Source: a virus
IMG/VR virus record: IMGVR_UViG_3300009496_000005
Span: 13,149-77,148 of that record
Reading direction: 5' to 3' (one strand)
Length of the DNA: 64,000 nt
A model generated the notes under the pieces. That model ran no database searches and was not told the origin of the DNA. It saw nothing but the letters and a program-made list of their open reading frames with translations. The position numbers were made by a program, and so were the translations under genes. Shown here one piece after another: positions 1-64,000 of the stretch. Numbering within the stretch: position 1 is the stretch's first letter; the number at the start of each line of letters is the position of its first letter.

Positions 1-2
1 TT

Positions 3-152
3 GTTGCAGGATTAGTATTCGGTAACACTTTCTTCGTAGGAGATGTAGTTGAAAACATCACAGCATTGGTGGCAGGATTAGGAGAAGCAGGATTAGTAGG
101 TCTAATTGTTGCAATAATCTTAATCCATTTACTTGATCCTAAAGGCAAGTAA
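3..152 (+). CDS. small membrane protein, 5'-truncated by window edge
   Basis: Open frame VAGLVFGNTFFVGDVVENITALVAGLGEAGLVGLIVAIILIHLLDPKGK*, hydrophobic Gly-rich helix. Confidence 0.6.
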   Translation, partial: VAGLVFGNTFFVGDVVENITALVAGLGEAGLVGLIVAIILIHLLDPKGK

Positions 153-229
153 TACGCATCAAGGGTTGGGGTGGCCTATTTAACCGCCCCACTAACCTTA
201 TACAAAAATAATAACAAAGGAGAAATGTA

Positions 230-829
230 ATGATTAAATCATTCACAACTGCTTTTGCAGTTTTATTACTGGCAGGAATGCCTACAATGGCTACCGCTGG
301 TATATCAGCAGGTGCAGATAGTGATTATCTTTTCAGAGGTGTATCACAAACTGACGGCGGAGTATCTGCTTGGGCAGGCTATAGACACGACTTTGATAAT
401 GGCTTTTTGGCAGGTGCCTGGGTCGGTCAAGTTGACTTTGCAGACGGATCAGATTTAGAAACTGATTTATATGCTGGTTGGTCTAACGGAGACTGGTTAG
501 TAGGTTATATCGACTACAGTTATAATGGTGATGCAGACTTAGACGGCAGTGAGTTCTTTATCAGTAAAGAAGTTATGGGCGTATCAGTTGATTACTATTT
601 AGGTCAAGATGACTACACAGACTATTTGGAATTAGGATACTCTTTAATGGGATTCGACGTTTCTTATGGTATGTGGGATGAAGTTGGTGACAACCTTTCC
701 ATTAAGAAGTCATTTGATTTACCAATGGGATTAGAAGGTTCAGTAGGCCTTGTCAGTTTTATGGCTGATGATGCCTCAGAAATGGAAGACGAAGACAGTT
801 TCGTTCTTTCTGTTTCTAAATCATTCTAA
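230..829 (+). CDS. TorF-family putative outer-membrane porin
   Basis: Signal peptide, SDYLFRGVSQT signature, ETDLYAGW, C-terminal Phe (SVSKSF); SD AAGGAG. Confidence 0.8.
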   Translation: MIKSFTTAFAVLLLAGMPTMATAGISAGADSDYLFRGVSQTDGGVSAWAGYRHDFDNGFLAGAWVGQVDFADGSDLETDLYAGWSNGDWLVGYIDYSYNGDADLDGSEFFISKEVMGVSVDYYLGQDDYTDYLELGYSLMGFDVSYGMWDEVGDNLSIKKSFDLPMGLEGSVGLVSFMADDASEMEDEDSFVLSVSKSF

Positions 830-842
830 CATATACACAATT

Positions 843-875
843 AAAAAAGCACATCTTCGGTTGTGCTTTTTTTTT
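843..875 (+). terminator. intrinsic terminator
   Basis: AAAAAAGCACA-TCTTCGGT-TGTGCTTTTTTTTT hairpin with T-tract. Confidence 0.85.
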
Positions 876-916
876 GACTAAAATAACCATAAAACTTAAC
901 ACATCTGTTAATAGTC

Positions 917-924
917 GATAAATA
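917..924 (+). promoter_or_regulatory. late-type promoter motif GATAAATA
   Basis: Same 8-mer recurs in intergenic gaps at 3120, 15813, 22522, 22984, 28532, 35801 and 56671; resembles T4 late TATAAATA. Confidence 0.6.
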
Positions 925-927
925 CAA

Positions 928-1072
928 ATGAAGATCCAGCAAGTCTCTTCATCAACATCCACTTTGCTAGTGCTTCTCATTATGAAGGCTAACCAAAAAG
1001 TTAAGGAACTTTTTTGTGTATGAGCATTGTCCGTAAGGAGATGTGAACGAGTTGCTATAACATATAGAACTT
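928..1072 (+). ncRNA. candidate structured leader / small RNA
   Basis: Five consecutive hairpins between late motif and SD of a small ORF. Confidence 0.35.
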
Positions 1073-1085
1073 GGAGAACAGTCAC

Positions 1086-1226
1086 ATGACAACTTTAGTT
1101 AAGGTTGCAAGGAACATTCGTAAAAATTTTAGATCAAACGCATTAGAGAACGACGATTTAGTTATGCTCTTTATTATTGCTGTGACATTTTATACTATGA
1201 TACTTGCTATGGCACCGATCATATAG
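1086..1226 (+). CDS. 46-aa peptide with basic N-terminus and C-terminal TM helix
   Basis: GGAG SD at 1073; MTTLVKVARNIRKNFRSNALENDDLVMLFIIAVTFYTMILAMAPII*. Confidence 0.6.
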   Translation: MTTLVKVARNIRKNFRSNALENDDLVMLFIIAVTFYTMILAMAPII

Positions 1227-1256
1227 ATAAAGACCATAAAATTACCTCAATAGACC

Positions 1257-1279
1257 AAGCACTCTTCGGAGTGCTTTTT
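1257..1279. terminator. intrinsic terminator at convergent junction
   Basis: AAGCACTC-TTCG-GAGTGCTTTTT; identical core at 31787. Confidence 0.85.
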
Positions 1280-1280
1280 C

Positions 1281-3101
1281 TTATGTGATATTATATTTTC
1301 CGTATCCGAATCTACGTCTGAAGTATAGTTTTTCTAGATGATCATCTAGTGAATGAGATTGGTCGTGTTCAAAGGATACATAAGTTCTACCTTGCCTTAC
1401 TTGGCCTTCTCGTCCTTTTAGATATTCAAACCAATGTGCATTGTAGCATTTTTTAAACTGGTAGTCATTTATCTTCTCAGGACTATACATAAAGTCGCAT
1501 TGTGCTTCTAACAGTTCACTTGGTAAGTCATTGAATGTATCTTTTATAAATGTTTGTGTTGCTTCCCAATTTTCATGCAACAGCCTATTCAAATACCAAA
1601 GCAGAGTATGTCCACTATAAGGACTAGGTTTGCCTTGTGTGTAGTCTCGAATAATGCTTTCTACCTTACGCCAAATATCTCCCACTGGTCCTTGATCACT
1701 AGCCAAGCAATCAAACAAGCGATCATAAAACTGTCTGTATTGTTCTGTATTAGATTGATGCGAATACCTAGCAAGTAATTGTGTCCAGCCTCCACAATGA
1801 AAGTTAATTATCATTGTTGCATACATCCAACTGTCTATAAAATCTTTGTAAGGCATTGTCTTTGTGCCAACTACAACTTCTGTTCGTTCTAGTATGCCGT
1901 CGTCATCGTCGTCTAAGTCTCCACTAACATATCCTGCTAGTTCTACAGTTTCAAATTGATATTCTTCTTTATGCTCTGGTGCATTACTTTGTGCATTCTC
2001 TAATATTTGATGGAACCATATCTCTATACTGTTATGCTGTCCTATGTCTAACACTTCTGCTAAACCCTTACGCCAACTGTCAGGTGTTTCTAAAGGCAAA
2101 GGTAGTATTAGTTCTGTGTATGTTCCCAATCCTTCTGCTTCAATTAAATCAAACATATCTTTTAAATGCGACATGTCCATATTCTTTCTTTCTATTGCCT
2201 TCAATACATCTGTATCCATGCTTTGAACACTTAGAGTCATTCCTCTATTCATGCCATTGCTTGTTAGTTTTTTAACAATTGGTATTACATTTTGTTTAGA
2301 GTTCTTATGCCAGTTAGCATTAAATACTTTTGGATAGCCATACTTGTCTTGAACCTCTAACATTACATCTACTATCTCTGAATCTCGTTCCGGAAACACA
2401 CCAAAGTTAGCATCTGCTACAAAGATATATTCTATTTTGTTCTTGCCTAGCCATTCTATTTCTTGATATACCTTTGGCACAGGAAACTTTTTAATCTTAC
2501 TGTAAGTTAAACTACCCCAATCACAAAAACTACATTTAAAAGGACATCCTCTATTTGTTTCTAGTGTGGTGCTCCATTTTATATCTGGGTTCTCTTTTAT
2601 TATATTATCAAAGAATCCATTTATATACGGACTAGGTATATCTAAATCCATAAGCCTTGTTGCTTCGTATGTTTTTTGTATTGTTCCTGTTTCTTTTAGA
2701 TCATTAATAAGTTTCTCAAAACTTAATTCTCCTTCACTGACAATCCAACTGTCTACCCAATTAAATTCTTTTTGCTGTTCTTCTAATCTAAACTCGCTTA
2801 CTTGTGGTCCGCCAAATACAATAATAGCATCTGGATTGATCTCTTTGATACGTTTGGATAGTTCTAGGTTGTATTCCCAATTCCACATGTAGCAACTAAA
2901 CAATACCATGTCGTCATTACGCATACTCTTAGACGCATTGTGAACAGCCTCACGCCTAAATACTACTCTATTGACATCAAAGTATCCAGGATTTTTATCT
3001 TCAACGAATGTATACACACATGCAATGCTATGTGGTAACCAGTATCCTGAAAATATTTTGCCACCCTGTCTAAAGTTTGGCTGGACTAATGATATTTGCA
3101 T
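1281..3101 (-). CDS. B12-binding-domain radical SAM protein
   Basis: ETNRGCPFKCSFC (CxxxCxxC), N-terminal cobalamin-binding-like FSCYMWN..VFGGPQV, DANFG; ATG 3101 lies 5 nt after TAAATA. Confidence 0.85.
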   Translation of the reverse strand: MQISLVQPNFRQGGKIFSGYWLPHSIACVYTFVEDKNPGYFDVNRVVFRREAVHNASKSMRNDDMVLFSCYMWNWEYNLELSKRIKEINPDAIIVFGGPQVSEFRLEEQQKEFNWVDSWIVSEGELSFEKLINDLKETGTIQKTYEATRLMDLDIPSPYINGFFDNIIKENPDIKWSTTLETNRGCPFKCSFCDWGSLTYSKIKKFPVPKVYQEIEWLGKNKIEYIFVADANFGVFPERDSEIVDVMLEVQDKYGYPKVFNANWHKNSKQNVIPIVKKLTSNGMNRGMTLSVQSMDTDVLKAIERKNMDMSHLKDMFDLIEAEGLGTYTELILPLPLETPDSWRKGLAEVLDIGQHNSIEIWFHQILENAQSNAPEHKEEYQFETVELAGYVSGDLDDDDDGILERTEVVVGTKTMPYKDFIDSWMYATMIINFHCGGWTQLLARYSHQSNTEQYRQFYDRLFDCLASDQGPVGDIWRKVESIIRDYTQGKPSPYSGHTLLWYLNRLLHENWEATQTFIKDTFNDLPSELLEAQCDFMYSPEKINDYQFKKCYNAHWFEYLKGREGQVRQGRTYVSFEHDQSHSLDDHLEKLYFRRRFGYGKYNIT

Positions 3102-3119
3102 ACTACTATTTAACAAAAA

Positions 3120-3127
3120 GATAAATA
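3120..3127 (+). promoter_or_regulatory. late-type promoter, back-to-back with minus-strand TAAATA at 3107-3112
   Basis: GATAAATA motif. Confidence 0.6.
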
Positions 3128-3153
3128 GTTGTATAATTTATTAGGAGAGTATA

Positions 3154-3519
3154 ATGGCAGATAACAGAGTTTATCCTTCAAATACAGACGAACAAGCAAA
3201 TGTGGCGGCTACATTGGCAGGTGTTTCTAAGTCAGATCTAGTTAGAGGAACACACTTAGGTGCTGAAAATCCAAATGGTGCTCAAGGTTCTAGCCCAACT
3301 TCATTTGACGGGTATACACCTATACATTTAATTAATGATCCAAGCGATGGTATTAATGATGGCGCAAAGTATGTAACTTATTTCCAAAAAGATGACACAA
3401 GTCCAGCAGAATTCTACAAGGCAGTTAATGCAGATGTTTCAACACTAGCACAATTAACGTCTGGTGCTGAGTTTGATTTAGTGAGTCCAAAGGAATTAAA
3501 CCGCAACGGCATCGAATAA
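3154..3519 (+). CDS. hypothetical protein (late, possibly virion)
   Basis: ORF with AGGAGA SD downstream of GATAAATA. Confidence 0.6.
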   Translation: MADNRVYPSNTDEQANVAATLAGVSKSDLVRGTHLGAENPNGAQGSSPTSFDGYTPIHLINDPSDGINDGAKYVTYFQKDDTSPAEFYKAVNADVSTLAQLTSGAEFDLVSPKELNRNGIE

Positions 3520-3522
3520 TAC

Positions 3523-3551
3523 TTGACAAATAGTAAATATCATAGTAATAT
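3523..3551 (+). promoter_or_regulatory. sigma70-type promoter (leaderless)
   Basis: TTGACA-N17-TAATAT, ATG 6 nt later. Confidence 0.65.
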
Positions 3552-3557
3552 ATAACT

Positions 3558-3947
3558 ATGGTCAATTCCTTACAACAATTCGTAGATACATTTGAAGCAT
3601 TAGGCGATCCTAATGCTATCTATGAATACGTCTTAGACTTCGGTTCAGATACCAACGAAACTATAGAAAGAATACAAGATAACTTTGTTTATGGTTGTCA
3701 GAGTGAAGTCTGGGTCGATGGTATAGAAGAAGCATTAGGTTGGAAGTTTGAACTAGTAAGTGATGCTTACATTGTAAACGGTATAGGTAATATCATGTGT
3801 GACTGTATGAAGGGATTGAGCACTCCTGAGATAGAAGCATTACAATGGGAAGATTTTGCACCACTAGGCAGATACTTTAGTCAACAAAGAAAACAAGGAA
3901 TGCAAGCCATACTTAATAAATGTAAAAAAATAACACGAGGCGAATAA
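3558..3947 (+). CDS. sufE: SufE-family Fe-S cluster sulfur acceptor
   Basis: VYGCQSEVW motif, [12 protein letters not shown]. Confidence 0.8.
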
Positions 3948-4534
3948 TGAATTTTATACCATATGTAATAGAGAAGACAGCACAAGGTGAACGTAGTTAC
4001 GACATCTATAGTAGACTGTTAAAAGAAAGAATAGTATTTCTCAACGGAGAAGTAAATGATCAAGTATCAAATAGTATTTGTGCTCAGTTACTTTTCTTAG
4101 AAGCAGACGATCCGGATGCCGATATTAATTTTTATATTAATAGTCCAGGTGGAACTGTAACAAGTGGTATGGCAATGTATGATACTATGCAATATATCAA
4201 ACCAGATGTATCAACTATTGTAATGGGACAAGCGGCCAGCATGGGTTCATTTCTTGCTAACAGTGGTGCTCCTGGTAAACGTTTCATGTTACCTGGTGCT
4301 AGGCATATGATCCATCAACCATTAGGTGGTGCTAGTGGACAAGCAAGTGATATTCAGATCCGTGCTAACGAGATTATCCGTATTAAAAAAGAACTCACAG
4401 AAGCATACGTCAAACACAATACCAAAGGTAAAACTTATGAAGAGTTTGAGGCGGCTATGGATAGAGATAACTTTATGAATGCTCAAGAAGCCTTAGACTT
4501 TGGACTTGTAGACGAGATTATCGAGAAGAGATAA
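3947..4534 (+). CDS. clpP: ATP-dependent Clp protease proteolytic subunit
   Basis: [23 protein letters not shown] (Ser), MIHQP (His), RDNFM (Asp). Confidence 0.97.
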
Positions 4535-4536
4535 TT

Positions 4537-5025
4537 GTGCAGAGATTTAATAAGTTAATCTCTGATGAGACTGTTCAATCTGTATTTAAACTTTACCACA
4601 ATTCTGTAAACAGAGTAACATTAGATGATCAAGTAGTTGATAGGCACGCCCCTAGTGCCGTTGGACACTTTATGTTATCTAAGTTTACCAACGACGAATT
4701 TGATTTTGTTTGGCAAGAAGTTAAAGAGCAAATAAAAGACCACAGTTTAGTTTATGCTAGAGTATTAAAATATAACAGAGGATGCTTTATACAGCCTCAC
4801 ACTGACTCTTACAAGCAAGGGCAACAAGATAGTAACAAGAGTTTAATTATACAACTAAATGCAACTACTGACTTTAAAGGTGGTGCCGCATTTGTTAATA
4901 AAGAACTTATAGAACTAGAGCAAAAAGATGGTGTGCTATATGAGTATAACGAATTACATGAAGTAAAACCCGTCTTAAAAGGTCTTCGCTATGTTGTTAA
5001 TCTGCGACTTAAATCAGATAAGTAA
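4537..5025 (+). CDS. 2OG-Fe(II) oxygenase
   Basis: HTD...FKGG...HEVKPV..G.R motif. Confidence 0.8.
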   Translation: MQRFNKLISDETVQSVFKLYHNSVNRVTLDDQVVDRHAPSAVGHFMLSKFTNDEFDFVWQEVKEQIKDHSLVYARVLKYNRGCFIQPHTDSYKQGQQDSNKSLIIQLNATTDFKGGAAFVNKELIELEQKDGVLYEYNELHEVKPVLKGLRYVVNLRLKSDK

Positions 5026-5043
5026 TACATATAGGAGGCATTT

Positions 5044-5193
5044 ATGGATGAGTTAAAACAATTTAAACCTGAGGTTTATACCCCAACAAAAAAGAAATTA
5101 GATGAAAATAATTATGACGAAGATGGAGTTTTACATGAGAACTGTGGGACACCTGAATGCTGTCAAAAATGTGATACAGACACAGAGGAATAA
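5044..5193 (+). CDS. 49-aa Cys-rich acidic peptide
   Basis: AGGAGG SD; ..LHENCGTPECCQKCD..; not in ORF track (<60 aa). Confidence 0.65.
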   Translation: MDELKQFKPEVYTPTKKKLDENNYDEDGVLHENCGTPECCQKCDTDTEE

Positions 5194-6062
5194 TGAAAGC
5201 AAATTTTAGTTTTTTAGAATACAGTTTCAATTCTAATCTAGGTTCACCTGCTAAACTATATCAGAGACTAGAATTGTTAGGCTGGACACTTAGAAGTAGA
5301 CACAAAAATAGTGGAGCATCTATTTGGAATCAAAACAAAAGTATTATATTATTAAAGGATAACATTAACATACCTACAAAGTTCAAAGCAACTGGAGTAG
5401 GTTTCATGATACCATCACTCACAGACATCACATTGCCTAATACAGAATTTGATCCTACTACAGGATTTTATAAACACACAAACGATTTACACAACTTTAA
5501 CATCTATCTAGTAAGCGAAAGCATTATGAATCAAAAAGTAGAAGATGAATATACAGTTGTTAACGACAGGCCTGCTAACAATACAGCAGGATTAGATACA
5601 ACCACAGGTCTTATTATTAATAATAAAGACGGAAAGATAGAAGAATTATTTAAGCAACTAGGATTTACTAGTGAGGATAAGCAAGGTAAGTATACAAGAT
5701 TAACATCAACTATAAGCAAGTTTACAATAATGATAGACAATAGTGATAACACTGGCATTAGATCTTTTATTATTGATACGCCAGATGTATTTAGATCTAC
5801 AGCATTATATTCTATTAAGAAAGTAAACCTACTTGATGTTAAACACGATCAAGACTTATCTGCTTTTGGCAAACTTGAACACAAGATTAAAGGTTACAAT
5901 ATTAAAGCATGGGGAAATGAAGAAAGCCACAGTTTAGAAAATGTTGTTCCTAAACAAGAATTCTTTCCAACTGATATTATTTTTAGACAACGTAGACAGT
6001 ATTTAAAAATTAATCAATACACACTTGAATATTATGACAGCCTCAACAACTCTACGCAGTAA
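5193..6062 (+). CDS. degenerate 4-hydroxyphenylpyruvate dioxygenase (VOC fold)-like protein
   Basis: FSFLEY..LELLGW..RSRHK....IWNQ resembles the HPPD N-terminus; C-terminal IIFRQR; metal His not evident. Confidence 0.5.
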   Translation: MKANFSFLEYSFNSNLGSPAKLYQRLELLGWTLRSRHKNSGASIWNQNKSIILLKDNINIPTKFKATGVGFMIPSLTDITLPNTEFDPTTGFYKHTNDLHNFNIYLVSESIMNQKVEDEYTVVNDRPANNTAGLDTTTGLIINNKDGKIEELFKQLGFTSEDKQGKYTRLTSTISKFTIMIDNSDNTGIRSFIIDTPDVFRSTALYSIKKVNLLDVKHDQDLSAFGKLEHKIKGYNIKAWGNEESHSLENVVPKQEFFPTDIIFRQRRQYLKINQYTLEYYDSLNNSTQ

Positions 6063-6366
6063 AACATATATGGATGTATTTCCAGATGATGAGATGCTAG
6101 ACGCATTTGGACATTTACACCCTAATGTTACAGAAAGAAATGCATACTTTTTTGACAAGTGGATGGAGTGGAGAGTAAACAGAATTAAAATCAAAGGTGT
6201 TACAAATAAAGCACAATCAAGCAGAACAGAAAACGAAATAAAAAACATTTGCAAAACTATAGGACTTAGAGAGTTTTGGGACTTTCAAGTTAAGCCTGGC
6301 GAAGTAAGGTTTGCTCAGGCAGACTATATGGCAATGTTTAGAATTAAATGGGGCAACAATGGATAA
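6025..6366 (+). CDS. hypothetical protein
   Basis: ORF in operon; start uncertain. Confidence 0.55.
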   Translation: MNIMTASTTLRSKTYMDVFPDDEMLDAFGHLHPNVTERNAYFFDKWMEWRVNRIKIKGVTNKAQSSRTENEIKNICKTIGLREFWDFQVKPGEVRFAQADYMAMFRIKWGNNG

Positions 6367-6679
6367 TTGGGAAAAGTATCAAAGTTTAAATGAAGATGCA
6401 CTCTTAGATGAAATACAAAAGATTCATAAAAGATTATTTAAAGTAAAGCCTGGAACTGTTATGTATAATCAAATAAAAGGTATGTTAGACATGGCTGAAA
6501 TGGCATACCGTGATAAGATAGCAATAGTAAATTTAAAAAGTGATACATCTCCTAGTATGATGGAGATAGGTAATATAGACGGTTCCTACGAGCAAGTAGA
6601 TTATAGTCCTGAAGCACTTCTTAATCTAACAGTAGAATCATACACAAAAACATTAAGAGGTAAAATAAAAAAATCATGA
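6359..6679 (+). CDS. hypothetical protein
   Basis: Overlapping ORF in operon. Confidence 0.6.
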   Translation: MDNWEKYQSLNEDALLDEIQKIHKRLFKVKPGTVMYNQIKGMLDMAEMAYRDKIAIVNLKSDTSPSMMEIGNIDGSYEQVDYSPEALLNLTVESYTKTLRGKIKKS

Positions 6680-7395
6680 AAAGTCTAAGATTACATAAGA
6701 TGGTATCTATAAAATTGCTGTTTGTAAATCCAGAAGCAAGAATGTTAGAGCAAAAGGATTACGAAATTGAGTTTTCAATACATACAGAAGGTGTAGAAGG
6801 TGCTACCCAAGGAGCAATAAGTCAAAACAAAGGCTTTCAAAAGATTGTATATTTGCTTACTGACATTATAAATGAGAGCATTGTTTATGCTCCGGAGCAA
6901 ATACCTTTAATGGAAAAATACTTTGCAGAATACGACAATAACTTTTTTGTTCTACCTATCATATCAGAAACTATGTTGATAGAAACTCTACATTCTAAAT
7001 TTAACTCTGTAGTAGATGATAATACATTTGTAGATTTTATATCACTTAAAGATAAATCAGCACAACTAGGATACACTTACTTAAATGATGAACCAGGTGA
7101 CTACGATTTACCTGTAGACAATACTTGGATAGGTGCTTTTCCTTTTTGGGATAGACCATGGTGGGAAAGATATGACTCTACTACATTTGATAACTCAGGC
7201 AAGGATAAAGAAGAGCAACAAACTGTAATAGAAAGTAGAGCAGAACAAGGTGTAGACAGATTAACTACAATGGTATTTGATGAGATAGATAAGAATATAG
7301 AAGATATGTTAGGCGAACCTAAGTCAGGAGAAGTAATAGATATTCAAGATATCATAAAACGCAGAGAAGCAAAATGGAAACCAACTTTAGTTTAA
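6676..7395 (+). CDS. hypothetical protein
   Basis: 239-aa ORF overlapping the upstream stop (ATGA). Confidence 0.65.
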   Translation: MKSLRLHKMVSIKLLFVNPEARMLEQKDYEIEFSIHTEGVEGATQGAISQNKGFQKIVYLLTDIINESIVYAPEQIPLMEKYFAEYDNNFFVLPIISETMLIETLHSKFNSVVDDNTFVDFISLKDKSAQLGYTYLNDEPGDYDLPVDNTWIGAFPFWDRPWWERYDSTTFDNSGKDKEEQQTVIESRAEQGVDRLTTMVFDEIDKNIEDMLGEPKSGEVIDIQDIIKRREAKWKPTLV

Positions 7396-8090
7396 ATCAC
7401 GCAGAATATATAGAACGCAATAAATTATTAGCAGAAGAGAATGCGTTCAGTGGTAAAGCATTATTAGAATGGCATAAGGCTGTAATATGGCATTGCATGA
7501 TTAGACATTACTCGCCTACACAATGGATGGATTATGGTTGTGGTCCTGCATTCTCCTATCAGGAAGGAGAGCAAATGCATAGTATTATTGCTGAAACTAA
7601 CAGCAAAGAGCCAATATTATATGATCCTTGCCATGAACCTTACAATACATTTCCAACTGTTGAAAGTGTCCCAGGCGTAGTTTGTGTAGATGTTTTAGAA
7701 CATATACCTGCAACAGACACATCAGCAACATTAGATTACCTTTTTAATGTTTGCAGTGAATGGATGTTCCTGTTTATATCAACCAAACGAGGAGCAAGAG
7801 GATTCATTAATCATCATGAGTCTACACATTGCACACTCAAAACTAGACAAGAATGGGTAAACATTGTAGATAGTTATGCAGTAAGCAAAGGCATACCTGT
7901 AGTATTAGCAACAGACTATGTAGGAGATTCTTTTGATCACGATGGTAAAGGTATGACATATGATCATTGGAATATGCCTGTTAGTTTAGTAGATAAAATA
8001 AAATCAAGTAGAGCAAGTTTTTATGAATATAGTCCAGATAGAACAGAAATGTATCCATGGGACTTGACAAATAGTAACTTTGACATATAA
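7374..8090 (+). CDS. class I SAM-dependent methyltransferase-like protein
   Basis: MDYGCG motif I, LYDP, CVDVLEHIP. Confidence 0.7.
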   Translation: METNFSLNHAEYIERNKLLAEENAFSGKALLEWHKAVIWHCMIRHYSPTQWMDYGCGPAFSYQEGEQMHSIIAETNSKEPILYDPCHEPYNTFPTVESVPGVVCVDVLEHIPATDTSATLDYLFNVCSEWMFLFISTKRGARGFINHHESTHCTLKTRQEWVNIVDSYAVSKGIPVVLATDYVGDSFDHDGKGMTYDHWNMPVSLVDKIKSSRASFYEYSPDRTEMYPWDLTNSNFDI

Positions 8091-8091
8091 T
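8064..8091 (+). promoter_or_regulatory. sigma70-type promoter
   Basis: TTGACA-N16-TATAAT, ATG 7 nt later. Confidence 0.6.
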
Positions 8092-8098
8092 ATATAGT

Positions 8099-8572
8099 AT
8101 GGATAAAAGTCTAGCGACAGAACAGCAAGGTATTGAATTACTGTATAGAGGTGAGAACATTGAAGATGTTCCTTTTATAGATGCAGAGCAATACAACGAG
8201 TTTGCAAAAGAATTAGACCTGCCCTCGATTACTGATACAGCAGATTGGAGTCTAGACTTTAACATACCGCAACACTACAAAGACTTAGACGTAGAGGAAT
8301 ATGTTAGAAGGTTAGTTCCTAACGTAAAGGACCAGACTGATAAACTGGCTTACCTTAATAGAGTAGAAGAGGAACTAGCACTTTACAAAGCCAGGAACTT
8401 ATATCCTATGTTACAATTAATGATATATATAATTGATACCTTTAAAAAGAATAATCTTGTTAGAGGCGTTGGCCGAGGTAGTAGTGTTGCAAGTTATGTG
8501 CTCTATTTAATCGGTGTGCATAAGGTTAATAGTTATAAATATAAGTTAAACATTAGAGAGTTTTTAAAATAA
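8099..8572 (+). CDS. DNA polymerase III alpha (DnaE)-like fragment
   Basis: RVEEELALY...YIID....N.VRGVGRGSSVASYVLYLIG; only 157 aa. Confidence 0.8.
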   Translation: MDKSLATEQQGIELLYRGENIEDVPFIDAEQYNEFAKELDLPSITDTADWSLDFNIPQHYKDLDVEEYVRRLVPNVKDQTDKLAYLNRVEEELALYKARNLYPMLQLMIYIIDTFKKNNLVRGVGRGSSVASYVLYLIGVHKVNSYKYKLNIREFLK

Positions 8573-9063
8573 TGGTGCAAAAGAAAACAAGTAGAGGCGC
8601 AATAATAGATTTTGACGCAATGGTCCGAGCAGGTGAAAATGAACGTGCTATCGGTAATATGCCTGTGAATGCAAAAGGTGATGTTGTAAAAGGTAGTGGC
8701 GTAGTTAAAAGCAATGAAGAAAGAGTTAGAGAATACTACGAAACTACTAAAACAGTAACACAAGAAAAAACAAGCCTCAAAGGTGATGCTCCAGTAGTAT
8801 CAGGTGAGGTAAGCAAAGTCGCACAACCTAAAACTGCAGATACACAAAAAGAAAACATTAGAACACAAGAGGCACAGGAACAGGCTAAGAAAAATTTAAC
8901 ACCTGATCCAGTGCCAGAACCAGAACCAGAGGCACCACTAGGTGAGAGTTTTGACGAACGGGAGCCACTAGGCTTCAAAGAAGTAGAACTTCCTAACGGT
9001 GACATAGAAATGGTTCCTTATTACACAGAGGAAGATGCACCAAATGAGACTAAGAGCACTTAG
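8572..9063 (+). CDS. hypothetical protein
   Basis: ORF; AIGNMPVNAKGD motif, PEPEPE linker. Confidence 0.65.
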   Translation: MVQKKTSRGAIIDFDAMVRAGENERAIGNMPVNAKGDVVKGSGVVKSNEERVREYYETTKTVTQEKTSLKGDAPVVSGEVSKVAQPKTADTQKENIRTQEAQEQAKKNLTPDPVPEPEPEAPLGESFDEREPLGFKEVELPNGDIEMVPYYTEEDAPNETKST

Positions 9064-9406
9064 CGATAATATACTTTGTATCGAAGGAGACTTCGGTGAC
9101 CAACAAACAGAATCCGGTATAATTGTAAAATCCACTATAGGCAAAGCAGAAGGAGTTGTTCCAAGATGGTTCAAAGTCTTTGAAGTTGGGCCTAAGATCA
9201 ATTGGCTAAAGCCAGGTCAGTATGTTTATGTGCAACATGGCCGTTGGACTGAAGGATTTAAAGCCACAGATGATAGGTTAGACCCAGATCAAAAAGTTTG
9301 GAAAGTAGAACCCAAAGCATGTATGCTTGTTAGTGATGATAAGCCTGATATGTCAATTAACCTTACTGACTCAACCGTGTCAGCATTTAAAAAAACAAGA
9401 GACTAA
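9044..9406 (+). CDS. GroES-like co-chaperonin
   Basis: LRALSDNIL...QTESGIIV...VFEVGP...LKPGQYV. Confidence 0.7.
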   Translation: MRLRALSDNILCIEGDFGDQQTESGIIVKSTIGKAEGVVPRWFKVFEVGPKINWLKPGQYVYVQHGRWTEGFKATDDRLDPDQKVWKVEPKACMLVSDDKPDMSINLTDSTVSAFKKTRD

Positions 9407-9564
9407 TGAAAATACCAGAGAACAGAATAGGACTATCAACATCAGGATTAACAGGTAATGTAATACTAGCAGGAGTTATATTTGCAGGACTAAATCCATG
9501 GTGGTTAGTATTATCAGGCTTTTTTATAATCAGTGCAATAGGAATTGAAACCGGTAGCAAGTAA
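9406..9564 (+). CDS. small membrane protein (52 aa)
   Basis: TAATG coupling; two hydrophobic segments. Confidence 0.55.
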   Translation: MKIPENRIGLSTSGLTGNVILAGVIFAGLNPWWLVLSGFFIISAIGIETGSK

Positions 9565-9565
9565 T

Positions 9566-9802
9566 ATGCCCTACATAGAAAAAACAGGTAATAAAGCAAT
9601 AGCAGAACAACTATGGCAATGGGAAGGTGTGATGCACGACCCATATATAGATGGCTTTAATGGTTGGGGTTGTAAACAAAAGATTTACGAAGTTTACTGG
9701 CAAGCCAAAGAAGCACTAGATAATGCACCAACTTATGCTGGTGAAGATGAATGGCTTGAAGAAAAGAAATTCGATAAAGCATTTAACAGATTAAAAAAAT
9801 GA
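9566..9802 (+). CDS. hypothetical protein
   Basis: ORF MPYIEK.. Confidence 0.6.
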   Translation: MPYIEKTGNKAIAEQLWQWEGVMHDPYIDGFNGWGCKQKIYEVYWQAKEALDNAPTYAGEDEWLEEKKFDKAFNRLKK

Positions 9803-10602
9803 AAATAGGAATTATAGGCAAAGGCTTTGTAGGTTCAGCAGTTGCTAATGGCTTCGACAGAGATGTCAAACAGTTTGTGGTGGATCCCAGAATCAACGAC
9901 AACACAATAAACGACCTTGTTCGTGACTTTGATCCGCCACTCCTTTTTGTATGCTTACCTACACCACAACAGCATACGCACTTAGATGTTGACGTAAGTC
10001 AGGTTAGACAGGCACTAAGCGACTTATATGACTTAAAATACAAAGGTATAGTAGTAATTAAAAGCACTATTACTCCAGACCATTTAACTAAAATGAAGAA
10101 AGATTTTAAGTTAAAGTTAGTTTATAATCCAGAGTTCCTCACAGAAGCAAACAGTTTGCGAGACTTTATCAATCCTAATATGCAAATACTAGGAGGCAAG
10201 TGGAGAGATTGTGAAGCAGTGGAGAAGGCATATATAAGGCACAGTTCAGTTAAAACTGTTCCTACATTTAAAACAGATATGATTACAGCAAGCCTAATCA
10301 AGTATACAATCAATAGTTGGTTAGCATTAAAAGTTACATTCTTTAATGAACTACATGGTTTGTTTGAAAATTCAGGTGCGGCACCTCAGTGGAGTCAATT
10401 TACAGATATGCTAACAAGAGATCCACGCATTGGAGATAGCCATATGAGTGTTCCAGGTCTGGATGGCAAGTTTGGTTATGGTGGACATTGTTTCCCAAAA
10501 GACACTAAGGCATTCTTATACTATTCTAAACTCAAAAAGAAAGAACTGACGTTGCTTAAAGCCGCTATCCAACTTAACGAAAAGCAACGTGAAGAAAGTT
10601 AA
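9799..10602 (+). CDS. UDP-glucose/GDP-mannose 6-dehydrogenase family (short phage form)
   Basis: GxGxxG, IKSTITP, YNPEFL, GYGGHCFPKD catalytic Cys. Confidence 0.9.
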   Translation: MKIGIIGKGFVGSAVANGFDRDVKQFVVDPRINDNTINDLVRDFDPPLLFVCLPTPQQHTHLDVDVSQVRQALSDLYDLKYKGIVVIKSTITPDHLTKMKKDFKLKLVYNPEFLTEANSLRDFINPNMQILGGKWRDCEAVEKAYIRHSSVKTVPTFKTDMITASLIKYTINSWLALKVTFFNELHGLFENSGAAPQWSQFTDMLTRDPRIGDSHMSVPGLDGKFGYGGHCFPKDTKAFLYYSKLKKKELTLLKAAIQLNEKQREES

Positions 10603-11767
10603 GTTTATTTTTGAAATAAAATCTACTACAAGTCCTTTAAGATCAACAAAGACTGTTTCGTTCTTTAACTTTATGGAAAGGGATAGAACAGGCGACGGGT
10701 TTAAATTTCCTTTTACTTATGAATTACATTATACTAATGCTTTTGAAAGCAATGATGTAGATCCTGATGCAACTAATGTATTTGTTGTTCCTATGAACAT
10801 AGATTATATTAGACAATTAAACTTTGATGTGCTGTATGATTTACAAGACAAACACTCAAACGTAATATTACTTGCAGACTACAGTAACGAAAGTAACTTC
10901 CCAGCAAACTTTGGAACTAGAAACAATATAGAAAATAACTTTGAAACAGAAAGATTTATTTGCACAATGTTAAGTTTACATAATGGAGAGGAAATACCAG
11001 AGCCCAAGTTTAAAAAAATATTTCCTATTTGGATGTTTGCTACAGGAGTATTAAATGAGATACTTGATAGACGTAACGAAAAACATCTACATAACATTCC
11101 TCCTTTTACTTGGCCTGGCAAAGAAACATTCAAACAGTTCTTCTTCCCCAATAGGCTAGGAAGAGTGTGTAGGTTAGACTTAATTGTTAAAGCACACAAA
11201 GAAGGTTTGCTAGACAAGTGCGAGTGGACACTGATGATTCCTAGCACTGAAGGTTATCTAGAGGAATACAATCCGCACCATGAGTATTTTAAACTGTTTG
11301 GCACAGAACATAAAGGCATAGATCATACAGAGTTTGAATACAAATGGAGTCATCCAGCCTCAGAGTTTAATCAAGGTGGGCCACACGAAGCCTTTCCAAT
11401 GGCAGTATTAGAACGAACACTAGCAGTTATAATATCAGATACATACAATGATAACAACTTAATCAGTGATGGCTCAGAAAAGATATTAAAGCCTTTGATG
11501 TATGGCATGCCTGTTTTTTATAATGGCAGGACAGGAGTCATTAACAAACTAAAGGAGTTTGGTTTTTGGTTTCCAGGCAGTGACTACAACAATATCTTAG
11601 ATGCAGAAGAACGCAGTAAGCAAATGATAGAGGACTGCTTAAACTTTGAGACTGTGATATCTAAAGAAACAGCCGAACATGTTAAAGAAAACAAGCAACT
11701 TATGTTTGATCGTAACACACATTATAAATTAAGCAAAGATTTATTTGATTATATACTTGACTTTTAA
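10589..11767 (+). CDS. hypothetical, possible glycosyltransferase-like protein
   Basis: C-terminal SEKILKPLMYGMPVF..G motif; adjacent to nucleotide-sugar dehydrogenase. Confidence 0.45.
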   Translation: MKKVKFIFEIKSTTSPLRSTKTVSFFNFMERDRTGDGFKFPFTYELHYTNAFESNDVDPDATNVFVVPMNIDYIRQLNFDVLYDLQDKHSNVILLADYSNESNFPANFGTRNNIENNFETERFICTMLSLHNGEEIPEPKFKKIFPIWMFATGVLNEILDRRNEKHLHNIPPFTWPGKETFKQFFFPNRLGRVCRLDLIVKAHKEGLLDKCEWTLMIPSTEGYLEEYNPHHEYFKLFGTEHKGIDHTEFEYKWSHPASEFNQGGPHEAFPMAVLERTLAVIISDTYNDNNLISDGSEKILKPLMYGMPVFYNGRTGVINKLKEFGFWFPGSDYNNILDAEERSKQMIEDCLNFETVISKETAEHVKENKQLMFDRNTHYKLSKDLFDYILDF

Positions 11768-11785
11768 TATAAAGTATCGTATAAT
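11757..11785 (+). promoter_or_regulatory. sigma70-type promoter (leaderless)
   Basis: TTGACT-N17-TATAAT, ATG 6 nt later. Confidence 0.65.
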
Positions 11786-11791
11786 GTAATT

Positions 11792-11962
11792 ATGTATTGT
11801 AGTGAATGTAATAAGTTATTAATTGCGAGTGAAATAAAATATTTTACTCCTGACCACAATAATGTTTTCTGTGATGCATATTGTAGTAATGCCTGGTATA
11901 GCAAAACTTTTGAAAAACTAGATGCTAAAACAGACCAAACGGAGAATAACAATGATGAGTAA
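11792..11962 (+). CDS. small zinc-finger protein (56 aa)
   Basis: MYCSEC...FCDAYC (CxxC / CxxxC). Confidence 0.6.
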   Translation: MYCSECNKLLIASEIKYFTPDHNNVFCDAYCSNAWYSKTFEKLDAKTDQTENNNDE

Positions 11963-12215
11963 TAAACAAATAGAAGAATTTATTGCTCACCTGAATGATA
12001 AACTTTTTGATGCAGAAGAAGAATATAATGTATCTAGAACGGAAATATTGTCTATTGTATTAGCAGTAGCACTAGGCGGTATAAGAGCAGAAGCAAAAAT
12101 ATCAGGTGACATAAAAGGTATTGAAAAAGACTTAGCATCATTGGGCATAATATTTGATCGCATAGAATTTATCGAAGATGAATTTGATATACCAACAGAT
12201 GAAACAATACACTAG
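11952..12215 (+). CDS. hypothetical protein
   Basis: GGAG SD, acidic ORF. Confidence 0.6.
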   Translation: MMSNKQIEEFIAHLNDKLFDAEEEYNVSRTEILSIVLAVALGGIRAEAKISGDIKGIEKDLASLGIIFDRIEFIEDEFDIPTDETIH

Positions 12216-12223
12216 GATAAAAT

Positions 12224-13150
12224 ATGAAAGAACTTTGGACAGAAAAATATAGACCTTCAAGCATTGAAACTTATGTTTTCAGAGATGATAAACAAAAGCG
12301 ACAGGTAAGTGGTTGGCTTGGAGATGGGGCACTACCACACTTGCTATTCAGTGGTGCTCCAGGAACAGGTAAAACAACATTAGCAAAAGTTTTACTGAAA
12401 GAATTAGATATTGATCCAATGGATGTGTTAGAGATTAATGCATCGAATGAAAACAATGTAGATACTATTCGTAATAAGATAACAAACTTTAGTAGCACAA
12501 TGCCTTTTGGTGATATGAAATATGTATTACTTGATGAGGCTGATTACATTACACCTAATGGACAAGCGGCACTTCGTGGTGTTATGGAAATGTATCATAC
12601 TAGTTGCAGGTTTTTACTGACATGTAATTATTCACAAAGAATTATTCCTGCATTGCATAGTAGATGTCAAGGGTTTCATATTGAAAAACTAGACATACAA
12701 GAGTTCACAGCAAGACTGGCAACTATTTGTATTGAAGAAGATGTTCAACTAGACGGTGAAACATTAGATACTTATGTCCAAGCAACATATCCAGACTTGC
12801 GTAAGAGCATTAACTTAGTGCAACAGAACGTAGTCGATGGTGTATTACAAAAGCCACAAGATGGCGATGGTGCAAGTTCAAGTGATTGGATGCTAAGTGC
12901 TATTGAAATGTTTAAAGGCGGAGACTATAAAGGTGCTAGAACAATGATTTGTAGTCAAGCAAGACCTGAGGAGTATGATGATGTATATAAATTTATGTAT
13001 CGTAACTTAGAACTTTGGGGAACTACAGACTTACAACAAGACCAGGCAGTTGTTATTATTAGAAACGGCATGGCAAAGAGCAGTTTATGTGCTGACCCTG
13101 AGATTAACCTTAGTGCAACACTTATCGAATTACAATTAAATTCAGCATAG
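12224..13150 (+). CDS. sliding-clamp loader subunit (RFC / gp44-like)
   Basis: WTEKYRP, GAPGTGKT, EINAS, LDEAD, SRC motif. Confidence 0.95.
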   Translation: MKELWTEKYRPSSIETYVFRDDKQKRQVSGWLGDGALPHLLFSGAPGTGKTTLAKVLLKELDIDPMDVLEINASNENNVDTIRNKITNFSSTMPFGDMKYVLLDEADYITPNGQAALRGVMEMYHTSCRFLLTCNYSQRIIPALHSRCQGFHIEKLDIQEFTARLATICIEEDVQLDGETLDTYVQATYPDLRKSINLVQQNVVDGVLQKPQDGDGASSSDWMLSAIEMFKGGDYKGARTMICSQARPEEYDDVYKFMYRNLELWGTTDLQQDQAVVIIRNGMAKSSLCADPEINLSATLIELQLNSA

Positions 13151-13167
13151 ATTAGTTAAATAGTAAT

Positions 13168-14616
13168 ATGAAATTTGTTTTGCTAACAGACTTAGGCAAG
13201 AAACCTACACGATCAGGCTTACTGTTTAATAATAGTAGAAGTTCTGGCAGTCTGCATATAGTAAGCGAAGCAAGAAACTTTGGTGCAGAAGCAACCGGCA
13301 TAGACTATTGGCGTAGTTGGCCTTATGAATTACTTAAAGAATCCATACTATCATATTTTAATGATGACTCTGAGCCTTGGTTAGCCTTAAGTGGAAGTAT
13401 AGACGGCAGTAGCACAGATGACTTTAAAATACTTGTAGATGATATAAAGAAAGAATTACCTCAACTTAAAGTTATGCTAGGTGGATACAGAGTTCCAGTT
13501 GGTGAAAAAGATTGGGTAGATATTGCATTCATTGGTAGAAGCACAAACTTGTTTAGGAGATGGTTAAACAAAGAGCCACTTGATCAATACATTATGTCTA
13601 CAGAACCTTTAACATTAAAAAATCCATGGGGTGAAATACTAGAAGAGCCAGTAAGTCCTATTGTTGTTCCAGAAGATTTTATATCAGACAGAGAAGTTTT
13701 AGTAGTAGAAACAGCATTAGGTTGTAAGTTTGATTGTAGTTTTTGTGGCTATGACTTTAGAAACAACAAAAAGCCTCATTTAATAGATGAGGAAGTATTA
13801 TATAACAGTTTAAAAACAGCACATGATATGTTTGGGGTTGACCATTTCTTCTTTGCTGATGATACAATTAACGAAGTAGATGTTAAATTAGAACTTATAG
13901 GCAGAGTAGTAGAGCAATTAGACTTTAATCCTTCATTCATGGCATTTGCTAGATTAGATGTGGTAGGTGCTAAAACACATCAAATTGATCTAATGCAAAA
14001 AGCAAACATAGATACATTATTTTTTGGCATAGAAAGTTTTAATCCTAATGTTACAAAGATGATTCGTAAAGGAGGCAAGCCAGATAAGTTATTAGACACA
14101 TTGAGATTATTTAAAAAAGAAATGCCAGATGCATTTACATACGCAAACTTTATTATAGGTCTTACTGGCGACACAGAAGAAAGCATTTGGGAACACGGAC
14201 ATAAACTTATAGAAGAACAACTTGTAACCAGTGCAGGCTGTAATGCTCTAAGAATTTATCAAAACTTAGATAATCCAGATGTAGAAAGTAATATAGATAA
14301 AGACCCAGAGAAATTTGGTTACGAACTTACAGGACAAGATAGAGAATGGCCGGAACTTGGATATACATCTAAAACTTGGAAGAACGATTGGATAGATGTT
14401 AAACAAGCAGAAGAACTTGCAAAAAAATATGATAAGGTAATGGCAGACGGATTAGAATCTGTGTTTACAGCACACGAGATATTAGGTATAGCAGGACTAT
14501 TTAAAGATAGATTACCTTGGAAAAATTATAATAATCTTTTACCTATAGCGAACAAAGGGCAAACTAAAATGCTCAATAAATATATAAAGAATAAAAGCAT
14601 GTTTTTAAAAAGGTAA
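13168..14616 (+). CDS. radical SAM protein (B12-binding-like N-terminus)
   Basis: LGCKFDCSFC, FADDTIN, FGIESF, FIIGL. Confidence 0.85.
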   Translation: MKFVLLTDLGKKPTRSGLLFNNSRSSGSLHIVSEARNFGAEATGIDYWRSWPYELLKESILSYFNDDSEPWLALSGSIDGSSTDDFKILVDDIKKELPQLKVMLGGYRVPVGEKDWVDIAFIGRSTNLFRRWLNKEPLDQYIMSTEPLTLKNPWGEILEEPVSPIVVPEDFISDREVLVVETALGCKFDCSFCGYDFRNNKKPHLIDEEVLYNSLKTAHDMFGVDHFFFADDTINEVDVKLELIGRVVEQLDFNPSFMAFARLDVVGAKTHQIDLMQKANIDTLFFGIESFNPNVTKMIRKGGKPDKLLDTLRLFKKEMPDAFTYANFIIGLTGDTEESIWEHGHKLIEEQLVTSAGCNALRIYQNLDNPDVESNIDKDPEKFGYELTGQDREWPELGYTSKTWKNDWIDVKQAEELAKKYDKVMADGLESVFTAHEILGIAGLFKDRLPWKNYNNLLPIANKGQTKMLNKYIKNKSMFLKR

Positions 14617-14624
14617 ATAAGAGT

Positions 14625-14879
14625 ATGTGGACTAAAATAAAAAACTTTTTCTATACAGCATGGTATGAAGAATACGAACTTACTGTTTGGTTTGACAATG
14701 GAGTAACTGCAGATCCAGAAGGAACTGAGACTCCTAACCCTAAAAGCAAAAAGGTCTTTAGACTAAAAGCAATTAGTAAAAGGCAACCTACTCACATCAA
14801 AGGTAAGGAACTTGACGGCAAAGATTTTGAAATTAAAACTGTTAAGCCGTTTGATTTTATGCTAAGAAAGATATATTAG
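14625..14879 (+). CDS. hypothetical protein
   Basis: ORF, TAAATA-N5-ATG. Confidence 0.6.
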   Translation: MWTKIKNFFYTAWYEEYELTVWFDNGVTADPEGTETPNPKSKKVFRLKAISKRQPTHIKGKELDGKDFEIKTVKPFDFMLRKIY

Positions 14880-15628
14880 GCTTCGCCGTATAATCTTAAT
14901 ACTTCAGCAACAGCAGGATGTCTTTCGATATCTGTGCTTCCAAACTCTATACATTTAATTGACTCAGAGCCTTTGGCTACTAGTCTGTCTATAAACATTT
15001 TTAATCCGTTGCTTTCATATCCTCTGTCATGCTGATTTAAGTCGCCTGTTACTACAATTTTACTGCCCGTTCCTATACGAGTCAGTAACATTTTCATTTG
15101 ACTATCAGTAGCATTTTGCATTTCGTCTGCAATTATAAACGCATTCTTAAACGTTCGTCCTCTCATGTATGCCAATGGTGCTACTTCTACTTTGTTGTCG
15201 TTGATCATATACTCTATTTGTTCTGGCGAATAGTATTCCTCAAACACATCGAATATAGGTCTCGTCCATGGTGCCATCTTTTCCATTAACGTGCCTGGTA
15301 AAAATCCATGTTGCTCGTCAACAGATACTGCTGGTCTCGTTACCACAAACTTATCAATATTTGATTTTTTTAGTTGTTTGATTCCTGCTAATGTTGAGAT
15401 TAGTGTTTTGCCTGTTCCTGCTGGTCCAACTGCAAACACTATGTTGATGTTGTTATCCTCTAAGTAACCAAGTAGGTTGTCTTGGTTGAAGTTACGAGGT
15501 ATAATATTAACTTCTTTTTGTCGTGTTCTGGCTAGTGCGCCACCTTCTATTACTCTCAAATAGTTATCTCCTTTGTTTTTTTGTTTTTTATACTTGTTAC
15601 AATTCTGTTTCCTTTGCTTTCTGGACAT
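14876..15628 (-). CDS. phoH: PhoH-family ATPase
   Basis: GPAGTGKT, GFLPG, PLAYMRGRTF, DEMQN, TGDLNQHD. Confidence 0.95.
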   Translation of the reverse strand: MSRKQRKQNCNKYKKQKNKGDNYLRVIEGGALARTRQKEVNIIPRNFNQDNLLGYLEDNNINIVFAVGPAGTGKTLISTLAGIKQLKKSNIDKFVVTRPAVSVDEQHGFLPGTLMEKMAPWTRPIFDVFEEYYSPEQIEYMINDNKVEVAPLAYMRGRTFKNAFIIADEMQNATDSQMKMLLTRIGTGSKIVVTGDLNQHDRGYESNGLKMFIDRLVAKGSESIKCIEFGSTDIERHPAVAEVLRLYGEA

Positions 15629-15648
15629 GTTTGCCTCCTTTGAGCCAT

Positions 15649-15680
15649 AAAAAAACCGTGTATGGGTTCCCCATCACGGT
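15649..15680 (-). terminator. terminator-like hairpin in phoH leader
   Basis: Minus strand ACCGTG-ATGGG-GAA-CCCAT-A-CACGGT followed by T-run, about 10 nt upstream of AAGGAGG SD. Confidence 0.6.
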
Positions 15681-15812
15681 CGATTGTTTTATCTGTGTTC
15701 CAACTTTTTGTATGGTTGATTATCATATTACATAAAATATTTACTAAAAGTAAGAGGACCAAAAACAACGCAGTTTATAAGTCAATGTTGATTTAATATG
15801 GTAAATGGTTTT

Positions 15813-15820
15813 GATAAATA
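15813..15820 (+). promoter_or_regulatory. late-type promoter
   Basis: GATAAATA. Confidence 0.6.
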
Positions 15821-15838
15821 GTTGTAACGGAGATTTAT

Positions 15839-16399
15839 ATGACTATATCTACAAAGATGTTAAACGATAGTATAAAGAAGATTAGTGACACTAATAGTCT
15901 TTTAGATATGCTATGCGAATTTGAAAAAGTAATAGACGATGCAGATGTATATGCTTATAAGAATTGGGAAAAGGGAGAAATACTCGAAGGTCCTAACTTA
16001 GGTAGACACTTTGTTGACGTTAAACTATTATACAAAGGCAAAGAAATGCCAGATCCAGAAGGAGCAAAAAGGTTACTTGCCCTAGAATGCCAAGTAAAAT
16101 TTGATAAAGATACTTTGTTATCCCCTAGAAAAGTAATGACATTTGACGATGTGGATATAGATGTAAGACCAGATGGCAGTCAAAGATATAAAGCAAAAAC
16201 AACTTCAGAACCATGTTGGGTAGTAAGTATTAGAATGCCAAGAAGGTATGTAGATGAATTTAATGCAGACGTTATTACTGTAGATGAAGACAACTATGTT
16301 GATACAGAAAAAGCACAAGATCAAGGCACAGCAAATGATATAGCAACTGGCAATGCAGGAATACCAATGGCTCCCCCAATGGGCGGATTAGGAATATAA
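15839..16399 (+). CDS. hypothetical protein
   Basis: ORF with GGAG SD; YAYKNW..GEI..GP, MPDPEGAKRL. Confidence 0.7.
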   Translation: MTISTKMLNDSIKKISDTNSLLDMLCEFEKVIDDADVYAYKNWEKGEILEGPNLGRHFVDVKLLYKGKEMPDPEGAKRLLALECQVKFDKDTLLSPRKVMTFDDVDIDVRPDGSQRYKAKTTSEPCWVVSIRMPRRYVDEFNADVITVDEDNYVDTEKAQDQGTANDIATGNAGIPMAPPMGGLGI

Positions 16400-16400
16400 A

Positions 16401-17192
16401 ATGGGTTTAAAGAGAAACGATTTAAAAGATACAGTTCTTAAAAGAATTAGTTTAGATGAGTTTCATCCTAAGACTGGAGACGAGAAAGACGTAGCAGTTA
16501 TAGGATTTAGAGTAAGCCAGTCGGCTCCAGGTCAAGATTTATACAAGTTTCTAAATAGATCAGTAATAGAAACCAGAGATATAGAGGTTTCTCCTAATGC
16601 TAATGAAGATGGACACTACATGGTGTTTATAGAAATGGATAGAAACGAAAAACTATTAGATAACATTAAAGCATTAGTCAAAGATGTTGAGCATGTATCA
16701 AGTAAGTTACCATGGAAGGTAACACTTCCTTACATAGAAGAAGATATAGGCTTACTAGATGAAGAATTATCAAACCATGTTCAAATAGATCCAGAGGCGT
16801 ATCTTTCCGCATCAGAGTATAAAGACAAAATTGCTTCAGACCTAGAAGCATCACAACTAGAACTAGAGCAGGCAGAAGCAATGAACAAATCAAATAAAAT
16901 CTTAGAATTTTTAAAGAATACAAACATATTAGAAGCAGGAATAAATGATAGTAAACTACACATAAGAGGTAGTAATGATATTTACTCTGCTGAAATTATA
17001 AACTTTGGTAATGGTAAACAAGTTATGGAAGAGATTGGTATTTCAGAATCAGCAATCAGATATGACTATGAACCAGTTATGTTATCAAAGTTAAATAACA
17101 TGCTAGGAGGTCTTAGAGCACTTCCAATTAACGAATACATAGTAATTTTCGATAACGATAGTAAAGATATACTAGTAACAAAACCAGTATAG
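16401..17192 (+). CDS. hypothetical protein
   Basis: 263-aa ORF in operon. Confidence 0.7.
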   Translation: MGLKRNDLKDTVLKRISLDEFHPKTGDEKDVAVIGFRVSQSAPGQDLYKFLNRSVIETRDIEVSPNANEDGHYMVFIEMDRNEKLLDNIKALVKDVEHVSSKLPWKVTLPYIEEDIGLLDEELSNHVQIDPEAYLSASEYKDKIASDLEASQLELEQAEAMNKSNKILEFLKNTNILEAGINDSKLHIRGSNDIYSAEIINFGNGKQVMEEIGISESAIRYDYEPVMLSKLNNMLGGLRALPINEYIVIFDNDSKDILVTKPV

Positions 17193-17203
17193 AGGACACA
17201 GAT

Positions 17204-17434
17204 ATGAATGAAACAGTATTGTCAGTATTAAAATCACACTTTGGATCAGACAAAGTGTTTGAACTTTCAACTAATATTATTGATGACCTTGGCGGTGACG
17301 AGTTTGATGTTGTCGATTTAATCGTTCAAATAGAAGAGAAGTTAGAGATATCAATACCTGAAGAGGAAACATTTGATATTATGACTGTGTCTGCTTTGAA
17401 TGAGGTAGTTGAAAAACATGTTCAGTCAACTTAA
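17204..17434 (+). CDS. acyl carrier protein-like, lacking phosphopantetheine Ser
   Basis: DDLGGDEFDVVDLIVQIEEKLEISIPEEE aligns with ACP DLGADSLD..EL..ALEE.F...IPDEE. Confidence 0.8.
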   Translation: MNETVLSVLKSHFGSDKVFELSTNIIDDLGGDEFDVVDLIVQIEEKLEISIPEEETFDIMTVSALNEVVEKHVQST

Positions 17435-17903
17435 ATTAATACTATTTTTTATGTTGCTTTCCACAGCCGCTGGAGGCCTATGGTATGTGCAACATCTCAA
17501 ATCAGAAAACGAAATCCTTACACTTAATAATGCAAAACTAAATGATGCTGTTGAGCAACAACAAGCAGTTATCGAGCAACAATTAAGAGACATAGAGTCT
17601 AAGACAGAAATAAATAAAATTTTAAACGAAAACAATGCTAAACTCACAGCAGATTTAAACTTAGCAAATGAAAAGTTTAACAAGGTAAATGCTTCAGGTG
17701 AACGTAGAGATATAGGTAACTTGGCTCTGAGCAAGCCAAAGAGCATAGAAAGAATAGAACGTAAAAGAGAACAACAAAGAGCAAGGTGTTTTGAAATAGC
17801 ACAAGGTTCGCCACTAACAGAGGAGGAGTTAAATGCAACTAAGAAATCGCAGATTAATGCAGAATGCACTAATATTGCCAATCCTAACTATATTCCTTAT
17901 TAG
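17418..17903 (+). CDS. i-spanin (Rz-like)
   Basis: N-terminal TM, long coiled coil, C-terminal Cys; overlaps a lipoprotein gene. Confidence 0.65.
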   Translation: MFSQLKLILFFMLLSTAAGGLWYVQHLKSENEILTLNNAKLNDAVEQQQAVIEQQLRDIESKTEINKILNENNAKLTADLNLANEKFNKVNASGERRDIGNLALSKPKSIERIERKREQQRARCFEIAQGSPLTEEELNATKKSQINAECTNIANPNYIPY

Positions 17904-18276
17904 TGGTTGTGCAACAACTAGTCCATTAGAAGTCTTTACTAAAGAAGTGAAACGCATACCTTTAAATTTAGAACTTCCTCCAGTTGAAACACTAGAGCAA
18001 GTAAATCTTATTATTGTTACAAGTGAAAACCAAGAAGAAGTATTTGCTAAAATGAAAGAAGCAAATATTGATCCTGTAATATTTGGTTACAGTGATCAGG
18101 ATTGGGAACTTGTAACTAAAAACAATGTAAGAATGCGTAATCAAATTATAAAACTTAGAGCAATTATAGAAGCATACAAAGAATATTACGAGCCTGAAGA
18201 GCAAGAAGGCAAGAGTAATATGTTTAATTTATCTAATGAAGAGTTTACGCCAAAAAAACTTACAAAAGACGATTAA
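17833..18276 (+). CDS. o-spanin (Rz1-like) lipoprotein
   Basis: AGGAGGAG SD, lipobox LISG-C, Pro-containing segment. Confidence 0.65.
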   Translation: MQLRNRRLMQNALILPILTIFLISGCATTSPLEVFTKEVKRIPLNLELPPVETLEQVNLIIVTSENQEEVFAKMKEANIDPVIFGYSDQDWELVTKNNVRMRNQIIKLRAIIEAYKEYYEPEEQEGKSNMFNLSNEEFTPKKLTKDD

Positions 18277-18279
18277 CAC

Positions 18280-18308
18280 TTGACATTTAGCATTTAACCC
18301 TGTATAAT
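18280..18308 (+). promoter_or_regulatory. sigma70-type promoter (leaderless)
   Basis: TTGACA-N17-TATAAT, ATG 6 nt later. Confidence 0.75.
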
Positions 18309-18314
18309 ACATTT

Positions 18315-19127
18315 ATGGATTACTATGAAACACTTGGGGTTAATCACACCACAACCCCAAAGGAAATAAAAAAAGCATACCGCAAACTTGCTAGTAAACA
18401 TCATCCTGATAAAGGTGGTGATGCTGAACAATTCAAAAAGATCCAAGAAGCATACGACACTCTAAGTGACCCACAAAAGAAACAACAATACGATAATCCA
18501 GATCCGTTTGCAAACTTTCGAGGCGGTAATCCATTTGGCACAGGCAACTTTCAAGATATATTTACAGATATATTTGGCCAACGCAGGCAACCTCAACGCA
18601 ATCCGGATGGCATATTTGATATGGAAATAACTTTACAAGATGCTTTTCTAGGTAAAGAAATGACATTAAGCACACCAGAAGGTAGTGTTAATATAACTAT
18701 ACCCGCAGGTGTTAGACCAGGCACCAAGTTTAGGCTAGCCGGCAAGGCTGGTAGTAGGATTCCTCACTTGCCACCTGGCGACTTAATTGTTAGACTACAT
18801 ATTCAAAGTCCACGTGAATGGGGTAGAGAAGGAGATGACTTATTCATTAGAGCAGAAGTAAATGCTATAGAGGCCATGCGAGGTAGTTCTATACGAATTA
18901 TACATTTAGATGGCAAACAATATGATGTTACTATACCAGCAGGAACACAACCTGATGCTAAGATCAGAATGGCAGGATTAGGTATGACTAATCCAGGCAA
19001 TGGTATAGCAGGCAATCTAATTATAATAGTTGCTATCCATGTGCCCACAATCACAGATAATAATGACATAGAACTTTTAAATAAAATTAATAACAGAGAA
19101 AAGGACAACCGTAGGAGTTACAAATAA
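18315..19127 (+). CDS. DnaJ class II / CbpA-like co-chaperone
   Basis: J-domain with HPD, G/F region, no Zn finger, C-terminal substrate domain. Confidence 0.9.
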
Positions 19128-19130
19128 TAA

Positions 19131-21317
19131 ATGGACAGTAGTAATATCGATAAGATTATAGAAAGTAGTGTTGAACGTGCAAAGGTAATGAATCATGAGT
19201 ATTGCACATTAGAGCATGTTACCCTTAGTTTATTAGAACATAAAAAGATTGTGGATTTATTAGATAGTTTACAAATTGAAACTAACAAAATTAAAGAGGA
19301 CTTAGATACATATTTAAATGATGTAGATTTTAATGGTCTAGCCACAACTAATGGATACAAAGGTGCTCCTAAAAAAACTACAGCAATTGAAAGAGTATTC
19401 CAACGTGGACTGGCCCAAGTTATATTTGGAGGCCGTGAGAAGATAGATCCTGTAGATTTATTAGTTAGTATTTTATCTGAGGATGAATGTATATCAAAAT
19501 ACTATATGGAACTAAATGGATTAACTAAATTTGTTATAGTTAATTATATTGATTCTAAATTTAAGAATGCCAAGAATGCAGAACTTATAGAAGAATACAC
19601 AAAGAACTTAAACGAAGAAGCCATTAAGAAAAACATTGATCCTCTAATAGGTAGAAACGAAGAAGTAAATGATTTAGTTCATATACTTGCTAGACGTAAA
19701 AAGAATAATGTGTGTATTGTAGGAGAGCCAGGAACAGGTAAAACTGCTATTGCAGAAGGACTTGCGAAACGTATTGTTGATGATCAAGTTCCTTCTATGT
19801 TAAGAAACAAAGTTGTTTACAGTTTAGCAGTAGGAGACTTACTAGCAGGCACACGATACAGAGGAGACTTTGAAGAACGACTTAAGGCTGTATTAGATAA
19901 CTTATCAGACAACCCAAATGCTATTTTGTTTATAGATGAAATACATATGATCATGGGAGCAGGTAGTGCCGGTGGTAGTAGTGTAGACATTGCTAATATG
20001 ATTAAGCCTGTATTAGGTAGAGGTAAACTATTAACAATAGGTGCAACGACACCAGATGAATTTGCTAATACGTTTGAAAAAGATAGAGCATTGCTAAGAC
20101 GTTTTGCTAGATTAGATATAGAACAAACTTCAGTTGAAGATACAAAAGAGATACTTAACGGACTGCAAACCTACTACGAAAAATTCCATGTAATTAAATA
20201 TCCAAATGGCATAGTGGATAAAATTGTAGACTTAACAGACAGATATATTAAAAACAAATACTTCCCTGACAAAGCATTAGATGTTATGGATGCCGCAGGT
20301 GCTAAAGTAAAACTAGCAGGTAGACAAGAAGTAGAACTCAGTGACATTGTAAGTGTAGTTAGTAAAATATCTAAAGTAACAGCAGACTTAGTTGATGTAG
20401 AAAAGAAAGACGGCTATGTTAATTTAGATAGTAGAATAAAAGAAATTGTTTACGGACAAGACAACGCAGTAGATACAATAGTAGAAGCAATACTAGTTGC
20501 TAAAGCAGGACTAAGAGAAAAGAATAAACCAATTGGGTCATTCTTGTTTGTTGGACCAACAGGAACAGGTAAAACTGAAACTGCTAGAGCATTAGCAAAA
20601 CAAATGGAAAGCAAACTTGTTAAGTTTGATATGTCAGAGTATCAAGAACGTCATAGTGTGAGTAAACTGATTGGTGCTCCTCCAGGATATGTAGGACATG
20701 CTGAAGGTAAAATGGGTCAAGGACAATTACTTGCAGAAGTAGAAGAGAGTCCTAATTGTGTTGTGCTACTGGACGAAGTAGAGAAAGCCGCACCAGAAGT
20801 ATTACAAGTATTGCTACAAGTAATGGACGATGGTAAACTTACAGGTGCTACTGGTAAAGTTGTAGACTTTAGTAATGTTATATTATTAATGACAAGTAAC
20901 TTAGGTGCCACAGATGCAGAAACATTAAAGATTGGGTTTGGTGATCAAACTAAAACTAAAGCAGTTGAAAAAGCAATAGAAAAATTCTTTACTCCAGAGT
21001 TTAGAAACAGACTGGATGCAGTTGTTAAATTTAATAAACTAGATCCTGCACTGATGCTTAAAATTGTAGACAGGCTTGTTGCTGAAACAAATGTATTACT
21101 TAATGAGAACGAATCAAATGTTGTTATTAAACTAAGTGATGTTGCTAGACAACAATTAGCAGATGATGGTTATGAACCTACTATGGGTGCAAGACCGTTG
21201 AAGAGAGTATTTGAAGACAAAATTAAAAAGCCACTCAGTAAAAAGATTCTATTTGAAGATTTAACTAATACTGATTTAATAATAGATTATATAGAAGAAG
21301 AGTATAGGATTGTATAA
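19131..21317 (+). CDS. clpA: ATP-dependent Clp protease ATP-binding subunit ClpA
   Basis: Two AAA modules (GEPGTGKT, GPTGTGKT), FDMSEY, LIGAPPGYVG, IGF ClpP-docking loop, no ClpB M-domain. Confidence 0.92.
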   Translation: MDSSNIDKIIESSVERAKVMNHEYCTLEHVTLSLLEHKKIVDLLDSLQIETNKIKEDLDTYLNDVDFNGLATTNGYKGAPKKTTAIERVFQRGLAQVIFGGREKIDPVDLLVSILSEDECISKYYMELNGLTKFVIVNYIDSKFKNAKNAELIEEYTKNLNEEAIKKNIDPLIGRNEEVNDLVHILARRKKNNVCIVGEPGTGKTAIAEGLAKRIVDDQVPSMLRNKVVYSLAVGDLLAGTRYRGDFEERLKAVLDNLSDNPNAILFIDEIHMIMGAGSAGGSSVDIANMIKPVLGRGKLLTIGATTPDEFANTFEKDRALLRRFARLDIEQTSVEDTKEILNGLQTYYEKFHVIKYPNGIVDKIVDLTDRYIKNKYFPDKALDVMDAAGAKVKLAGRQEVELSDIVSVVSKISKVTADLVDVEKKDGYVNLDSRIKEIVYGQDNAVDTIVEAILVAKAGLREKNKPIGSFLFVGPTGTGKTETARALAKQMESKLVKFDMSEYQERHSVSKLIGAPPGYVGHAEGKMGQGQLLAEVEESPNCVVLLDEVEKAAPEVLQVLLQVMDDGKLTGATGKVVDFSNVILLMTSNLGATDAETLKIGFGDQTKTKAVEKAIEKFFTPEFRNRLDAVVKFNKLDPALMLKIVDRLVAETNVLLNENESNVVIKLSDVARQQLADDGYEPTMGARPLKRVFEDKIKKPLSKKILFEDLTNTDLIIDYIEEEYRIV

Positions 21318-22014
21318 AATGGGATGGTTAGTAGATAAGTTTAAGAATTCAAAAATATTAGAACAAGGCGACTTCCCAGGAATGACTTTGCTACCTAGTC
21401 TAACAATCTTTTACGATGAGTATCCATACAGAGTTGCAATCAAAGGTAATAGGATTGCATACGATATTAAACTAATGGCTGACTTAGAAATTTTTCTTAG
21501 AACAAATACTGTAGGCAGATATAGATTTCAATCTACATCAAGAAACAATTATTTGTATTTAGAATACATAAGTGATTTAAAAATATTAAATACTTCTAGT
21601 TTTATTGCTGATAATGGAATCAAAGATTTGTTTGTAAGTTTTACAGGTCCTTTATCAGAAGCACATAGAGATGCTATAATTGGTGCAGACACAAAAACAG
21701 AAGTTAGGCCAGCATTATATTTTGGAAAGTTTGATAGAAAACTATCATTTAGAAGTTACTCTCCTTCTTGGCTATCAGGCACAAATAAACAACAAGACCA
21801 CCAAGAAGTTATAAAAGAGATGAGCAACTTTCTAAAAGATAATTTAACAGAAGGTGAAGAATACATGTGGTATAAAAAATATCATACATATTCTAGTAAT
21901 TTTCTGTATCTTAAAGATAAAGTTTGGCAAGAGATAGGAGGATACTTTTTATTACAGTTTAGTGACGTTGTAGATACAAATGTAAAAGTAGTTCCTCCAA
22001 GCGATGTTATATAA
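21310..22014 (+). CDS. hypothetical protein
   Basis: ORF overlapping clpA end. Confidence 0.6.
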   Translation: MYKMGWLVDKFKNSKILEQGDFPGMTLLPSLTIFYDEYPYRVAIKGNRIAYDIKLMADLEIFLRTNTVGRYRFQSTSRNNYLYLEYISDLKILNTSSFIADNGIKDLFVSFTGPLSEAHRDAIIGADTKTEVRPALYFGKFDRKLSFRSYSPSWLSGTNKQQDHQEVIKEMSNFLKDNLTEGEEYMWYKKYHTYSSNFLYLKDKVWQEIGGYFLLQFSDVVDTNVKVVPPSDVI

Positions 22015-22017
22015 ATA
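22010..22017 (+). promoter_or_regulatory. T4-type late promoter
   Basis: TATAAATA upstream of lysozyme. Confidence 0.6.
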
Positions 22018-22048
22018 ACAATAGTTAAAAGATTATACAGGAGAAATA

Positions 22049-22516
22049 ATGTTTTTTAAAGATACAAAACTGGACAGAGAAGCAGTTTTTGAGCAACTTA
22101 AAATAGACGAAGGAGTAGTAAATGAAATCTACCTCGACCACCTTGGGTATCCAACATTTGGTGTCGGGCATCTCGTCCTTGAGACAGACCCGGAACACGG
22201 ACAAGCAGTTGGAACGCCGGTTGATGAAGACAGAGTCAAAGAGTGCTTTGAAAAAGACCTTGACACAGCAATCAGTGAGTGTGAGTTACTATACGAAGAA
22301 GGGGTATTTGGAGACTTACCAGACGAAGTCCAGCAGATCTTGGTTAATATGATGTTCAATATGGGCAGAACAAGACTAAGCAAGTTTAAAAAGATGCATG
22401 CCGCAATCATTAAAGAAGATTGGAAAACTGCCGCAGTAGAAGGTAGAGATTCAAGATGGCACAAACAAGTTACTAACCGTGCTGAACGTTTAATGGAAAG
22501 GCTAGAGCAAGTCTAA
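22049..22516 (+). CDS. T4-like lysozyme (GH24)
   Basis: LKIDEG...IYLDHLGYPTFGVGHL, NMMFNMG, DSRWHKQVTNRAER. Confidence 0.92.
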   Translation: MFFKDTKLDREAVFEQLKIDEGVVNEIYLDHLGYPTFGVGHLVLETDPEHGQAVGTPVDEDRVKECFEKDLDTAISECELLYEEGVFGDLPDEVQQILVNMMFNMGRTRLSKFKKMHAAIIKEDWKTAAVEGRDSRWHKQVTNRAERLMERLEQV

Positions 22517-22521
22517 AGATT

Positions 22522-22529
22522 GATAAATA
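22522..22529 (+). promoter_or_regulatory. late-type promoter
   Basis: GATAAATA. Confidence 0.6.
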
Positions 22530-22551
22530 GTTATATAACTAGGGAATCAAT

Positions 22552-22980
22552 ATGCCAGTAAATAGAAAATCAGTTCAATTAATGAGTGCATCAGGCACTT
22601 CTATGAACAAAACAAGTGAAAAAGTCAGAGGTGATAACTATTACGGATATACTGATGGCTTCCATACTTTGCAGGTTACATACGCAAATTATGTTGGACG
22701 ATTTAGAATACAAGGCACTCTAGTGCTAGAACCTGCAGAAACAGACTGGATAGACATAGTTGTTTCACCCTCAGAAGGTTTATACGCCGGTTCAACTCCT
22801 TGGAATGGCGACGGATATGTGCAGTTTAACGCAGACAAACCAGGCGTAAAATCAGAAGCATACAGTTTCTATGGAAACTTTGCATGGATTAGGTGCAAAG
22901 TAGACAGAGCTCACATAGGTGACGGCGAAACCTATGATACTTCATACGGTCAAGTAACTAGAATACTTCTTTCAGCATAA
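22552..22980 (+). CDS. hypothetical, probable virion protein
   Basis: Late motif; beta-rich; GDNYYGYTDG.HT, GNFAWIR. Confidence 0.6.
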   Translation: MPVNRKSVQLMSASGTSMNKTSEKVRGDNYYGYTDGFHTLQVTYANYVGRFRIQGTLVLEPAETDWIDIVVSPSEGLYAGSTPWNGDGYVQFNADKPGVKSEAYSFYGNFAWIRCKVDRAHIGDGETYDTSYGQVTRILLSA

Positions 22981-22983
22981 TTT

Positions 22984-22991
22984 GATAAATA
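22984..22991 (+). promoter_or_regulatory. late-type promoter
   Basis: GATAAATA. Confidence 0.6.
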
Positions 22992-23029
22992 GTGTAGTAA
23001 CTACACGATAATTATGACTGGAAAACCAT

Positions 23030-26000
23030 ATGGCAAATACAATAATTGAATTAAACGATACCCCTAGCAGTTATTCGCTTTCTGCAAATAAATTTCTACG
23101 AGTAAACAGCGACGGTAACGCAGTTCAATTCTGGGATATTAAATTAGATTATTTAGAAGATGTAGAGGCATCTAATGCCTATGCTCCTAGTGTTGGGCAA
23201 TCATTAGTTTACACAGCAGATGGTAAATGGCGTCCAAGCACACTAGATATTTACTCAGCAGGTAATGGTCTTAACAAATCAGCATTAACATTAAACGTAA
23301 CAGCAGGAGCAGGCGGTGGCTTAGTTGCAAACACCAGTGGTGTTTTTATATCAGACATTGCAAACGTTTCAGGCACATACGGTAATGCTACACATGTTCC
23401 AGCAATAACAGTTAATTCTAAAGGACAAGTAACATCAGTTACTCCAACTTTAATCACAGCCTCACAGGCTACTACAATAACAAATAGTTTTGTAGGCAAT
23501 GTAGTTGGAACATCAGGACAAATTAGTGTAACTGGTGGCACAGGTAACAACAGTAATGCAACTCTTAATTTAGTTGCTACAGGCGTAACAGCCGCAACAT
23601 ACGGTAATGCTACAACTGTTCCTCAAATAACAGTTGATACATACGGACGAATTCAAAACGTTGACTTAATAACAGTAAGCGGCGGTGGTGGCGGAGCAGG
23701 AAATGTAAATACAGCATTCAAACATATTGCTGTATCAGGTCAAACTAACATTAGTGCAGACGCGGCAGAAGATACTTTAACATTGGTAGGCGCAGGAGGC
23801 ATTAGTCTAACAACTGATGCTGGAACTGATACACTTACTATTACTGGTAATTCATCAGCAATAGTAGGTGCTTCAGGCATTAATGCTTTAAGTGATATAG
23901 ATACTACCGGCGTTACTAATGGACAAGTATTAGTTTATAACTCTTCAACAAGCAAGTTTGAAGCAGGCACACCTGTAACAACATTGGCTAACAGTGGTGT
24001 AACAGCAGGAACATACGGTAGTAGCACTAATAGTGCTAGAATTGTAGTTAATGAAAAAGGTATCATCACAGGCATAAGTGAACAGGCTATACCACAAGGT
24101 GATATTACAGAAGTAATTGCTGGTGCAGGTCTTAATGGTGGCGGAACTACTGGTAGTGTTACTCTTAATATAGAGAACACAGGAATAACTGCTGGAACAT
24201 ATGGTAACGCAAGTGTTTATCCTGCTATTACAGTTAATTCAAGAGGGCAGATAACAAGTGTAAGTAACATAGCAGTCTCAGGAGGAGGCGGTGGAGGTTC
24301 TGATCAGAACCTATCATGGAACGCAGGTTCAAGCCAATTAACAATTAGTGGTGGTAATACTGTAGACCTATCAACATTAAACAACGTAGTTAACGATACT
24401 ACTCCGCAGTTAGGTGGTTCATTAGATGTTAATGGACAAAGCATTGTAAGTGTTTCTAATGGTAACATATCTATTACACCAAATGGAACAGGTAAGATTA
24501 TATTAGATGGTTTAAGTTGGCCAACAGCAGATGGCACAGCAAACTATGTTTTACAAACAGATGGTGCAGGACAGTTAAGTTGGGTAGCACAATCAGGGTC
24601 ATATGATAATACATCAGTTGATACACACTTAAACGTAAGTGGTGCAAGTGCTAGTCAAGTATTAAGTTGGAATGGAAGTGATTATGCTTGGGTGGCTCAA
24701 ACAGACACTGATGCACAAGACTTATCAATAAGTGGAAACGTAATAAGTCTAACAGGACAATCTGGTAACGTAGATTTAACATCAGCATTAGCATCAGTAA
24801 CAAGTAGTTACGGTGACAGTAATGTTGCAAGTTATTTGTCAGCACAAGGTTATGCAACGCAGGCTACTATTGTAGCGGCAATTACAGATAGTGCTCCAGC
24901 AACATTAGATACCTTAAACGAATTAGCGGCGGCACTAGGTGACGATCCAAACTTTGCAACCACAATAACAAATTCAATAGCCACTAAGGCTAATACAAGT
25001 TCACTGGCCACAGTAGCAACCAGTGGAGTTTATACAGATTTAACAAGCAGACCTACTATATCATTAAGTGGTAGTGACCTAACATATGATGGCACTACAT
25101 TAGATTTAACTGGAGTAGGTGCTGTAGGACCACAGGGTAATGTAGGTGCAGACGGAGTTAGTGTAACTAACGCAAGTTTAAGCACAAACGATCTTATAAT
25201 TACTCTAAGTAATGCTTCAACAATAAACGCAGGTAATGTAAGAGGACCAGTAGGACCACAAGGAGCCGCAGGAACAAACGGAACAAACGGAACAAACGGA
25301 ACAAACGGAACAGATGGTGTTAGCATTACTAATACGGCAATAGTAGGAAGTAACTTAGTTATAACACTTTCAAATACTTCTACTATTGATGCAGGTAATA
25401 TTAGAGGACCAGTAGGACCAACTGGACCTGCAGGAGCCGATGGAGCCGTAGACCAAACATTAAGCATATCAGGTAATGTAATTACAATTAGTGGTAATAA
25501 CGACACAGTAGATTTAACTACTATGTTAGCACCATATAGCAAAACAGATACTGATGCACAAGATTTAAGTTTAAGTGGCAACGTAATTAGTTTAACAGGA
25601 CAAAGTGGTAATGTTGATTTAACCTCGTTACTAGTTGCAAACATCTATACAAACTCAGATGTTGATACACACTTAAATACTAGTGGTGCAAGTTCAGGAC
25701 AAGTATTAACTTGGAACGGAAGTGATTATTCTTGGACAGAAAAAACAACTGATACAGATACTGATGCACAAAATTTAAGTTTAAGTGGCAACGTAATTAG
25801 TTTAACAGGACAATCAGGTAATGTTGACTTAACATCACTACTTGCTACATACAATACTGATGCTCAAGATTTAACCATAAGTGGTAATGTTATTAGTTTA
25901 ACAGGGCAAAGTGGTAATGTTGATTTAACAAGTTTACTATCAGGTAGTGGCGGCGGTGCAACTACACTAGATGGCTTAACAGATGTTTCAGCATCAAGTC

Positions 26001-26473
26001 CAAGCAGTGGCCAAGTCCTTAAATGGAATGGTAGTGCATGGGCACCAGCGGCAGACTTAAACTCCGGAGGCGGAGGTGGTGGTGCCACAATACAAAGATT
26101 TAAATTAAATTATAACTCCAACGGACAATTAGACTCAACATCAAACTTAACTAGTTTAGTTAATAGTGTAAGCATTGATAGTGCTAGTGGTGGTGATGTT
26201 ACTGTAAACTTTGATAGTTCAATCACTATGCCACCAGCATCAGTAATGATGTATGGTTATGATTATACAAATAATAAATATTCTATGGTGCCAGCAGAAA
26301 CCACAATGGCCCTTAGAGAAATAGCAGGCGGCGGTTCAAGTGGTTCACCTACACTTTTTGATGGTGGGTCAACTATTGCACTTAAATTAAGGTTACGAGA
26401 AACTGAAACTGGAGCAAGTAGATCATTCGGTTCAGTTACTCATGCATGGATACAGTTTGTTATTTACGATTAA
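23030..26473 (+). CDS. tail-fibre-like virion protein with collagen and internal repeats
   Basis: APATLDTLNELAAALGDDPNFATT fibre motif, GxY triplets, TAGTYG..ITV..KG repeats, DAQDLS.SGNVISLTGQSGNVDLTS x4. Confidence 0.85.
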   Translation: MANTIIELNDTPSSYSLSANKFLRVNSDGNAVQFWDIKLDYLEDVEASNAYAPSVGQSLVYTADGKWRPSTLDIYSAGNGLNKSALTLNVTAGAGGGLVANTSGVFISDIANVSGTYGNATHVPAITVNSKGQVTSVTPTLITASQATTITNSFVGNVVGTSGQISVTGGTGNNSNATLNLVATGVTAATYGNATTVPQITVDTYGRIQNVDLITVSGGGGGAGNVNTAFKHIAVSGQTNISADAAEDTLTLVGAGGISLTTDAGTDTLTITGNSSAIVGASGINALSDIDTTGVTNGQVLVYNSSTSKFEAGTPVTTLANSGVTAGTYGSSTNSARIVVNEKGIITGISEQAIPQGDITEVIAGAGLNGGGTTGSVTLNIENTGITAGTYGNASVYPAITVNSRGQITSVSNIAVSGGGGGGSDQNLSWNAGSSQLTISGGNTVDLSTLNNVVNDTTPQLGGSLDVNGQSIVSVSNGNISITPNGTGKIILDGLSWPTADGTANYVLQTDGAGQLSWVAQSGSYDNTSVDTHLNVSGASASQVLSWNGSDYAWVAQTDTDAQDLSISGNVISLTGQSGNVDLTSALASVTSSYGDSNVASYLSAQGYATQATIVAAITDSAPATLDTLNELAAALGDDPNFATTITNSIATKANTSSLATVATSGVYTDLTSRPTISLSGSDLTYDGTTLDLTGVGAVGPQGNVGADGVSVTNASLSTNDLIITLSNASTINAGNVRGPVGPQGAAGTNGTNGTNGTNGTDGVSITNTAIVGSNLVITLSNTSTIDAGNIRGPVGPTGPAGADGAVDQTLSISGNVITISGNNDTVDLTTMLAPYSKTDTDAQDLSLSGNVISLTGQSGNVDLTSLLVANIYTNSDVDTHLNTSGASSGQVLTWNGSDYSWTEKTTDTDTDAQNLSLSGNVISLTGQSGNVDLTSLLATYNTDAQDLTISGNVISLTGQSGNVDLTSLLSGSGGGATTLDGLTDVSASSPSSGQVLKWNGSAWAPAADLNSGGGGGGATIQRFKLNYNSNGQLDSTSNLTSLVNSVSIDSASGGDVTVNFDSSITMPPASVMMYGYDYTNNKYSMVPAETTMALREIAGGGSSGSPTLFDGGSTIALKLRLRETETGASRSFGSVTHAWIQFVIYD
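25271..25312 (+). repeat. in-frame 9-bp tandem repeat (GGAACAAAC x4.7)
   Basis: Encodes GTN x4 in the collagen segment. Confidence 0.9.
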
Positions 26474-26485
26474 TAGGATCAATAA

Positions 26486-28498
26486 ATGGCTTTAAGCAAT
26501 TACAAGTCTACTCAAGTTGAATTAAATGTTCCAAATAAAGTATTAGGAACTTCAATTTCATCAGTTAGCGGATACGCATATTGGGAACATGCAAATGGTT
26601 CAGACGATCCGTGGTATTCAGGCTCGGGCACAAAGAAATATTATCAATGGACAGTTACATTTAGTGTTACTGCTCAGTCACATGGTTCACATTTAACCAG
26701 AGATGATTTTACATACAACGGCTTAGATGTAGTAGTTGGTGATTGGTTAGCAGGTGCAACAAGTGGTTCATGTTGGAAAGTAGTATCAGTTACTTCTAAA
26801 ACAACTACAAGTGTTACATGTGTTGTTGAGGACTGGTTAAGATATAATACATTCAAAGCATCAACAGGTAATGGTGCACCAACAACTGGTTCAGGAGTTA
26901 TATTTTCATTAAATGAAAAAGGTATCCCAATGTTGGATCCTTTGCCTACAACAGTTAGTTCAAGTTTTTATCCCACAATAGCAAGTAGATTTGAATACTT
27001 AAACCCACAACAAAACTATGTCTTAGAAGCAACAGCACACGGTCTAAGCAAAGGAGATATAGTTGCAGTATCAAGTGCAGGGTTTACTAAAGCAAATACA
27101 GCCACTATGGGAAAAATGTTAGGTGTTGTAACTGAAGCAGGTCCAGGGCCTAATCAGTTTATGATTATGCCTAACAACCAAATTATAGATTTCGAACCTA
27201 GCATACCAGGTAGTCAAGGTGACTATGTGTATGTAAGTAGCACAGGAGAGTTTACTACAACTGATACAGGTAAAATTGCATTCTTAAAAATACAAGATGC
27301 TATACCTACAGTTTTAACAGGCACAGTAGATGGCCCAACTGTGCCAGATAGCCATACTATTAAACTAAATGGAGAGTCAATTCAATTAACAAATAGCGGT
27401 TCTAATGTAACTGCAAGTTTAATGGTTTCTCAAATTAATGCAAAGACAAGTAATACAAGTGTTGTAGCATCAACAACTCCTACGCCAACTGTAATAGTAT
27501 CAGATGGTGCTAATACAATATATGGATTAGTAGGTGGATATGTAAACTTTAGTGCGGCATTTGATACAGGCTCAGGTAACACAACAGTTTCATTTACTAC
27601 ATCAGGTTCACAGTATTCAGGTGTATCTACACCAGAGGATATGGCTACAGATATTACTGCGGCCGGTATTGCTAACTTAACTGTAAGTGCGACACCAACA
27701 GTTTTAACATTAACAGAAGTAAACGGTAATGCAGTTACTATAGTTAATGTAACTAATGATAACAACAATAATCCTTTTGTAGGTGCAGGTAATATATCAG
27801 GTTTGCCAGCATCAACAAGTGCAACAGGAACAACACGTCTTAAACTTACAAGGTCAGACGGCGGACCTATAGATATATTTGAATCAACAGAATACTTTAG
27901 AAATAATGTAGGTATTGCTAGTGGGCATACAGGAATGTATCCACTTGCAATGAACATTGAGCAAGGTATTAGAACAGGTGGAACAACACTCGTTGCTGAC
28001 ATAAGTGGAAGAGATTCACTGTCTGCTCAAGCAGGTGACCAAGCATACGTTACCAATGCAGGAAATGGTGAGTGGGGATTATATTTGTATGATGGAAGCA
28101 GTTGGATTGAAATTAGTAACCAAGATAGTGCTACAGTAGATGCTAAAACTTTAACAACTACATTCACAATGCCTGCAGGAGGATTTGGAAACAGCACAAC
28201 TAACAACTTAGGAAATATATCACAAGGTAGAAAAATACAAAGTGTTAGTGTTGATGTTCATACTGCATTTTCAGGTTATTCTGGCAACATAACACCAAAT
28301 ATAGAAGTTGGAACAATAGCAGACCCAGACCATTTTTGTGATAGTCCAAGCAATGATTTAACAGAAGAAGGTGACTTCTTGTGTAACCCGGAGTATGTAT
28401 ATCCTGCTAATTCACCTCAAGAACTTATAATCCGTGCTAGATGCAATCATTACCAGTCATCTGCGGGTAATGTAACCGTCAAAGTTACCTATATTTAA
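26486..28498 (+). CDS. virion structural protein
   Basis: Ser/Thr/Gly-rich 670 aa in late cluster. Confidence 0.7.
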   Translation: MALSNYKSTQVELNVPNKVLGTSISSVSGYAYWEHANGSDDPWYSGSGTKKYYQWTVTFSVTAQSHGSHLTRDDFTYNGLDVVVGDWLAGATSGSCWKVVSVTSKTTTSVTCVVEDWLRYNTFKASTGNGAPTTGSGVIFSLNEKGIPMLDPLPTTVSSSFYPTIASRFEYLNPQQNYVLEATAHGLSKGDIVAVSSAGFTKANTATMGKMLGVVTEAGPGPNQFMIMPNNQIIDFEPSIPGSQGDYVYVSSTGEFTTTDTGKIAFLKIQDAIPTVLTGTVDGPTVPDSHTIKLNGESIQLTNSGSNVTASLMVSQINAKTSNTSVVASTTPTPTVIVSDGANTIYGLVGGYVNFSAAFDTGSGNTTVSFTTSGSQYSGVSTPEDMATDITAAGIANLTVSATPTVLTLTEVNGNAVTIVNVTNDNNNNPFVGAGNISGLPASTSATGTTRLKLTRSDGGPIDIFESTEYFRNNVGIASGHTGMYPLAMNIEQGIRTGGTTLVADISGRDSLSAQAGDQAYVTNAGNGEWGLYLYDGSSWIEISNQDSATVDAKTLTTTFTMPAGGFGNSTTNNLGNISQGRKIQSVSVDVHTAFSGYSGNITPNIEVGTIADPDHFCDSPSNDLTEEGDFLCNPEYVYPANSPQELIIRARCNHYQSSAGNVTVKVTYI

Positions 28499-28531
28499 AA
28501 GCATCCTACACCTCCACATATCATCTTTTTA

Positions 28532-28539
28532 GATAAATA
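28532..28539 (+). promoter_or_regulatory. late-type promoter
   Basis: GATAAATA. Confidence 0.6.
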
Positions 28540-28611
28540 CTATTAACGTCAGAGTATATAACTCAGATGTTATCGATAACGCAAATAATATACATGTATT
28601 AGGAGAAACAA

Positions 28612-31600
28612 ATGGCTGACATTAAAAACTTTGGTATCAAAGGTATTGCGTCAGATGTTCAAATGGGGAAAAGCGGTGGTCGTTTAAAATACGATAGCGG
28701 TAATTCACGATTTGATTTGACACAGTCCAATGGTTCAACGTTAGAAAACATTCGTTTTGGCACAGTAGAGAGCGGTGCATGGCAGGGATCTGTAATTGGA
28801 AGCACATATGGTGGACTAGGAGGAGATTTTTCTAGTTCAACAGGTATTCTTACAATTAGCAGTGGGTCTGTTACTGCAGGCTCCGTAGCACTTGGTTCGC
28901 AGGTATCTGGAGAACTTCCAGTAGCCAACGGCGGAACAGGTAGTTCAACGGCGGCCGGTGCTAGAACTAATTTAGGACTAGGCAATATTTCAACTCAGGC
29001 AAGCAACAACGTTGCTTTAACGGGTGGAACGTTAGACGGAGTAACGATAGGAGGAACCACTAGAGGAGCAGGTAGTTTTACTACAGTAAATGCTAACGGT
29101 GGAATCACAGGTGACTTAACAGGAACAGCAAGTTTGGCAACAAACTTTACAAGTGCTGTAACTGTAGCACTATCAGGTGATGCAACAGGTTCAGCAACCT
29201 TTACAGGTGCTGGTGATACGGCAACTATTGCTGTAACTTTACCAACAACAATGGACAGTAGTAATACCGCATTGACTCCAGGGTCATTCGGTAGTTCAAC
29301 TGCAATTCCAGTTGTTACTGTTGACAACCATGGTAGAATAACACAAGTAGATACAGCAAGTATTTCAACTTCATTTACATTAGCAGGTGGTAGTGGATCA
29401 ACATCAATAGATGGTGGTGACACAATGACTATTGCTGGTGCAAGTAATGAAATTGATACTTCAGTATCAGGTGATACTATTACTATTGGTTTAGTAGATA
29501 GTCCAACTATTAGCGGCGATCTTACAGTTTCAGGAAACTTAACAATTTCTGGTTCACAAACGATTGTAAATTCGAACGTAACACAAACAGTTGACAATAT
29601 ATTTAGAGTCAACAGTGACGGCGACGCCCAAGACGCCGGTCTAGAAGCAAACGTAAATGGTTCTATTAAGCAATTCATTTATGATGTTTCAGAAACTGAA
29701 TGGACAGTAGGCGGAGAAGATCTTAGCACATCAGGTTCCTTTAGAGGTAACTTGGTTGGTAACGTAACAGGTAACGTAACAGGTAATGCTGATACGGCCA
29801 CTGATGCGGACGGTCTTTCAAGTGCTGTAACTGTAGCAATTTCAGGTGACGCAACAGGTTCTGCAACTTTCCAAGATGCAGGCGATACAGCAACTATTAG
29901 CACAACATTAGCAACAGTAATGGGAAGTGGAAACGCGGCAACTACACCAGGTAGTTTTGGTAGTTCTACATTAGTCCCAGTTGTTAAAGTCAACGCAAAA
30001 GGTTTAGTAACACAGATAGATACTGCAAGTATCTCAACCAGTCTTACTATTCAAAGTGATGACGCGGCTGATAACGTAGTTGCTTTGGCGACAGACAAAC
30101 TTAAACTATTAGGTGGAACAAACATTACATCAACCAACACAGCGGATGATGTTACGTTTAATTTGAATTCTACACTTACTGGTTTAACAAGTGTGACGTC
30201 TACAACATTAACAGATGGAACAGCAACACTAAACAGTGGTGCTTTAAGTGGAGCAACTACAGTTACAGCCAGTGGCGCAGTAACAGGTGGAAGTTTAACT
30301 GACGGAACAGCAACAATGACAGGTGGAGCCTTAACTGGTTTAACTGGTGCATTGACTACTGCTGGTGCAGTAACTGGTGGAAGTATTACAGATGGAACTG
30401 CTACTTTAAGTAGTGGTGCTTTAAGTGGTGCAACTACTGTAACTGCAAGTGGTAACGTAACAGCAGGCACATTCAAAGACGGAACTATGGAAATTAGTTC
30501 AGGATCTATGACTGGTGCTAACAATATTACTGCTTCAGGAACTATCCAATATGGTTCATTAAGTGATGGCTCAATAACTATTACTGCATTCGTCGACGAA
30601 GACGACATGAACAGTAATAGTGCTTCACTAGTTCCAACACAACAATCTGTTAAGGCATACGTTGACAACGCAGTCGGCGGTGCTGATTTGGACTTCCAAG
30701 GTGATACAGGTGGTGCTCTATCTATTGATTTAGATAGTGAGGTGCTTGACATTGCTGGTGGAACGAACATTAATACTTCCGGTTCTGGTAATCAAATTGA
30801 TATAAACCTAGACACAACCTTAACTGGTTTAACTAGTGTTACTTCAACAACATTAACAGATGGAACAGCAACATTATCAAGTGGTGCTTTAAGCGGTGTT
30901 ACTTCAATTAATACATCAGGAGATGTAACAGTTGGTGGTAACTTAACTGTAAGTGGAACACAAACAAGTGTTAATTCCACAAACACTACTATTACAGATA
31001 CATTGATTGTTTTACAATCAGGACTATCTGGTGCTAACCCTAACGACATTGGTCACATATACGAAAGAGGCTCTGATGGAGACAACGGATTCTTTGGTTG
31101 GGATCAAAATGTTGATAGGTTTGTAGCGGCTACAACAACTGCTGATGGATCAACTGCTGGAGACTTAACTCTTACAGCGGCTGACTTTGAAGCGGCAGGT
31201 ATCACTGGTTCCAGTGCTACTATTAGTGGTGTAGTTAGTTTTGGCACGTTGACTGATTCAGGTGAAAGTATTGCTATTACTAAGTTTGTCGATGAAGCAG
31301 ACGGCATTAGCAGTAACGATAACGATACTACTATTCCAACTTCAGCGGCAGTTATTGACTATGTAGAAAATAACGGTGGTGATGGTCTCTTATTAAGAAA
31401 CTCATTTACTGCTAACTCTAGTGATAGTTCGTTTGATATTGGAACAGTTCCAAATGTATCAGGTAGAACCTATTATGCTAATAAAGTTGTTCTTAAAGTA
31501 GGCACTGGATTTAGTGGTGGTTCATTTAACCATATTCTAATTAAAGAAAATGGAGGAGCAGGAAATACTATTGTAGCATCAGCAGACGCAGATGCGGCAA

Positions 31601-31752
31601 CAGCCGGTTCATACATTATCGAATTAGATGGTGATGATTCATTAACTAAGAATGCGGCAGTAACCGTTCAATTTAAACAATCGAATGGTTCTACAGCAAG
31701 TATTCCAACTTCTGGAGTAATTACAGCATCAGTTCACTATAATTGGGTATAA
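28612..31752 (+). CDS. virion fibre/structural protein
   Basis: LPVANGGTG.ST...ARTNLGLG, LSGDATGS, TDGTATL.SGAL repeats, PTQQSVKAYVD. Confidence 0.8.
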   Translation: MADIKNFGIKGIASDVQMGKSGGRLKYDSGNSRFDLTQSNGSTLENIRFGTVESGAWQGSVIGSTYGGLGGDFSSSTGILTISSGSVTAGSVALGSQVSGELPVANGGTGSSTAAGARTNLGLGNISTQASNNVALTGGTLDGVTIGGTTRGAGSFTTVNANGGITGDLTGTASLATNFTSAVTVALSGDATGSATFTGAGDTATIAVTLPTTMDSSNTALTPGSFGSSTAIPVVTVDNHGRITQVDTASISTSFTLAGGSGSTSIDGGDTMTIAGASNEIDTSVSGDTITIGLVDSPTISGDLTVSGNLTISGSQTIVNSNVTQTVDNIFRVNSDGDAQDAGLEANVNGSIKQFIYDVSETEWTVGGEDLSTSGSFRGNLVGNVTGNVTGNADTATDADGLSSAVTVAISGDATGSATFQDAGDTATISTTLATVMGSGNAATTPGSFGSSTLVPVVKVNAKGLVTQIDTASISTSLTIQSDDAADNVVALATDKLKLLGGTNITSTNTADDVTFNLNSTLTGLTSVTSTTLTDGTATLNSGALSGATTVTASGAVTGGSLTDGTATMTGGALTGLTGALTTAGAVTGGSITDGTATLSSGALSGATTVTASGNVTAGTFKDGTMEISSGSMTGANNITASGTIQYGSLSDGSITITAFVDEDDMNSNSASLVPTQQSVKAYVDNAVGGADLDFQGDTGGALSIDLDSEVLDIAGGTNINTSGSGNQIDINLDTTLTGLTSVTSTTLTDGTATLSSGALSGVTSINTSGDVTVGGNLTVSGTQTSVNSTNTTITDTLIVLQSGLSGANPNDIGHIYERGSDGDNGFFGWDQNVDRFVAATTTADGSTAGDLTLTAADFEAAGITGSSATISGVVSFGTLTDSGESIAITKFVDEADGISSNDNDTTIPTSAAVIDYVENNGGDGLLLRNSFTANSSDSSFDIGTVPNVSGRTYYANKVVLKVGTGFSGGSFNHILIKENGGAGNTIVASADADAATAGSYIIELDGDDSLTKNAAVTVQFKQSNGSTASIPTSGVITASVHYNWV

Positions 31753-31783
31753 TACTTAATTAGATACCGAACTTAACCAAACT

Positions 31784-31812
31784 AAAAAGCACTCTTCGGA
31801 GTGCTTTTTTTT
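31784..31812. terminator. bidirectional intrinsic terminator
   Basis: AAAAAGCACTC-TTCG-GAGTGCTTTTTTTT between convergent genes. Confidence 0.9.
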
Positions 31813-31818
31813 GATCAT

Positions 31819-32142
31819 TTAATCTATTTGCACTACCTTGATTGCTTCAGCAGTAGTATAAGGGGATTTGTGTGCCATTGGCTCTTTGGTTTCATCTATG
31901 TTAGGCCATATTTCACATGCTTTAGCATTGATATCTATAAATGGCATCTCTTCATTCGGAACTTCGTCTTCGTGTAGTATTGCTTCTACAGGACATTCAG
32001 GCTCACATAGACCACAATCAATACATTCATCCGGATGTATTGCTAACATCTCAGGTCCTTCATAAAAACAGTCTACTGGGCAAACTGCAACGCATTTAGT
32101 ATCCTTGCACCCTACACAGGCACTCATTACTACATAGGTCAT
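31819..32142 (-). CDS. fdxA: ferredoxin (7Fe / 2[4Fe-4S] FdxA type)
   Basis: [18 protein letters not shown]; [20 protein letters not shown]. Confidence 0.92.
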
Positions 32143-32143
32143 A

Positions 32144-32716
32144 TTAATCTTTTGGTATAGCCATACAATTCATATGTAAGCATATTGTTTCTACAGCACT
32201 ATTGTTCGGGGTCATACCCCATGGGATGTGAGAAGGAAAACAACAATACTTCCAAATCTTTGGTTTAATATAGTTAGTTCCTGCTTGTATTTTTATGGGC
32301 GAAGAGTGGAGTCGTAGTCCAAAGTTTTCTTGATATACCATAGAACCCTTATTGGTTGTTTGCAACCACATGATGCATGTATACCATTTTGTTCTATCTA
32401 CATGAACAGGATATGTATGTCCAGGATTAATACTAAATAGACTTGGCTCAGTTAGTTGTATCTGTGCCTTATTTGTATTAGGTATTGCTTTGCGTATCTC
32501 ATCAACAAAGAGATTGCCTATAAGCATTTGTAGATTCTTTACTACATCTACCTGTGGCATGTCTTTATTAGTCATCCAACCAAAGTTAGTGTCTAGACAA
32601 TTACCAGAGTCTTTTGCTTCTAGAATACCTTTTCTAATCTTTGTTCCTACAGATCGCTCTATAGGTATCTCTCCCTCAATGCATACATCAGGGAATAGGT
32701 TATATGCTTTTGCCAT
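32144..32716 (-). CDS. putative 2OG-Fe(II) oxygenase-fold protein
   Basis: INPG...PVHVD, FPSHIPW..TPN; distal His appears replaced. Confidence 0.55.
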
Positions 32717-32737
32717 ACAAGTATTTATTCTTTTAGG

Positions 32738-32766
32738 TTGACATTGTGTCTATAAGAAGGTATAAT
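32738..32766 (+). promoter_or_regulatory. sigma70-type promoter
   Basis: TTGACA-N17-TATAAT. Confidence 0.75.
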
Positions 32767-32791
32767 AAATTATAGGCTAAAAGGTATTAAC

Positions 32792-33394
32792 ATGACAGAT
32801 AAATCAAAGATAATTTTAACAGACATAGATGGTGTAGTTCTTAATTGGGAATATGCTTTTGGTGAATATATGGAGTTCCAAGGACACCAACCAGTTGAAG
32901 GACATAACAAGTTTTATTCAGTTAGGCAAAAATATGATTTGCCAACTGATGCATCAGGTGATATTGTAATTAAAACATTTAACGAAAGTGCGGCAATAGG
33001 ATTCCTTCCTCCACTTCGTGATGCACAATACTTCATTAAGAAGTTGCATGAGCAACACCAGTATCAATTTATAGCAATTACAAGTCTAAGTCTTAATCCT
33101 TATTCTCAAAAATTAAGAGAAAAGAACCTTAAAAAGTTGTTTGGAGATAACTGTTTCTTAGAAGTAATCTGCTTAGACACAGGTGCAGACAAGGATGAGA
33201 TACTAGATGTATATGCTAGAGATTATCCTGGAGCATACTGGATTGAGGATAAACCACAGAATGTTGATGTTGGCATTGAATTTGGTCTTAATGGTATTTT
33301 AATGGAGCATGGGCACAATATGTCCTATACAGGCCAAGCAAATGTTGTGGTAAATTGGGAAGAAATTTACAATTTATTAGTTAAAACCGGTTGA
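32792..33394 (+). CDS. HAD-family 5'-nucleotidase-like phosphatase
   Basis: LTDIDGVV, AITS, WIEDK. Confidence 0.8.
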   Translation: MTDKSKIILTDIDGVVLNWEYAFGEYMEFQGHQPVEGHNKFYSVRQKYDLPTDASGDIVIKTFNESAAIGFLPPLRDAQYFIKKLHEQHQYQFIAITSLSLNPYSQKLREKNLKKLFGDNCFLEVICLDTGADKDEILDVYARDYPGAYWIEDKPQNVDVGIEFGLNGILMEHGHNMSYTGQANVVVNWEEIYNLLVKTG

Positions 33395-33420
33395 CAATAC
33401 CTAAAAAGACGTTATACTAT
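33391..33420 (+). promoter_or_regulatory. early sigma70-type promoter
   Basis: GGTTGACA-N16-TATACT. Confidence 0.7.
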
Positions 33421-33458
33421 ATGTATAGTTTAAAAATAAAGTGCTGGGAGGCAATTAC

Positions 33459-34490
33459 ATGAAAAACTTTGTTAAAATTAAAAAGGGTTCTTATCGCAAC
33501 GCCCCAATCGAAAACGCGATATTTCCAGTAGTAAAGCCACTCACCTTTGGTAAGAAAGGTCCTTTTATTACTGTCGATGGTAGTTCGCTTATGGGTGAAG
33601 ACGCAAGTAAAATTAGGGTGCTAGTTAAGTCTCCTTTAGATGTTGTTCCTTCAACTAAAGAAGACTACGAAACATTTATGCCAGTTGAGAAAGAAGAAGT
33701 AGTAGCAGAAACTACTCTAGAGGCTATGGACAGAATCAAAGGTCGTTTTGATATCTTAGATCAAATGACTGATGCAGTTGCTAACGGTGTAGTCCGTGGT
33801 TTGATTGTGTCAGGCCCTCCGGGTGTTGGTAAAAGTTTTGGTGTTGAAACTATACTTGATGAGTATGATGCAATGGCAAAACTATCAGGCAAGCCACCCA
33901 GAACTGAAATAGTTAAAGGTAGCATGACTCCAATTGGTTTGTATCAAACATTGTTTAACAATTCTAACAAAGGTGATATCCTAGTTTTTGATGACTGTGA
34001 TAGTATCTTGTTTGATGAAGTATGTTTGAATATGCTAAAAGCAGTTTTAGACTCTGGTAAGAAAAGATACATTTCTTGGAAAGCAGAGTCCAATGCACTT
34101 CGTAGAGAAGGTATACCTGATAGGTTTGAGTTCAAAGGTGGTGTTATCTTTATTACTAACGTGAACTTTGAAAACGTTCGTTCTAAGAAGATACAAGATC
34201 ACTTAGCGGCACTTATGTCTAGATGTCATTACATTGACTTAGGTTTAGATACTACTGCTGATAAGTTCTTAAGAATTAATCAAATAGTTAGAGATGGTAT
34301 GCTTACTTCATACAAGTTCTCAGATGAACTAAACAAGGATATCATAGACTTTATGATATTAAAGAGTGCAAGGCTTAGAGAAATAAGTCTTAGAATGGTG
34401 CTTAAGATTGCTGACTTGGCTCAAATGAGTCCCAAGACTTGGAAAGAGTTGGCTGAAAGCACTTGTATGACGAGGGTCACTTTTAAGTGA
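33459..34490 (+). CDS. AAA-family ATPase
   Basis: SGPPGVGKS, LVFDDCD, FITN, SRC; SD TGGGAGG. Confidence 0.85.
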   Translation: MKNFVKIKKGSYRNAPIENAIFPVVKPLTFGKKGPFITVDGSSLMGEDASKIRVLVKSPLDVVPSTKEDYETFMPVEKEEVVAETTLEAMDRIKGRFDILDQMTDAVANGVVRGLIVSGPPGVGKSFGVETILDEYDAMAKLSGKPPRTEIVKGSMTPIGLYQTLFNNSNKGDILVFDDCDSILFDEVCLNMLKAVLDSGKKRYISWKAESNALRREGIPDRFEFKGGVIFITNVNFENVRSKKIQDHLAALMSRCHYIDLGLDTTADKFLRINQIVRDGMLTSYKFSDELNKDIIDFMILKSARLREISLRMVLKIADLAQMSPKTWKELAESTCMTRVTFK

Positions 34491-34501
34491 TCCACGTTTG
34501 G

Positions 34502-34600
34502 ACTCATACTAAATATTAGTATGGGTTCCCCCCTAGTGTTCAATATCCTCCCACATTGAACACTTTAGAGACCCCCTAGTTCTTAGGGGGTTTCGCTTTT
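34502..34600 (+). ncRNA. structured 3'-UTR / candidate sRNA with anti-SD loop plus terminator
   Basis: Hairpin 34502-34526; perfect 10-bp stem 34535-44/34555-64 with loop ATCCTCCCAC; terminator 34568-34600. Confidence 0.55.
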
Positions 34601-34607
34601 AAAGTGG

Positions 34608-34635
34608 TTGACAATATATAAAAAGATAGTATACT
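34608..34635 (+). promoter_or_regulatory. early sigma70-type promoter
   Basis: GGTTGACA-N16-TATACT. Confidence 0.7.
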
Positions 34636-34674
34636 TATTGTATAAGTTAAATAATTAGGTAGGTAAATAATTTA

Positions 34675-35025
34675 ATGATAAAGGAAAGAAACACAACTGT
34701 ATTAGCCTCAGACTATCAAAGCACTGAGCAACTTCAAAAATTTATTAAACATTGCACTGGTGCAAAAATGACTCCTGTTAAAGGTAAGCATGATGCATTT
34801 TGGGTTAGTGGTGATAAACGTGGTGACTACTACGAGCAGAAATATTATAAAATTGTATTTGGTCCAGTTACCCAAGTTTCATATAGTAACGGTAGAACTG
34901 AAAAATCAGGTTATGGTTTTGATATTCAAACTGTAGGCGACCTTAATGGTTGGCAGTTAATGGGCGAGTATCGTAAAATGATTAAAGAAGCAATGGCTGA
35001 ATTTAAACAGAAGGAGACTGCATAA
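34675..35025 (+). CDS. hypothetical early protein
   Basis: ORF after promoter. Confidence 0.65.
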   Translation: MIKERNTTVLASDYQSTEQLQKFIKHCTGAKMTPVKGKHDAFWVSGDKRGDYYEQKYYKIVFGPVTQVSYSNGRTEKSGYGFDIQTVGDLNGWQLMGEYRKMIKEAMAEFKQKETA

Positions 35026-35702
35026 TGGAATTTCCAGTAAGATTAGTTTTAGCGGCTAGTAGTGCCGCACACAGAATTAACGATGGCTTTGTTAAGAAGT
35101 ATGATGACAGCAAGAAAGAATCTAATAGTGCATTATTATACAAGCATTTCTTTCAAGGGCATGATCTTAAAGTAGAAGATCAAGACTATGAGATGGCTGA
35201 TGAAATCATTGACTATCTAAAAGGTTTAGGTATCAAAGCAATGGAAAGGGATCTAACTGATTTCGAAAGGAACGTTCTTAAGTTTGTTACTTCTGCTTCA
35301 GCAGGCAAAGACAAGATTGGTATTGCGGCTAGTTTACCTAAAGTATTTTTAAACAAGGTAGAATCGGACAGTTGGGAAGATAGGGAAAGAGAGTTAGGTA
35401 GAACATCAGAATTTGTAGGTATACTTAACCAGCGAAATACATTTGATAACGCAACTATAGAGTATGTTAGATACATTCCTAAAACTATGAGTAACCTAGT
35501 TACTGCTAGTGTTGATGGTAAGCATATTATTAAGTTCTTCTTAAATGATGCAAAGGACATCAAAGTTCAATCAGGTAAGAAGGTAAAACTTGTAGGTTTT
35601 GTAAAAGCCCAAACTGTTAGCAAATGGACTGGCTTTAAAGAAACAATGATTAATAGAATCAAATTCGAATCTGTTGGTAGCACCACTGAAAACAGTAAGT
35701 GA
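35025..35702 (+). CDS. hypothetical protein (C-terminal OB-fold-like)
   Basis: AAGGAG SD; SEFVG...ETMINRIK. Confidence 0.65.
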   Translation: MEFPVRLVLAASSAAHRINDGFVKKYDDSKKESNSALLYKHFFQGHDLKVEDQDYEMADEIIDYLKGLGIKAMERDLTDFERNVLKFVTSASAGKDKIGIAASLPKVFLNKVESDSWEDRERELGRTSEFVGILNQRNTFDNATIEYVRYIPKTMSNLVTASVDGKHIIKFFLNDAKDIKVQSGKKVKLVGFVKAQTVSKWTGFKETMINRIKFESVGSTTENSK

Positions 35703-35773
35703 GCGATAATGCTACTTCAAGAGTAGAGAAGCATAGCATGAGTGCCTGAACACGCGGTTATGTCTACACAAAT

Positions 35774-35798
35774 ACCCCTCCCTAGTGAGGGGTTTTTT
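35774..35798 (+). terminator. intrinsic terminator
   Basis: ACCCCTC-CCTAGT-GAGGGGT-TTTTT. Confidence 0.75.
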
Positions 35799-35800
35799 GT

Positions 35801-35808
35801 GATAAATA
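35801..35808 (+). promoter_or_regulatory. late-type promoter
   Basis: GATAAATA. Confidence 0.6.
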
Positions 35809-35831
35809 TATGTATAACGGAGGGAGTTATA

Positions 35832-36134
35832 ATGGCAGACATAGAGAAAAAGACAATACAGATAGAATTAGAAGTCGACACAAAAACAGTAGACAGCAGT
35901 AAGAACCCATGGCAAAAATGGATATACTTAGCACAGGCAGTAGATGCCTGGAGAATATTCCCAAGAGCATTCTTGAGTGTATATATCTTCTTGCTATACT
36001 ATTCCACAATATGGTTCATGTCACTCGAGAGTCCTAGTTTAGAACAATCAGGGTTGATAAGTATTATTGTTGGAGCAGGTGCGGCATGGTTTGGTTTGTA
36101 TGCAGGAACAAGTAAAAATAAAAATAACGATTAA
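35832..36134 (+). CDS. two-TM membrane protein (possible holin-like)
   Basis: DAWRIFPR, two hydrophobic helices, late motif. Confidence 0.55.
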   Translation: MADIEKKTIQIELEVDTKTVDSSKNPWQKWIYLAQAVDAWRIFPRAFLSVYIFLLYYSTIWFMSLESPSLEQSGLISIIVGAGAAWFGLYAGTSKNKNND

Positions 36135-36136
36135 TA

Positions 36137-36445
36137 ATGTTTATAAAACACTTTGTAAGATTTAATACGAGAGAACAGTTAGAAGATTCAGATGTAATTG
36201 AATACTTCGATATTGTGCAGAGTATTATACCTACCAAATTAATTACTGGTATAAGTAGCGACGGCGACAAGGTCAGTGTCGATGTAATGATATACAATGA
36301 TGCAGACGATGAAGGCGAACTATTCATACACGAAATATTTTTAGAAAATGATATAGATGAAGAAGAAGGTGATGATATTTCGAATGAACTTTCAGATATG
36401 TTTCCTGAACTACAGTTTACATTCGAAGCATCTATAGAAGTATGA
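36137..36445 (+). CDS. acidic hypothetical protein
   Basis: ORF. Confidence 0.6.
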   Translation: MFIKHFVRFNTREQLEDSDVIEYFDIVQSIIPTKLITGISSDGDKVSVDVMIYNDADDEGELFIHEIFLENDIDEEEGDDISNELSDMFPELQFTFEASIEV

Positions 36446-36651
36446 TCGTAACTGTTCACTATACAGGCGACCAGTTTGTAGCATACGATGAGCAAGGTAA
36501 CAAAGTTAAAAATAGAGATATACTAGAACAACTATCTTTTATGCAATTCCCTGGTTTCAAATCCACATTTCAAATAGAGGTTGACAATGCCGATATTTCT
36601 GCTAAAATACAACCATTGGATATAAATATTAACTTTAACACAGAGACATAA
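36442..36651 (+). CDS. hypothetical protein
   Basis: ORF. Confidence 0.55.
   Translation: MIVTVHYTGDQFVAYDEQGNKVKNRDILEQLSFMQFPGFKSTFQIEVDNADISAKIQPLDININFNTET
36581..36608 (+). promoter_or_regulatory. sigma70-type promoter (a TATAAATA also at 36621)
   Basis: GGTTGACA-N16-TAAAAT with TG extension. Confidence 0.55.
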
Positions 36652-36653
36652 AC

Positions 36654-36917
36654 ATGGCATTTAATAGAACATTTAATCAAGAAGAAATCAACCGTTTAAA
36701 AAAACTAATTCAAGAAGGCGATCAAGTCCTTTATGAAGTAGAAGCATTGCAAACTGGTTTGAGAGAAACAGTCAAAGCAATAGCAGAAGAAATGGAATTA
36801 AAACCAGCAATCTTAACTAAAGCAATCAAAGTTGCCCATAAGGCCAAGTTCCAAGAAGAATATGATAAGTTCGATGAACTAGAAACAATTTTGGAATCTG
36901 TAGGCAAAACATTATAA
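36654..36917 (+). CDS. T4 DsbA / GapR-like dsDNA-binding protein
   Basis: Helical: LKKLI.E....E...L...L.E.VKAIAEE.ELKPAIL.KAIK. Confidence 0.6.
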   Translation: MAFNRTFNQEEINRLKKLIQEGDQVLYEVEALQTGLRETVKAIAEEMELKPAILTKAIKVAHKAKFQEEYDKFDELETILESVGKTL

Positions 36918-36923
36918 ACAGTA

Positions 36924-37604
36924 ATGGAACCTATCGCTACTCATTTTGATAGTCGCGGTCACAAAACTACTGTTTACGATAATGTTATGCCACAAGAAGC
37001 AATTGATTTATGGACAAGTCAACGTAAACAAATAAAGTTTTATAAGACAATACAAGACAGAATTCCAATGTCATTTAGAGTCCATGCTGTAGATAGAGAA
37101 GAAAGGGATTCTTTTTTTGCATTGCAAGATTGGATAGGTCCTTATTTAAAGGATTGGCATGAAGATATGACAACAGATCATTTTAATAGATCGTTTATAA
37201 ATTGTTATCAAAAAGATGACCATATATTGCTACATGCTGATTTAGATGCAAAGCAATGGTCAGATGAACATAGGACTTGTGTAGCACTACTGTTTTTAAC
37301 ACCAGATAGTTACATTAATGACCCTGATGACTGTGGCTTTATAATTTCAGATGGGCCAGACACAAATAATAATTTTGTTGTCTCTAACAAGTTTAATAGA
37401 CTTATTTTAATGGATGCCAGAAGTTATCACGAACCGATAGTTCCTAATGATAACGTTCAAAGGCTTACATTATATGCAGGTTATACACTATCTCCTTTAA
37501 TGGTAGTTAGAGATGTTAGGAGAGAAAAATTTCAGATAATGACTGGTGTTGTTCCTGGAACTAATTATACATTCGATGTAAACGATTATGTATATATGGA
37601 TTGA
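36924..37604 (+). CDS. 2OG-Fe(II) oxygenase
   Basis: HAD, NKFNRLILMD..SYHEP, RLT. Confidence 0.75.
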   Translation: MEPIATHFDSRGHKTTVYDNVMPQEAIDLWTSQRKQIKFYKTIQDRIPMSFRVHAVDREERDSFFALQDWIGPYLKDWHEDMTTDHFNRSFINCYQKDDHILLHADLDAKQWSDEHRTCVALLFLTPDSYINDPDDCGFIISDGPDTNNNFVVSNKFNRLILMDARSYHEPIVPNDNVQRLTLYAGYTLSPLMVVRDVRREKFQIMTGVVPGTNYTFDVNDYVYMD

Positions 37605-37629
37605 CAGATCCTAAAAGATTTGTTATAAT
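37601..37629 (+). promoter_or_regulatory. sigma70-type promoter of DNA polymerase
   Basis: TTGACA-N17-TATAAT. Confidence 0.75.
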
Positions 37630-37676
37630 ATAATTTTGGTATTGCGACAGCCGAAAGTGTTGCTTGGAGAATATAG

Positions 37677-40373
37677 ATGAGTTATGTGGATGCATTCCAT
37701 GATCAAAATAAAGATAAGATCTTTGTAGTAGAACGTATTGATGGAAAGCGAACGATACAAGAACTACAACCTGAATATAATTTCTTTTATTCAGATCCCA
37801 AAGGTAAACATAGAAACATTTACAGCGAGCCTGTAACTGAAATTAGGTGCAGAAGTTTAAAAGACTTTAGAAAAAATGTTGCTATGAACAAAGGCAAAGG
37901 TCTTTGTGAAAGTGATATTAGGCCTATAAACAAAACAATAGCAAAGCACTACAATGGTGCTGAACCTCCAAAACTACATACATGCTTTTTTGATATTGAG
38001 GTAGACTTTGATCCTGAGAGAGGATACAGTTCACCAGACGATCCTTTCACACCAATTACTGCAATAGGTGTCTACTTAGATTGGCTAGAAGCAATGGTAT
38101 GTTTAGCAGTTCCTCCTAAACGTATAACGTGGGAACAAGCAGAAGAAATGACTAAGCACATGCCAGAGGTAAAACTTTGCCGCACAGAAGGAGAGATGCT
38201 TGAACTGTTCTTAGGACTAATTGATGATGCTGATATACTAAGCGGTTGGAACTCAGAGGGATATGATATTCCTTACACACATAATAGGATTACTAGAGTA
38301 TTAGGCAAGAAAGAAACTGCTAAACTATGCTTAATGGACAAGTATCCAAAGAAGAGAGTGTATGAAAGAATGGGATCAGAGAGAACTAGTTATGATCTCA
38401 TAGGCAGAGTTCACTTAGACTATTTGGAGTTATACAGAAAATACAACTATGAAGAACGCCATAGTTATAGATTAGACTACATTGGTGAGATGGAGTTAGG
38501 TGAGAAGAAAGTTGCTTATGAAGGAAGTTTAGATAGGCTTTACAATTATGACTTTGAAAAGTTTTGTGAATACAACATACAAGATGTTATGCTGTTAGCA
38601 AAGATGGATGTTAAGTTACAGTTTATTGATCTTGCTAATACTATTGCACATGATAATACAGTATTACTTCCAGTAACAATGGGTGCTGTGGCAACAACAG
38701 AACAAGCAATCATTAATGAAGCACACAGACGTGACATGGTTGTGCCTGATAGGACTAAAACAAGAGATTCAGATTCGCTATGGGGACATACAGCGGCAGG
38801 TGCCTATGTGGCATTTCCTAAGAAAGGTATGCACGAGTGGGTAGGCTCAATGGACTTGAACAGTCTATATCCTAGTATATTCCGTGCTTTGAATATGGGA
38901 GCAGAAACAGTAGTAGGACAACTAAGACAAGATTACACTGATGAAGAAATTAGTAATAAGATTAAACTAGAAAAGAAATCATTTGCTGATGCTTGGTTAG
39001 GTAAGTTTGGTAGCAATGAATACGAAATGGTAATGGCTAAAGATGTTAACCATACTATGAAATTAGATATGGCTGATGGAACTGTAGTAGATGTTACTGG
39101 TGCCGATGTTTATAACTTAATATTTAATAGTGGGCAACCTTGGAACATAAGTGCTAATGGCACGATATTTAAAACAGACTTTCAAGGCATAGTGCCTGGA
39201 CTATTAGAACGTTGGTATTCAGAGCGTCAAGTAATGCAAAGCAACAAGAAGAAAGCAACTACAGATGCAGAACAAACATATTGGGATAAGAGGCAGTTAG
39301 TTAAGAAGATTAACTTAAACAGTTTGTATGGTGCGATACTTAATCCAGGATGTAGATTCTTTGATCATAGGATAGGACAATCAACTACATTAACAGGTAG
39401 AGCAATTACTAAACACATGGGTGCTGAAACAAATAAACTATTTACAGGCAAGTATGACCATACAGGTGATACTATTGTATATGGTGATACTGACTCTGTA
39501 TACTTTACAGTAGTTCCGGCCTTAGAAGAAGGACAAGAACTTGATATGCAAGGTGCAATTAAATTATATGATCATGTTTCAGAGCAAGTCAGTAACACAT
39601 TCCCACAGTTCTTAAAAGATAACTTTAATATTCCTAAGAGTTCCGGTGAGGTTATGAAAGCAGGACGAGAAGTAGTTGGTAGAGCAGGTGTGTTTATTAC
39701 TAAGAAACGTTATGCGATTATGTGTTTAGATATAGAAGGTTATCAACCTGAAGGTGGTAAACTAAAAGCAATGGGCCTTGATCTTAAGAGATCAGATACT
39801 CCAGAGTTTATACAAGACTTCTTAGAAGAAATACTTATTGATTGCTTGAATGGTGTGCCAGAAGATACTGTTATAGAAAGAATTAGAGAATACAAGAAAG
39901 AATTTAGAATGCTTGAACCTTGGAAAAAAGGTATGCCTAAAAGAGCAAACAATATGACAATGTATAGTGCTAGAGTCTTACAGCAGGCTAATGTGCCTGA
40001 TAGTTACAGACTGCATAAATTAGATGCCTTAAAGAAAGAAACACAAAGCACAATGGTTCCTGGGCATGTAAGAGCAAGTATTAATTGGAATAATTTAAAA
40101 CAAGCGAACAGCGACAACTATAGCATGCCTGTAACGGATGGTGCAAAAGTAGTTGTATGCAGAATGAAAAGTAACCCAATGGGTTATACAAGTGTTGCAT
40201 ACCCAACAGACGAGCTCAACTTACCCAAGTGGTTCAAAGAGTTACCGTTCGATGATGAAGCAATGGAAGAAGCAGTATTGGATAAGAAGGTAACCAATGT
40301 CATTGGAGCAATGGGATTTGACTTATCGAGAATACATGATAGTGAAACATTACAACAGTTTTTTGAATTTTAA
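37677..40373 (+). CDS. family B DNA polymerase
   Basis: FDIE, GWNSEGYD, YNIQD exonuclease motifs; DLNSLYPS, KINLNSLYG, YGDTDS, KKRY. Confidence 0.97.
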   Translation: MSYVDAFHDQNKDKIFVVERIDGKRTIQELQPEYNFFYSDPKGKHRNIYSEPVTEIRCRSLKDFRKNVAMNKGKGLCESDIRPINKTIAKHYNGAEPPKLHTCFFDIEVDFDPERGYSSPDDPFTPITAIGVYLDWLEAMVCLAVPPKRITWEQAEEMTKHMPEVKLCRTEGEMLELFLGLIDDADILSGWNSEGYDIPYTHNRITRVLGKKETAKLCLMDKYPKKRVYERMGSERTSYDLIGRVHLDYLELYRKYNYEERHSYRLDYIGEMELGEKKVAYEGSLDRLYNYDFEKFCEYNIQDVMLLAKMDVKLQFIDLANTIAHDNTVLLPVTMGAVATTEQAIINEAHRRDMVVPDRTKTRDSDSLWGHTAAGAYVAFPKKGMHEWVGSMDLNSLYPSIFRALNMGAETVVGQLRQDYTDEEISNKIKLEKKSFADAWLGKFGSNEYEMVMAKDVNHTMKLDMADGTVVDVTGADVYNLIFNSGQPWNISANGTIFKTDFQGIVPGLLERWYSERQVMQSNKKKATTDAEQTYWDKRQLVKKINLNSLYGAILNPGCRFFDHRIGQSTTLTGRAITKHMGAETNKLFTGKYDHTGDTIVYGDTDSVYFTVVPALEEGQELDMQGAIKLYDHVSEQVSNTFPQFLKDNFNIPKSSGEVMKAGREVVGRAGVFITKKRYAIMCLDIEGYQPEGGKLKAMGLDLKRSDTPEFIQDFLEEILIDCLNGVPEDTVIERIREYKKEFRMLEPWKKGMPKRANNMTMYSARVLQQANVPDSYRLHKLDALKKETQSTMVPGHVRASINWNNLKQANSDNYSMPVTDGAKVVVCRMKSNPMGYTSVAYPTDELNLPKWFKELPFDDEAMEEAVLDKKVTNVIGAMGFDLSRIHDSETLQQFFEF

Positions 40374-40397
40374 TCGAAAAAAAATGGAAATAAGGAC

Positions 40398-40425
40398 TTG
40401 ACAAATCTAAATAGTAATGTATAAT
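40398..40425 (+). promoter_or_regulatory. sigma70-type promoter
   Basis: TTGACA-N16-TATAAT. Confidence 0.65.
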
Positions 40426-40450
40426 TTAAGTTTAATATTGGAGAATATAT

Positions 40451-41206
40451 ATGGCCGAAAATGCAATTAAAGATATCTTAAAAGATGTATTGAAACATAC
40501 ACATGGTTTAGGTATCTTCGAAATGGTAAAGATTACAGGAGACTTAGAAAAAACAGTAATAGAAACTGTTGATGCTGATAAGACTGTTATCTTTAAAGGT
40601 GAAACACTAAACCCAGTTCCTGACTTTGTAGACTCTACAGTTGGGTTAAGCAGAATGGGTGTGCTACAAGGATATTTAAGTTATCCTAGTTTTGATAGTG
40701 ACGATGCAACTGTGCAAGTAAAGTTTCAAGAAAGAAACGGATCTAACGTTCCAGTTGAAGTAGAATTTAACAGTGATGAAGGAACTGATGCTAATTATAG
40801 ATTTATGTTAGCAGATGTTATTAACCAGCAACTTAAAAGCATTAAGTTCAAAGGTGCTGAGTTTGATATTAACATTGTTCCTACAGCAAAGAACTTAAAG
40901 GACTTAGGTTACTTTAACACAATTCTTAGTTCATATGAAGCAATGTTCTCACCCTCTACTGATGGCACAGAACTATATTTTAATATAGGTGATGGTATTA
41001 GTGACAGGGCAAAAGTTCTTGTATCAGGTAGCATTGAAGGAGTTATTTCTAAAGATTGGAAATGGCCACTTGATGTTGTTCTTAGAATTCTAAGACTTGG
41101 AAACAGTGGTAATTGTGTTCTAAGTATTAACGATCAAGGATTATTACAAATTAAAGTAGATAGTGGACTAGGAGTCTACACTTACTTACTACCAGCAAAG
41201 AGTTAA
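40451..41206 (+). CDS. DNA polymerase sliding clamp (gp45-like)
   Basis: 251 aa after polB; YRFM, C-terminal YTYLLPA. Confidence 0.7.
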   Translation: MAENAIKDILKDVLKHTHGLGIFEMVKITGDLEKTVIETVDADKTVIFKGETLNPVPDFVDSTVGLSRMGVLQGYLSYPSFDSDDATVQVKFQERNGSNVPVEVEFNSDEGTDANYRFMLADVINQQLKSIKFKGAEFDINIVPTAKNLKDLGYFNTILSSYEAMFSPSTDGTELYFNIGDGISDRAKVLVSGSIEGVISKDWKWPLDVVLRILRLGNSGNCVLSINDQGLLQIKVDSGLGVYTYLLPAKS

Positions 41207-41209
41207 TTT

Positions 41210-42802
41210 ATGCATAATTTAGGCAAGACACAAAGTGATTACGCAGTATACTTACCTGCTATATCAAGTTTTTATACTAAGCAATTACAAAAATGCTTAG
41301 ACAATCCGGACGAGTGGAGAACTATAGAAGGATTTGAAAAGGGTCTTGCTGGTTTAGATTTTCTTAAAGATGATAGTTACTTCCATTATCCATATGGTTT
41401 GTATTCGGCAGGTCATGCTCACTTAGATTTAGAGAAGAGTGAGAGAGACGAAGCAATGATACAAAATAGAGATCGTGGCAAAACAATGATACTTGGTGAC
41501 TCAGGTGGATTCCAAATTGCTACTGGTGTTCTTAAAATGGATTGGGCAAACGCAAAAGATCCTAATGACCCTGCAAGGTTAGAACTTTGTCGTAAAATAT
41601 TACAATGGGAAGAGCATACAGCCGATTGGGCAATGACTCTTGACATTCCAGGTTTTGCGGCGGCGCCACCTTACAGTGATAAAACAGGACTAGAGTCGTT
41701 TCAAGATACTGTTGATATTTCAGTATTAAATTTAGATTACTTCTTAAGGAATAGAAATCCAGAGAAGTGTAAGTTCCTTAATGTGCTATCTGGTTCAGAT
41801 GAATACAGTTCAGATGTATGGTATGAAGCAGTTAAGCACTTTAGTGATCCTGCTTTTGTTAAAGAAGCATACGGAGATGAGAATAGAGCATTAGAAGGTT
41901 ACGCATTTGCAGGTATCAATATGCGTAATATGAGATGTGTATTAAAAAGAATTCTTAAACTTCGTGAAGACGGCCTGCTTAAAAACAAAGGTTGGATACA
42001 CTTTTTAGGAACTGGTAGATTACAATGGGCATGTCATTTAACATCAATACAACGAATGTTAAGAAAGCACGATTCTCCTAATATCACACTTTCATTTGAT
42101 GCGGCATCGCCCTTTGTAAATACTGCATACGGTCAAACTTATGCATACAACATCTTTGAAAACAAAGGCAAAAGATTTGGTTACTTTATGGATAGAGCAT
42201 TTGATAACCAGATGTTTAAAGGTAGTGATTTGCCTGCTCCGTTTGGACATAGTCCTATAATGAGTAGACTTACTATTGGTGACTTATGCTGTATGGCAGA
42301 AGGCGACCTTAATAGAAACGGTAAAGCAAAAGAGGCAGACTCTACAAGTTGGGATACATTAAGTTATATTTTATACATGGGTCATAGTGTATACAATCAT
42401 ATAAGTGCTGTTCAAGAAGCAAATAGGCTAACTGATATTGAGAAGCATAGAATTAATTGGTCGCATAAAGACTTTATACATGATAAGAAAAGTAAAGCAA
42501 CAAACGATATATCTCCGTATGTGCCTGCAGATGTAATAGCATTTGATAGTTTTGTCCAAGAGGTATTAGACCCAGCATGTCCTGACCCATACAAACTAAT
42601 TGATGATTACGATAAACTTATACAACAAATAAACTTTGGTATATACAAAGTCGATAACGAAGATCCAGAGAATGCTCTTAATGCCTTCTTTGAAGAAACA
42701 ACTAACCCAGTTGAAACAGGCGAGTTGCACGAAGATGAAGTTAGAGACTATGCCGACACTATGATGGACCCAGCAATGACAGGAGACTTTTTCGAAGAAT
42801 GA
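41210..42802 (+). CDS. tRNA-guanine transglycosylase-fold protein (DpdA-like DNA transglycosylase)
   Basis: LGDSGGFQ, MTLDIP, FLNVLSG, GYAFAG, IHFLG, SFDAAS (TGT catalytic Asp motifs). Confidence 0.85.
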   Translation: MHNLGKTQSDYAVYLPAISSFYTKQLQKCLDNPDEWRTIEGFEKGLAGLDFLKDDSYFHYPYGLYSAGHAHLDLEKSERDEAMIQNRDRGKTMILGDSGGFQIATGVLKMDWANAKDPNDPARLELCRKILQWEEHTADWAMTLDIPGFAAAPPYSDKTGLESFQDTVDISVLNLDYFLRNRNPEKCKFLNVLSGSDEYSSDVWYEAVKHFSDPAFVKEAYGDENRALEGYAFAGINMRNMRCVLKRILKLREDGLLKNKGWIHFLGTGRLQWACHLTSIQRMLRKHDSPNITLSFDAASPFVNTAYGQTYAYNIFENKGKRFGYFMDRAFDNQMFKGSDLPAPFGHSPIMSRLTIGDLCCMAEGDLNRNGKAKEADSTSWDTLSYILYMGHSVYNHISAVQEANRLTDIEKHRINWSHKDFIHDKKSKATNDISPYVPADVIAFDSFVQEVLDPACPDPYKLIDDYDKLIQQINFGIYKVDNEDPENALNAFFEETTNPVETGELHEDEVRDYADTMMDPAMTGDFFEE

Positions 42803-43701
42803 ATACTGTCAAAATAGCATTATGTTACAGCGGATTAGTAAATACTTGGGGATATTTAGATACCCATTATAAATTTACTAAGTTGTTTCCTAGTGCTGAT
42901 AATTTTGATATAAATGTGTTTGTGCATAGTTGGGATATTGAGCAAAATAAAATTAACATTAATAAGTTTAAAAGTGATTTAGAGAAACATGATGTGGTTA
43001 ATTCTGTTAATGTAACTATTACTCCTTACAAAGAGTTTGATGATTACATTGATTGGAAAGGCATAGAAAATGTATTTTTAACTTCAAAGATAAGAGACCA
43101 ATTAGGAATTAAAGAACAAATAGTGCATTTAAGTTTATCAGATAATAAGAAAGAAATACTACGATATAAGTTTGCACAATTTTGGAGCCAATGGCAATGC
43201 TTCGACATGTTGACTGAAGACTATGACTTAGTTGTTAGGATAAGACCTGATGTAAAAATAAACAGAGTTATGGAACATGTTGTAACAGAAAAACGTTTTC
43301 CTAAACAAACAACTTTTGAAGATTACATAAGTCTTATAAATAGCCCAACAGGTATTGATACAATAATAGGTATACGTTCATTAGATAATTTGTATGTTCC
43401 TAACCATCCTGTGGTGTTTGTAGATCTAAATCAAGGCGATATGGGTGTAACTAAGTATGGAACTAACATGGCTGATTGGTGTTGGTATATGGCAGGCAAA
43501 GACTTTAAAAAATTACAAAATAAATTTAATGATACAGAAGACTTTCTGAATGAGTTAGTAACTGTATATTTACAAATGGAAGATGATATGGAAGACCATG
43601 GAATGCATAGAGCATTGTGTAAAGTATTAATTGATCACGGTGCTATAGTTTATCCTTGGCCAGTTCTTGAAACATCTTTGGAGTGGGTATATAATGGATA
43701 A
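42799..43701 (+). CDS. hypothetical, glycosyltransferase-like (DxD) protein
   Basis: KIALCYSG, VFVHSW, YDLVVRIRPD. Confidence 0.5.
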   Translation: MNTVKIALCYSGLVNTWGYLDTHYKFTKLFPSADNFDINVFVHSWDIEQNKININKFKSDLEKHDVVNSVNVTITPYKEFDDYIDWKGIENVFLTSKIRDQLGIKEQIVHLSLSDNKKEILRYKFAQFWSQWQCFDMLTEDYDLVVRIRPDVKINRVMEHVVTEKRFPKQTTFEDYISLINSPTGIDTIIGIRSLDNLYVPNHPVVFVDLNQGDMGVTKYGTNMADWCWYMAGKDFKKLQNKFNDTEDFLNELVTVYLQMEDDMEDHGMHRALCKVLIDHGAIVYPWPVLETSLEWVYNG

Positions 43702-44206
43702 TAGAGACGGGCACACAGAAGACACAAGATACTTTATAGGCACAGAAGTAGAGCATACTCCAGCATACGGACAGAAAACATTGTTTGTAATAGGAGTGCA
43801 AAACTTAAAAGAAATACTTGCTAGAGCATTAAACAACAACTGCCCTCATATTTACTTAGGTGCTAATCAATCATTCCATCCTGAAACAGAAGCAGAGTGG
43901 ACTGAATGGAACTTTGTTATAGGTGGCTTAGTAAGTGAAGGCATTTGGGTAACACTGGATTATGATATTAAGTATCATGAAGAAGTATTAGAAGAAGGCT
44001 GGAATGAACAAAACAATTTTATATCTATGATTAGTGTGAAGATACCTTACATAGAGGCTCTGAACTACAATGCTTGTATAAAGTTTGACGATAAGGGATT
44101 TGATGCAACCAACCCAGGTGTTTGGGTGCGATCAATACATGAACTACAGTCACGTAAAGGATTTACCGACTGGACCAAATACACCAAGGATGAAATAATT
44201 GATTAA
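43694..44206 (+). CDS. hypothetical protein in deazaguanine cluster
   Basis: FIGTEVEHTPAYG.KTLFV, HIYLGANQSF, DDKGFDATNPGVW. Confidence 0.65.
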   Translation: MDNRDGHTEDTRYFIGTEVEHTPAYGQKTLFVIGVQNLKEILARALNNNCPHIYLGANQSFHPETEAEWTEWNFVIGGLVSEGIWVTLDYDIKYHEEVLEEGWNEQNNFISMISVKIPYIEALNYNACIKFDDKGFDATNPGVWVRSIHELQSRKGFTDWTKYTKDEIID

Positions 44207-44379
44207 TGATTATTGAAATAAAAGCAACAGATGATGATGGGATTGTGACTAGTATTACTATAGACGAAGATGTCTATAATGATGAAGGATTAGAAAACAT
44301 ATTTAAAAAGTTTACTATCTTTATGATAAAGAATGGTGCTGACCTCCCAGAAGAGATAACGGATTTTTTAGATGCATAA
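44206..44379 (+). CDS. small hypothetical protein (57 aa)
   Basis: TAATG-coupled ORF. Confidence 0.5.
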   Translation: MIIEIKATDDDGIVTSITIDEDVYNDEGLENIFKKFTIFMIKNGADLPEEITDFLDA

Positions 44380-44380
44380 A

Positions 44381-44527
44381 ATGTGGCATCACAACTGTAT
44401 AGAGATGGGCCCAACAGCAACATTACATGGTGAGCCATGCAGTTGGTGTGATGTTACACAAGAACATATAGAACAAGATGTATTGAATAAACCAATACAG
44501 TTAGAAGGAGAAGATTATAATGAGTAG
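44381..44527 (+). CDS. small His/Cys metal-binding peptide (48 aa)
   Basis: MWHHNC...GEPCSWC. Confidence 0.5.
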   Translation: MWHHNCIEMGPTATLHGEPCSWCDVTQEHIEQDVLNKPIQLEGEDYNE

Positions 44528-45182
44528 AATTAAAAAGGCAGTATTGTTTATTATTGTATTAGTTGTATTCTTATTAATTGCTACTCCGGCCCATGCAACA
44601 GGTAGTGCTAAGTTTGGCTTAACACAAATTAACAGTGACTCAACAACACTTAAAGCAAGTATAGATAACAGTTGGGATTTAGATTTAGTTGGAATAGTAT
44701 TAGAAACTGATTATGTTTACAAAGAGCAAGACGAAATTGTTAAAATGGATAAGTTCAGTGCTATAGGTAAAGTAAACAAAGAATTGTCAGAGAAGTATTA
44801 TGCATTTAGTGTAGTAAGTTATGATGCAGATAAATTAAGAACATCAGGTGATAGGATAGTTGGAGGTGCTGGTATTGGTTGGAAGATACTTAGAACTGAT
44901 AATTGGAAGATCAGTCATGAAAGTTCAGTAGCATATCTTACAAACGATGCAGTAAGCGAAGCAATATTTAGAAACAGTTTATGGATATTTTATAAACTAA
45001 ATGACAGTTTAAGTATTACTAATAAACTGCTTAATGAAACTGGCACCGATACATATTTGCGTAATGAAACATCAATCAATTACAGTTTAACAGAAACAGT
45101 TAGTATTGGGTTTAGTAATACATACACTGAAGACCCGGTTGACAATAATGTATTAAGTGTTACAATAGGAGTTAAGTGGTAA
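44520..45182 (+). CDS. DUF481/YdiY-like outer-membrane beta-barrel
   Basis: Signal peptide (AHA), amphipathic strands, GAGIGW, C-terminal Trp. Confidence 0.7.
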   Translation: MSRIKKAVLFIIVLVVFLLIATPAHATGSAKFGLTQINSDSTTLKASIDNSWDLDLVGIVLETDYVYKEQDEIVKMDKFSAIGKVNKELSEKYYAFSVVSYDADKLRTSGDRIVGGAGIGWKILRTDNWKISHESSVAYLTNDAVSEAIFRNSLWIFYKLNDSLSITNKLLNETGTDTYLRNETSINYSLTETVSIGFSNTYTEDPVDNNVLSVTIGVKW

Positions 45183-45184
45183 TA

Positions 45185-45601
45185 ATGACTGAAAAAACAT
45201 ATATTTTAAAACCTAAAAACAAAAAAAGTTTAGTGGAAAGAGTTATCTACGAAAAAGACGGAACTGTATTTTCTTACACTGAAGGCTATACCGGTGGCGA
45301 GTGGTTTTTTGTTGGTAATGAAGAACAAATGAAAATGTTACTTCCACCATTAGATGATGACTCTGTAGATATGAATATGTATCCTGATTGGGAATTTGTA
45401 GAGTCTGGGCAAGGACACACAAACGATTGGGAATTTGTAGGGCCTGCTGATGCTGAACTTGTGGAAGAAGCAGAGAACATCATGGAAGAAGATGGTCATT
45501 GGGCATTAGAAGAAGCAGGTTGGTGTTATGAAGATACTGAATGGTTAGTTTATAATGGATTAGAATTGACCGTTGAGGAGAAAAATAATGAACAATTTTG
45601 A
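45185..45601 (+). CDS. acidic hypothetical protein
   Basis: ORF. Confidence 0.6.
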   Translation: MTEKTYILKPKNKKSLVERVIYEKDGTVFSYTEGYTGGEWFFVGNEEQMKMLLPPLDDDSVDMNMYPDWEFVESGQGHTNDWEFVGPADAELVEEAENIMEEDGHWALEEAGWCYEDTEWLVYNGLELTVEEKNNEQF

Positions 45602-45758
45602 TAAAAACTTTCACATAAACTTTAGTCCACTATATTTTGCATTTGCATTTATGATGTTCATGCTATGGGCAAGTGAGGCGAAGGCCAGTGAGATAGAAAA
45701 TGAAAGAACATTGTCCATATGGACATGTAGTTTTGAAGGAAATACCTTTAGAATTTAA
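45588..45758 (+). CDS. short signal-peptide ORF, possible truncated exported protein
   Basis: GAGGAG SD; hydrophobic core + AKA cleavage, then only about 23 aa. Confidence 0.45.
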
Positions 45759-45796
45759 TAACGAAGGTAAGACTTCACAACAGAGAGAAAGATAGA

Positions 45797-45994
45797 ATGG
45801 CAACAGGAAAAGTAAAATGGTTTGATACAACTAAAGGTTTTGGATTTATTACACCAGATGACGGCAGTAAAGATGTGTTTGCACATCATACCGGTATTGC
45901 TGGTGATGGATACAAGTCACTTAACGAAGATCAAGAAGTAACTTTTGATGTTACTGAAGGTGCGAAAGGACCTCAAGCAAGTAACATAGTATAA
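45797..45994 (+). CDS. cspA: cold-shock protein
   Basis: GKVKWF, KGFGFI, DVFAH, KGPQA. Confidence 0.95.
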
Positions 45995-46004
45995 GGAGTA
46001 TTGT

Positions 46005-46439
46005 ATGAGAAGTATTTGGGTAACATTTAGTAAAGAAGGTATACATAAGTATCCTGCGGCATTAGAAGATCCTAATCTAGCAACTGGCGACGAGTATGAC
46101 GTCAGTTTTCTAGGATACCCTCATAGACATATTTTTCACTTTAAGGTATGGATTGAGGTGTTTCATGATGATAGAGACATTGAATTCATACAATTTAAAA
46201 GATGGTTGGAGAATCAGTATAGAGATGCTATTCTCCAACTTGATTATAAGTCATGCGAGATGATCGCAGATGACTTAGCAGAAACGATCACGGATAGGTA
46301 TCCAGGTCGTTACATAAAGATTTCAGTAGCCGAAGATAATGAAAACGGTTGCGAAATGGAGTATCCAGTAGAAGAATTGGATGGTCCAAGTTTTGAGGAT
46401 ACAGACGCAATAGCAGATGTATTCGATAGTTTAAAATAA
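46005..46439 (+). CDS. queD: QueD-like 6-carboxytetrahydropterin synthase (T-fold)
   Basis: EGIH...HRHIFHFKV, DRDIEF, SCEMIA, V.EDNENG. Confidence 0.7.
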   Translation: MRSIWVTFSKEGIHKYPAALEDPNLATGDEYDVSFLGYPHRHIFHFKVWIEVFHDDRDIEFIQFKRWLENQYRDAILQLDYKSCEMIADDLAETITDRYPGRYIKISVAEDNENGCEMEYPVEELDGPSFEDTDAIADVFDSLK

Positions 46440-46454
46440 CCAAGGAGAAATATA

Positions 46455-46631
46455 ATGGAAACACATTTAAAACTTAAAGCACTCTTCGAAGAGTATATTG
46501 CAGAACAGGATAACTTTGAAATCAAATGCGTTAAAGCATCAGCCACAAGAGCAAGAAAGGCTCTTATGGAGATTTCGAAACTTACTAAAGTTCGTAGACA
46601 AGAAATCCAAGACAGAAAGAACTCAATGTAA
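46455..46631 (+). CDS. Hc1-like small basic (histone H1-like family) protein
   Basis: AAGGAG SD; KASATRARKALMEISKL.K.RR.EIQ. Confidence 0.65.
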   Translation: METHLKLKALFEEYIAEQDNFEIKCVKASATRARKALMEISKLTKVRRQEIQDRKNSM

Positions 46632-46783
46632 TGGAAGAGAAATCAAACACATCAAGTGAACCTAAAAAGATTAGCAAAGACGAAGCAGAAAAAATGTCAG
46701 ACTTTGCACAGAATCTAGATGACCCAATTACTCATGTAGTTGACTATGGTGATATAGGACTTGACAAAAACAGTAAAAAGTAG
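46631..46783 (+). CDS. small hypothetical protein (50 aa)
   Basis: TAATG-coupled ORF. Confidence 0.5.
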   Translation: MEEKSNTSSEPKKISKDEAEKMSDFAQNLDDPITHVVDYGDIGLDKNSKK

Positions 46784-46789
46784 TATAAT
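46761..46789 (+). promoter_or_regulatory. sigma70-type promoter (leaderless)
   Basis: TTGACA-N17-TATAAT, ATG 6 nt later. Confidence 0.75.
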
Positions 46790-46795
46790 TTTAAT

Positions 46796-47842
46796 ATGAA
46801 AGTCTATATCGTAGAGATAGAGCCTGTAGAAACTAGATACACGGCTGAGTGGAAACAACATTTGCCTAGGCAAATGGAATCTGCTGGGTTAGATGTAACT
46901 GTTATACATGGTCCTGATGATGCTCCGGATGATACTACTCCAGGAGCATTCCTCAATTTCAGTGGCACTAACTACTGGAAGAGCGGACAAATGATGCAAA
47001 TTGCTAGTTTGTTTGCTGAGGGCAAGATCAACGATGGTGACTACTTTTTATATACTGATGCATGGAATCCTACTGTTATACAATTAAAGTATATGGCTGA
47101 ATTACTAGGCGTCAATATAAAAATAGGTGGAATGTGGCATGCAGGATCATATGACCCTGCAGACTTCTTAGGCAGACTTATAGGTGATAAACCTTGGGTT
47201 AGAAATGCTGAAAGAAGTATGTATGATTGTTTTGATCATAACTTTTTTGCAACACAATTTCATATCGATATGTTTATGGATAACTTTCCAGAAGCAGACA
47301 CTAATAAACTTTATAGGGTAGGTTGGCCAATGGAATACATGGAAAACTTACTTTATGATTATGGAAGTGAAGCAAACAAATATGATATGATATTGTTCCC
47401 ACATAGACTTGCACCTGAAAAGCAAGTCGACATATTTAAAGATTTATCAGACAGTATGCCTGATGTAGAGTTTGTTGTTTGTCAAGAACAGACACTAACA
47501 AAGGATGAGTATCATATGCTACTAAGCAGAAGTAAAATTGTGTTTAGTGCAAATACTCAAGAGACATTAGGTATAAGTTGCTACGAAGGAGCATTAGTAA
47601 ATGCTTCTCCGTTAGTGCCTGATAGATTAAGTTACACAGAAATGTATGACGAAGAATATAAGTATCCAAGTGAATGGACGGAGAACTTCGAAACCTACTT
47701 GGAACACAAAGATAAACTTATGGCAAAAATAAGGCAAATACTTGGCAAGAGCAATGAATTACAAAATGAAAAATTGGCATCGCATTTAAGTGAGCACTTT
47801 TTTAATGGTAATGCATTGTATAATATAATAGGAAATCAATAA
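46796..47842 (+). CDS. GT-B fold glycosyltransferase
   Basis: WHAGSYD, FPHRLAPEKQ, QETLGISCYEG (E-x7-E), LSYTE. Confidence 0.8.
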   Translation: MKVYIVEIEPVETRYTAEWKQHLPRQMESAGLDVTVIHGPDDAPDDTTPGAFLNFSGTNYWKSGQMMQIASLFAEGKINDGDYFLYTDAWNPTVIQLKYMAELLGVNIKIGGMWHAGSYDPADFLGRLIGDKPWVRNAERSMYDCFDHNFFATQFHIDMFMDNFPEADTNKLYRVGWPMEYMENLLYDYGSEANKYDMILFPHRLAPEKQVDIFKDLSDSMPDVEFVVCQEQTLTKDEYHMLLSRSKIVFSANTQETLGISCYEGALVNASPLVPDRLSYTEMYDEEYKYPSEWTENFETYLEHKDKLMAKIRQILGKSNELQNEKLASHLSEHFFNGNALYNIIGNQ

Positions 47843-48804
47843 TGAGCAACGAGCAGAAAACAATTTTAGTTACAGGAGGCAGTGGATTTATTGGAAGTGT
47901 GACATGTAAGTTTCTAGTAGACTCCGGCTACAATGTAATTAATATCGATAGAACAAAAAGACAACAAGAAGGTGTGCATCAATATCCATTTGATATAGAC
48001 AATCATCAACTAGAAGGTGTTATTGCACTTACAAAACCAGATGCAGTTATACATTTGGCCGCTGACCATAGTGTGCCACTAAGTATAGAAGCACCTGCAG
48101 ACACATACTATAACAACGTTGCAAACTCAATTGCATTGTTAAAGCATTGTGTTAGGAATAATGTAAAACATTTCGTCTTTAGTAGTTCAAGTTCTGTGTA
48201 TGGCAATAGTGATTTCGTTTTAAATACAGAAACAGACCCAACCAACCCTTTAACACCATACGGTAAAAGTAAACAAATGATAGAGGAAGTCCTTAAAGAC
48301 TTTTCTAATGCTTATGAACTATCATTTGCAAGTTTGAGATACTTTAATGCCGCAGGTAGTTATGAAGGTTTAGGTTACACATTAGATCCAAAGAGTCATT
48401 TACTTCCAATAGTTGTAGACAAAGCACTGAAAGGTGAGCCGTTTACTATTAATGGTGAGGACTATGATACTAAAGATGGCACATGTGAAAGAGACTACAC
48501 TCATGTAGCCGATATTGCATCTGCTCATGTATCTGCACTTAACTATCTATTCGATGGTGGTGGTGGTGGAGTGTTTAACATAGGTGGTGGTAGTAGTAGA
48601 AGTATTAAAGACGTAATTGCAGAAGTTGAAAAGCAATTAGATTTAACAATAGATACTAAAGTTGGACCAAGAAGAGAAGGAGACCCAGACAAAACATCAG
48701 CCAATATTCAAAAGGCATGGGAAGAGTTTGGTTGGGAATCAACTCTTGATTTAGAAGATATAGTTAGAGATGAAATTGCTTATCAAAAAAGCCTACAAAA
48801 ATAA
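47842..48804 (+). CDS. galE: UDP-glucose 4-epimerase
   Basis: TGGSGFIG, HLAA, FSSS, YGKSK, LRYFN, RDYTHV. Confidence 0.9.
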   Translation: MSNEQKTILVTGGSGFIGSVTCKFLVDSGYNVINIDRTKRQQEGVHQYPFDIDNHQLEGVIALTKPDAVIHLAADHSVPLSIEAPADTYYNNVANSIALLKHCVRNNVKHFVFSSSSSVYGNSDFVLNTETDPTNPLTPYGKSKQMIEEVLKDFSNAYELSFASLRYFNAAGSYEGLGYTLDPKSHLLPIVVDKALKGEPFTINGEDYDTKDGTCERDYTHVADIASAHVSALNYLFDGGGGGVFNIGGGSSRSIKDVIAEVEKQLDLTIDTKVGPRREGDPDKTSANIQKAWEEFGWESTLDLEDIVRDEIAYQKSLQK

Positions 48805-48805
48805 C

Positions 48806-48834
48806 TTGACAAATAGGTCTAAAGGAGATATACT
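48806..48834 (+). promoter_or_regulatory. sigma70-type promoter (leaderless)
   Basis: TTGACA-N17-TATACT, ATG 6 nt later. Confidence 0.65.
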
Positions 48835-48840
48835 ATAAGC

Positions 48841-49320
48841 ATGGATAAATTATTTTACTCATACAATAACATGGTATCTGACTGTAGACATATAGTGCGA
48901 GAAATGGCGCATGAAAGTTACAAGCCTGAAGTTATAATTGGGCCTGGCAGAGGCGCATATCCTTTTGGTGTTATGCTTAGTCATTACTTTGAAGTTCCGT
49001 TTGAAGCATTCCGTTGGCAAACAAGAGACGGTGCAATCGAAGATTCCGAGACCTTAAGACACATTTTGTCTAAATACAATGGTAAAACAGTATTAGTTGT
49101 AGATGATATTAACGATACTGGCACAACACTAATAGGTATAGATGAAGTTATTAAAGGATCACAAAGAGTCGATATGGTTACAGCACATCAGGATATAACT
49201 TACTCTACACTATTTGATAAAGAGTCTAGTAAGTTTTCTAATGTTAGATTTACAGCAAATAATGTTTTACCAGATGAAGAAAAATGGATAGTATTCCCTT
49301 ACGAGGAGTGGTGGAAATGA
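48841..49320 (+). CDS. purine phosphoribosyltransferase (Gpt/Hpt-like)
   Basis: VLVVDDINDTGTT PRPP loop, WIVFPYE. Confidence 0.88.
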   Translation: MDKLFYSYNNMVSDCRHIVREMAHESYKPEVIIGPGRGAYPFGVMLSHYFEVPFEAFRWQTRDGAIEDSETLRHILSKYNGKTVLVVDDINDTGTTLIGIDEVIKGSQRVDMVTAHQDITYSTLFDKESSKFSNVRFTANNVLPDEEKWIVFPYEEWWK

Positions 49321-49526
49321 AAGAAGCACATATTAGGTCAGTAAGTAGAAGTAACCCTTCTAAAGGACAGTTTGCATCAATGTTTGTTGTTGACTTGTTT
49401 AAGAATAAAGATAAGATAGGTTTTATTGAACTTCCTGGCAAGAGTAAATACTATGCTGAAGACGTTGTTGAGAATTGGGAAACAGGTATAATTAAGGAAA
49501 ACAATGAGCACATTATCAAGTCTTAG
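49317..49526 (+). CDS. hypothetical protein
   Basis: ORF. Confidence 0.55.
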   Translation: MKEAHIRSVSRSNPSKGQFASMFVVDLFKNKDKIGFIELPGKSKYYAEDVVENWETGIIKENNEHIIKS

Positions 49527-49704
49527 TAATCATCTTAAAGTCTTAGAAGCAAGACACAAAGAGTTAGATGATAAAATTATTGACGACTACGAACATCACA
49601 TGGACGATACAGCATTAGCAAACGAAAAGATTGAGAAACTTAATCTTAAAAGAGAAATAGAAGAACTGAAGGAACGAATTAAGGAGTTAGAAGATGGCAG
49701 TTAG
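49504..49704 (+). CDS. YdcH/DUF465-like coiled-coil protein
   Basis: L...H.ELD..I...K.EKL.LKREI. Confidence 0.65.
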   Translation: MSTLSSLSNHLKVLEARHKELDDKIIDDYEHHMDDTALANEKIEKLNLKREIEELKERIKELEDGS

Positions 49705-50383
49705 TGATACAATTAAGAAAAGGCTACAAGAAGCCGGTGATAGGTTTTGGGCAGGAGATAATATTTCTGCACACATTCAAGAAGGTGAGAAGCAACAACT
49801 GATTGATGAACTTACTCCTAAGTTTGAAGCCGTGTTAGATGGTCTAGTTATCGATATTGAGAACGATCCTAACAGTAATAACACAGGCAGACGTCTTGCT
49901 AAGATGTATGTCAATGAACTAATGAGTGGCAGGTATGACCCTATGCCAGTAGCAACTGCTTTCCCTAATGACAGTAAAGATAGATACGAAGGCATGTTAG
50001 TTGTGCGTAGTGAACTTACAAGTATGTGTTCACATCATCACCAGATTGTTAGAGGTGTAGCATACATTGGTATTATTGCCGCTGACAAACTAATTGGTTT
50101 AAGTAAATATACTCGTATAGCACAATGGTGTGCAATGCGTGGAACATTACAAGAAGAACTTGCTAACGACATTGTTAGAGAGATTCAGAAGGCCACAGGT
50201 GCAGAGCACTTAGGTGTTTATGTGCAGGCAACACACGGTTGCGTAGAGAACAGAGGTGTTAAAGCACATAGCAGTCTTACACAAACAACTGTTCTTAAAG
50301 GTGCATTTAAAGATGACCCTGCTACTAAAAAAGAGTTTATGGATAATATTAAATTGCAACAATCATATGCGTGTGATAGATAA
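49694..50383 (+). CDS. folE: GTP cyclohydrolase I
   Basis: SMCSHH, IGLSKYTR, LQE, HGCVENRGV. Confidence 0.95.
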   Translation: MAVSDTIKKRLQEAGDRFWAGDNISAHIQEGEKQQLIDELTPKFEAVLDGLVIDIENDPNSNNTGRRLAKMYVNELMSGRYDPMPVATAFPNDSKDRYEGMLVVRSELTSMCSHHHQIVRGVAYIGIIAADKLIGLSKYTRIAQWCAMRGTLQEELANDIVREIQKATGAEHLGVYVQATHGCVENRGVKAHSSLTQTTVLKGAFKDDPATKKEFMDNIKLQQSYACDR

Positions 50384-50910
50384 TGATAGAAACTAGAAAT
50401 GCAACTAACACAATGGTCTTAAGTAGATCAGGTGTAAACATTTGGAATATTGCTGATATGCTTTTAGAAAAGAAATCATTCGAGTTCTTAATGAATAGAT
50501 TTCCAGTTACTAGAGAAGAAATATTTGCAGTTATAGATGTAGTTGCAGATAGTAAATGTAATCATGTTGAAGGCGATATTGAATTTAGAGATATTGGCAT
50601 TGATGGTCATGTATCTTTAGAAACTATAAGCATAAGCGAAGGTATGTATTTTAATATTATTTCCTTTGCAAGAATATGGTATCCTGAAGAAGATAACTTA
50701 ACATTCCTTTATGAGAAAGGACTGAGTTATATTTTGATAGAAATATTTACAGATATAAGTAACGGAGTAGATACCTATATAGATAATGATTTGCATGACA
50801 TAGTATATCATGCAGTCAAATATGCAGTAGGTCCTATAACTGATCCTAACTTTATTTTAAGTGGCTTACCAATAGAGGAATACAATCAAATTAAATATGA
50901 AACAACCTAA
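50383..50910 (+). CDS. hypothetical protein (DUF433-like N-terminus)
   Basis: SGVNIWNI..ML..KSFE.LM.RFPVTREEI pattern. Confidence 0.5.
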   Translation: MIETRNATNTMVLSRSGVNIWNIADMLLEKKSFEFLMNRFPVTREEIFAVIDVVADSKCNHVEGDIEFRDIGIDGHVSLETISISEGMYFNIISFARIWYPEEDNLTFLYEKGLSYILIEIFTDISNGVDTYIDNDLHDIVYHAVKYAVGPITDPNFILSGLPIEEYNQIKYETT

Positions 50911-51793
50911 ATTAAGATATAGCGAAGCATTTTATAGTGTGCAAGGAGAAGGCAGATTTGTCGGTGTGCCTAGTGTATTTTTAAGAACTTTTGGTTGTAA
51001 CTTTGAATGTGCAGGCTTTGGACAAGAACGTGGTAATTTAATTGCCACTAGTGAAATGCCATATGCAACAGACCCAAGAGCAGACAAGAACCACCCGGAT
51101 GCTTATAAGAGCATTGAAGATTTACCAGTCACTCCAATAGGATGTGATTCCAGTGCCAGTTGGGCAATGAAGTATAAACATCTACAGATGACAAAAACTG
51201 TAGACGAAGTAGTTGATCACATTACTTCGCTTCTTCCAAACGGCACATTTACCGGCCGACACGGTGAAGACATACACCTGGTGATCACAGGTGGTGAACC
51301 GCTACTAGGGTGGCAACGTGTTTGGCCGAATCTGTTAGATGAGTTACATAACGAATATGGTTTAGTTAATGTAACATTTGAAACTAACGGCAGTAAGTTT
51401 TGTGAAGATAATATGATTGAATACTTTAATGGTGATGGCAGTGGTATTCATGTAACTTGGTCAACCTCACCTAAACTATCAATCAGCGGAGAAACAAGAG
51501 AAGATACTCTTATGCCTGATTGTTTACTGTCAATGAATAAAGTTAAAAACAGTTTTTTATACAACAAATTTGTTGTTAGAGATATGATCGACTTTGATGA
51601 AGTTGATCTGTATGTGGATGCATACAAGAATGCAGGAGTAATATTAGACTCTATATTTTGTATGCCAGAGGGTGCTACATTTGAGCAACAAGCACTAACA
51701 GAAAAAGATGTTGCAGAGGCTTGTATGCTTACAGGATACAAGTTTAGTCCAAGATTACATATTAACTTATTTGGTAATGCTTGGGGAACATAG
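50897..51793 (+). CDS. queE: 7-carboxy-7-deazaguanine synthase (radical SAM)
   Basis: EAFYSVQGEG, FLRTFGCNFEC..GCDS, ITGGEP, ETNG, SPKL, PRLH. Confidence 0.92.
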   Translation: MKQPKLRYSEAFYSVQGEGRFVGVPSVFLRTFGCNFECAGFGQERGNLIATSEMPYATDPRADKNHPDAYKSIEDLPVTPIGCDSSASWAMKYKHLQMTKTVDEVVDHITSLLPNGTFTGRHGEDIHLVITGGEPLLGWQRVWPNLLDELHNEYGLVNVTFETNGSKFCEDNMIEYFNGDGSGIHVTWSTSPKLSISGETREDTLMPDCLLSMNKVKNSFLYNKFVVRDMIDFDEVDLYVDAYKNAGVILDSIFCMPEGATFEQQALTEKDVAEACMLTGYKFSPRLHINLFGNAWGT

Positions 51794-51802
51794 GAGAAAA
51801 GT

Positions 51803-52348
51803 ATGAATAAAATAGAATTAGATATCAAGAGTCCATGGGCATTATTGATTTCAATTGCTATGTTTGTAACATTTTTTACAGTAATAGTATTAGCAGATGA
51901 CGAAGTAGTAGGCCACACTGAACATGGCATTCCAGTATTAGAATCAGAAGTAACTGAAACAGATTTTACTGCTATAGGTTTAAGACAACTAGATATTAAA
52001 ATTAAAAGCATTAAAAAGATTGATACTAATGTATTAAACATAAACACACTAGAACTTACTTTAGATGATATTGTTTATACTATTATTGTTAGCGGTTGTA
52101 AACTAACAAAAATCGATAACTTTCAATGGCAGACTAGAGGCGATGGTGCTCTTAATGTTGGTGATTTTGCAATAGTAAGACGAAACCCATTTAAGTATTT
52201 TGATAATCCTGCTTTAGAACTTAGCAAAGAGCAAGTTGATGCAAAATTAAAAAATTGGGATTTAAATAAGAGGACCTGTCATATTGTAGCATTACAGAAG
52301 GCAGGTAAAATTAAACAACCTGGTGTCGTAGAGGGCATCAGAGAATAA
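51803..52348 (+). CDS. membrane-anchored hypothetical protein
   Basis: N-terminal TM; AGGAG SD. Confidence 0.6.
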   Translation: MNKIELDIKSPWALLISIAMFVTFFTVIVLADDEVVGHTEHGIPVLESEVTETDFTAIGLRQLDIKIKSIKKIDTNVLNINTLELTLDDIVYTIIVSGCKLTKIDNFQWQTRGDGALNVGDFAIVRRNPFKYFDNPALELSKEQVDAKLKNWDLNKRTCHIVALQKAGKIKQPGVVEGIRE

Positions 52349-52356
52349 GGAGAAAT

Positions 52357-52515
52357 ATGGCTGTATATAAAAAAAGAACAACCGGAATCACGCCTACTAG
52401 AAAAGCATCTAGTATTGGAGTTGGTGGTAGAGGTAGAAGTGTTAAAATTGCAACATCCACAATGAACAAACATAAAAAGCGATCTACTAAAAAGTATAGA
52501 GGACAGGGTAGATAA
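52357..52515 (+). CDS. 52-aa highly basic peptide ending KKYRGQGR
   Basis: AAGGAG SD; MAVYKKRTTGITPTRKASSIGVGGRGRSVKIATSTMNKHKKRSTKKYRGQGR*. Confidence 0.7.
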   Translation: MAVYKKRTTGITPTRKASSIGVGGRGRSVKIATSTMNKHKKRSTKKYRGQGR

Positions 52516-52707
52516 ATGTCTGCAATTGAACGAGGGCCGTGGCTTCATAAAGGGCATAAAGTCACGTTCAAATTGCTCGAAGATGATACTGTATTGGTTG
52601 AAGAACAATTTGGAGAATCAAAAGGTGTTCCTCAAAGATTAGATTTATATGAAGCAATAGAGTATCAAAAACAAATAAAGGAGATTGGATATGGCAAAGA
52701 AAACTAA
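52516..52707 (+). CDS. hypothetical protein
   Basis: ORF. Confidence 0.55.
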   Translation: MSAIERGPWLHKGHKVTFKLLEDDTVLVEEQFGESKGVPQRLDLYEAIEYQKQIKEIGYGKEN

Positions 52708-53200
52708 ACTACCATTTAGCATGATGCCTGCTAGTTGGGGACTTAAAGGTAAGTCTCGAGCAAGAGCAGAAGCAGAATACTATTATGAAGGCGATGAACT
52801 TGAGAAAGTGTTAGCGGGTATTGATGTAAACTCAGACGAAGAAAAGAGTATTGCTGAAATTAAAATTGATGTTAAGAATGGTAAACTAAGCCAATCAGAA
52901 GCAGATAAACAGATTGCAAACATTAAGAAAGAACCATGGGTTAATGTAAACAAAATGGGCGTTGACCCTGAGAATGCTAAAGCAGGGTTTATTGAACTAG
53001 ATTGGAACGATGAGTTTGTTTCGATGTTACAAGATAATGGCTATGTTGGAACAACTGACGAACAAACAGTAAACACGTGGTTTAATGATGTTTGCAGAAC
53101 AGTATTAATACAAGAAAAAGCAGACCAGGATTACGGATTACAAGAAGGAAGAAACGATGTCATCACAACAAGACAAGATAGAGACGAAGACAAAGATTAA
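52691..53200 (+). CDS. hypothetical protein
   Basis: EPWV...GFIELDWNDEF motif. Confidence 0.65.
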   Translation: MAKKTKLPFSMMPASWGLKGKSRARAEAEYYYEGDELEKVLAGIDVNSDEEKSIAEIKIDVKNGKLSQSEADKQIANIKKEPWVNVNKMGVDPENAKAGFIELDWNDEFVSMLQDNGYVGTTDEQTVNTWFNDVCRTVLIQEKADQDYGLQEGRNDVITTRQDRDEDKD

Positions 53201-53402
53201 ATTAGCAGAAATATCTGCTAAGATTGATCAGTTAGTTGCAGAAGAGTGCAATGATCTATCTTTTGAAGAATTAAATTACATATTAGAAAACTACGAAAAA
53301 TATCTAACATACGATCTTAAAAGAAACTTTACAGAAATGCGTGAAAAGAACTTGAAAGAATCTCCTTTTGATGCTATAATAAATGATAACTTAGGATTAT
53401 AA
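53157..53402 (+). CDS. hypothetical protein
   Basis: ORF. Confidence 0.55.
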   Translation: MSSQQDKIETKTKIKLAEISAKIDQLVAEECNDLSFEELNYILENYEKYLTYDLKRNFTEMREKNLKESPFDAIINDNLGL

Positions 53403-53403
53403 T

Positions 53404-54396
53404 ATGGAAAAGAAAACCTTTATACTTGTTGACTCTCTTAATATGTTCTTCCGTGCAAAGCATGTAGGCGGTGGCAAAGACATTGATATGCGTGTAGGTA
53501 TGGCTATGCACATTATGTTTAATAGTGTTAAGAAAGCATGGCGTGACTTTAATGGCTCGCATGTAGTATTTTGTTTAGAAGGTAGAAGTTGGCGTAAAGA
53601 CTTTTATACACCTTACAAAGCAAATAGAAAAGTAATTAGAGATCAACGTAGTGTAAAAGAACAAGAAGATGATGAATTGTTCTTTGAAGCATATAACGAC
53701 TTTGTTGAATACTTAGACACTAAGACTAATTGTAGTGTTATACAACAACCTAATGCAGAAGCAGATGACTTAATTGCTACATGGATACAAGAACATCCTG
53801 AAGACAATCACATAATTATAAGCACAGACAGTGACTTTTATCAGTTGTTAGCACCTAATGTAATACAGTTTAACGGCACTACTGATCAAATAGTTAGTCT
53901 AGATGGCTTTAAGAGTGCTAAGACAGGCGACTGGGTAATTGACAAAAAGACAGGCGAACCTAAGAAAGCAATAGATCCACAGTTTGCATTGTTTGAAAAA
54001 TGTGTTAGAGGTGACAGTTCAGATAACATCTTTAGTGCATATCCAGGTGCTAGACTAAAAGGCAGTAAGAACAAAACTGGTATCACAGAAGCATTTAAAG
54101 ACCGTGTAGCAGGCGGGTTTGATTATAATAACTTCATGTTACAACGTTGGGTTGATCATGAAGAAGTAGAGCATAGAGTTGTAGATGACTTTGAACGTAA
54201 TAAGATTCTTATAGACCTAACTGCTCAACCAGATGAAATAAAAGCAGAGTCTAAAAGAATTGTTAGTGAAGCAGTAAATAAGGAACCTGTTTCGCAAGTT
54301 GGTATACACTTTATGAAGTTTTGTTCTAAGTGGAACTTACAACGTATGAGCAATACACCAAATGATTATGCAGAGTTCTTAAATGGACAAATTTGA
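53404..54396 (+). CDS. rnh: T4-like RNase H / 5'-3' exonuclease
   Basis: LVDS.N, WRK..Y..YKANR, EADD, STDSDF.Q, GDSSDNI. Confidence 0.9.
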   Translation: MEKKTFILVDSLNMFFRAKHVGGGKDIDMRVGMAMHIMFNSVKKAWRDFNGSHVVFCLEGRSWRKDFYTPYKANRKVIRDQRSVKEQEDDELFFEAYNDFVEYLDTKTNCSVIQQPNAEADDLIATWIQEHPEDNHIIISTDSDFYQLLAPNVIQFNGTTDQIVSLDGFKSAKTGDWVIDKKTGEPKKAIDPQFALFEKCVRGDSSDNIFSAYPGARLKGSKNKTGITEAFKDRVAGGFDYNNFMLQRWVDHEEVEHRVVDDFERNKILIDLTAQPDEIKAESKRIVSEAVNKEPVSQVGIHFMKFCSKWNLQRMSNTPNDYAEFLNGQI

Positions 54397-54604
54397 TAGA
54401 GCCATCAAAAGAATTAAAGGGGAGTGGCCTAAAGACCCGATACCATGGATCTTTACTACTCCAGATAATGGAAAGACAGTATACAGAGCAATGAGAAGCG
54501 ATATATGTCCAGAAGAGTTTAAAGACTCATATGGGCAACCAATAAAGCAACTGTATCAACAAGGCGGAATACAAGTAGGGTTTGATAACACCTACGGAGA
54601 ATAA
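54383..54604 (+). CDS. hypothetical protein
   Basis: TPDNGKTVYR motif. Confidence 0.55.
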   Translation: MDKFDRAIKRIKGEWPKDPIPWIFTTPDNGKTVYRAMRSDICPEEFKDSYGQPIKQLYQQGGIQVGFDNTYGE

Positions 54605-54615
54605 GGAGAAATATT

Positions 54616-55140
54616 ATGGCAAAGGCAAAGAAGCAAACTAAATTACAACAAATCACTGAAGAAGCATGGTTAGTGACTAGGGGTGATAAGAAGATCGGAA
54701 TACTTAATGAAGATGTTCAAGGTAGATACTTTTACATTACAGGAAAGTCAGTAAAACTTTTTGATGATGAACAAGAAACTACTAAGTTCTTTGGTAATAT
54801 TAATCTATTTACAGAAACAATAAACGAGCCTACTACAAAGAAAGATGCTCTATATATAAAAGGACATTTAATTGAGTATGAAGAGGCCATTCCAATTGAA
54901 GTTAATGATGTTAGATATAGAGAAGATATTCCTCTATATTTAAAAACAGAAAGCAGTGATGTTTTATACGCCGCAGGTTGGTATGCAATCAACTTTGATA
55001 AAGCATGGAAACATGGCCATGGCCCTAAACTACAAACATTAGAAACATATGGATTTAAAGGTCCATGGAGAACTGAAATGGAATGTAGGAAAGAATTAAA
55101 ACGTCTTAATAAAAAAAAGAGACACAATGAGCAAGTTTAG
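54616..55140 (+). CDS. hypothetical protein
   Basis: AAGGAG SD; YAAGWY..PKL.TL..Y...GP. Confidence 0.65.
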   Translation: MAKAKKQTKLQQITEEAWLVTRGDKKIGILNEDVQGRYFYITGKSVKLFDDEQETTKFFGNINLFTETINEPTTKKDALYIKGHLIEYEEAIPIEVNDVRYREDIPLYLKTESSDVLYAAGWYAINFDKAWKHGHGPKLQTLETYGFKGPWRTEMECRKELKRLNKKKRHNEQV

Positions 55141-55318
55141 TGATCTTGTTGAACATGTAACCAACTTAAAAAAGTCTAATGTATCAGAAGCAACATTAGA
55201 TGTTAATTATCTATTTGAAGCACTTAGCGAAGTAACACCTCCATCAGGTAACAGAGATTCAGGCGGGCCTGTCAATGTAAGTGTAGAGTTAGATGGTGGT
55301 AAATTTGAAAAGCAATGA
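55127..55318 (+). CDS. hypothetical protein
   Basis: ORF. Confidence 0.55.
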   Translation: MSKFSDLVEHVTNLKKSNVSEATLDVNYLFEALSEVTPPSGNRDSGGPVNVSVELDGGKFEKQ

Positions 55319-55578
55319 GTTACGAATTACCAGAAGATTGCGGATATAACAAAATCTATAAACATCAATGGAAGACTGGTAACTATGGTATACCAATGTC
55401 TGCAGTCGAAGAAATAAACAACTTAATCTCAGGTAAATGGGGTTGGTATTTTAAACCATTTCCAGACATGAATTATCACGATGAAAAATGGTTTGAAAGA
55501 CAAGAATGCATAATTACTTTTGAAAGTAGATGGGAGTTTATACAAGCAAGGTTCTGTGTAAAAATTTCTGATGACTAA
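55315..55578 (+). CDS. hypothetical protein
   Basis: ORF. Confidence 0.55.
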   Translation: MSYELPEDCGYNKIYKHQWKTGNYGIPMSAVEEINNLISGKWGWYFKPFPDMNYHDEKWFERQECIITFESRWEFIQARFCVKISDD

Positions 55579-56407
55579 ACGTAAAATACTAATTACAGCA
55601 GGGTGTAGTTTCAGCACAGATAATATAAACTTACATACATGGAATTACTATCTTGAAGATGGATACGATGAAGTATACCATTTAGGTGCTGATGCCTATG
55701 GTAACAGATTAATAACAAGACGTGTTTCAGAAAAACTGTTAAGCCTAAACACACATAATGCAGAAGTAAATGTAGTTGTTATGTTTAGTGGTATTCGCAG
55801 ACATCATTATATATCCAATAGCAAACAATACTTACATTCACAACAAATGGTGGATGTAGCATTAAAACAATTGGATCAGATTAAAAACAAAGAACAGTCG
55901 CATTACGAAACTGCAAAAGAAAGTGGTGATTTAGATGCTGTTCTAACATCTAATGTAGGTCAACATGTAGACTTGCAAGGTAATGTAATAGATAATGATA
56001 GATATGCTTATATGTATTTTGTGCCAACAGTTGACGATAAGAGAGTAGAAGAATATTATGCAAAATTTACAAACACTATTAATGATTGGGAAGAAACATC
56101 ATTTGCAATTTTAAACTTGCAAGAATTATGTCATAATAGAAATGCTAATTTGTTTTGGGGAAACTGGAACAATGAGTTCTTTGATGTTTACAACAATAAA
56201 GTTAAAATACTGTATCCTCATATTGCTTGGGCATACGATAATTTAGAATTAGAAATGTGTTTTGATATGCAAGGTATGACACAGTGGGTAAGAGAAAACT
56301 TCACTCATGAAAGAGGCTTCACACAAGATAATTTACATCCTTCGCAACTAGCACATAAGCAATATTGCAATTCAATTATTAAACCATTTATACAAAAAAT
56401 GAAATAA
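55571..56407 (+). CDS. SGNH/GDSL-like hypothetical protein
   Basis: AGCSFS block I, GN, D..HPS. Confidence 0.55.
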   Translation: MTKRKILITAGCSFSTDNINLHTWNYYLEDGYDEVYHLGADAYGNRLITRRVSEKLLSLNTHNAEVNVVVMFSGIRRHHYISNSKQYLHSQQMVDVALKQLDQIKNKEQSHYETAKESGDLDAVLTSNVGQHVDLQGNVIDNDRYAYMYFVPTVDDKRVEEYYAKFTNTINDWEETSFAILNLQELCHNRNANLFWGNWNNEFFDVYNNKVKILYPHIAWAYDNLELEMCFDMQGMTQWVRENFTHERGFTQDNLHPSQLAHKQYCNSIIKPFIQKMK

Positions 56408-56415
56408 ATAAAAAT

Positions 56416-56646
56416 ATGAAAGTAGAAATATACAGCAAGCCGGCATGTCCATTTTGTGTTCAGGCTAAAGCATTAGCAGAACGAAAAGGGTATGAACTAA
56501 CATATAAAATGTTAGATGAAGACTTCACCAGAGAAGACTTAATGGAAGCATTTCCTACTGCTAGGACGTTTCCTCAAATTGTCGTTAACGGTGACAAAAT
56601 AGGCGGTTTTACGGAGTTCAAAGCACTGGTCGATTCACTGGATTAA
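56416..56646 (+). CDS. glutaredoxin
   Basis: CPFC, TFPQI, IGG. Confidence 0.92.
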   Translation: MKVEIYSKPACPFCVQAKALAERKGYELTYKMLDEDFTREDLMEAFPTARTFPQIVVNGDKIGGFTEFKALVDSLD

Positions 56647-56670
56647 CAGATGTTTTAATCACTGAAAAGT

Positions 56671-56678
56671 GATAAATA
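56671..56678 (+). promoter_or_regulatory. late-type promoter
   Basis: GATAAATA. Confidence 0.6.
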
Positions 56679-56700
56679 TATGTGTATAGGAGATATGCAC

Positions 56701-57003
56701 ATGAGTAGACCAAAACCGGAGATACTGCTAGAAGTAGTAAACAAATCAAACTATAAAGCCGAACAAGTTTTAAGTGCGGACGCAATTTATAGTGTATTTT
56801 ATAAAGGTAAACCTATAAACCTAAGAATTTTAAATACACTCGTAAGTTACCCTGGCCCTAAATATAAGAAAGTTTCGTTCTCAAATCCAGGACATGCTTT
56901 CAACTTAGCAGAGAGGCTTAACGGTGTTTTTACATCTGAAGATTTTACAGTTATTAAATTAACATCAGGTGAAGAAGTAACAGAAGATGACCTCAAACTA
57001 TGA
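56701..57003 (+). CDS. hypothetical protein
   Basis: AGGAG SD; MSRPKP..YPGPKYKKVSFSNPGHA.NLA..LN. Confidence 0.7.
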   Translation: MSRPKPEILLEVVNKSNYKAEQVLSADAIYSVFYKGKPINLRILNTLVSYPGPKYKKVSFSNPGHAFNLAERLNGVFTSEDFTVIKLTSGEEVTEDDLKL

Positions 57004-57373
57004 ACCTATACAATATCAAATTATAGAATGGTTAGACGCCCGTCTAAGAAAAACTAAACCAATTCGAGACTACACTAACTGCAATATGCAAGATAAATGT
57101 GCTCGTATCTTTTCAAACTATAGAATAGAAAATCAGAATCCTATAGGTATAAAACTCACAAGATTTGGTAACACAATGCTAGGTAGATACTTCGAAAAAT
57201 ATGACTATGAAAATGAATGTTTGCTTAATGGTAAGGTTTTACTTAAACTAGACCAAGCAATGAGATGGCCTTACTTTGTTAATCAAAAGAAGGTTGTATT
57301 TTATAGCCAAGAAGATAGTGCATGGTTCAGATTAAATGGTTCTAAATTGGAAAGTTACATAGATATTATATAA
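56987..57373 (+). CDS. hypothetical protein
   Basis: ORF. Confidence 0.6.
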   Translation: MTSNYEPIQYQIIEWLDARLRKTKPIRDYTNCNMQDKCARIFSNYRIENQNPIGIKLTRFGNTMLGRYFEKYDYENECLLNGKVLLKLDQAMRWPYFVNQKKVVFYSQEDSAWFRLNGSKLESYIDII

Positions 57374-57999
57374 TGATTAAATATATTGACAATTTTTTAT
57401 CCCCTAATGTTATAGCAACATTGGATAAGTATTGTCAAATTTTAGAAGATGATAATAATTCAGATACATATTGGAATCCAAAGTTTACTAAAGAAACAGA
57501 TCGTGTTACTTGCTTTTCAAACAAAGTTGAAGGAACAGAACTATTTGAGTTAAAAGAAGACATATTCCATAATCCTAACAATCCTTTTTATAAAGATAAA
57601 CGTATTAGAAATATGTCTTGTGCAATACAAAAGTATCCTAAAGGTGCTGTATTATCAGCACACAAAGATAGATGCATAGGCTCAGTTACTATATTCTTAA
57701 ACAAAGAGTGGGGAATCAATGACGGTGGAATATTCCATTGGCTAGAAGATGATATGGATGGAAAAGGTTATTCAGTTATACCTAAATATAATAGTGCTGT
57801 CTATATGATATCAAATGATCCTAATAAAAGATTAAATGTAGTAGGACCGTTGCATTGGGTAACAGAAGTGCTGTCAGATACACCTAGATGTTGTATTCAA
57901 CTGTTTATGTGGGGAGATGGCAATCCTAATAACACACTTGCTGAGGGTGATAGTTGGTATGGATATGACGGTGTTGCAGGAGATAAGAGTGGGTATTAA
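57373..57999 (+). CDS. 2OG-Fe(II) oxygenase
   Basis: HKD, FLNKEW...DGG, PKYNS, LHWVT, R. Confidence 0.85.
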   Translation: MIKYIDNFLSPNVIATLDKYCQILEDDNNSDTYWNPKFTKETDRVTCFSNKVEGTELFELKEDIFHNPNNPFYKDKRIRNMSCAIQKYPKGAVLSAHKDRCIGSVTIFLNKEWGINDGGIFHWLEDDMDGKGYSVIPKYNSAVYMISNDPNKRLNVVGPLHWVTEVLSDTPRCCIQLFMWGDGNPNNTLAEGDSWYGYDGVAGDKSGY

Positions 58000-58498
58000 A
58001 GTCGTTAAAGACGTCTTAGACGTCGTATACGCAACAGAACTGTATAACAAGTGTATTGACATGCCTTTACAACGAACTAGTTTAGACACCTGGAAAGACT
58101 ATTTAACTGACTCTAAGAAGGCACCTGCTATACTATTAAACGACTTAGATACCAATGATCAAGTTAAAATACTAGAAGTATTTGAAGAACAATTTGGTGC
58201 CTTTAATAAAGCATACCTAACTGTCCAACGTTGGGAAAAGGGGTGCTACATACCATGGCATAACGACCAAAAGTATGATTTTAGTGCTACAATTTATTTA
58301 AACCCTGAATGGGAAGCAGATGATGGTGGTCAATTTGTTTATACAGAAGACGATGACTTTTATGGTGTAAACCATTCGTATACTCCCCAATTTAACTCTG
58401 CTGTAATGCTAGAAGACGGCCATTTTCATTGTGTTACTCCTATAGGTTCTTTAGATAAAACAAGAGTAACTATCCAATTCTTTGCCTATAAAGGTTAA
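57989..58498 (+). CDS. 2OG-Fe(II) oxygenase
   Basis: PWHND, YLNPEW...DGG, HCVTP, RVTIQFF; GTG start after AGGAG. Confidence 0.85.
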   Translation: MGIKVVKDVLDVVYATELYNKCIDMPLQRTSLDTWKDYLTDSKKAPAILLNDLDTNDQVKILEVFEEQFGAFNKAYLTVQRWEKGCYIPWHNDQKYDFSATIYLNPEWEADDGGQFVYTEDDDFYGVNHSYTPQFNSAVMLEDGHFHCVTPIGSLDKTRVTIQFFAYKG

Positions 58499-58572
58499 CA
58501 TACCTTTAAATTCTGCTATAATTTATACATAAAGGTTGACATACCTTTAAATTCTGCTATAATTTATACATA
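58488..58572 (+). repeat. 41-bp tandem duplication of an early promoter
   Basis: ATAAAGGTT(A/G)ACATACCTTTAAATTCTGCTATAATTTATAC x2, one mismatch. Confidence 0.9.
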
Positions 58573-58592
58573 ATTAAATTTTAGGAGTAATT

Positions 58593-58772
58593 ATGTCAGA
58601 CCCATATACATTCAGTTATGATGTCACCAGAGATTTCAAACTAAATTTCACCGAATGGTTTCAACTTAACACTGAAGAACGTAGTGCATACCAAGAAACA
58701 CCTTATTCACCAGAAGAAGGTCTTAAAGTTTTTAGAGAAATGTATGGTAATTATGAGGAAAATAGCAAATAG
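58593..58772 (+). CDS. small early protein (59 aa)
   Basis: TAGGAG SD; MSDPYTFSYD.. Confidence 0.65.
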   Translation: MSDPYTFSYDVTRDFKLNFTEWFQLNTEERSAYQETPYSPEEGLKVFREMYGNYEENSK

Positions 58773-58775
58773 TGG

Positions 58776-58803
58776 TTGACAAGATCATAAAAGATGCTAT
58801 TAT
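58776..58803 (+). promoter_or_regulatory. early sigma70-type promoter
   Basis: GGTTGACA-N16-TATTAT with TG extension. Confidence 0.7.
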
Positions 58804-58841
58804 ATATACATAGTTAGGTAAAAAGTTAGGAGTAACATATT

Positions 58842-59948
58842 ATGGATACATTACAAGTTAGACCAGCAGAAGTCAAACCAATCACTCTGCGAGCCATGAA
58901 GGCAAAAAGACCAATCTTTATCTGGGGAGCACCAGGTATTGGTAAGTCTGAATTAGTTCAAGGTATTGTAGACTCAGGTGAGTTAGGCAATGCTGTTATG
59001 ATAGACATGCGTTTGGCACTTATGGAGCCAACAGATTTGCGTGGCTATCCTTTTAGAAACCCAGAAACAAACACAATGGAATGGGCACCAGCGGCAGATC
59101 TTCCTACACAGGAAATGGCTGATGCATACGATACTATTGTTTTGTTCTTAGACGAGCTCAACTCTGCACCTCCAAGTGTGCAGGCCGCGGCTTACCAATT
59201 GGTTCTTAATAACAAAATTGGTCAATATACTTTGCCAGACAATGTGAGAATTGTTGCCGCAGGTAACAGAGAGACTGACAGAGGTGTCACATTTAGAATG
59301 CCAAGTCCTTTGGCAAACAGATTTAGACACATTAACATGGATGTGAACTTTGAAGATTGGCAACAATGGGCAATCAACAATGACGTTCATCCTGATGTTA
59401 TTGGTTACCTAAGTTTTGCAAAGCAGGATTTGTTTAACTTCGATCCAAAAACAAGTTCACAAGCATTCGCAACTCCAAGGAGTTGGGTATTTACCTCAGA
59501 CATACTTAAGGTAGATGGCTTTGAAACAGCACCGGCCAGAGAGCAAAAGGCAGAAATTGCAGGTGCTATTGGTGAAGGCATGGCAATCAAGTTTATTGAG
59601 CACAGAAGAATTGCTTCTAACTTGCCTAATCCTTCAGACGTAATTGACGGCAAGGTTAAAAAACTAGACAATAAGATATCAGAAGAGATATCTGCAAAAT
59701 ATAGTTTAGTTGTTAGTATTGCATACGAACTAAATGACATCTACAAAGAAACAGGTGTTGATGAGAAGTTTGCTAAAATGCTTAACAATACTGTAAGGTT
59801 TAGTTTCGATAACTTTGAGCCTGAGATGGTAGTGTTCTTGTTCAAGACTATAATGAAAGATTATAAGATCACATTTAATGTAAGAACTACACTTGATAAA
59901 GATCTTAAAGATACATTCTCTGAGAGGTATGTAAAGTATATCACATAA
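58842..59948 (+). CDS. MoxR-like AAA+ ATPase
   Basis: WGAPGIGKS, LFLDE, VAAGNR, LANRF, TPRSW. Confidence 0.9.
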   Translation: MDTLQVRPAEVKPITLRAMKAKRPIFIWGAPGIGKSELVQGIVDSGELGNAVMIDMRLALMEPTDLRGYPFRNPETNTMEWAPAADLPTQEMADAYDTIVLFLDELNSAPPSVQAAAYQLVLNNKIGQYTLPDNVRIVAAGNRETDRGVTFRMPSPLANRFRHINMDVNFEDWQQWAINNDVHPDVIGYLSFAKQDLFNFDPKTSSQAFATPRSWVFTSDILKVDGFETAPAREQKAEIAGAIGEGMAIKFIEHRRIASNLPNPSDVIDGKVKKLDNKISEEISAKYSLVVSIAYELNDIYKETGVDEKFAKMLNNTVRFSFDNFEPEMVVFLFKTIMKDYKITFNVRTTLDKDLKDTFSERYVKYIT

Positions 59949-60045
59949 GGGAGTAAGGGACACGTTTTAAAATCCTTGTGCGCCTACCTATGTTACTCCC
60001 TACCTAAGCACAAGGTGAGTGCCCTGGAAACAGGGCACTTTTTTT
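59949..60045 (+). ncRNA. structured 3'-UTR / candidate sRNA with anti-RBS loop plus terminator
   Basis: Stem CCTTGTGC/GCACAAGG enclosing a 26-nt loop complementary to its own RBS; terminator AGTGCCCTG-GAAA-CAGGGCACT-T run. Confidence 0.6.
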
Positions 60046-60072
60046 ATTCTAAACAACAAAAGGAAAAATAGT

Positions 60073-60261
60073 TTGCGATACTTAGATTACGAGTTTACTA
60101 TTCACGAAGATTGTATTGAGTTTGATAAAGAATTAACAATAGAATCTGTAGAAAAATCCGGAAACTTTAAACAAGGAGATGAGTTCGTTTTGATCGTGTT
60201 GGCGGGAAAGGTCAAGTTGATTAAAGCAGATAAACTGAAGAATCATACTCTTTATGCCTGA
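60073..60261 (+). CDS. hypothetical protein
   Basis: AAGGA SD + TTG start; stop overlaps first 6 nt of tRNA-Leu. Confidence 0.45.
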   Translation: MRYLDYEFTIHEDCIEFDKELTIESVEKSGNFKQGDEFVLIVLAGKVKLIKADKLKNHTLYA

Positions 60262-60342
60262 GTGGTGGAATAGGTAGACACAAGGGACTTAAAATCCCTC
60301 GCCAGTAATGGCGTGCCGGTTCGACTCCGGCCTCAGGCACCA
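60256..60342 (+). tRNA. tRNA-Leu(TAA)
   Basis: Cloverleaf, long variable arm, anticodon CT-TAA-AA, GGTTCGA, CCA. Confidence 0.95.
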
Positions 60343-60348
60343 TTTAAT

Positions 60349-60425
60349 CTCCCTGTAGCTCAACTGGATAGAGCAACGGCCTTCTAAGCCGTAGGTTGCA
60401 GGTTCGACTCCTGCCGGGGAGGCCA
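60349..60425 (+). tRNA. tRNA-Arg(TCT)
   Basis: ACGGC-CTTCTAA-GCCGT anticodon arm, GGTTCGA, CCA. Confidence 0.95.
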
Positions 60426-60429
60426 ATAA

Positions 60430-60506
60430 GGGCCTATAGCATAATTGGTTAATGCACCCGACTCATAATCGGTAGATTCTAGGTTCAAGTCCTAGTAGGC
60501 CCACCA
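60430..60506 (+). tRNA. tRNA-CAT, probably Ile2 (lysidine) rather than Met
   Basis: CCGA-CTCATAA-TCGG arm, paired G1-C72 (not initiator), CCA. Confidence 0.85.
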
Positions 60507-60515
60507 AATAAAAGG

Positions 60516-60543
60516 TTGACAATCACCCTTTAGATGCTATAAT
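60516..60543 (+). promoter_or_regulatory. early sigma70-type promoter
   Basis: GGTTGACA-N16-TATAAT with TG extension. Confidence 0.75.
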
Positions 60544-60575
60544 ATATATATTAGTTAGGAAAACAAGGGTAGTTT

Positions 60576-61904
60576 ATGACAGACACATTAGAAGCAAAAA
60601 CAGAATCCGCAAAAGATAGAGTTGCAAAACCTGTTAAAGAGATTCCAGAAACAACTTTAACTTCAGCAGAAGTTGAAGATCGTCTTATTAAAGCAAGAAT
60701 TGAAATGCTGATGTCAGCACCTTTCTTTGGTAATCTTGCTACACGTTTAAAATTAAAAGATGCTACAGCATGGTGCCCTACACTTGCTACAGACGGCAAG
60801 TATTTTTATTACAATAGAAACTTTGTTGCCGCAATGAGCGACGGTGAATGTGTGTTTGGTATGGGCCATGAGATACTGCATTGTGTATATGATCACTTTG
60901 ATGTTGCTCGTAGAGGTGATAGAGATCCCAGGCTTTGGAATATAGCAAATGACTATGTTATTAATGCAGACTTAATTGATGCTAACATAGGAGAGCAAAT
61001 TAAACTTGTTGATATATGTTTTGATTGGAAATACAGAGGTCAAGTTTCAGAAGAGATATACGACGACTTATTTAAACAGGCTGAAGAAGAAGGCCGTGTT
61101 ATTAATGTTGAACCTTTAGACATGCACCTAGATAGAACAGAAGGTGATGATGAGGGTGCAGGTGAGAATAAAGCAAACGGTGATTCAGGCGATGAAGATG
61201 GACCTGCAAAATATACTGCTGAAGAGAAAGAGAACATTAAACAAGAATTCCAGAATGCAGTAATGCAATCTGCTAAGGCGGCTGGTGCTGGTAACTTACC
61301 AGGTGGTGTTAAAAGAATGTTAGACAAACTTCTTAACCCTACACTAGACTGGCGTGAACTACTTGCTATGCAGATCCAAAGCACTATTAGAAGTGACTAC
61401 ACATATCAAACCCCAAGTCGTAAAGGACAAGACAGTGGGTTCTACTTGCCAGGTATGGACAGAGAAACAACTATTGATATTGTTGCGGCACTTGATATGT
61501 CAGGTTCTATTATGGACGAAATGGCAATGGACTTCTTAAGTGAGTTCAAAGGCATTATGGACCAATACACAGACTTTAACATTCACCTTGTATGCTTTGA
61601 TACAGAGATTCATAATCCACAAGTGTTCACACAGAACAATATGGAAGAGTTTATGAACTACGAATTAGGTGGCGGTGGCGGCACAGACTTTGATTGTGTC
61701 TTTAACTGGATGAAAGAAGAAGGCATCCAGCCTAAGAAGTTAGTTATGTTTACAGATGGTTACCCTTGGGATAGTTGGGGTGATGAGTCATACTGTGATA
61801 CATTGTTTATTGTTCATGGTGGAGGCTATGGTGGTAGGTCACCAGAAGCACCTTTCGGCATAACTGTTCCATACCAAAGAGATGAAACAGGTTTACAAGG
61901 ATGA
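60576..61904 (+). CDS. HEXXH metallopeptidase-like + VWA domain protein (DUF2201-like), MoxR partner
   Basis: TLATDG, HEILH, WNIA.DYVIN, DMSGS MIDAS, GGGTDF, FTDG. Confidence 0.85.
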   Translation: MTDTLEAKTESAKDRVAKPVKEIPETTLTSAEVEDRLIKARIEMLMSAPFFGNLATRLKLKDATAWCPTLATDGKYFYYNRNFVAAMSDGECVFGMGHEILHCVYDHFDVARRGDRDPRLWNIANDYVINADLIDANIGEQIKLVDICFDWKYRGQVSEEIYDDLFKQAEEEGRVINVEPLDMHLDRTEGDDEGAGENKANGDSGDEDGPAKYTAEEKENIKQEFQNAVMQSAKAAGAGNLPGGVKRMLDKLLNPTLDWRELLAMQIQSTIRSDYTYQTPSRKGQDSGFYLPGMDRETTIDIVAALDMSGSIMDEMAMDFLSEFKGIMDQYTDFNIHLVCFDTEIHNPQVFTQNNMEEFMNYELGGGGGTDFDCVFNWMKEEGIQPKKLVMFTDGYPWDSWGDESYCDTLFIVHGGGYGGRSPEAPFGITVPYQRDETGLQG

Positions 61905-62200
61905 TATCTGTATCACACAATAACATTTTAAGTAGTGAAGAAATTGAACTTATGAATGGTAATGATACATACATGACCATGGTTAGGAACAAACTTAAAA
62001 TAAGTGATTTTAAGATAGAAGATCCTATAACTGAAAAATTAATAGACCCATTAAATTATACAGAAGGTCTTGTGTATTACAGTATGGAAAATGTTTACGG
62101 ACATGGAACTCTTACAATACTGTTTGAAAATGCGTTGGATATGGAAAATTACAGGATAAACGTAACTACTCAGTTCGGTTTAGATCAAATAGCAGAATAA
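61901..62200 (+). CDS. hypothetical protein
   Basis: ORF. Confidence 0.55.
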   Translation: MISVSHNNILSSEEIELMNGNDTYMTMVRNKLKISDFKIEDPITEKLIDPLNYTEGLVYYSMENVYGHGTLTILFENALDMENYRINVTTQFGLDQIAE

Positions 62201-62270
62201 TAACCATTTTTTAATGGATAAAATTAAAACATCTGTTAAATAGTAGTGTTAAATTTAAAAGGAGGCCAAA

Positions 62271-62573
62271 GTGGCAAAAAAAGATAACGTAAACAAAGAA
62301 ACAGTTTCGAGTGAAGAAGCAGTAAATCAAGAAACAGTTGACGGAGCAGGAGTTCCTGAAAGTATCGGTCTTAATGAACTGGCCGTTCTTGCACAGATTG
62401 TTGATCTCGCAACACAGAGAGGAGCCTTTAGGGCAAATGAACTTACCCAAGTAGGTGAAGTTTATGACAAACTAAATGCATTTTTAACGTTCATAAGAGA
62501 ACAACAGGCGGCGAATGCTGAAAAACAAGCAGAAGGCGACGACATTGTGGTAGATGATACCAAAGGAGAATAA
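62271..62573 (+). CDS. hypothetical protein
   Basis: AAGGAGG SD, GTG start; IVDLATQRGAFRANEL. Confidence 0.7.
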   Translation: MAKKDNVNKETVSSEEAVNQETVDGAGVPESIGLNELAVLAQIVDLATQRGAFRANELTQVGEVYDKLNAFLTFIREQQAANAEKQAEGDDIVVDDTKGE

Positions 62574-62574
62574 T

Positions 62575-63198
62575 ATGGCTGAAATAATGAAGCATGTAGG
62601 CAAAGTTGGTGAGAAACCAGTTGTCGTAGTTTATAGAGAGGTTCCTAACGAACCAGATAATGCTCTAATCGTTGAAACAGGTTCACTAGAGCCAGAGCAA
62701 CACGATGCTTTAATGAGTGTTGTTCAATCAGCAGAAGCACAAGAAAGCAATAACATCAGCGAAGTTTTACATAGAAGGACTTTTCCAGATGGGTCAAACA
62801 TGCTAACATCGTTGCATTTTTCTAAGAAGATAGTTAAGACTCCAGTTAATCTGGTTAAATTAACACCTACTCCACAGCAAAGTGTAGCACTAGAAGATGT
62901 TAATGCAGAAATTAGAAAAATTGAATCAGGAAGTAATCCACCTCTTAACACAGAGGTAGATCCAAATGCACCAATCATTGAATCAGATCCTACTCTAGCA
63001 AGTGCTAATGCAACTGCTCCAGAATCAAATGATGATCCAACAGAGATTGCAAAAGGTATTTTACGTCAGGCAATGATCATGGAAGATGACATTAAGGCTA
63101 TGCAAAAGGATATTGATTCTAAAAAAGCAGAAGCATATAGATTAGCACCTGAACTAACACCTAAAAAAGGTCCTGGAAGACCAAAGAAGATAGACTAA
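62575..63198 (+). CDS. hypothetical protein with C-terminal AT-hook-like motif
   Basis: MKHVG...; ends KKGPGRPKK. Confidence 0.7.
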   Translation: MAEIMKHVGKVGEKPVVVVYREVPNEPDNALIVETGSLEPEQHDALMSVVQSAEAQESNNISEVLHRRTFPDGSNMLTSLHFSKKIVKTPVNLVKLTPTPQQSVALEDVNAEIRKIESGSNPPLNTEVDPNAPIIESDPTLASANATAPESNDDPTEIAKGILRQAMIMEDDIKAMQKDIDSKKAEAYRLAPELTPKKGPGRPKKID

Positions 63199-63207
63199 GT
63201 AGAGTTC

Positions 63208-63546
63208 ATGTCTGATAGAGAAACCAAGATAGTTGTCTTGGGAAAATCCACAGGTATGAATAAGGACTCCAAAAGAAAAGAGTTACTTAAAGATTTAGAT
63301 GCTTCTGATGTTCCTAAAGAATTTATAGACGTAATTAAGGTATACCTTTATAACGGTGACGTCATACCTTTTGAAGTTACTGATATAGTAGATACCTTTT
63401 CGCTAGATGAATTACGTGATTTCTTAAGAGCAAGGAAGATAAATGACAAGGTAGATATGGTTGAAATTTACCTTAATATGGACTTAATTTTCACCAAACT
63501 AGAGTCCACAACTAACACAATTTTCAAGAAACATTTCGAAGATTAG
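63208..63546 (+). CDS. hypothetical protein
   Basis: ORF. Confidence 0.6.
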   Translation: MSDRETKIVVLGKSTGMNKDSKRKELLKDLDASDVPKEFIDVIKVYLYNGDVIPFEVTDIVDTFSLDELRDFLRARKINDKVDMVEIYLNMDLIFTKLESTTNTIFKKHFED

Positions 63547-63558
63547 TATAAAAACTGG

Positions 63559-63586
63559 TTGACAACTCTCTATTTGATGCTATACT
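63559..63586 (+). promoter_or_regulatory. early sigma70-type promoter
   Basis: GGTTGACA-N16-TATACT with TG extension. Confidence 0.7.
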
Positions 63587-63621
63587 ATATGTATAGTTTA
63601 ATTAAAAAGGTAGGAGAGTTT

Positions 63622-63879
63622 ATGAACTTAACAGAAATCAAACAAGCAATTCGTAGGGGCAACTTTACATTAGCAGAACTTAACGAGTTATCTTCTTTCA
63701 CTAATAGTGTTAAAACTATAAATGCTAAAGCAACTATTAAAGTTGGTGATACTGTATATGTAGTTCAAAAGACTAAAAAGACACCTGGTGTTGTAAAGAA
63801 AGTCAACATTAAGAAGGCTATTGTAGATATGCGAGGCGGCTCTTATAATGTTCCGCTCTCAATGATCGAAGTAGCATAA
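63622..63879 (+). CDS. small early protein, SH3/KOW-like C-terminus
   Basis: IKVGDTVYV...GVVKKVN.KKA.V. Confidence 0.6.
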   Translation: MNLTEIKQAIRRGNFTLAELNELSSFTNSVKTINAKATIKVGDTVYVVQKTKKTPGVVKKVNIKKAIVDMRGGSYNVPLSMIEVA

Positions 63880-64000
63880 TGATTGAGATATTACAAGAAG
63901 TCACTGATTGGGGCAAATACCCAGTTGCAAATGGTGTTTATCATGTTAATAGTGCAGGACAACTTGTTCAGCACAATGATAAAGTATTCAAAAATCCAAT
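63879..64000 (+). CDS. hypothetical protein, 3'-truncated
   Basis: TAATG-coupled ORF MIEILQEVTDWG.. Confidence 0.55.
   Translation, partial: MIEILQEVTDWGKYPVANGVYHVNSAGQLVQHNDKVFKNP

Follow-up and report, generated by a model that had tools for sequence, protein, structure and literature searches.

A glycosyltransferase gene beside 7-deazaguanine DNA-modification genes in a marine jumbo phage, and the sugar-decorated base that it suggests

Does the glycosyltransferase (GT) gene that lies among the deazaguanine genes of a marine jumbo phage serve the same DNA modification? The window analysed here, 64,000 nucleotides of IMG/VR record IMGVR_UViG_3300009496_000005 (positions 13,149 to 77,148), belongs to a contig of 77 kb, which represents about 21% of the genome according to CheckV. 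We read the locus (Table 1) as a replication-linked DNA-modification module, which would make a 7-deazaguanine, insert it into the phage DNA and include a dedicated sugar-transfer step, and give this reading a probability of about 0.5. Every open reading frame named in an initial annotation was recovered on the plus strand with its coordinates, and the gene list stands apart from two labels, "QueD-like" for 46005 and "DxD GT-like" for 42799, which were changed.

Table 1. Features of the locus; genes are cited in the text by their first position
Feature	Coordinates	Strand	Basis
Clamp-like protein (context; replication module polB-clamp-TGT)	40451..41206	+	phrog_12062 at 1.7e-47
Divergent DpdA-like guanine transglycosylase, TGT fold, 530 aa	41210..42802	+	structure and motifs
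Orphan accessory ORF, 300 aa	42799..43701	+	outside conserved module
Conserved protein o179, family of no assigned function, between TGT and DpdL	43694..44206	+	neighbourhood conservation
Lineage-specific insert: DUF481 protein, 141-aa ORF, cold-shock protein	44520..45994	+	Pfam
DpdL, QueD paralogue, proposed CDG decarboxylase	46005..46439	+	motif and homology
Sigma-70-type promoter consensus, 12/12	46761..46789	+	perfect TTGACA-17-TATAAT
DpdL-associated GT4-like retaining glycosyltransferase, GT-B	46796..47842	+	fold, motifs, neighbourhood
GalE-type NDP-sugar 4-epimerase/dehydratase, accessory sugar supply	47842..48804	+	Pfam Epimerase 1.3e-56, phrog_540
Type I purine-type phosphoribosyltransferase (PRTase)	48841..49320	+	Pfam Pribosyltran 8.5e-15
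FolE, GTP cyclohydrolase I	49694..50383	+	Pfam 2.5e-37, phrog_2197
Accessory ORF, 175 aa, dispensable	50383..50910	+	closest loci only
QueE-like radical SAM CDG synthase	50897..51793	+	phrog_2076 at 8e-50

Genes of the deazaguanine module

The clamp-like gene, whose homologue in phage Phosso is annotated as a sliding clamp, lies directly upstream of the transglycosylase (TGT) gene in 78 of 80 related loci, and a perfect sigma-70 consensus is found here at 40398-40425. The 41210 protein, which has an acidic C-terminal tail, matches nothing in Pfam or NCBIfam. A Foldseek search with its AF2 model (pLDDT 77, pTM 0.80) listed TGT/QTRT1 first, at a probability of 1.00, and DpdA (7ui4) at rank 30, and VIA gave Z scores of 17-18 across about 300 residues; both comparisons group the protein with TGT, QTRT1, ArcTGT and DpdA. 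The motifs GDSGGFQ (D97), TLDIP (D145) and SFDAAS (D297) are unchanged in 28 homologues of a family exceeding 4,276 members, in which EST35_0316 of Pseudomonas phage PA5oct is 48% identical. The TGT fold proposed initially is thus upheld by model, structural matches and catalytic aspartates, and 41210 falls in a divergent DpdA-like lineage to which the PA5oct protein also belongs.

Three neighbours of this gene differ in their conservation. The 42799 ORF, initially thought to resemble a DxD glycosyltransferase, finds no support as such: it belongs to no Pfam or NCBIfam family, a search of 1.84 billion proteins gave only seven representatives, and none of the 80 related loci has a homologue. 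The o179 protein occurs in 62 of 80 related loci and in 61 of 63 loci chosen by their GT; none of its approximately 3,800 homologues is named or has a Pfam family, and searches of PDB profiles, Pfam and Atlas returned nothing. The insert (DUF481 at 4.7e-18, CSD at 4.9e-28) was seen in only one or two of the 80 loci, and a natural DNA variant fuses 45186 to 45699, deleting the 141-aa ORF.

The T-fold gene at 46005 had been taken for QueD. Its motif, L36-x3-H40-R41-H42-x-F44, is invariant and equals the DpdL signature LxxxHRHxF (PMC10516641), and tblastn aligned it with the DpdL of phage ACP17 (55%, 2e-38) and with gp040 of phiST (34%, 1e-5); motif and homology together rule out QueD and identify 46005 as DpdL, with a predicted activity, the decarboxylation of CDG to 7-deazaguanine. 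A DpdL HMM found matches in nine isolate phages. No canonical QueD was detected in the 77 kb contig. QueC, earlier found missing from the window, is likewise absent from the whole contig, where the sole PP-loop match is NadE, and from five complete related phage genomes with both GT and DpdL. The core of the initial proposal, a deazaguanine module joined to a glycosylation step, is kept. Because the T-fold gene is DpdL, 7-deazaguanine or a DpdL product is a likelier base than the CDG first envisaged.

The remaining precursor genes were assigned as initially proposed. FolE was present in all 47 GT-chosen loci having enough downstream DNA, and the PRTase, with an intact PRPP loop (VLVVDDINDTGTT), in 43 of these 47. 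In the QueE-like protein an insert of 44 residues separates the second cluster cysteine from the third; NCBIfam QueE models match the N-terminus of the protein below their own cut-offs, and it aligned with the QueE of PA5oct, BUDD and phiST. The 175-aa ORF upstream was seen only in the closest loci, and a natural contig omits it, joining 50375 to 50915.

The glycosyltransferase and its association with DpdL

The GT-B assignment of 46796 is borne out by fold and motifs. The predicted structure (pLDDT 86) gave VIA Z scores of 19-21 against retaining enzymes of families GT4, GT5 and GT20, and both the EX7E motif (E256-x7-E264) and the HR..K motif (H203/R204/K209) are invariant; the protein is a GT4-like, retaining-type GT-B enzyme. 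The structures most similar to it are those of glycosyltransferases that act on small molecules or glucans (BshA, MshA, BGluT, glycogen synthase), and the 50 structural matches listed do not include the T4 DNA glucosyltransferases AGT and BGT. BshA, MshA and BGluT share the GT-B fold (Z 19-20), the EX7E motif and the retaining-type architecture, yet are only 8-13% identical, and the N-terminal acceptor domain of 46796 is specific to the phage family; it is through this acceptor-side domain that two GT subfamilies cross-match. The GT is acidic (pI 4.7), as are all neighbouring proteins. A consensus for the separate promoter ascribed to the GT/GalE pair is present, its -10 element ending 7 nt before the ATG of the GT.

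The initial annotation had staked its interpretation on GT and GalE accompanying dpdA and que genes in related genomes. Of the related loci chosen by their TGT, 53 extend 7 kb or more past that gene on its downstream side, and the GT slot is filled in 52 of these; the single exception (L021) has lost DpdL as well. In the reverse test, loci chosen by their GT contained DpdL in 77 of 77 cases, at a median gap of 236 bp, and the TGT in 63 of 63. GalE did not follow this pattern: the epimerase assignment holds, yet the gene is accessory and occurs in about 45% of loci (29 of 80 related; 21 of 47 GT-chosen). The protein at 9799, initially suggested as a further sugar source in the form of a UDP-Glc dehydrogenase, is truncated to 267 aa. 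A large part of the synteny seen in metagenomes reflects common descent and is not independent.

Isolate phages extend the comparison. Out of 50,697 records, 23 carry the GT family and 28 DpdL; both occur in 18, with the GT 0-2.7 kb from DpdL. In isolates, the GT family hardly occurs outside phages that bear DpdL. These 18 form six lineages with varying gene orders: TGT-GT-DpdL in PA5oct, DpdL-GT in Phosso (TGT about 170 kb away), DpdA-GT-DpdL-QueE in ACP17, GT-TGT-DpdL-QueE in BUDD, DpdL-GT in BUCT-ZZ01, and GT and DpdL separated by 2.7 kb in BCSR5. On these counts the GT is well supported as a companion of the deazaguanine genes.

The association bears directly on an explanation that we consider unlikely, namely that the DNA carries plain dDG or dCDG as in phiST, while the GT acts on something else (for instance a protein, an envelope precursor or another metabolite) and is co-inherited as part of a block. 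PhiST-type phages form dDG with DpdL and no GT (PMC10516641), and the GT is therefore not required for the base itself; moreover, the structures closest to it are generic GT4 enzymes, common descent can preserve synteny within one clade, and a distant GT relative in PhiXhv-12 has GlmS and an LmbE-type deacetylase as neighbours and no DpdL nearby. However, the GT-DpdL adjacency survives rearrangements across distinct backbones, including those of the T4-like ACP17 and BUCT-ZZ01, and is kept in Phosso despite the remote TGT; the near absence of the GT from phages lacking DpdL and the joint loss in L021 also argue against a mere passenger.

Proposed route and its alternatives

Folds, motifs, homologies and neighbourhoods are observed at the locus; the chemical steps, DNA target, sugar and acceptor atom are those that we infer, as follows. 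FolE would convert GTP to H2NTP, and a canonical QueD would supply CPH4; since it is absent from the 77 kb fragment, QueD would come either from the host or, as in PA5oct, from another part of the phage genome. QueE would make CDG, which DpdL would convert, probably to 7-deazaguanine, and the divergent transglycosylase would exchange DNA guanine for the deazapurine. The GT would transfer a sugar from an NDP-hexose to the deazapurine, acting on the free base ahead of its insertion or on the DNA once it carries the base, with the GalE-type epimerase equilibrating the donor in this phage. The PRTase would most likely salvage the released guanine, or may activate the deazapurine base.

A free pterin or deazapurine intermediate might instead be the acceptor, glycosylated as BGluT does tetrahydrobiopterin, the sugar being a transient handle or metabolic sink that stays out of DNA. 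The good structural matches include similar-sized tetrahydrobiopterin glucosyltransferases (5zes and 9v0w, Z about 19), the closest GT relatives act on small-molecule acceptors, and FolE and T-fold enzymes generate pterins. This possibility appears rather improbable: the BGluT matches carry no specific signal, because dozens of other GT4 enzymes score equally well, and the cluster has no conserved sugar-removing hydrolase.

The PRTase invites a pre-replicative route, in which it would join the deazapurine to PRPP, the nucleotide would be reduced, phosphorylated and incorporated by PolB, and the TGT-fold protein would serve tRNA or repair. TubE and ToyH attach a deazapurine to PRPP in this manner in tubercidin and toyocamycin synthesis. 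The conservation of the PRTase, its recurrence in the BUCT-ZZ01 cluster (annotated there as XGPRT) and an IMPDH/GMP-reductase gene between FolE and PRT in one relative (L045) would agree with such a route. It is nevertheless very improbable, as no gene of the module is better conserved than that of the TGT-fold protein, which adjoins polB and the clamp, the only PRT-like match in PA5oct is weak, and every known 7-deazaguanine phage encodes DpdA, the published model being post-replicative exchange (PMC10516641).

Relation to known modification systems

The preferred reading, modification by exchange with a sugar-transfer step, follows the logic of T4 glucosyl-hydroxymethylcytosine, in which a non-canonical base receives the sugar of an NDP-sugar through a phage GT-B enzyme. 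Here, in contrast, the base is a purine with no hydroxymethyl handle, and ThyA-type enzymes, the hydroxymethylases, are absent from ACP17 and BUCT-ZZ01, where the GT therefore has no hydroxymethyl-pyrimidine acceptor. The lack of an obvious hydroxyl acceptor in 7-deazaguanine counts against a sugar on the base.

The closest described path, that of phiST and ACP17-type phages, leads through FolE-QueD-QueE-DpdL-DpdA to dDG (Cui et al. 2023, PMC10516641). It shares FolE, QueE, DpdL with its signature, a TGT-family transglycosylase, the lack of QueC and a location beside replicative polymerase genes, and ACP17 also has the GT and o179 (ASD50402). PhiST, however, has a 259-aa DpdA3 and no GT, whereas the present locus has a dedicated GT, no QueD in the cluster and a 530-aa transglycosylase lineage missed by DpdA/TGT models. 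When ACP17 dpdA and dpdL alone were expressed in E. coli, no dDG was formed, and the authors suggested that further enzymes may be needed (PMC10516641).

In PA5oct (Wroclawvirus), EST35_0316-0322 share polB, the clamp-like gene, TGT (48%), GT (48%), DpdL (58%) and QueE, followed by RNaseH; the block differs in having no GalE, FolE or o179, with two canonical PTPS/QueD genes at a distance of about 55 kb. PA5oct DNA contains modified G, resists cleavage at G-containing restriction sites and is attacked by END nucleases, which are reported to restrict only phages with hypermodified DNA (PMC12191111, preprint).

No paper in the literature searched ties a GT to deazaguanine. The regular position of the GT beside deazaguanine genes, here and in several cultured phages, suggests a sugar-decorated deazaguanine base, on which the sugar would end up in the DNA. 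If this is true, the modified base would be a sugar-carrying deazaguanine that has so far not been described.

Setting and organization of the gene block

The window covers 64 kb of a single IMG/VR viral contig of 77 kb, whose completeness CheckV puts at ~21%; the whole genome would accordingly measure roughly 360 kb. Within the window, the GC content is ~35% and almost all genes lie on the + strand. Among cultured phages, the key proteins have their nearest relatives in the PA5oct-like Pseudomonas jumbo phages, in Phosso (a Sinorhizobium phage) and in Vibrio phage 2.275.O. Megablast of the cluster region gave no match among isolate phages. Near-identical DNA is found in more than 10 metagenome studies, of marine, seawater and estuary samples. 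Contigs from RNA libraries cover parts of the TGT, GT and QueE genes, a coverage which is no proof of transcription.

All of the ORFs named in the initial annotation are present, and its FolE, PRTase and QueE labels are confirmed (Table). The proteins encoded at 41210, 42799, 43694 and 46796 have no family match in Pfam, PHROGs or NCBIfam, and that at 46005 matches nothing but phrog_17812, a PHROG without assigned function. A perfect sigma-70 consensus promoter stands before the clamp-like gene and another before the GT, which upholds the promoter earlier ascribed to the latter. In front of both the GT and the PRTase, the -10 consensus element ends 7 nt 5' of the ATG; these genes would then lack a leader, unless their real start codons are situated further downstream.

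Coordinates of the features discussed (window positions, unless a related locus or contig is named)
Feature	Position	Basis or remark
UDP-glucose/GDP-mannose dehydrogenase homologue	9799-10602	267 aa, truncated form
Clamp-loader-like AAA+ protein	12224-13150	directly before the 482-aa radical SAM protein
Radical SAM protein of unknown role	13168-14616	482 aa; Pfam 1.5e-17
Phage-encoded full DnaJ co-chaperone	18315-19127	J domain and C-terminal domain
PolB	37677	confirmed by Pfam/PHROGs/NCBIfam
Clamp-like protein	40451	confirmed by Pfam/PHROGs/NCBIfam
Predicted TGT-fold enzyme	41210	fold matches, catalytic motifs
Orphan ORF	42799	
o179, conserved ORF	43694	
Predicted DpdL	46005	motif, homology
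-10 element to start codon of GT	46784-46796	
GT	46796	GT-B fold (model)
GalE-type epimerase	47842	confirmed by Pfam/PHROGs/NCBIfam
-10 element to start codon of PRTase	48829-48841	
Type I PRTase	48841	confirmed by Pfam/PHROGs/NCBIfam
FolE	49694	confirmed by Pfam/PHROGs/NCBIfam
QueE-like radical SAM enzyme	50897-51793	Pfam/PHROGs/NCBIfam
FEN/RNaseH	53404	confirmed by Pfam/PHROGs/NCBIfam
NadE (NAD synthase), phage-encoded	L002:5938-6891	contig upstream of window; Pfam 1.4e-40
ATP-dependent DNA ligase	L002:11326-12333	after NadE
Subtilase (Peptidase_S8)	L033:14939-16960	673 aa; 7.7e-38; one relative
IMPDH/GMP-reductase-family gene	L045:17362-18435	Pfam 2.7e-67
GlmS/LmbE-type deacetylase/GT trio	L091:6618-9852	Xanthomonas phage PhiXhv-12
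Bakedbeans gp176	L094:6215-7366	383 aa; Vibrio phage

Several genes of the block are accessory: those for the DUF481 protein, the 141-aa protein and the cold-shock protein, and a 175-aa ORF that separates FolE from QueE. Contigs of the marine DNA run X1 join across 45186-45699 and 50375-50915, and natural variants lacking the 141-aa and 175-aa ORFs therefore exist. The conserved o179 also occurs in ACP17. Pfam (26 members), PDB profile, Atlas and 5.8-billion-protein searches assigned it no function, and an 'Arr-ms' identification (Atlas row, 0.90) was at chance level and was rejected. The neighbouring ORF at 42799 had been described as a DxD-type, GT-like protein; the searches gave no GT signal, and this label was abandoned.

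Transglycosylase, DpdL and a proposed route from CDG

The protein encoded at 41210 matches neither PF01702 nor any other Pfam or NCBIfam model, and none of the best 120 homologues listed (60-93% identity), from a family of more than 4,276 members, carries a Pfam domain. Its AF2 model (pLDDT 77, pTM 0.80) was matched by Foldseek, at a probability of 1.00, to TGT, QTRT1, ArcTGT and the DNA preQ0 insertase DpdA (7ui4), and VIA aligned ~300 residues at Z 17-18 with the TGT (beta/alpha)8 fold. The motifs GDSGGFQ (D97), TLDIP (D145) and SFDAAS (D297) are invariant in an alignment of 28 sequences. Together, the fold matches and motifs mark the protein as a TGT-fold enzyme, as first proposed, and one in which the catalytic aspartates are kept. 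The HMM of its family fails to reach the candidate DpdA proteins of ACP17, BUDD, BCSR5 and BUCT-ZZ01, and hhalign of the family against phiST DpdA3 yields a probability of 17.6%. Its motif order agrees with that of ACP17 DpdA, again at low probability; comparisons of TGT or DpdL profiles with single isolate proteins are good for motif order only. The protein is treated as a putative separate DpdA-like lineage, which it shares with PA5oct (48% identity) and Phosso. A putative DNA rather than tRNA target is indicated indirectly, by the adjoining polB and clamp genes and by the modified G in PA5oct DNA (PMC12191111).

At the site of the QueD motif CxxxHGH, the protein encoded at 46005 reads LGYPHRHIFHF, and six of its residues (L36, H40, R41, H42, F44 and H14) vary little or not at all among 28 sequences of the family, the Zn histidines being retained. 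The change to LxxxHRHxF was used to define DpdL, an enzyme proposed to decarboxylate CDG in phiST, a phage with dDG (Cui et al. 2023, PMC10516641). By tblastn, the protein matches ACP17 DpdL (55%, 2e-38) and phiST gp040 (34%, 1e-5), while the DpdL HMM scores 5.5e-49 against ACP17 DpdL and 2.9e-21 against phiST CGPG_00067. As judged from motif and homology, the protein is DpdL, the proposed decarboxylase. DpdL is a QueD paralogue; identity as QueD itself, suggested by the original QueD-like label, was rejected in view of the DpdL motif, the Leu in place of the catalytic Cys and the missing PF01242 match. Searches of the PDB by phmmer and profile gave chance matches only, and weak PTPS signals appear in 5 of 28 family members, besides an Atlas lead. 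In gp176 of Vibrio phage Bakedbeans, DpdL makes up the last third of the protein and is fused to an N-terminal domain of ~260 aa.

No QueD is found in the 77 kb contig, either as a PF01242 match or with a QueD HMM built from five phages. A canonical QueD lies within the cluster in five related loci (L056, L057, L071, L165 and L167) and in BCSR5, ACP17 and BUCT-ZZ01, and elsewhere in the genome in PA5oct. QueC, which the initial annotation did not recognise in the window, is not found in the whole contig either: the sole PP-loop match, a candidate upstream of the window, proved to be NadE. Five relatives with complete genomes, PA5oct, ACP17, Phosso, BUCT-ZZ01 and BCSR5, have no QueC either. DpdL is accompanied by FolE, QueE and DpdA, with no QueC. 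The presence of DpdL and the lack of QueC in the contig and its five relatives suggest that the pathway halts at CDG and then goes on via DpdL.

The protein encoded at 50897 matches phrog_2076 (8e-50), and five NCBIfam QueE models match its residues 6-44 at scores far under their cut-offs. Its C34-x3-C38-x44-C83(DS) pattern aligns with the QueE proteins of PA5oct, BUDD and phiST, and it has the radical SAM core, the cluster Cys triad and a QueE-type N-terminus. The insert between the second and third Cys varies in length: this form also occurs in PA5oct and BUDD and, with a short insert, in phiST. The canonical CxxxCxxC is kept in QueE of ACP17 and in one Phosso protein.

The glycosyltransferase and its gene neighbourhood

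The GT encoded at 46796 belongs to a family of at least 8,000 candidates. It has no Pfam match, PF00534 (Glycos_transf_1) is carried by only 1 of its 120 listed homologues, and a sister subfamily scores 21-33 bits against that model (cut-off 26.4). The structural model (pLDDT 86) shows a two-Rossmann GT-B fold, and its best matches (Z 19-21) are retaining GT4/GT5/GT20 enzymes, among them sucrose-phosphate synthase, BshA, MshA, GlgM, glycogen synthase, trehalose-6-phosphate synthase and tetrahydrobiopterin glucosyltransferase. E256-x7-E264, H203, R204 and K209, corresponding to the EX7E motif and the basic residues for an NDP-sugar, are invariant in 24 sequences. The enzyme thus looks catalytically competent and NDP-sugar dependent, and the GT-B assignment made at the outset stands.

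The modelled fold gives no clue to the acceptor. Charge and pI fail to separate DNA from a small-molecule acceptor, all proteins here being acidic. It may be that the GT acts on a free intermediate; small-molecule enzymes are among its structural matches, and we rank this option, as unlikely, after that of plain dDG. The T4 enzymes AGT and BGT are absent among the 50 matches listed by Foldseek and VIA. Unlike T4-type DNA glucosyltransferases, whose acceptor is supplied by a co-encoded ThyA-type hydroxymethylase, the GT occurs in ACP17 and BUCT-ZZ01 without such an enzyme (PF00303) in their complete genomes, and it cannot therefore serve hydroxymethyl-pyrimidine there.

The GT family is present in 23 and DpdL in 28 of 50,697 isolate records, and 18 records have both. 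HMMs were built for two GT subfamilies, that of the window and that of BUCT-ZZ01, which cross-match via the N-terminal, acceptor-side domain; all six isolate records retrieved with the latter have DpdL. The GT stays near DpdL despite differing gene orders: TGT-GT-DpdL in PA5oct, DpdL-GT in Phosso (with the TGT ~170 kb off), o179-DpdA-GT-DpdL-QueE in ACP17, GT-TGT-DpdL-QueE in BUDD/X1 and DpdL-GT in BUCT-ZZ01, the two genes being 2.7 kb apart in BCSR5. DpdL occurs without the GT in the phiST group and five other phages. The main rival explanation, whereby the DNA would carry plain dDG and the GT would be unrelated to the base, we consider unlikely. In the PhiXhv-12 group, which has no DpdL, a distant GT relative lies beside GlmS and an LmbE-type deacetylase; the trio hints at a pathway for GlcN-type modification in these phages of 227 kb, and a weak TGT-like match occurs elsewhere in their genomes.

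The same linkage is seen in IMG/VR loci, which are related to each other and are counted as one lineage. For the 80 loci that the TGT retrieved, the genes run polB, clamp, TGT, o179, DpdL, GT, (GalE), (PRT), FolE, QueE, o171, FEN. With the HMMs of the two subfamilies, a GT is found 1.5-7.1 kb downstream of the TGT, on the same strand, in 52 of the 53 loci with at least 7 kb downstream; the exception, L021, is missing DpdL too. Conversely, the 80 loci fetched with the GT contain DpdL (77/77, median gap 236 bp), TGT (63/63), FolE (47/47), QueE (43/47), PRT (43/47) and GalE (21/47). The neighbourhood conservation that the initial annotation had asked for is thus borne out. The frequent PRTase could point to a pre-replicative route; we regard this as the least likely explanation, and a very improbable one. 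In single relatives, a subtilase is inserted between GT and QueE, and an IMPDH/GMP-reductase-type gene lies between FolE and PRTase, reminiscent of reductive deamination in the pathways to deazapurine nucleoside antibiotics.

As for the sugar supply once proposed, the GalE-type epimerase is real, yet its pairing with the GT is not constant (~45% of loci). The dehydrogenase homologue is present but without the initial part of its NAD-binding domain and without any C-terminal domain, and neither upstream frames nor adjoining ORFs contain the missing parts.

A possible sugar on 7-deazaguanine

The best-supported reading, with a probability of about one half, is a DpdL-type deazaguanine DNA-modification module to which a sugar step, performed by the GT, would be added. 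The original observation largely holds, although the QueD and 42799 labels have fallen. Its interpretation is supported in part, the linkage of the GT to deazaguanine genes being strengthened by comparative genomics; the sugar chemistry we infer. The weakest point of this chemistry is that 7-deazaguanine has no obvious hydroxyl acceptor. N2-glycosylated 7-deazapurines are known as natural products (huimycin, dapiramicins), and C-glycosides on electron-rich pyrrole carbons are possible in principle; both are leads, not evidence. An example would be hexosyl-dDG linked via N2, or a pyrrole-ring C-glycoside. Eight derivatives of 7-deazaguanine have been described in phage DNA, none of them known to bear a sugar. 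Literature searches found no paper that ties 7-deazaguanine bases in DNA to a GT or to any sugar.

Tentatively, and at somewhat short of even odds, we propose an undescribed class of DNA hypermodification, glycosylated 7-deazaguanine. A GT family specific to phages and travelling with DpdL would make it, and it would be widespread among abundant marine jumbo phages besides occurring in the cultured PA5oct, ACP17, Phosso, BUCT-ZZ01, BCSR5 and BUDD/X1. Several carriers being cultured phages, the prediction is open to testing by LC-MS. If true, it would extend the DNA bases by a new chemical class and the acceptors of GTs by a new type. It would also address two observations: the modified G of PA5oct DNA, not identified in a preprint according to which restriction by END nucleases is confined to phages with hypermodified DNA (PMC12191111), and the failure of ACP17 dpdA and dpdL to give dDG in E. 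coli (PMC10516641). Host glycosylases that excise plain 7-deazaguanine exist (bioRxiv 10.1101/2025.10.29.685425), and they provide a selective reason for further decoration of the base. These genes are abundant: both the TGT family and the GT family have thousands of members, and near-identical DNA recurs across marine and estuary metagenomes from many studies. The prediction also bears on defence and counter-defence involving restriction enzymes, END nucleases and deazaguanine-excising glycosylases, and the sugar, if present, could shield the DNA, as a second layer, from defences which recognise 7-deazaguanine in its plain form, Dag DNA glycosylases among them.

Follow-up and report, generated by a model that had tools for sequence, protein, structure and literature searches.

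A conserved 3′-UTR hairpin with a loop complementary to the ribosome-binding region of its own MoxR-like ATPase gene in marine jumbo phages

The DNA analyzed here, referred to as the window, is a stretch of 64,000 nucleotides (positions 13,149 to 77,148) of the IMG/VR record IMGVR_UViG_3300009496_000005, a 77-kb sequence of an uncultured marine virus with a GC content of 35.7% and an estimated completeness of 21%, of which the window is a fragment. The phage group to which it belongs is that of dsDNA jumbo phages of marine samples. No close DNA relatives of the window were found in the cultured-phage collection, and the nearest cultured protein relative of the MoxR-like AAA+ ATPase considered here is the ATPase of the Pseudomonas jumbo phage PA5oct, with 50% amino acid identity. 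The gene and its flanking elements, numbered from the first letter of the window, are the following.

58776 to 58803, + strand: sigma70-type promoter of the MoxR-like gene, TTGACA-16-TATTAT, TG-extended, matching 11 of 12 consensus positions
58814 to 58820, + strand: leader box TTAGGTA near the 5′ end, complement of the 3′ part of the loop (60001-60007)
58829 to 58839, + strand: extended Shine-Dalgarno (SD) box GGAGTAACATA, 11-nt perfect complement of loop positions 59989-59999
58842 to 59948, + strand: MoxR-like AAA+ ATPase gene, 368 aa (Pfam AAA_5/AAA_3/AAA)
59948 to 59956, + strand: "decoy" AGGGAGTAA, 9-nt complement of the loop, closest lineage only
59974 to 60015, + strand: 3′-UTR hairpin with 8-bp arms, CCTTGTGC (59974-59981) and GCACAAGG (60008-60015)
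59982 to 60007, + strand: hairpin loop, 26 nt, pyrimidine-rich, with the invariant 24-nt core CCTACCTATGTTACTCCCTACCTA
60017 to 60045, + strand: intrinsic terminator of the MoxR unit (60017-60040 and a T run)

The MoxR transcript is predicted to start at about 58810, which gives a leader of about 32 nt; the SD box ends 2 nt ahead of the ATG at 58842, and the stop codon TAA (59946-59948) is followed by a 3′ UTR of about 95 nt that consists of the hairpin and then the terminator. A consensus promoter and an intrinsic terminator thus bracket the gene and predict one shared transcript, and as read from the sequence the MoxR-like gene is a single-gene transcription unit composed of promoter, leader, ORF, hairpin and terminator. 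An equivalent promoter precedes the gene in most relatives, and the terminator occupies the same place in all relatives. The stem, the loop, the terminator and both complements, of 11 and 7 nt, had been described in an earlier sequence-only reading of the window, and all of its strings and coordinates for them proved correct.

Several features were observed around this unit. The genes for tRNA-Leu(taa), tRNA-Arg(tct) and tRNA-Met(cat) lie 3′ of the MoxR terminator (60046-60506) and have no consensus promoter of their own; on this arrangement, their expression may depend on read-through of the MoxR terminator. A small ORF with a TTG start (60073-60261), amid the same terminator and tRNA stretch, is not conserved in relatives. 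Ahead of a 59-aa ORF at 58593, a promoter module of about 41 nt is duplicated in tandem (58495-58563), with its two copies matching the sigma70 consensus at 11 and 12 of 12 positions. Elsewhere in the window, the gene starts at 3558, 8099, 18315 and 46796 are preceded by a consensus TTGACA/TATAAT promoter with only about 7 nt between its −10 hexamer and the ATG, and the mRNAs of these genes may be leaderless.

The segment TATGTTACTCC of the MoxR loop (59989-59999) is the exact complement of the SD box, and TACCTAA (60001-60007) complements the leader box TTAGGTA over 7 nt. The mark of an icaR-type element, a 3′-UTR motif that complements the SD region of its own message, is therefore present in the window with 11 + 7 nt. 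No longer complement of the loop exists on the + strand of the 64-kb window than the 11-mer, which coincides with the SD of the loop's own gene; among the non-cognate pairs of leader and 3′ UTR in the window (22 × 21), only 1 of 462 reached 11 nt. By duplex energy, the own MoxR leader came first among about 90 window leaders, and only two of 22 units in the window, MoxR and a second ATPase gene (AAA2), had an own leader and an own 3′ UTR that mutually ranked first or second. The match between loop and SD exceeds chance. By our own estimate, an AT-rich sequence of 64 kb should contain many 11-nt inverted repeats with a spacing of about 1 kb when position is ignored, which would favor a fortuitous match or a DNA-level inverted repeat flanking the gene, as at a recombination site or the end of a mobile element; the match, however, falls exactly on an SD and on a hairpin loop.

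Other measures taken within the window were weak. Loop-complementary 8-mers were not enriched window-wide (35 observed versus 29 ± 13.5 for shuffled loops). Energy scans gave stronger chance duplexes, with G-U pairs, in G-rich coding stretches, and window-wide duplex energy was discarded as a statistic for this reason. The minimum free energy fold of the single sequence preferred a pairing of the loop with the decoy (−19.1 kcal/mol) over the stem listed above (−11.6 kcal/mol). Because energy, 8-mer enrichment and the single-sequence fold are weak here, the case for the loop and the leader rests on comparative evidence, and the validity of the stem is derived from covariation among the aligned sequences, not from energy.

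Immediately 3′ of the MoxR stop codon, GGGAGTAA (59949-59956) forms most of the 9-nt decoy, which according to the fold computation is able to sequester the loop in the window. In the sequence-only reading, this segment was a decoy SD that terminating ribosomes would mask, so that the anti-SD loop is set free in a translation-coupled switch. The 9-nt match and its capacity to pair with the loop were borne out for the window, but the full match occurs in the window only; a 6-nt remnant is seen in L001, L003, L004 and L012, and the decoy is missing from most of the 25 distinct relatives. Unmasking by terminating ribosomes therefore cannot be the conserved mechanism, and the switch was abandoned in that role. 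Judged by this distribution, the decoy is outside the conserved device and may tune the element in the window's lineage.

The conservation of the hairpin was followed in 47 loci obtained by searching IMG/VR with the ATPase protein. In all loci with at least 52% amino acid identity, the stop codon and the terminator flank a hairpin whose loop is pyrimidine-rich. The hairpin is absent from MoxR loci at or below 50% identity (L038-L047), and in the Pseudomonas phage PA5oct the ATPase gene is followed by a terminator only, with no hairpin. Hairpin alignments made with MAFFT misaligned the 3′ arm and were dropped in favor of a covariance-model alignment; the model (R1), which was built from three sequences, found the hairpin at all main-clade loci. 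In the covariance-model alignment, 96% of stem cells are paired, compensatory changes occur at six of the eight stem pairs (alignment A5), and none of 500 shuffles reached the observed stem covariation, while shifting the stem partner along the alignment abolishes pairing. Several stem pairs are G-U, on the + strand only, and the structure is therefore one of RNA of the gene's strand. In distant clades, wholly different stems enclose related loops.

The loop itself is conserved to a striking degree, since 24 loci with ORFs of 70-92% DNA identity (median 73%) all have exactly the same 24-nt core. An exact-match scan of 2.9 million viral contigs in IMG/VR found the core in 32 contigs, each with a single copy that invariably follows a MoxR homologue at a distance of 20-60 nt on the same strand. 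By these sequence comparisons, the hairpin is under selection, and selection on the loop is stronger than that on the protein. Conservation in dozens of phages and the G-U pairs of the stem, which indicate RNA, both speak against a chance match and against a DNA-level repeat. Contigs from RNA libraries include low-depth parts of the MoxR gene in four marine or salt-marsh runs; a few such contigs of relatives end within the loop (at about 59996-59998), and contigs of this kind are silent on RNA ends, strand and level.

Twenty-four invariant nucleotides are more than pairing with a drifting leader needs, and CCUCC, which forms the core of the 16S anti-SD, occurs in distant loops. Both points would suit a loop that serves as a binding site for a protein or the ribosome (e.g., as a mimic of the 16S 3′ end) or for some other RNA partner, with its resemblance to the leader as a by-product of anti-SD-like composition. 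We consider this explanation very improbable, as the complementarity reaches far past the SD core and takes in a second box, near the 5′ end, which varies in step with the loop. In addition, the 18-mer of the loop and its complement gave zero exact matches in 185,579 cellular genomes, which means that there is no host copy or exact host target among them, and no Rfam family matched the hairpin at the gathering threshold. The only overlapping Rfam match, to sau-6072, scored 27.5 bits against a threshold of 50 and lies mostly over the terminator. The complement of the loop presumably resembles the 16S 1497-1510 region, and this resemblance was set aside because it is lost in distant loop variants.

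Comparison of the relatives revealed that leader and loop have changed together in several lineages, as in the following paired changes.

L021: leader AGGAGTAGTA, loop TACTACTCCT
L029, first change: leader TTAGTTAG, loop CTAACTAA
L029, second change: leader GGTAGGAG, loop CTCCTACC
L030: leader GTAGGAGTAA, loop TTACTCCTAC
L032: leader TATGTAGGT, loop ACCTACATA

The pairing has two parts. The SD box is matched by the middle of the loop, and a second box, only a few nucleotides away from where the transcript is predicted to start, by the 3′ (or 5′) part of the loop; 8-11 leader nucleotides between the two sites are left unpaired. The 5′ box co-changes with the loop in L021, L029 and L032. Across six loop types, the sum of cognate loop-leader energies is below that of all 265 derangements and within the lowest 0.3% of all permutations (p = 0.003). 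When ranked against the other leaders of the window, which include ordinary AGGAG sites, the own leader of 20 loci placed between first and tenth out of 90, so that the complementarity is more than that of a generic anti-SD. Part of it is nevertheless generic, because any CUCC loop matches any GGAG SD.

The loop of the main clade is invariant, and its leaders vary: the SD box is AGGAGTAAC or AGGTAGG, and the box close to the 5′ end is ATAGGT or TTAGGTA. Each of these alternatives has a complement in the loop. An invariant loop combined with varying leaders means that pairing with the own leader alone is insufficient to explain the invariance. Covariation of loop and leader, which the sequence-only reading had put forward as a check, was accordingly found in part, in the six loop types and in L021, L029, L030 and L032, but not in the main clade. 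What that reading had seen in one sequence, a hairpin loop antisense to the leader of its own gene at two sites, does hold more widely, as the hairpin is conserved and the complementarity is kept across related phages. Nested cofolding against shuffled leaders was clearly better for the true leader only in the window and L021 and marginally better in L003, L029 and L032, with no gain in L005, L013, L016, L020, L023 and L030; nested folding is unable to capture a loop paired to a linear strand, or kissing loops. In a 250-kb relative with crude ORF calls, the MoxR unit was second of 107 for pairing between own leader and own 3′ UTR; the remaining top units look like miscalled ORFs, and the start of AAA2 was also miscalled, so that no further instances are claimed. 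Separately, the MoxR leader of L016 and L017 (2976-3003) can fold as an AU stem with AGGUAAGGAG in its loop, which might allow a loop-loop kissing interaction with the 3′ hairpin; the same L016 leader is repeated ahead of a downstream gene (L016 4915-4929).

A second pair was found at the AAA2 gene of the window, whose unit spans from promoter to terminator (33391-34600).

33391 to 33418, + strand: AAA2 promoter
33445 to 33451, + strand: AAA2 SD box TGGGAGG (in the context cTGGGAGGc)
33459 to 34490, + strand: AAA2, the second AAA ATPase gene, 343 aa (Pfam AAA)
34535 to 34564, + strand: AAA2 3′-UTR hairpin with 10-bp arms (34535-34544 and 34555-34564)
34545 to 34554, + strand: AAA2 loop ATCCTCCCAC with the anti-SD box
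34573 to 34590 and a T run, + strand: AAA2 terminator
AAA2 pair: leader/SD GUGGGAGG, 3′ element CCUCCCAC

As at the MoxR gene, the terminator has the GC-rich stem followed by a T run of Rho-independent termination. The sequences of the AAA2 pair, GTGGGAG(G) at the SD and (C)CTCCCAC in the 3′ UTR, differ from those of the MoxR pair, which argues for self-targeting over a generic anti-SD RNA. In all 57 distinct related AAA2 loci, CTCCCAC is found within 100 nt of the stop codon and GTGGGAG or TGGGAGG in the leader, against a background of only two CTCCCAC in the remaining 202 kb of these loci. The box lies in a hairpin loop in about two thirds of the loci, where the stem covaries and its several variants all pair, and it stands unpaired, 5-11 nt after the stop codon, in about one third. 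Since the box sometimes occurs without a hairpin, the conserved item is the complementary box itself; because both boxes are invariant, the evidence from AAA2 is one of conservation, not covariation. The position of the 3′ box also shifts relative to the stop codon, which further counts against a DNA-level repeat. Taking together the stem covariation, the single non-cognate pair among 462 and the 57 of 57 AAA2 loci, chance and a DNA inverted repeat were rejected as explanations and are given almost no weight.

Upstream of the AAA2 anti-SD hairpin, a small hairpin was observed (arms 34505-34511 and 34517-34523) with TAAATA in its loop. It is adjoined by a conserved C-run, GGTTCCCCCCTAG (within 34505-34536), that resembles the 5′ arm of the terminator; from this resemblance, the C-run could compete for the 3′ arm of the AAA2 terminator.

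Whether the MoxR element also reaches other messages is a question raised by the gene that usually accompanies MoxR and by several further leaders of the window.

60516 to 60543, + strand: promoter of the DUF2201 partner gene
60551 to 60572, + strand: leader of the partner gene, TTAGTTAGG ... AAGGGTAG, candidate trans target, rank 2 of 89 leaders
60576 to 61904, + strand: DUF2201 metallopeptidase/VWA-like partner gene (Pfam DUF2201_N, 3e-38; DUF2201, 8e-16)

The DUF2201 gene, the usual partner of MoxR, lies 3′ of the tRNA genes and has its own promoter. It was also observed that in this phage group a terminator and a separate promoter part the DUF2201/VWA gene from the MoxR gene, and that in the distant relatives L041-L044 the DUF2201/VWA gene directly follows a hairpin. 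The leader of the partner gene and the promoter-proximal leaders of the genes at 34675, 58593 and 63622 share the motifs of the MoxR leader, and the loop matches that the sequence-only reading had listed in these other early leaders (34655-34663, 58584-58590 and 63608-63614) were confirmed as real.

These matches are the basis of an alternative in which the hairpin and terminator form a stable 3′-UTR-derived sRNA that acts mainly in trans on sigma70-driven early leaders, with MoxR, the DUF2201 partner and the genes at 34675, 58593 and 63622 as targets, and whose accumulation would constitute an RNA-based early switch. Such an sRNA is compatible with action in cis, and we rate it as unlikely to be the main function. 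The invariance of the 24-nt loop in the face of varying leaders fits a constraint from multiple targets, and the loop can be divided into three modules, the complements of TTAGGTAGG, GGAGTAAC and ACATAGGTAGG, which jointly cover the alternative SD and 5′ boxes of the sister leaders. Partner-gene leaders rank 1-11 of 89 for pairing with the loop, a downstream gene in L005, L015, L016 and L018 has the same leader as MoxR, and of the 22 long loop complements in the window, 4 are no more than 15 nt away from a start codon. Against this, the cognate specificity of the loop for partner leaders is not significant (p ~ 0.10), complementary 8-mers show no window-wide enrichment, the own leader is the strongest match, and the AAA2 pair is gene-specific with another sequence, which argues for self-targeting. 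The suggestion of the sequence-only reading that other early mRNAs are shut off as well is thus favored by the ranks of the partner leaders and weakened by the specificity and enrichment tests; with p ~ 0.10 for the partners, trans action is plausible but unproven.

Considering the comparative evidence together with the precedent of icaR, we favor with moderate confidence the reading that the 3′ UTR of the MoxR mRNA pairs with its own leader, hides the ribosome-binding site and so limits translation of the message. In this mechanism, the 3′-UTR hairpin would present its pyrimidine-rich loop, which would base-pair with two sites in the message's own leader, the SD box (11 bp in the window) and the 5′ box (7 bp). 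The ribosome-binding site would thereby be concealed, so that the finished transcript throttles its own translation. The pairing could be intramolecular, or it could involve separate copies of the message or of its 3′ fragments. As for timing, ribosomes would probably load while the 1.1-kb ORF is being transcribed, which is possible because the anti-SD is transcribed last and would appear only at the end. Limitation of dose would be a sensible purpose, because both genes encode AAA+ ATPases and stand behind near-consensus promoters.

The same pairing of 5′ and 3′ ends could instead protect the mRNA, for example by shielding the 5′ end and the SD from ribonucleases that depend on the 5′ end or cut at the SD, as in hbs. 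One of the pairing sites is only a few nucleotides from the predicted 5′ end, and a stabilizing interaction of 5′ and 3′ UTRs has a reported precedent (PMC5737220). We hold stabilization to be improbable, given that the longest and best conserved helix spans the SD up to 2 nt from the AUG and should block the 30S subunit, and that AAA2 is matched at the SD box only. That the pairing occurs in vivo, and that it represses rather than stabilizes, is what we infer.

A wider proposal is that 3′ anti-SD hairpins are a general device of these phages, matched to each strongly promoted early AAA+ ATPase message, and that the MoxR hairpin would in addition persist as a stable 3′ fragment and silence a few early leaders in trans, the one of the DUF2201 partner among them, as a phage-encoded, protein-free timer of the early phase; we regard this as rather doubtful. 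If the self-limiting mechanism is confirmed, it would mean that large phages use a built-in RNA brake to limit the dose of AAA+ ATPases that are strongly promoted and possibly toxic, and the elements would represent compact, portable modules for limiting translation. Very few cases are known in which a bacterial mRNA is controlled by pairing of its own 3′ UTR with its SD, and icaR is the reference; our literature search did not find such a 3′-UTR anti-SD element described for phages. The present case is an unusually clean one for comparative analysis, with a loop more conserved than the protein, a stem that covaries, a leader that follows the loop and a second, independent pair.

In icaR of Staphylococcus aureus, the 3′ UTR contains an anti-SD motif that pairs with the message's own SD region, by which the initiation complex is blocked and a substrate for RNase III is created (Ruiz de los Mozos et al., 2013; PMC3868564). 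The phage element resembles icaR in that a single-gene unit carries a C/U-rich 3′ box complementary to its own SD region. The sequences, however, are unrelated, the phage 3′ UTR is short (about 95 nt), and the anti-SD is placed in the loop of a covarying hairpin directly ahead of the terminator. Moreover, the phage pairing is bipartite, involving a 5′ box and the SD, and there are two genes in one genome, each with its own pair. In hbs of Bacillus subtilis, base-pairing between the 5′ and 3′ UTRs of the mRNA is reported to govern ribonuclease access and stability (PMC5737220). The two mRNA ends are complementary in both systems, whereas in the phage element the SD itself is covered.

The bacterial sRNAs CpxQ, DapZ and SdhX are derived from 3′ UTRs and act on other mRNAs, usually with Hfq and processing by RNase E. 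Similarly, the phage element has a conserved seed just upstream of the mRNA's own terminator, and a stable 3′ fragment is conceivable; in contrast to these sRNAs, its best target is the parent mRNA. In RNAIII and RsaE of Firmicutes, hairpin loops with UCCC or CUCC pair with SD regions, but these RNAs are produced from independent sRNA genes and have many targets. The phage loop shares with them a C-rich motif aimed at the SD, and differs in being a cis-encoded 3′-UTR element with extended, gene-specific complementarity.

Among phages, sib of lambda, which acts on int, is an RNase III hairpin with no pairing to the SD, and the Min Jou interaction of the ssRNA phage MS2 lies inside coding RNA and is opened by translation. 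Like both of these, the MoxR hairpin is a phage element positioned 3′ of, or far from, the start of the gene, where it would exert post-transcriptional control.
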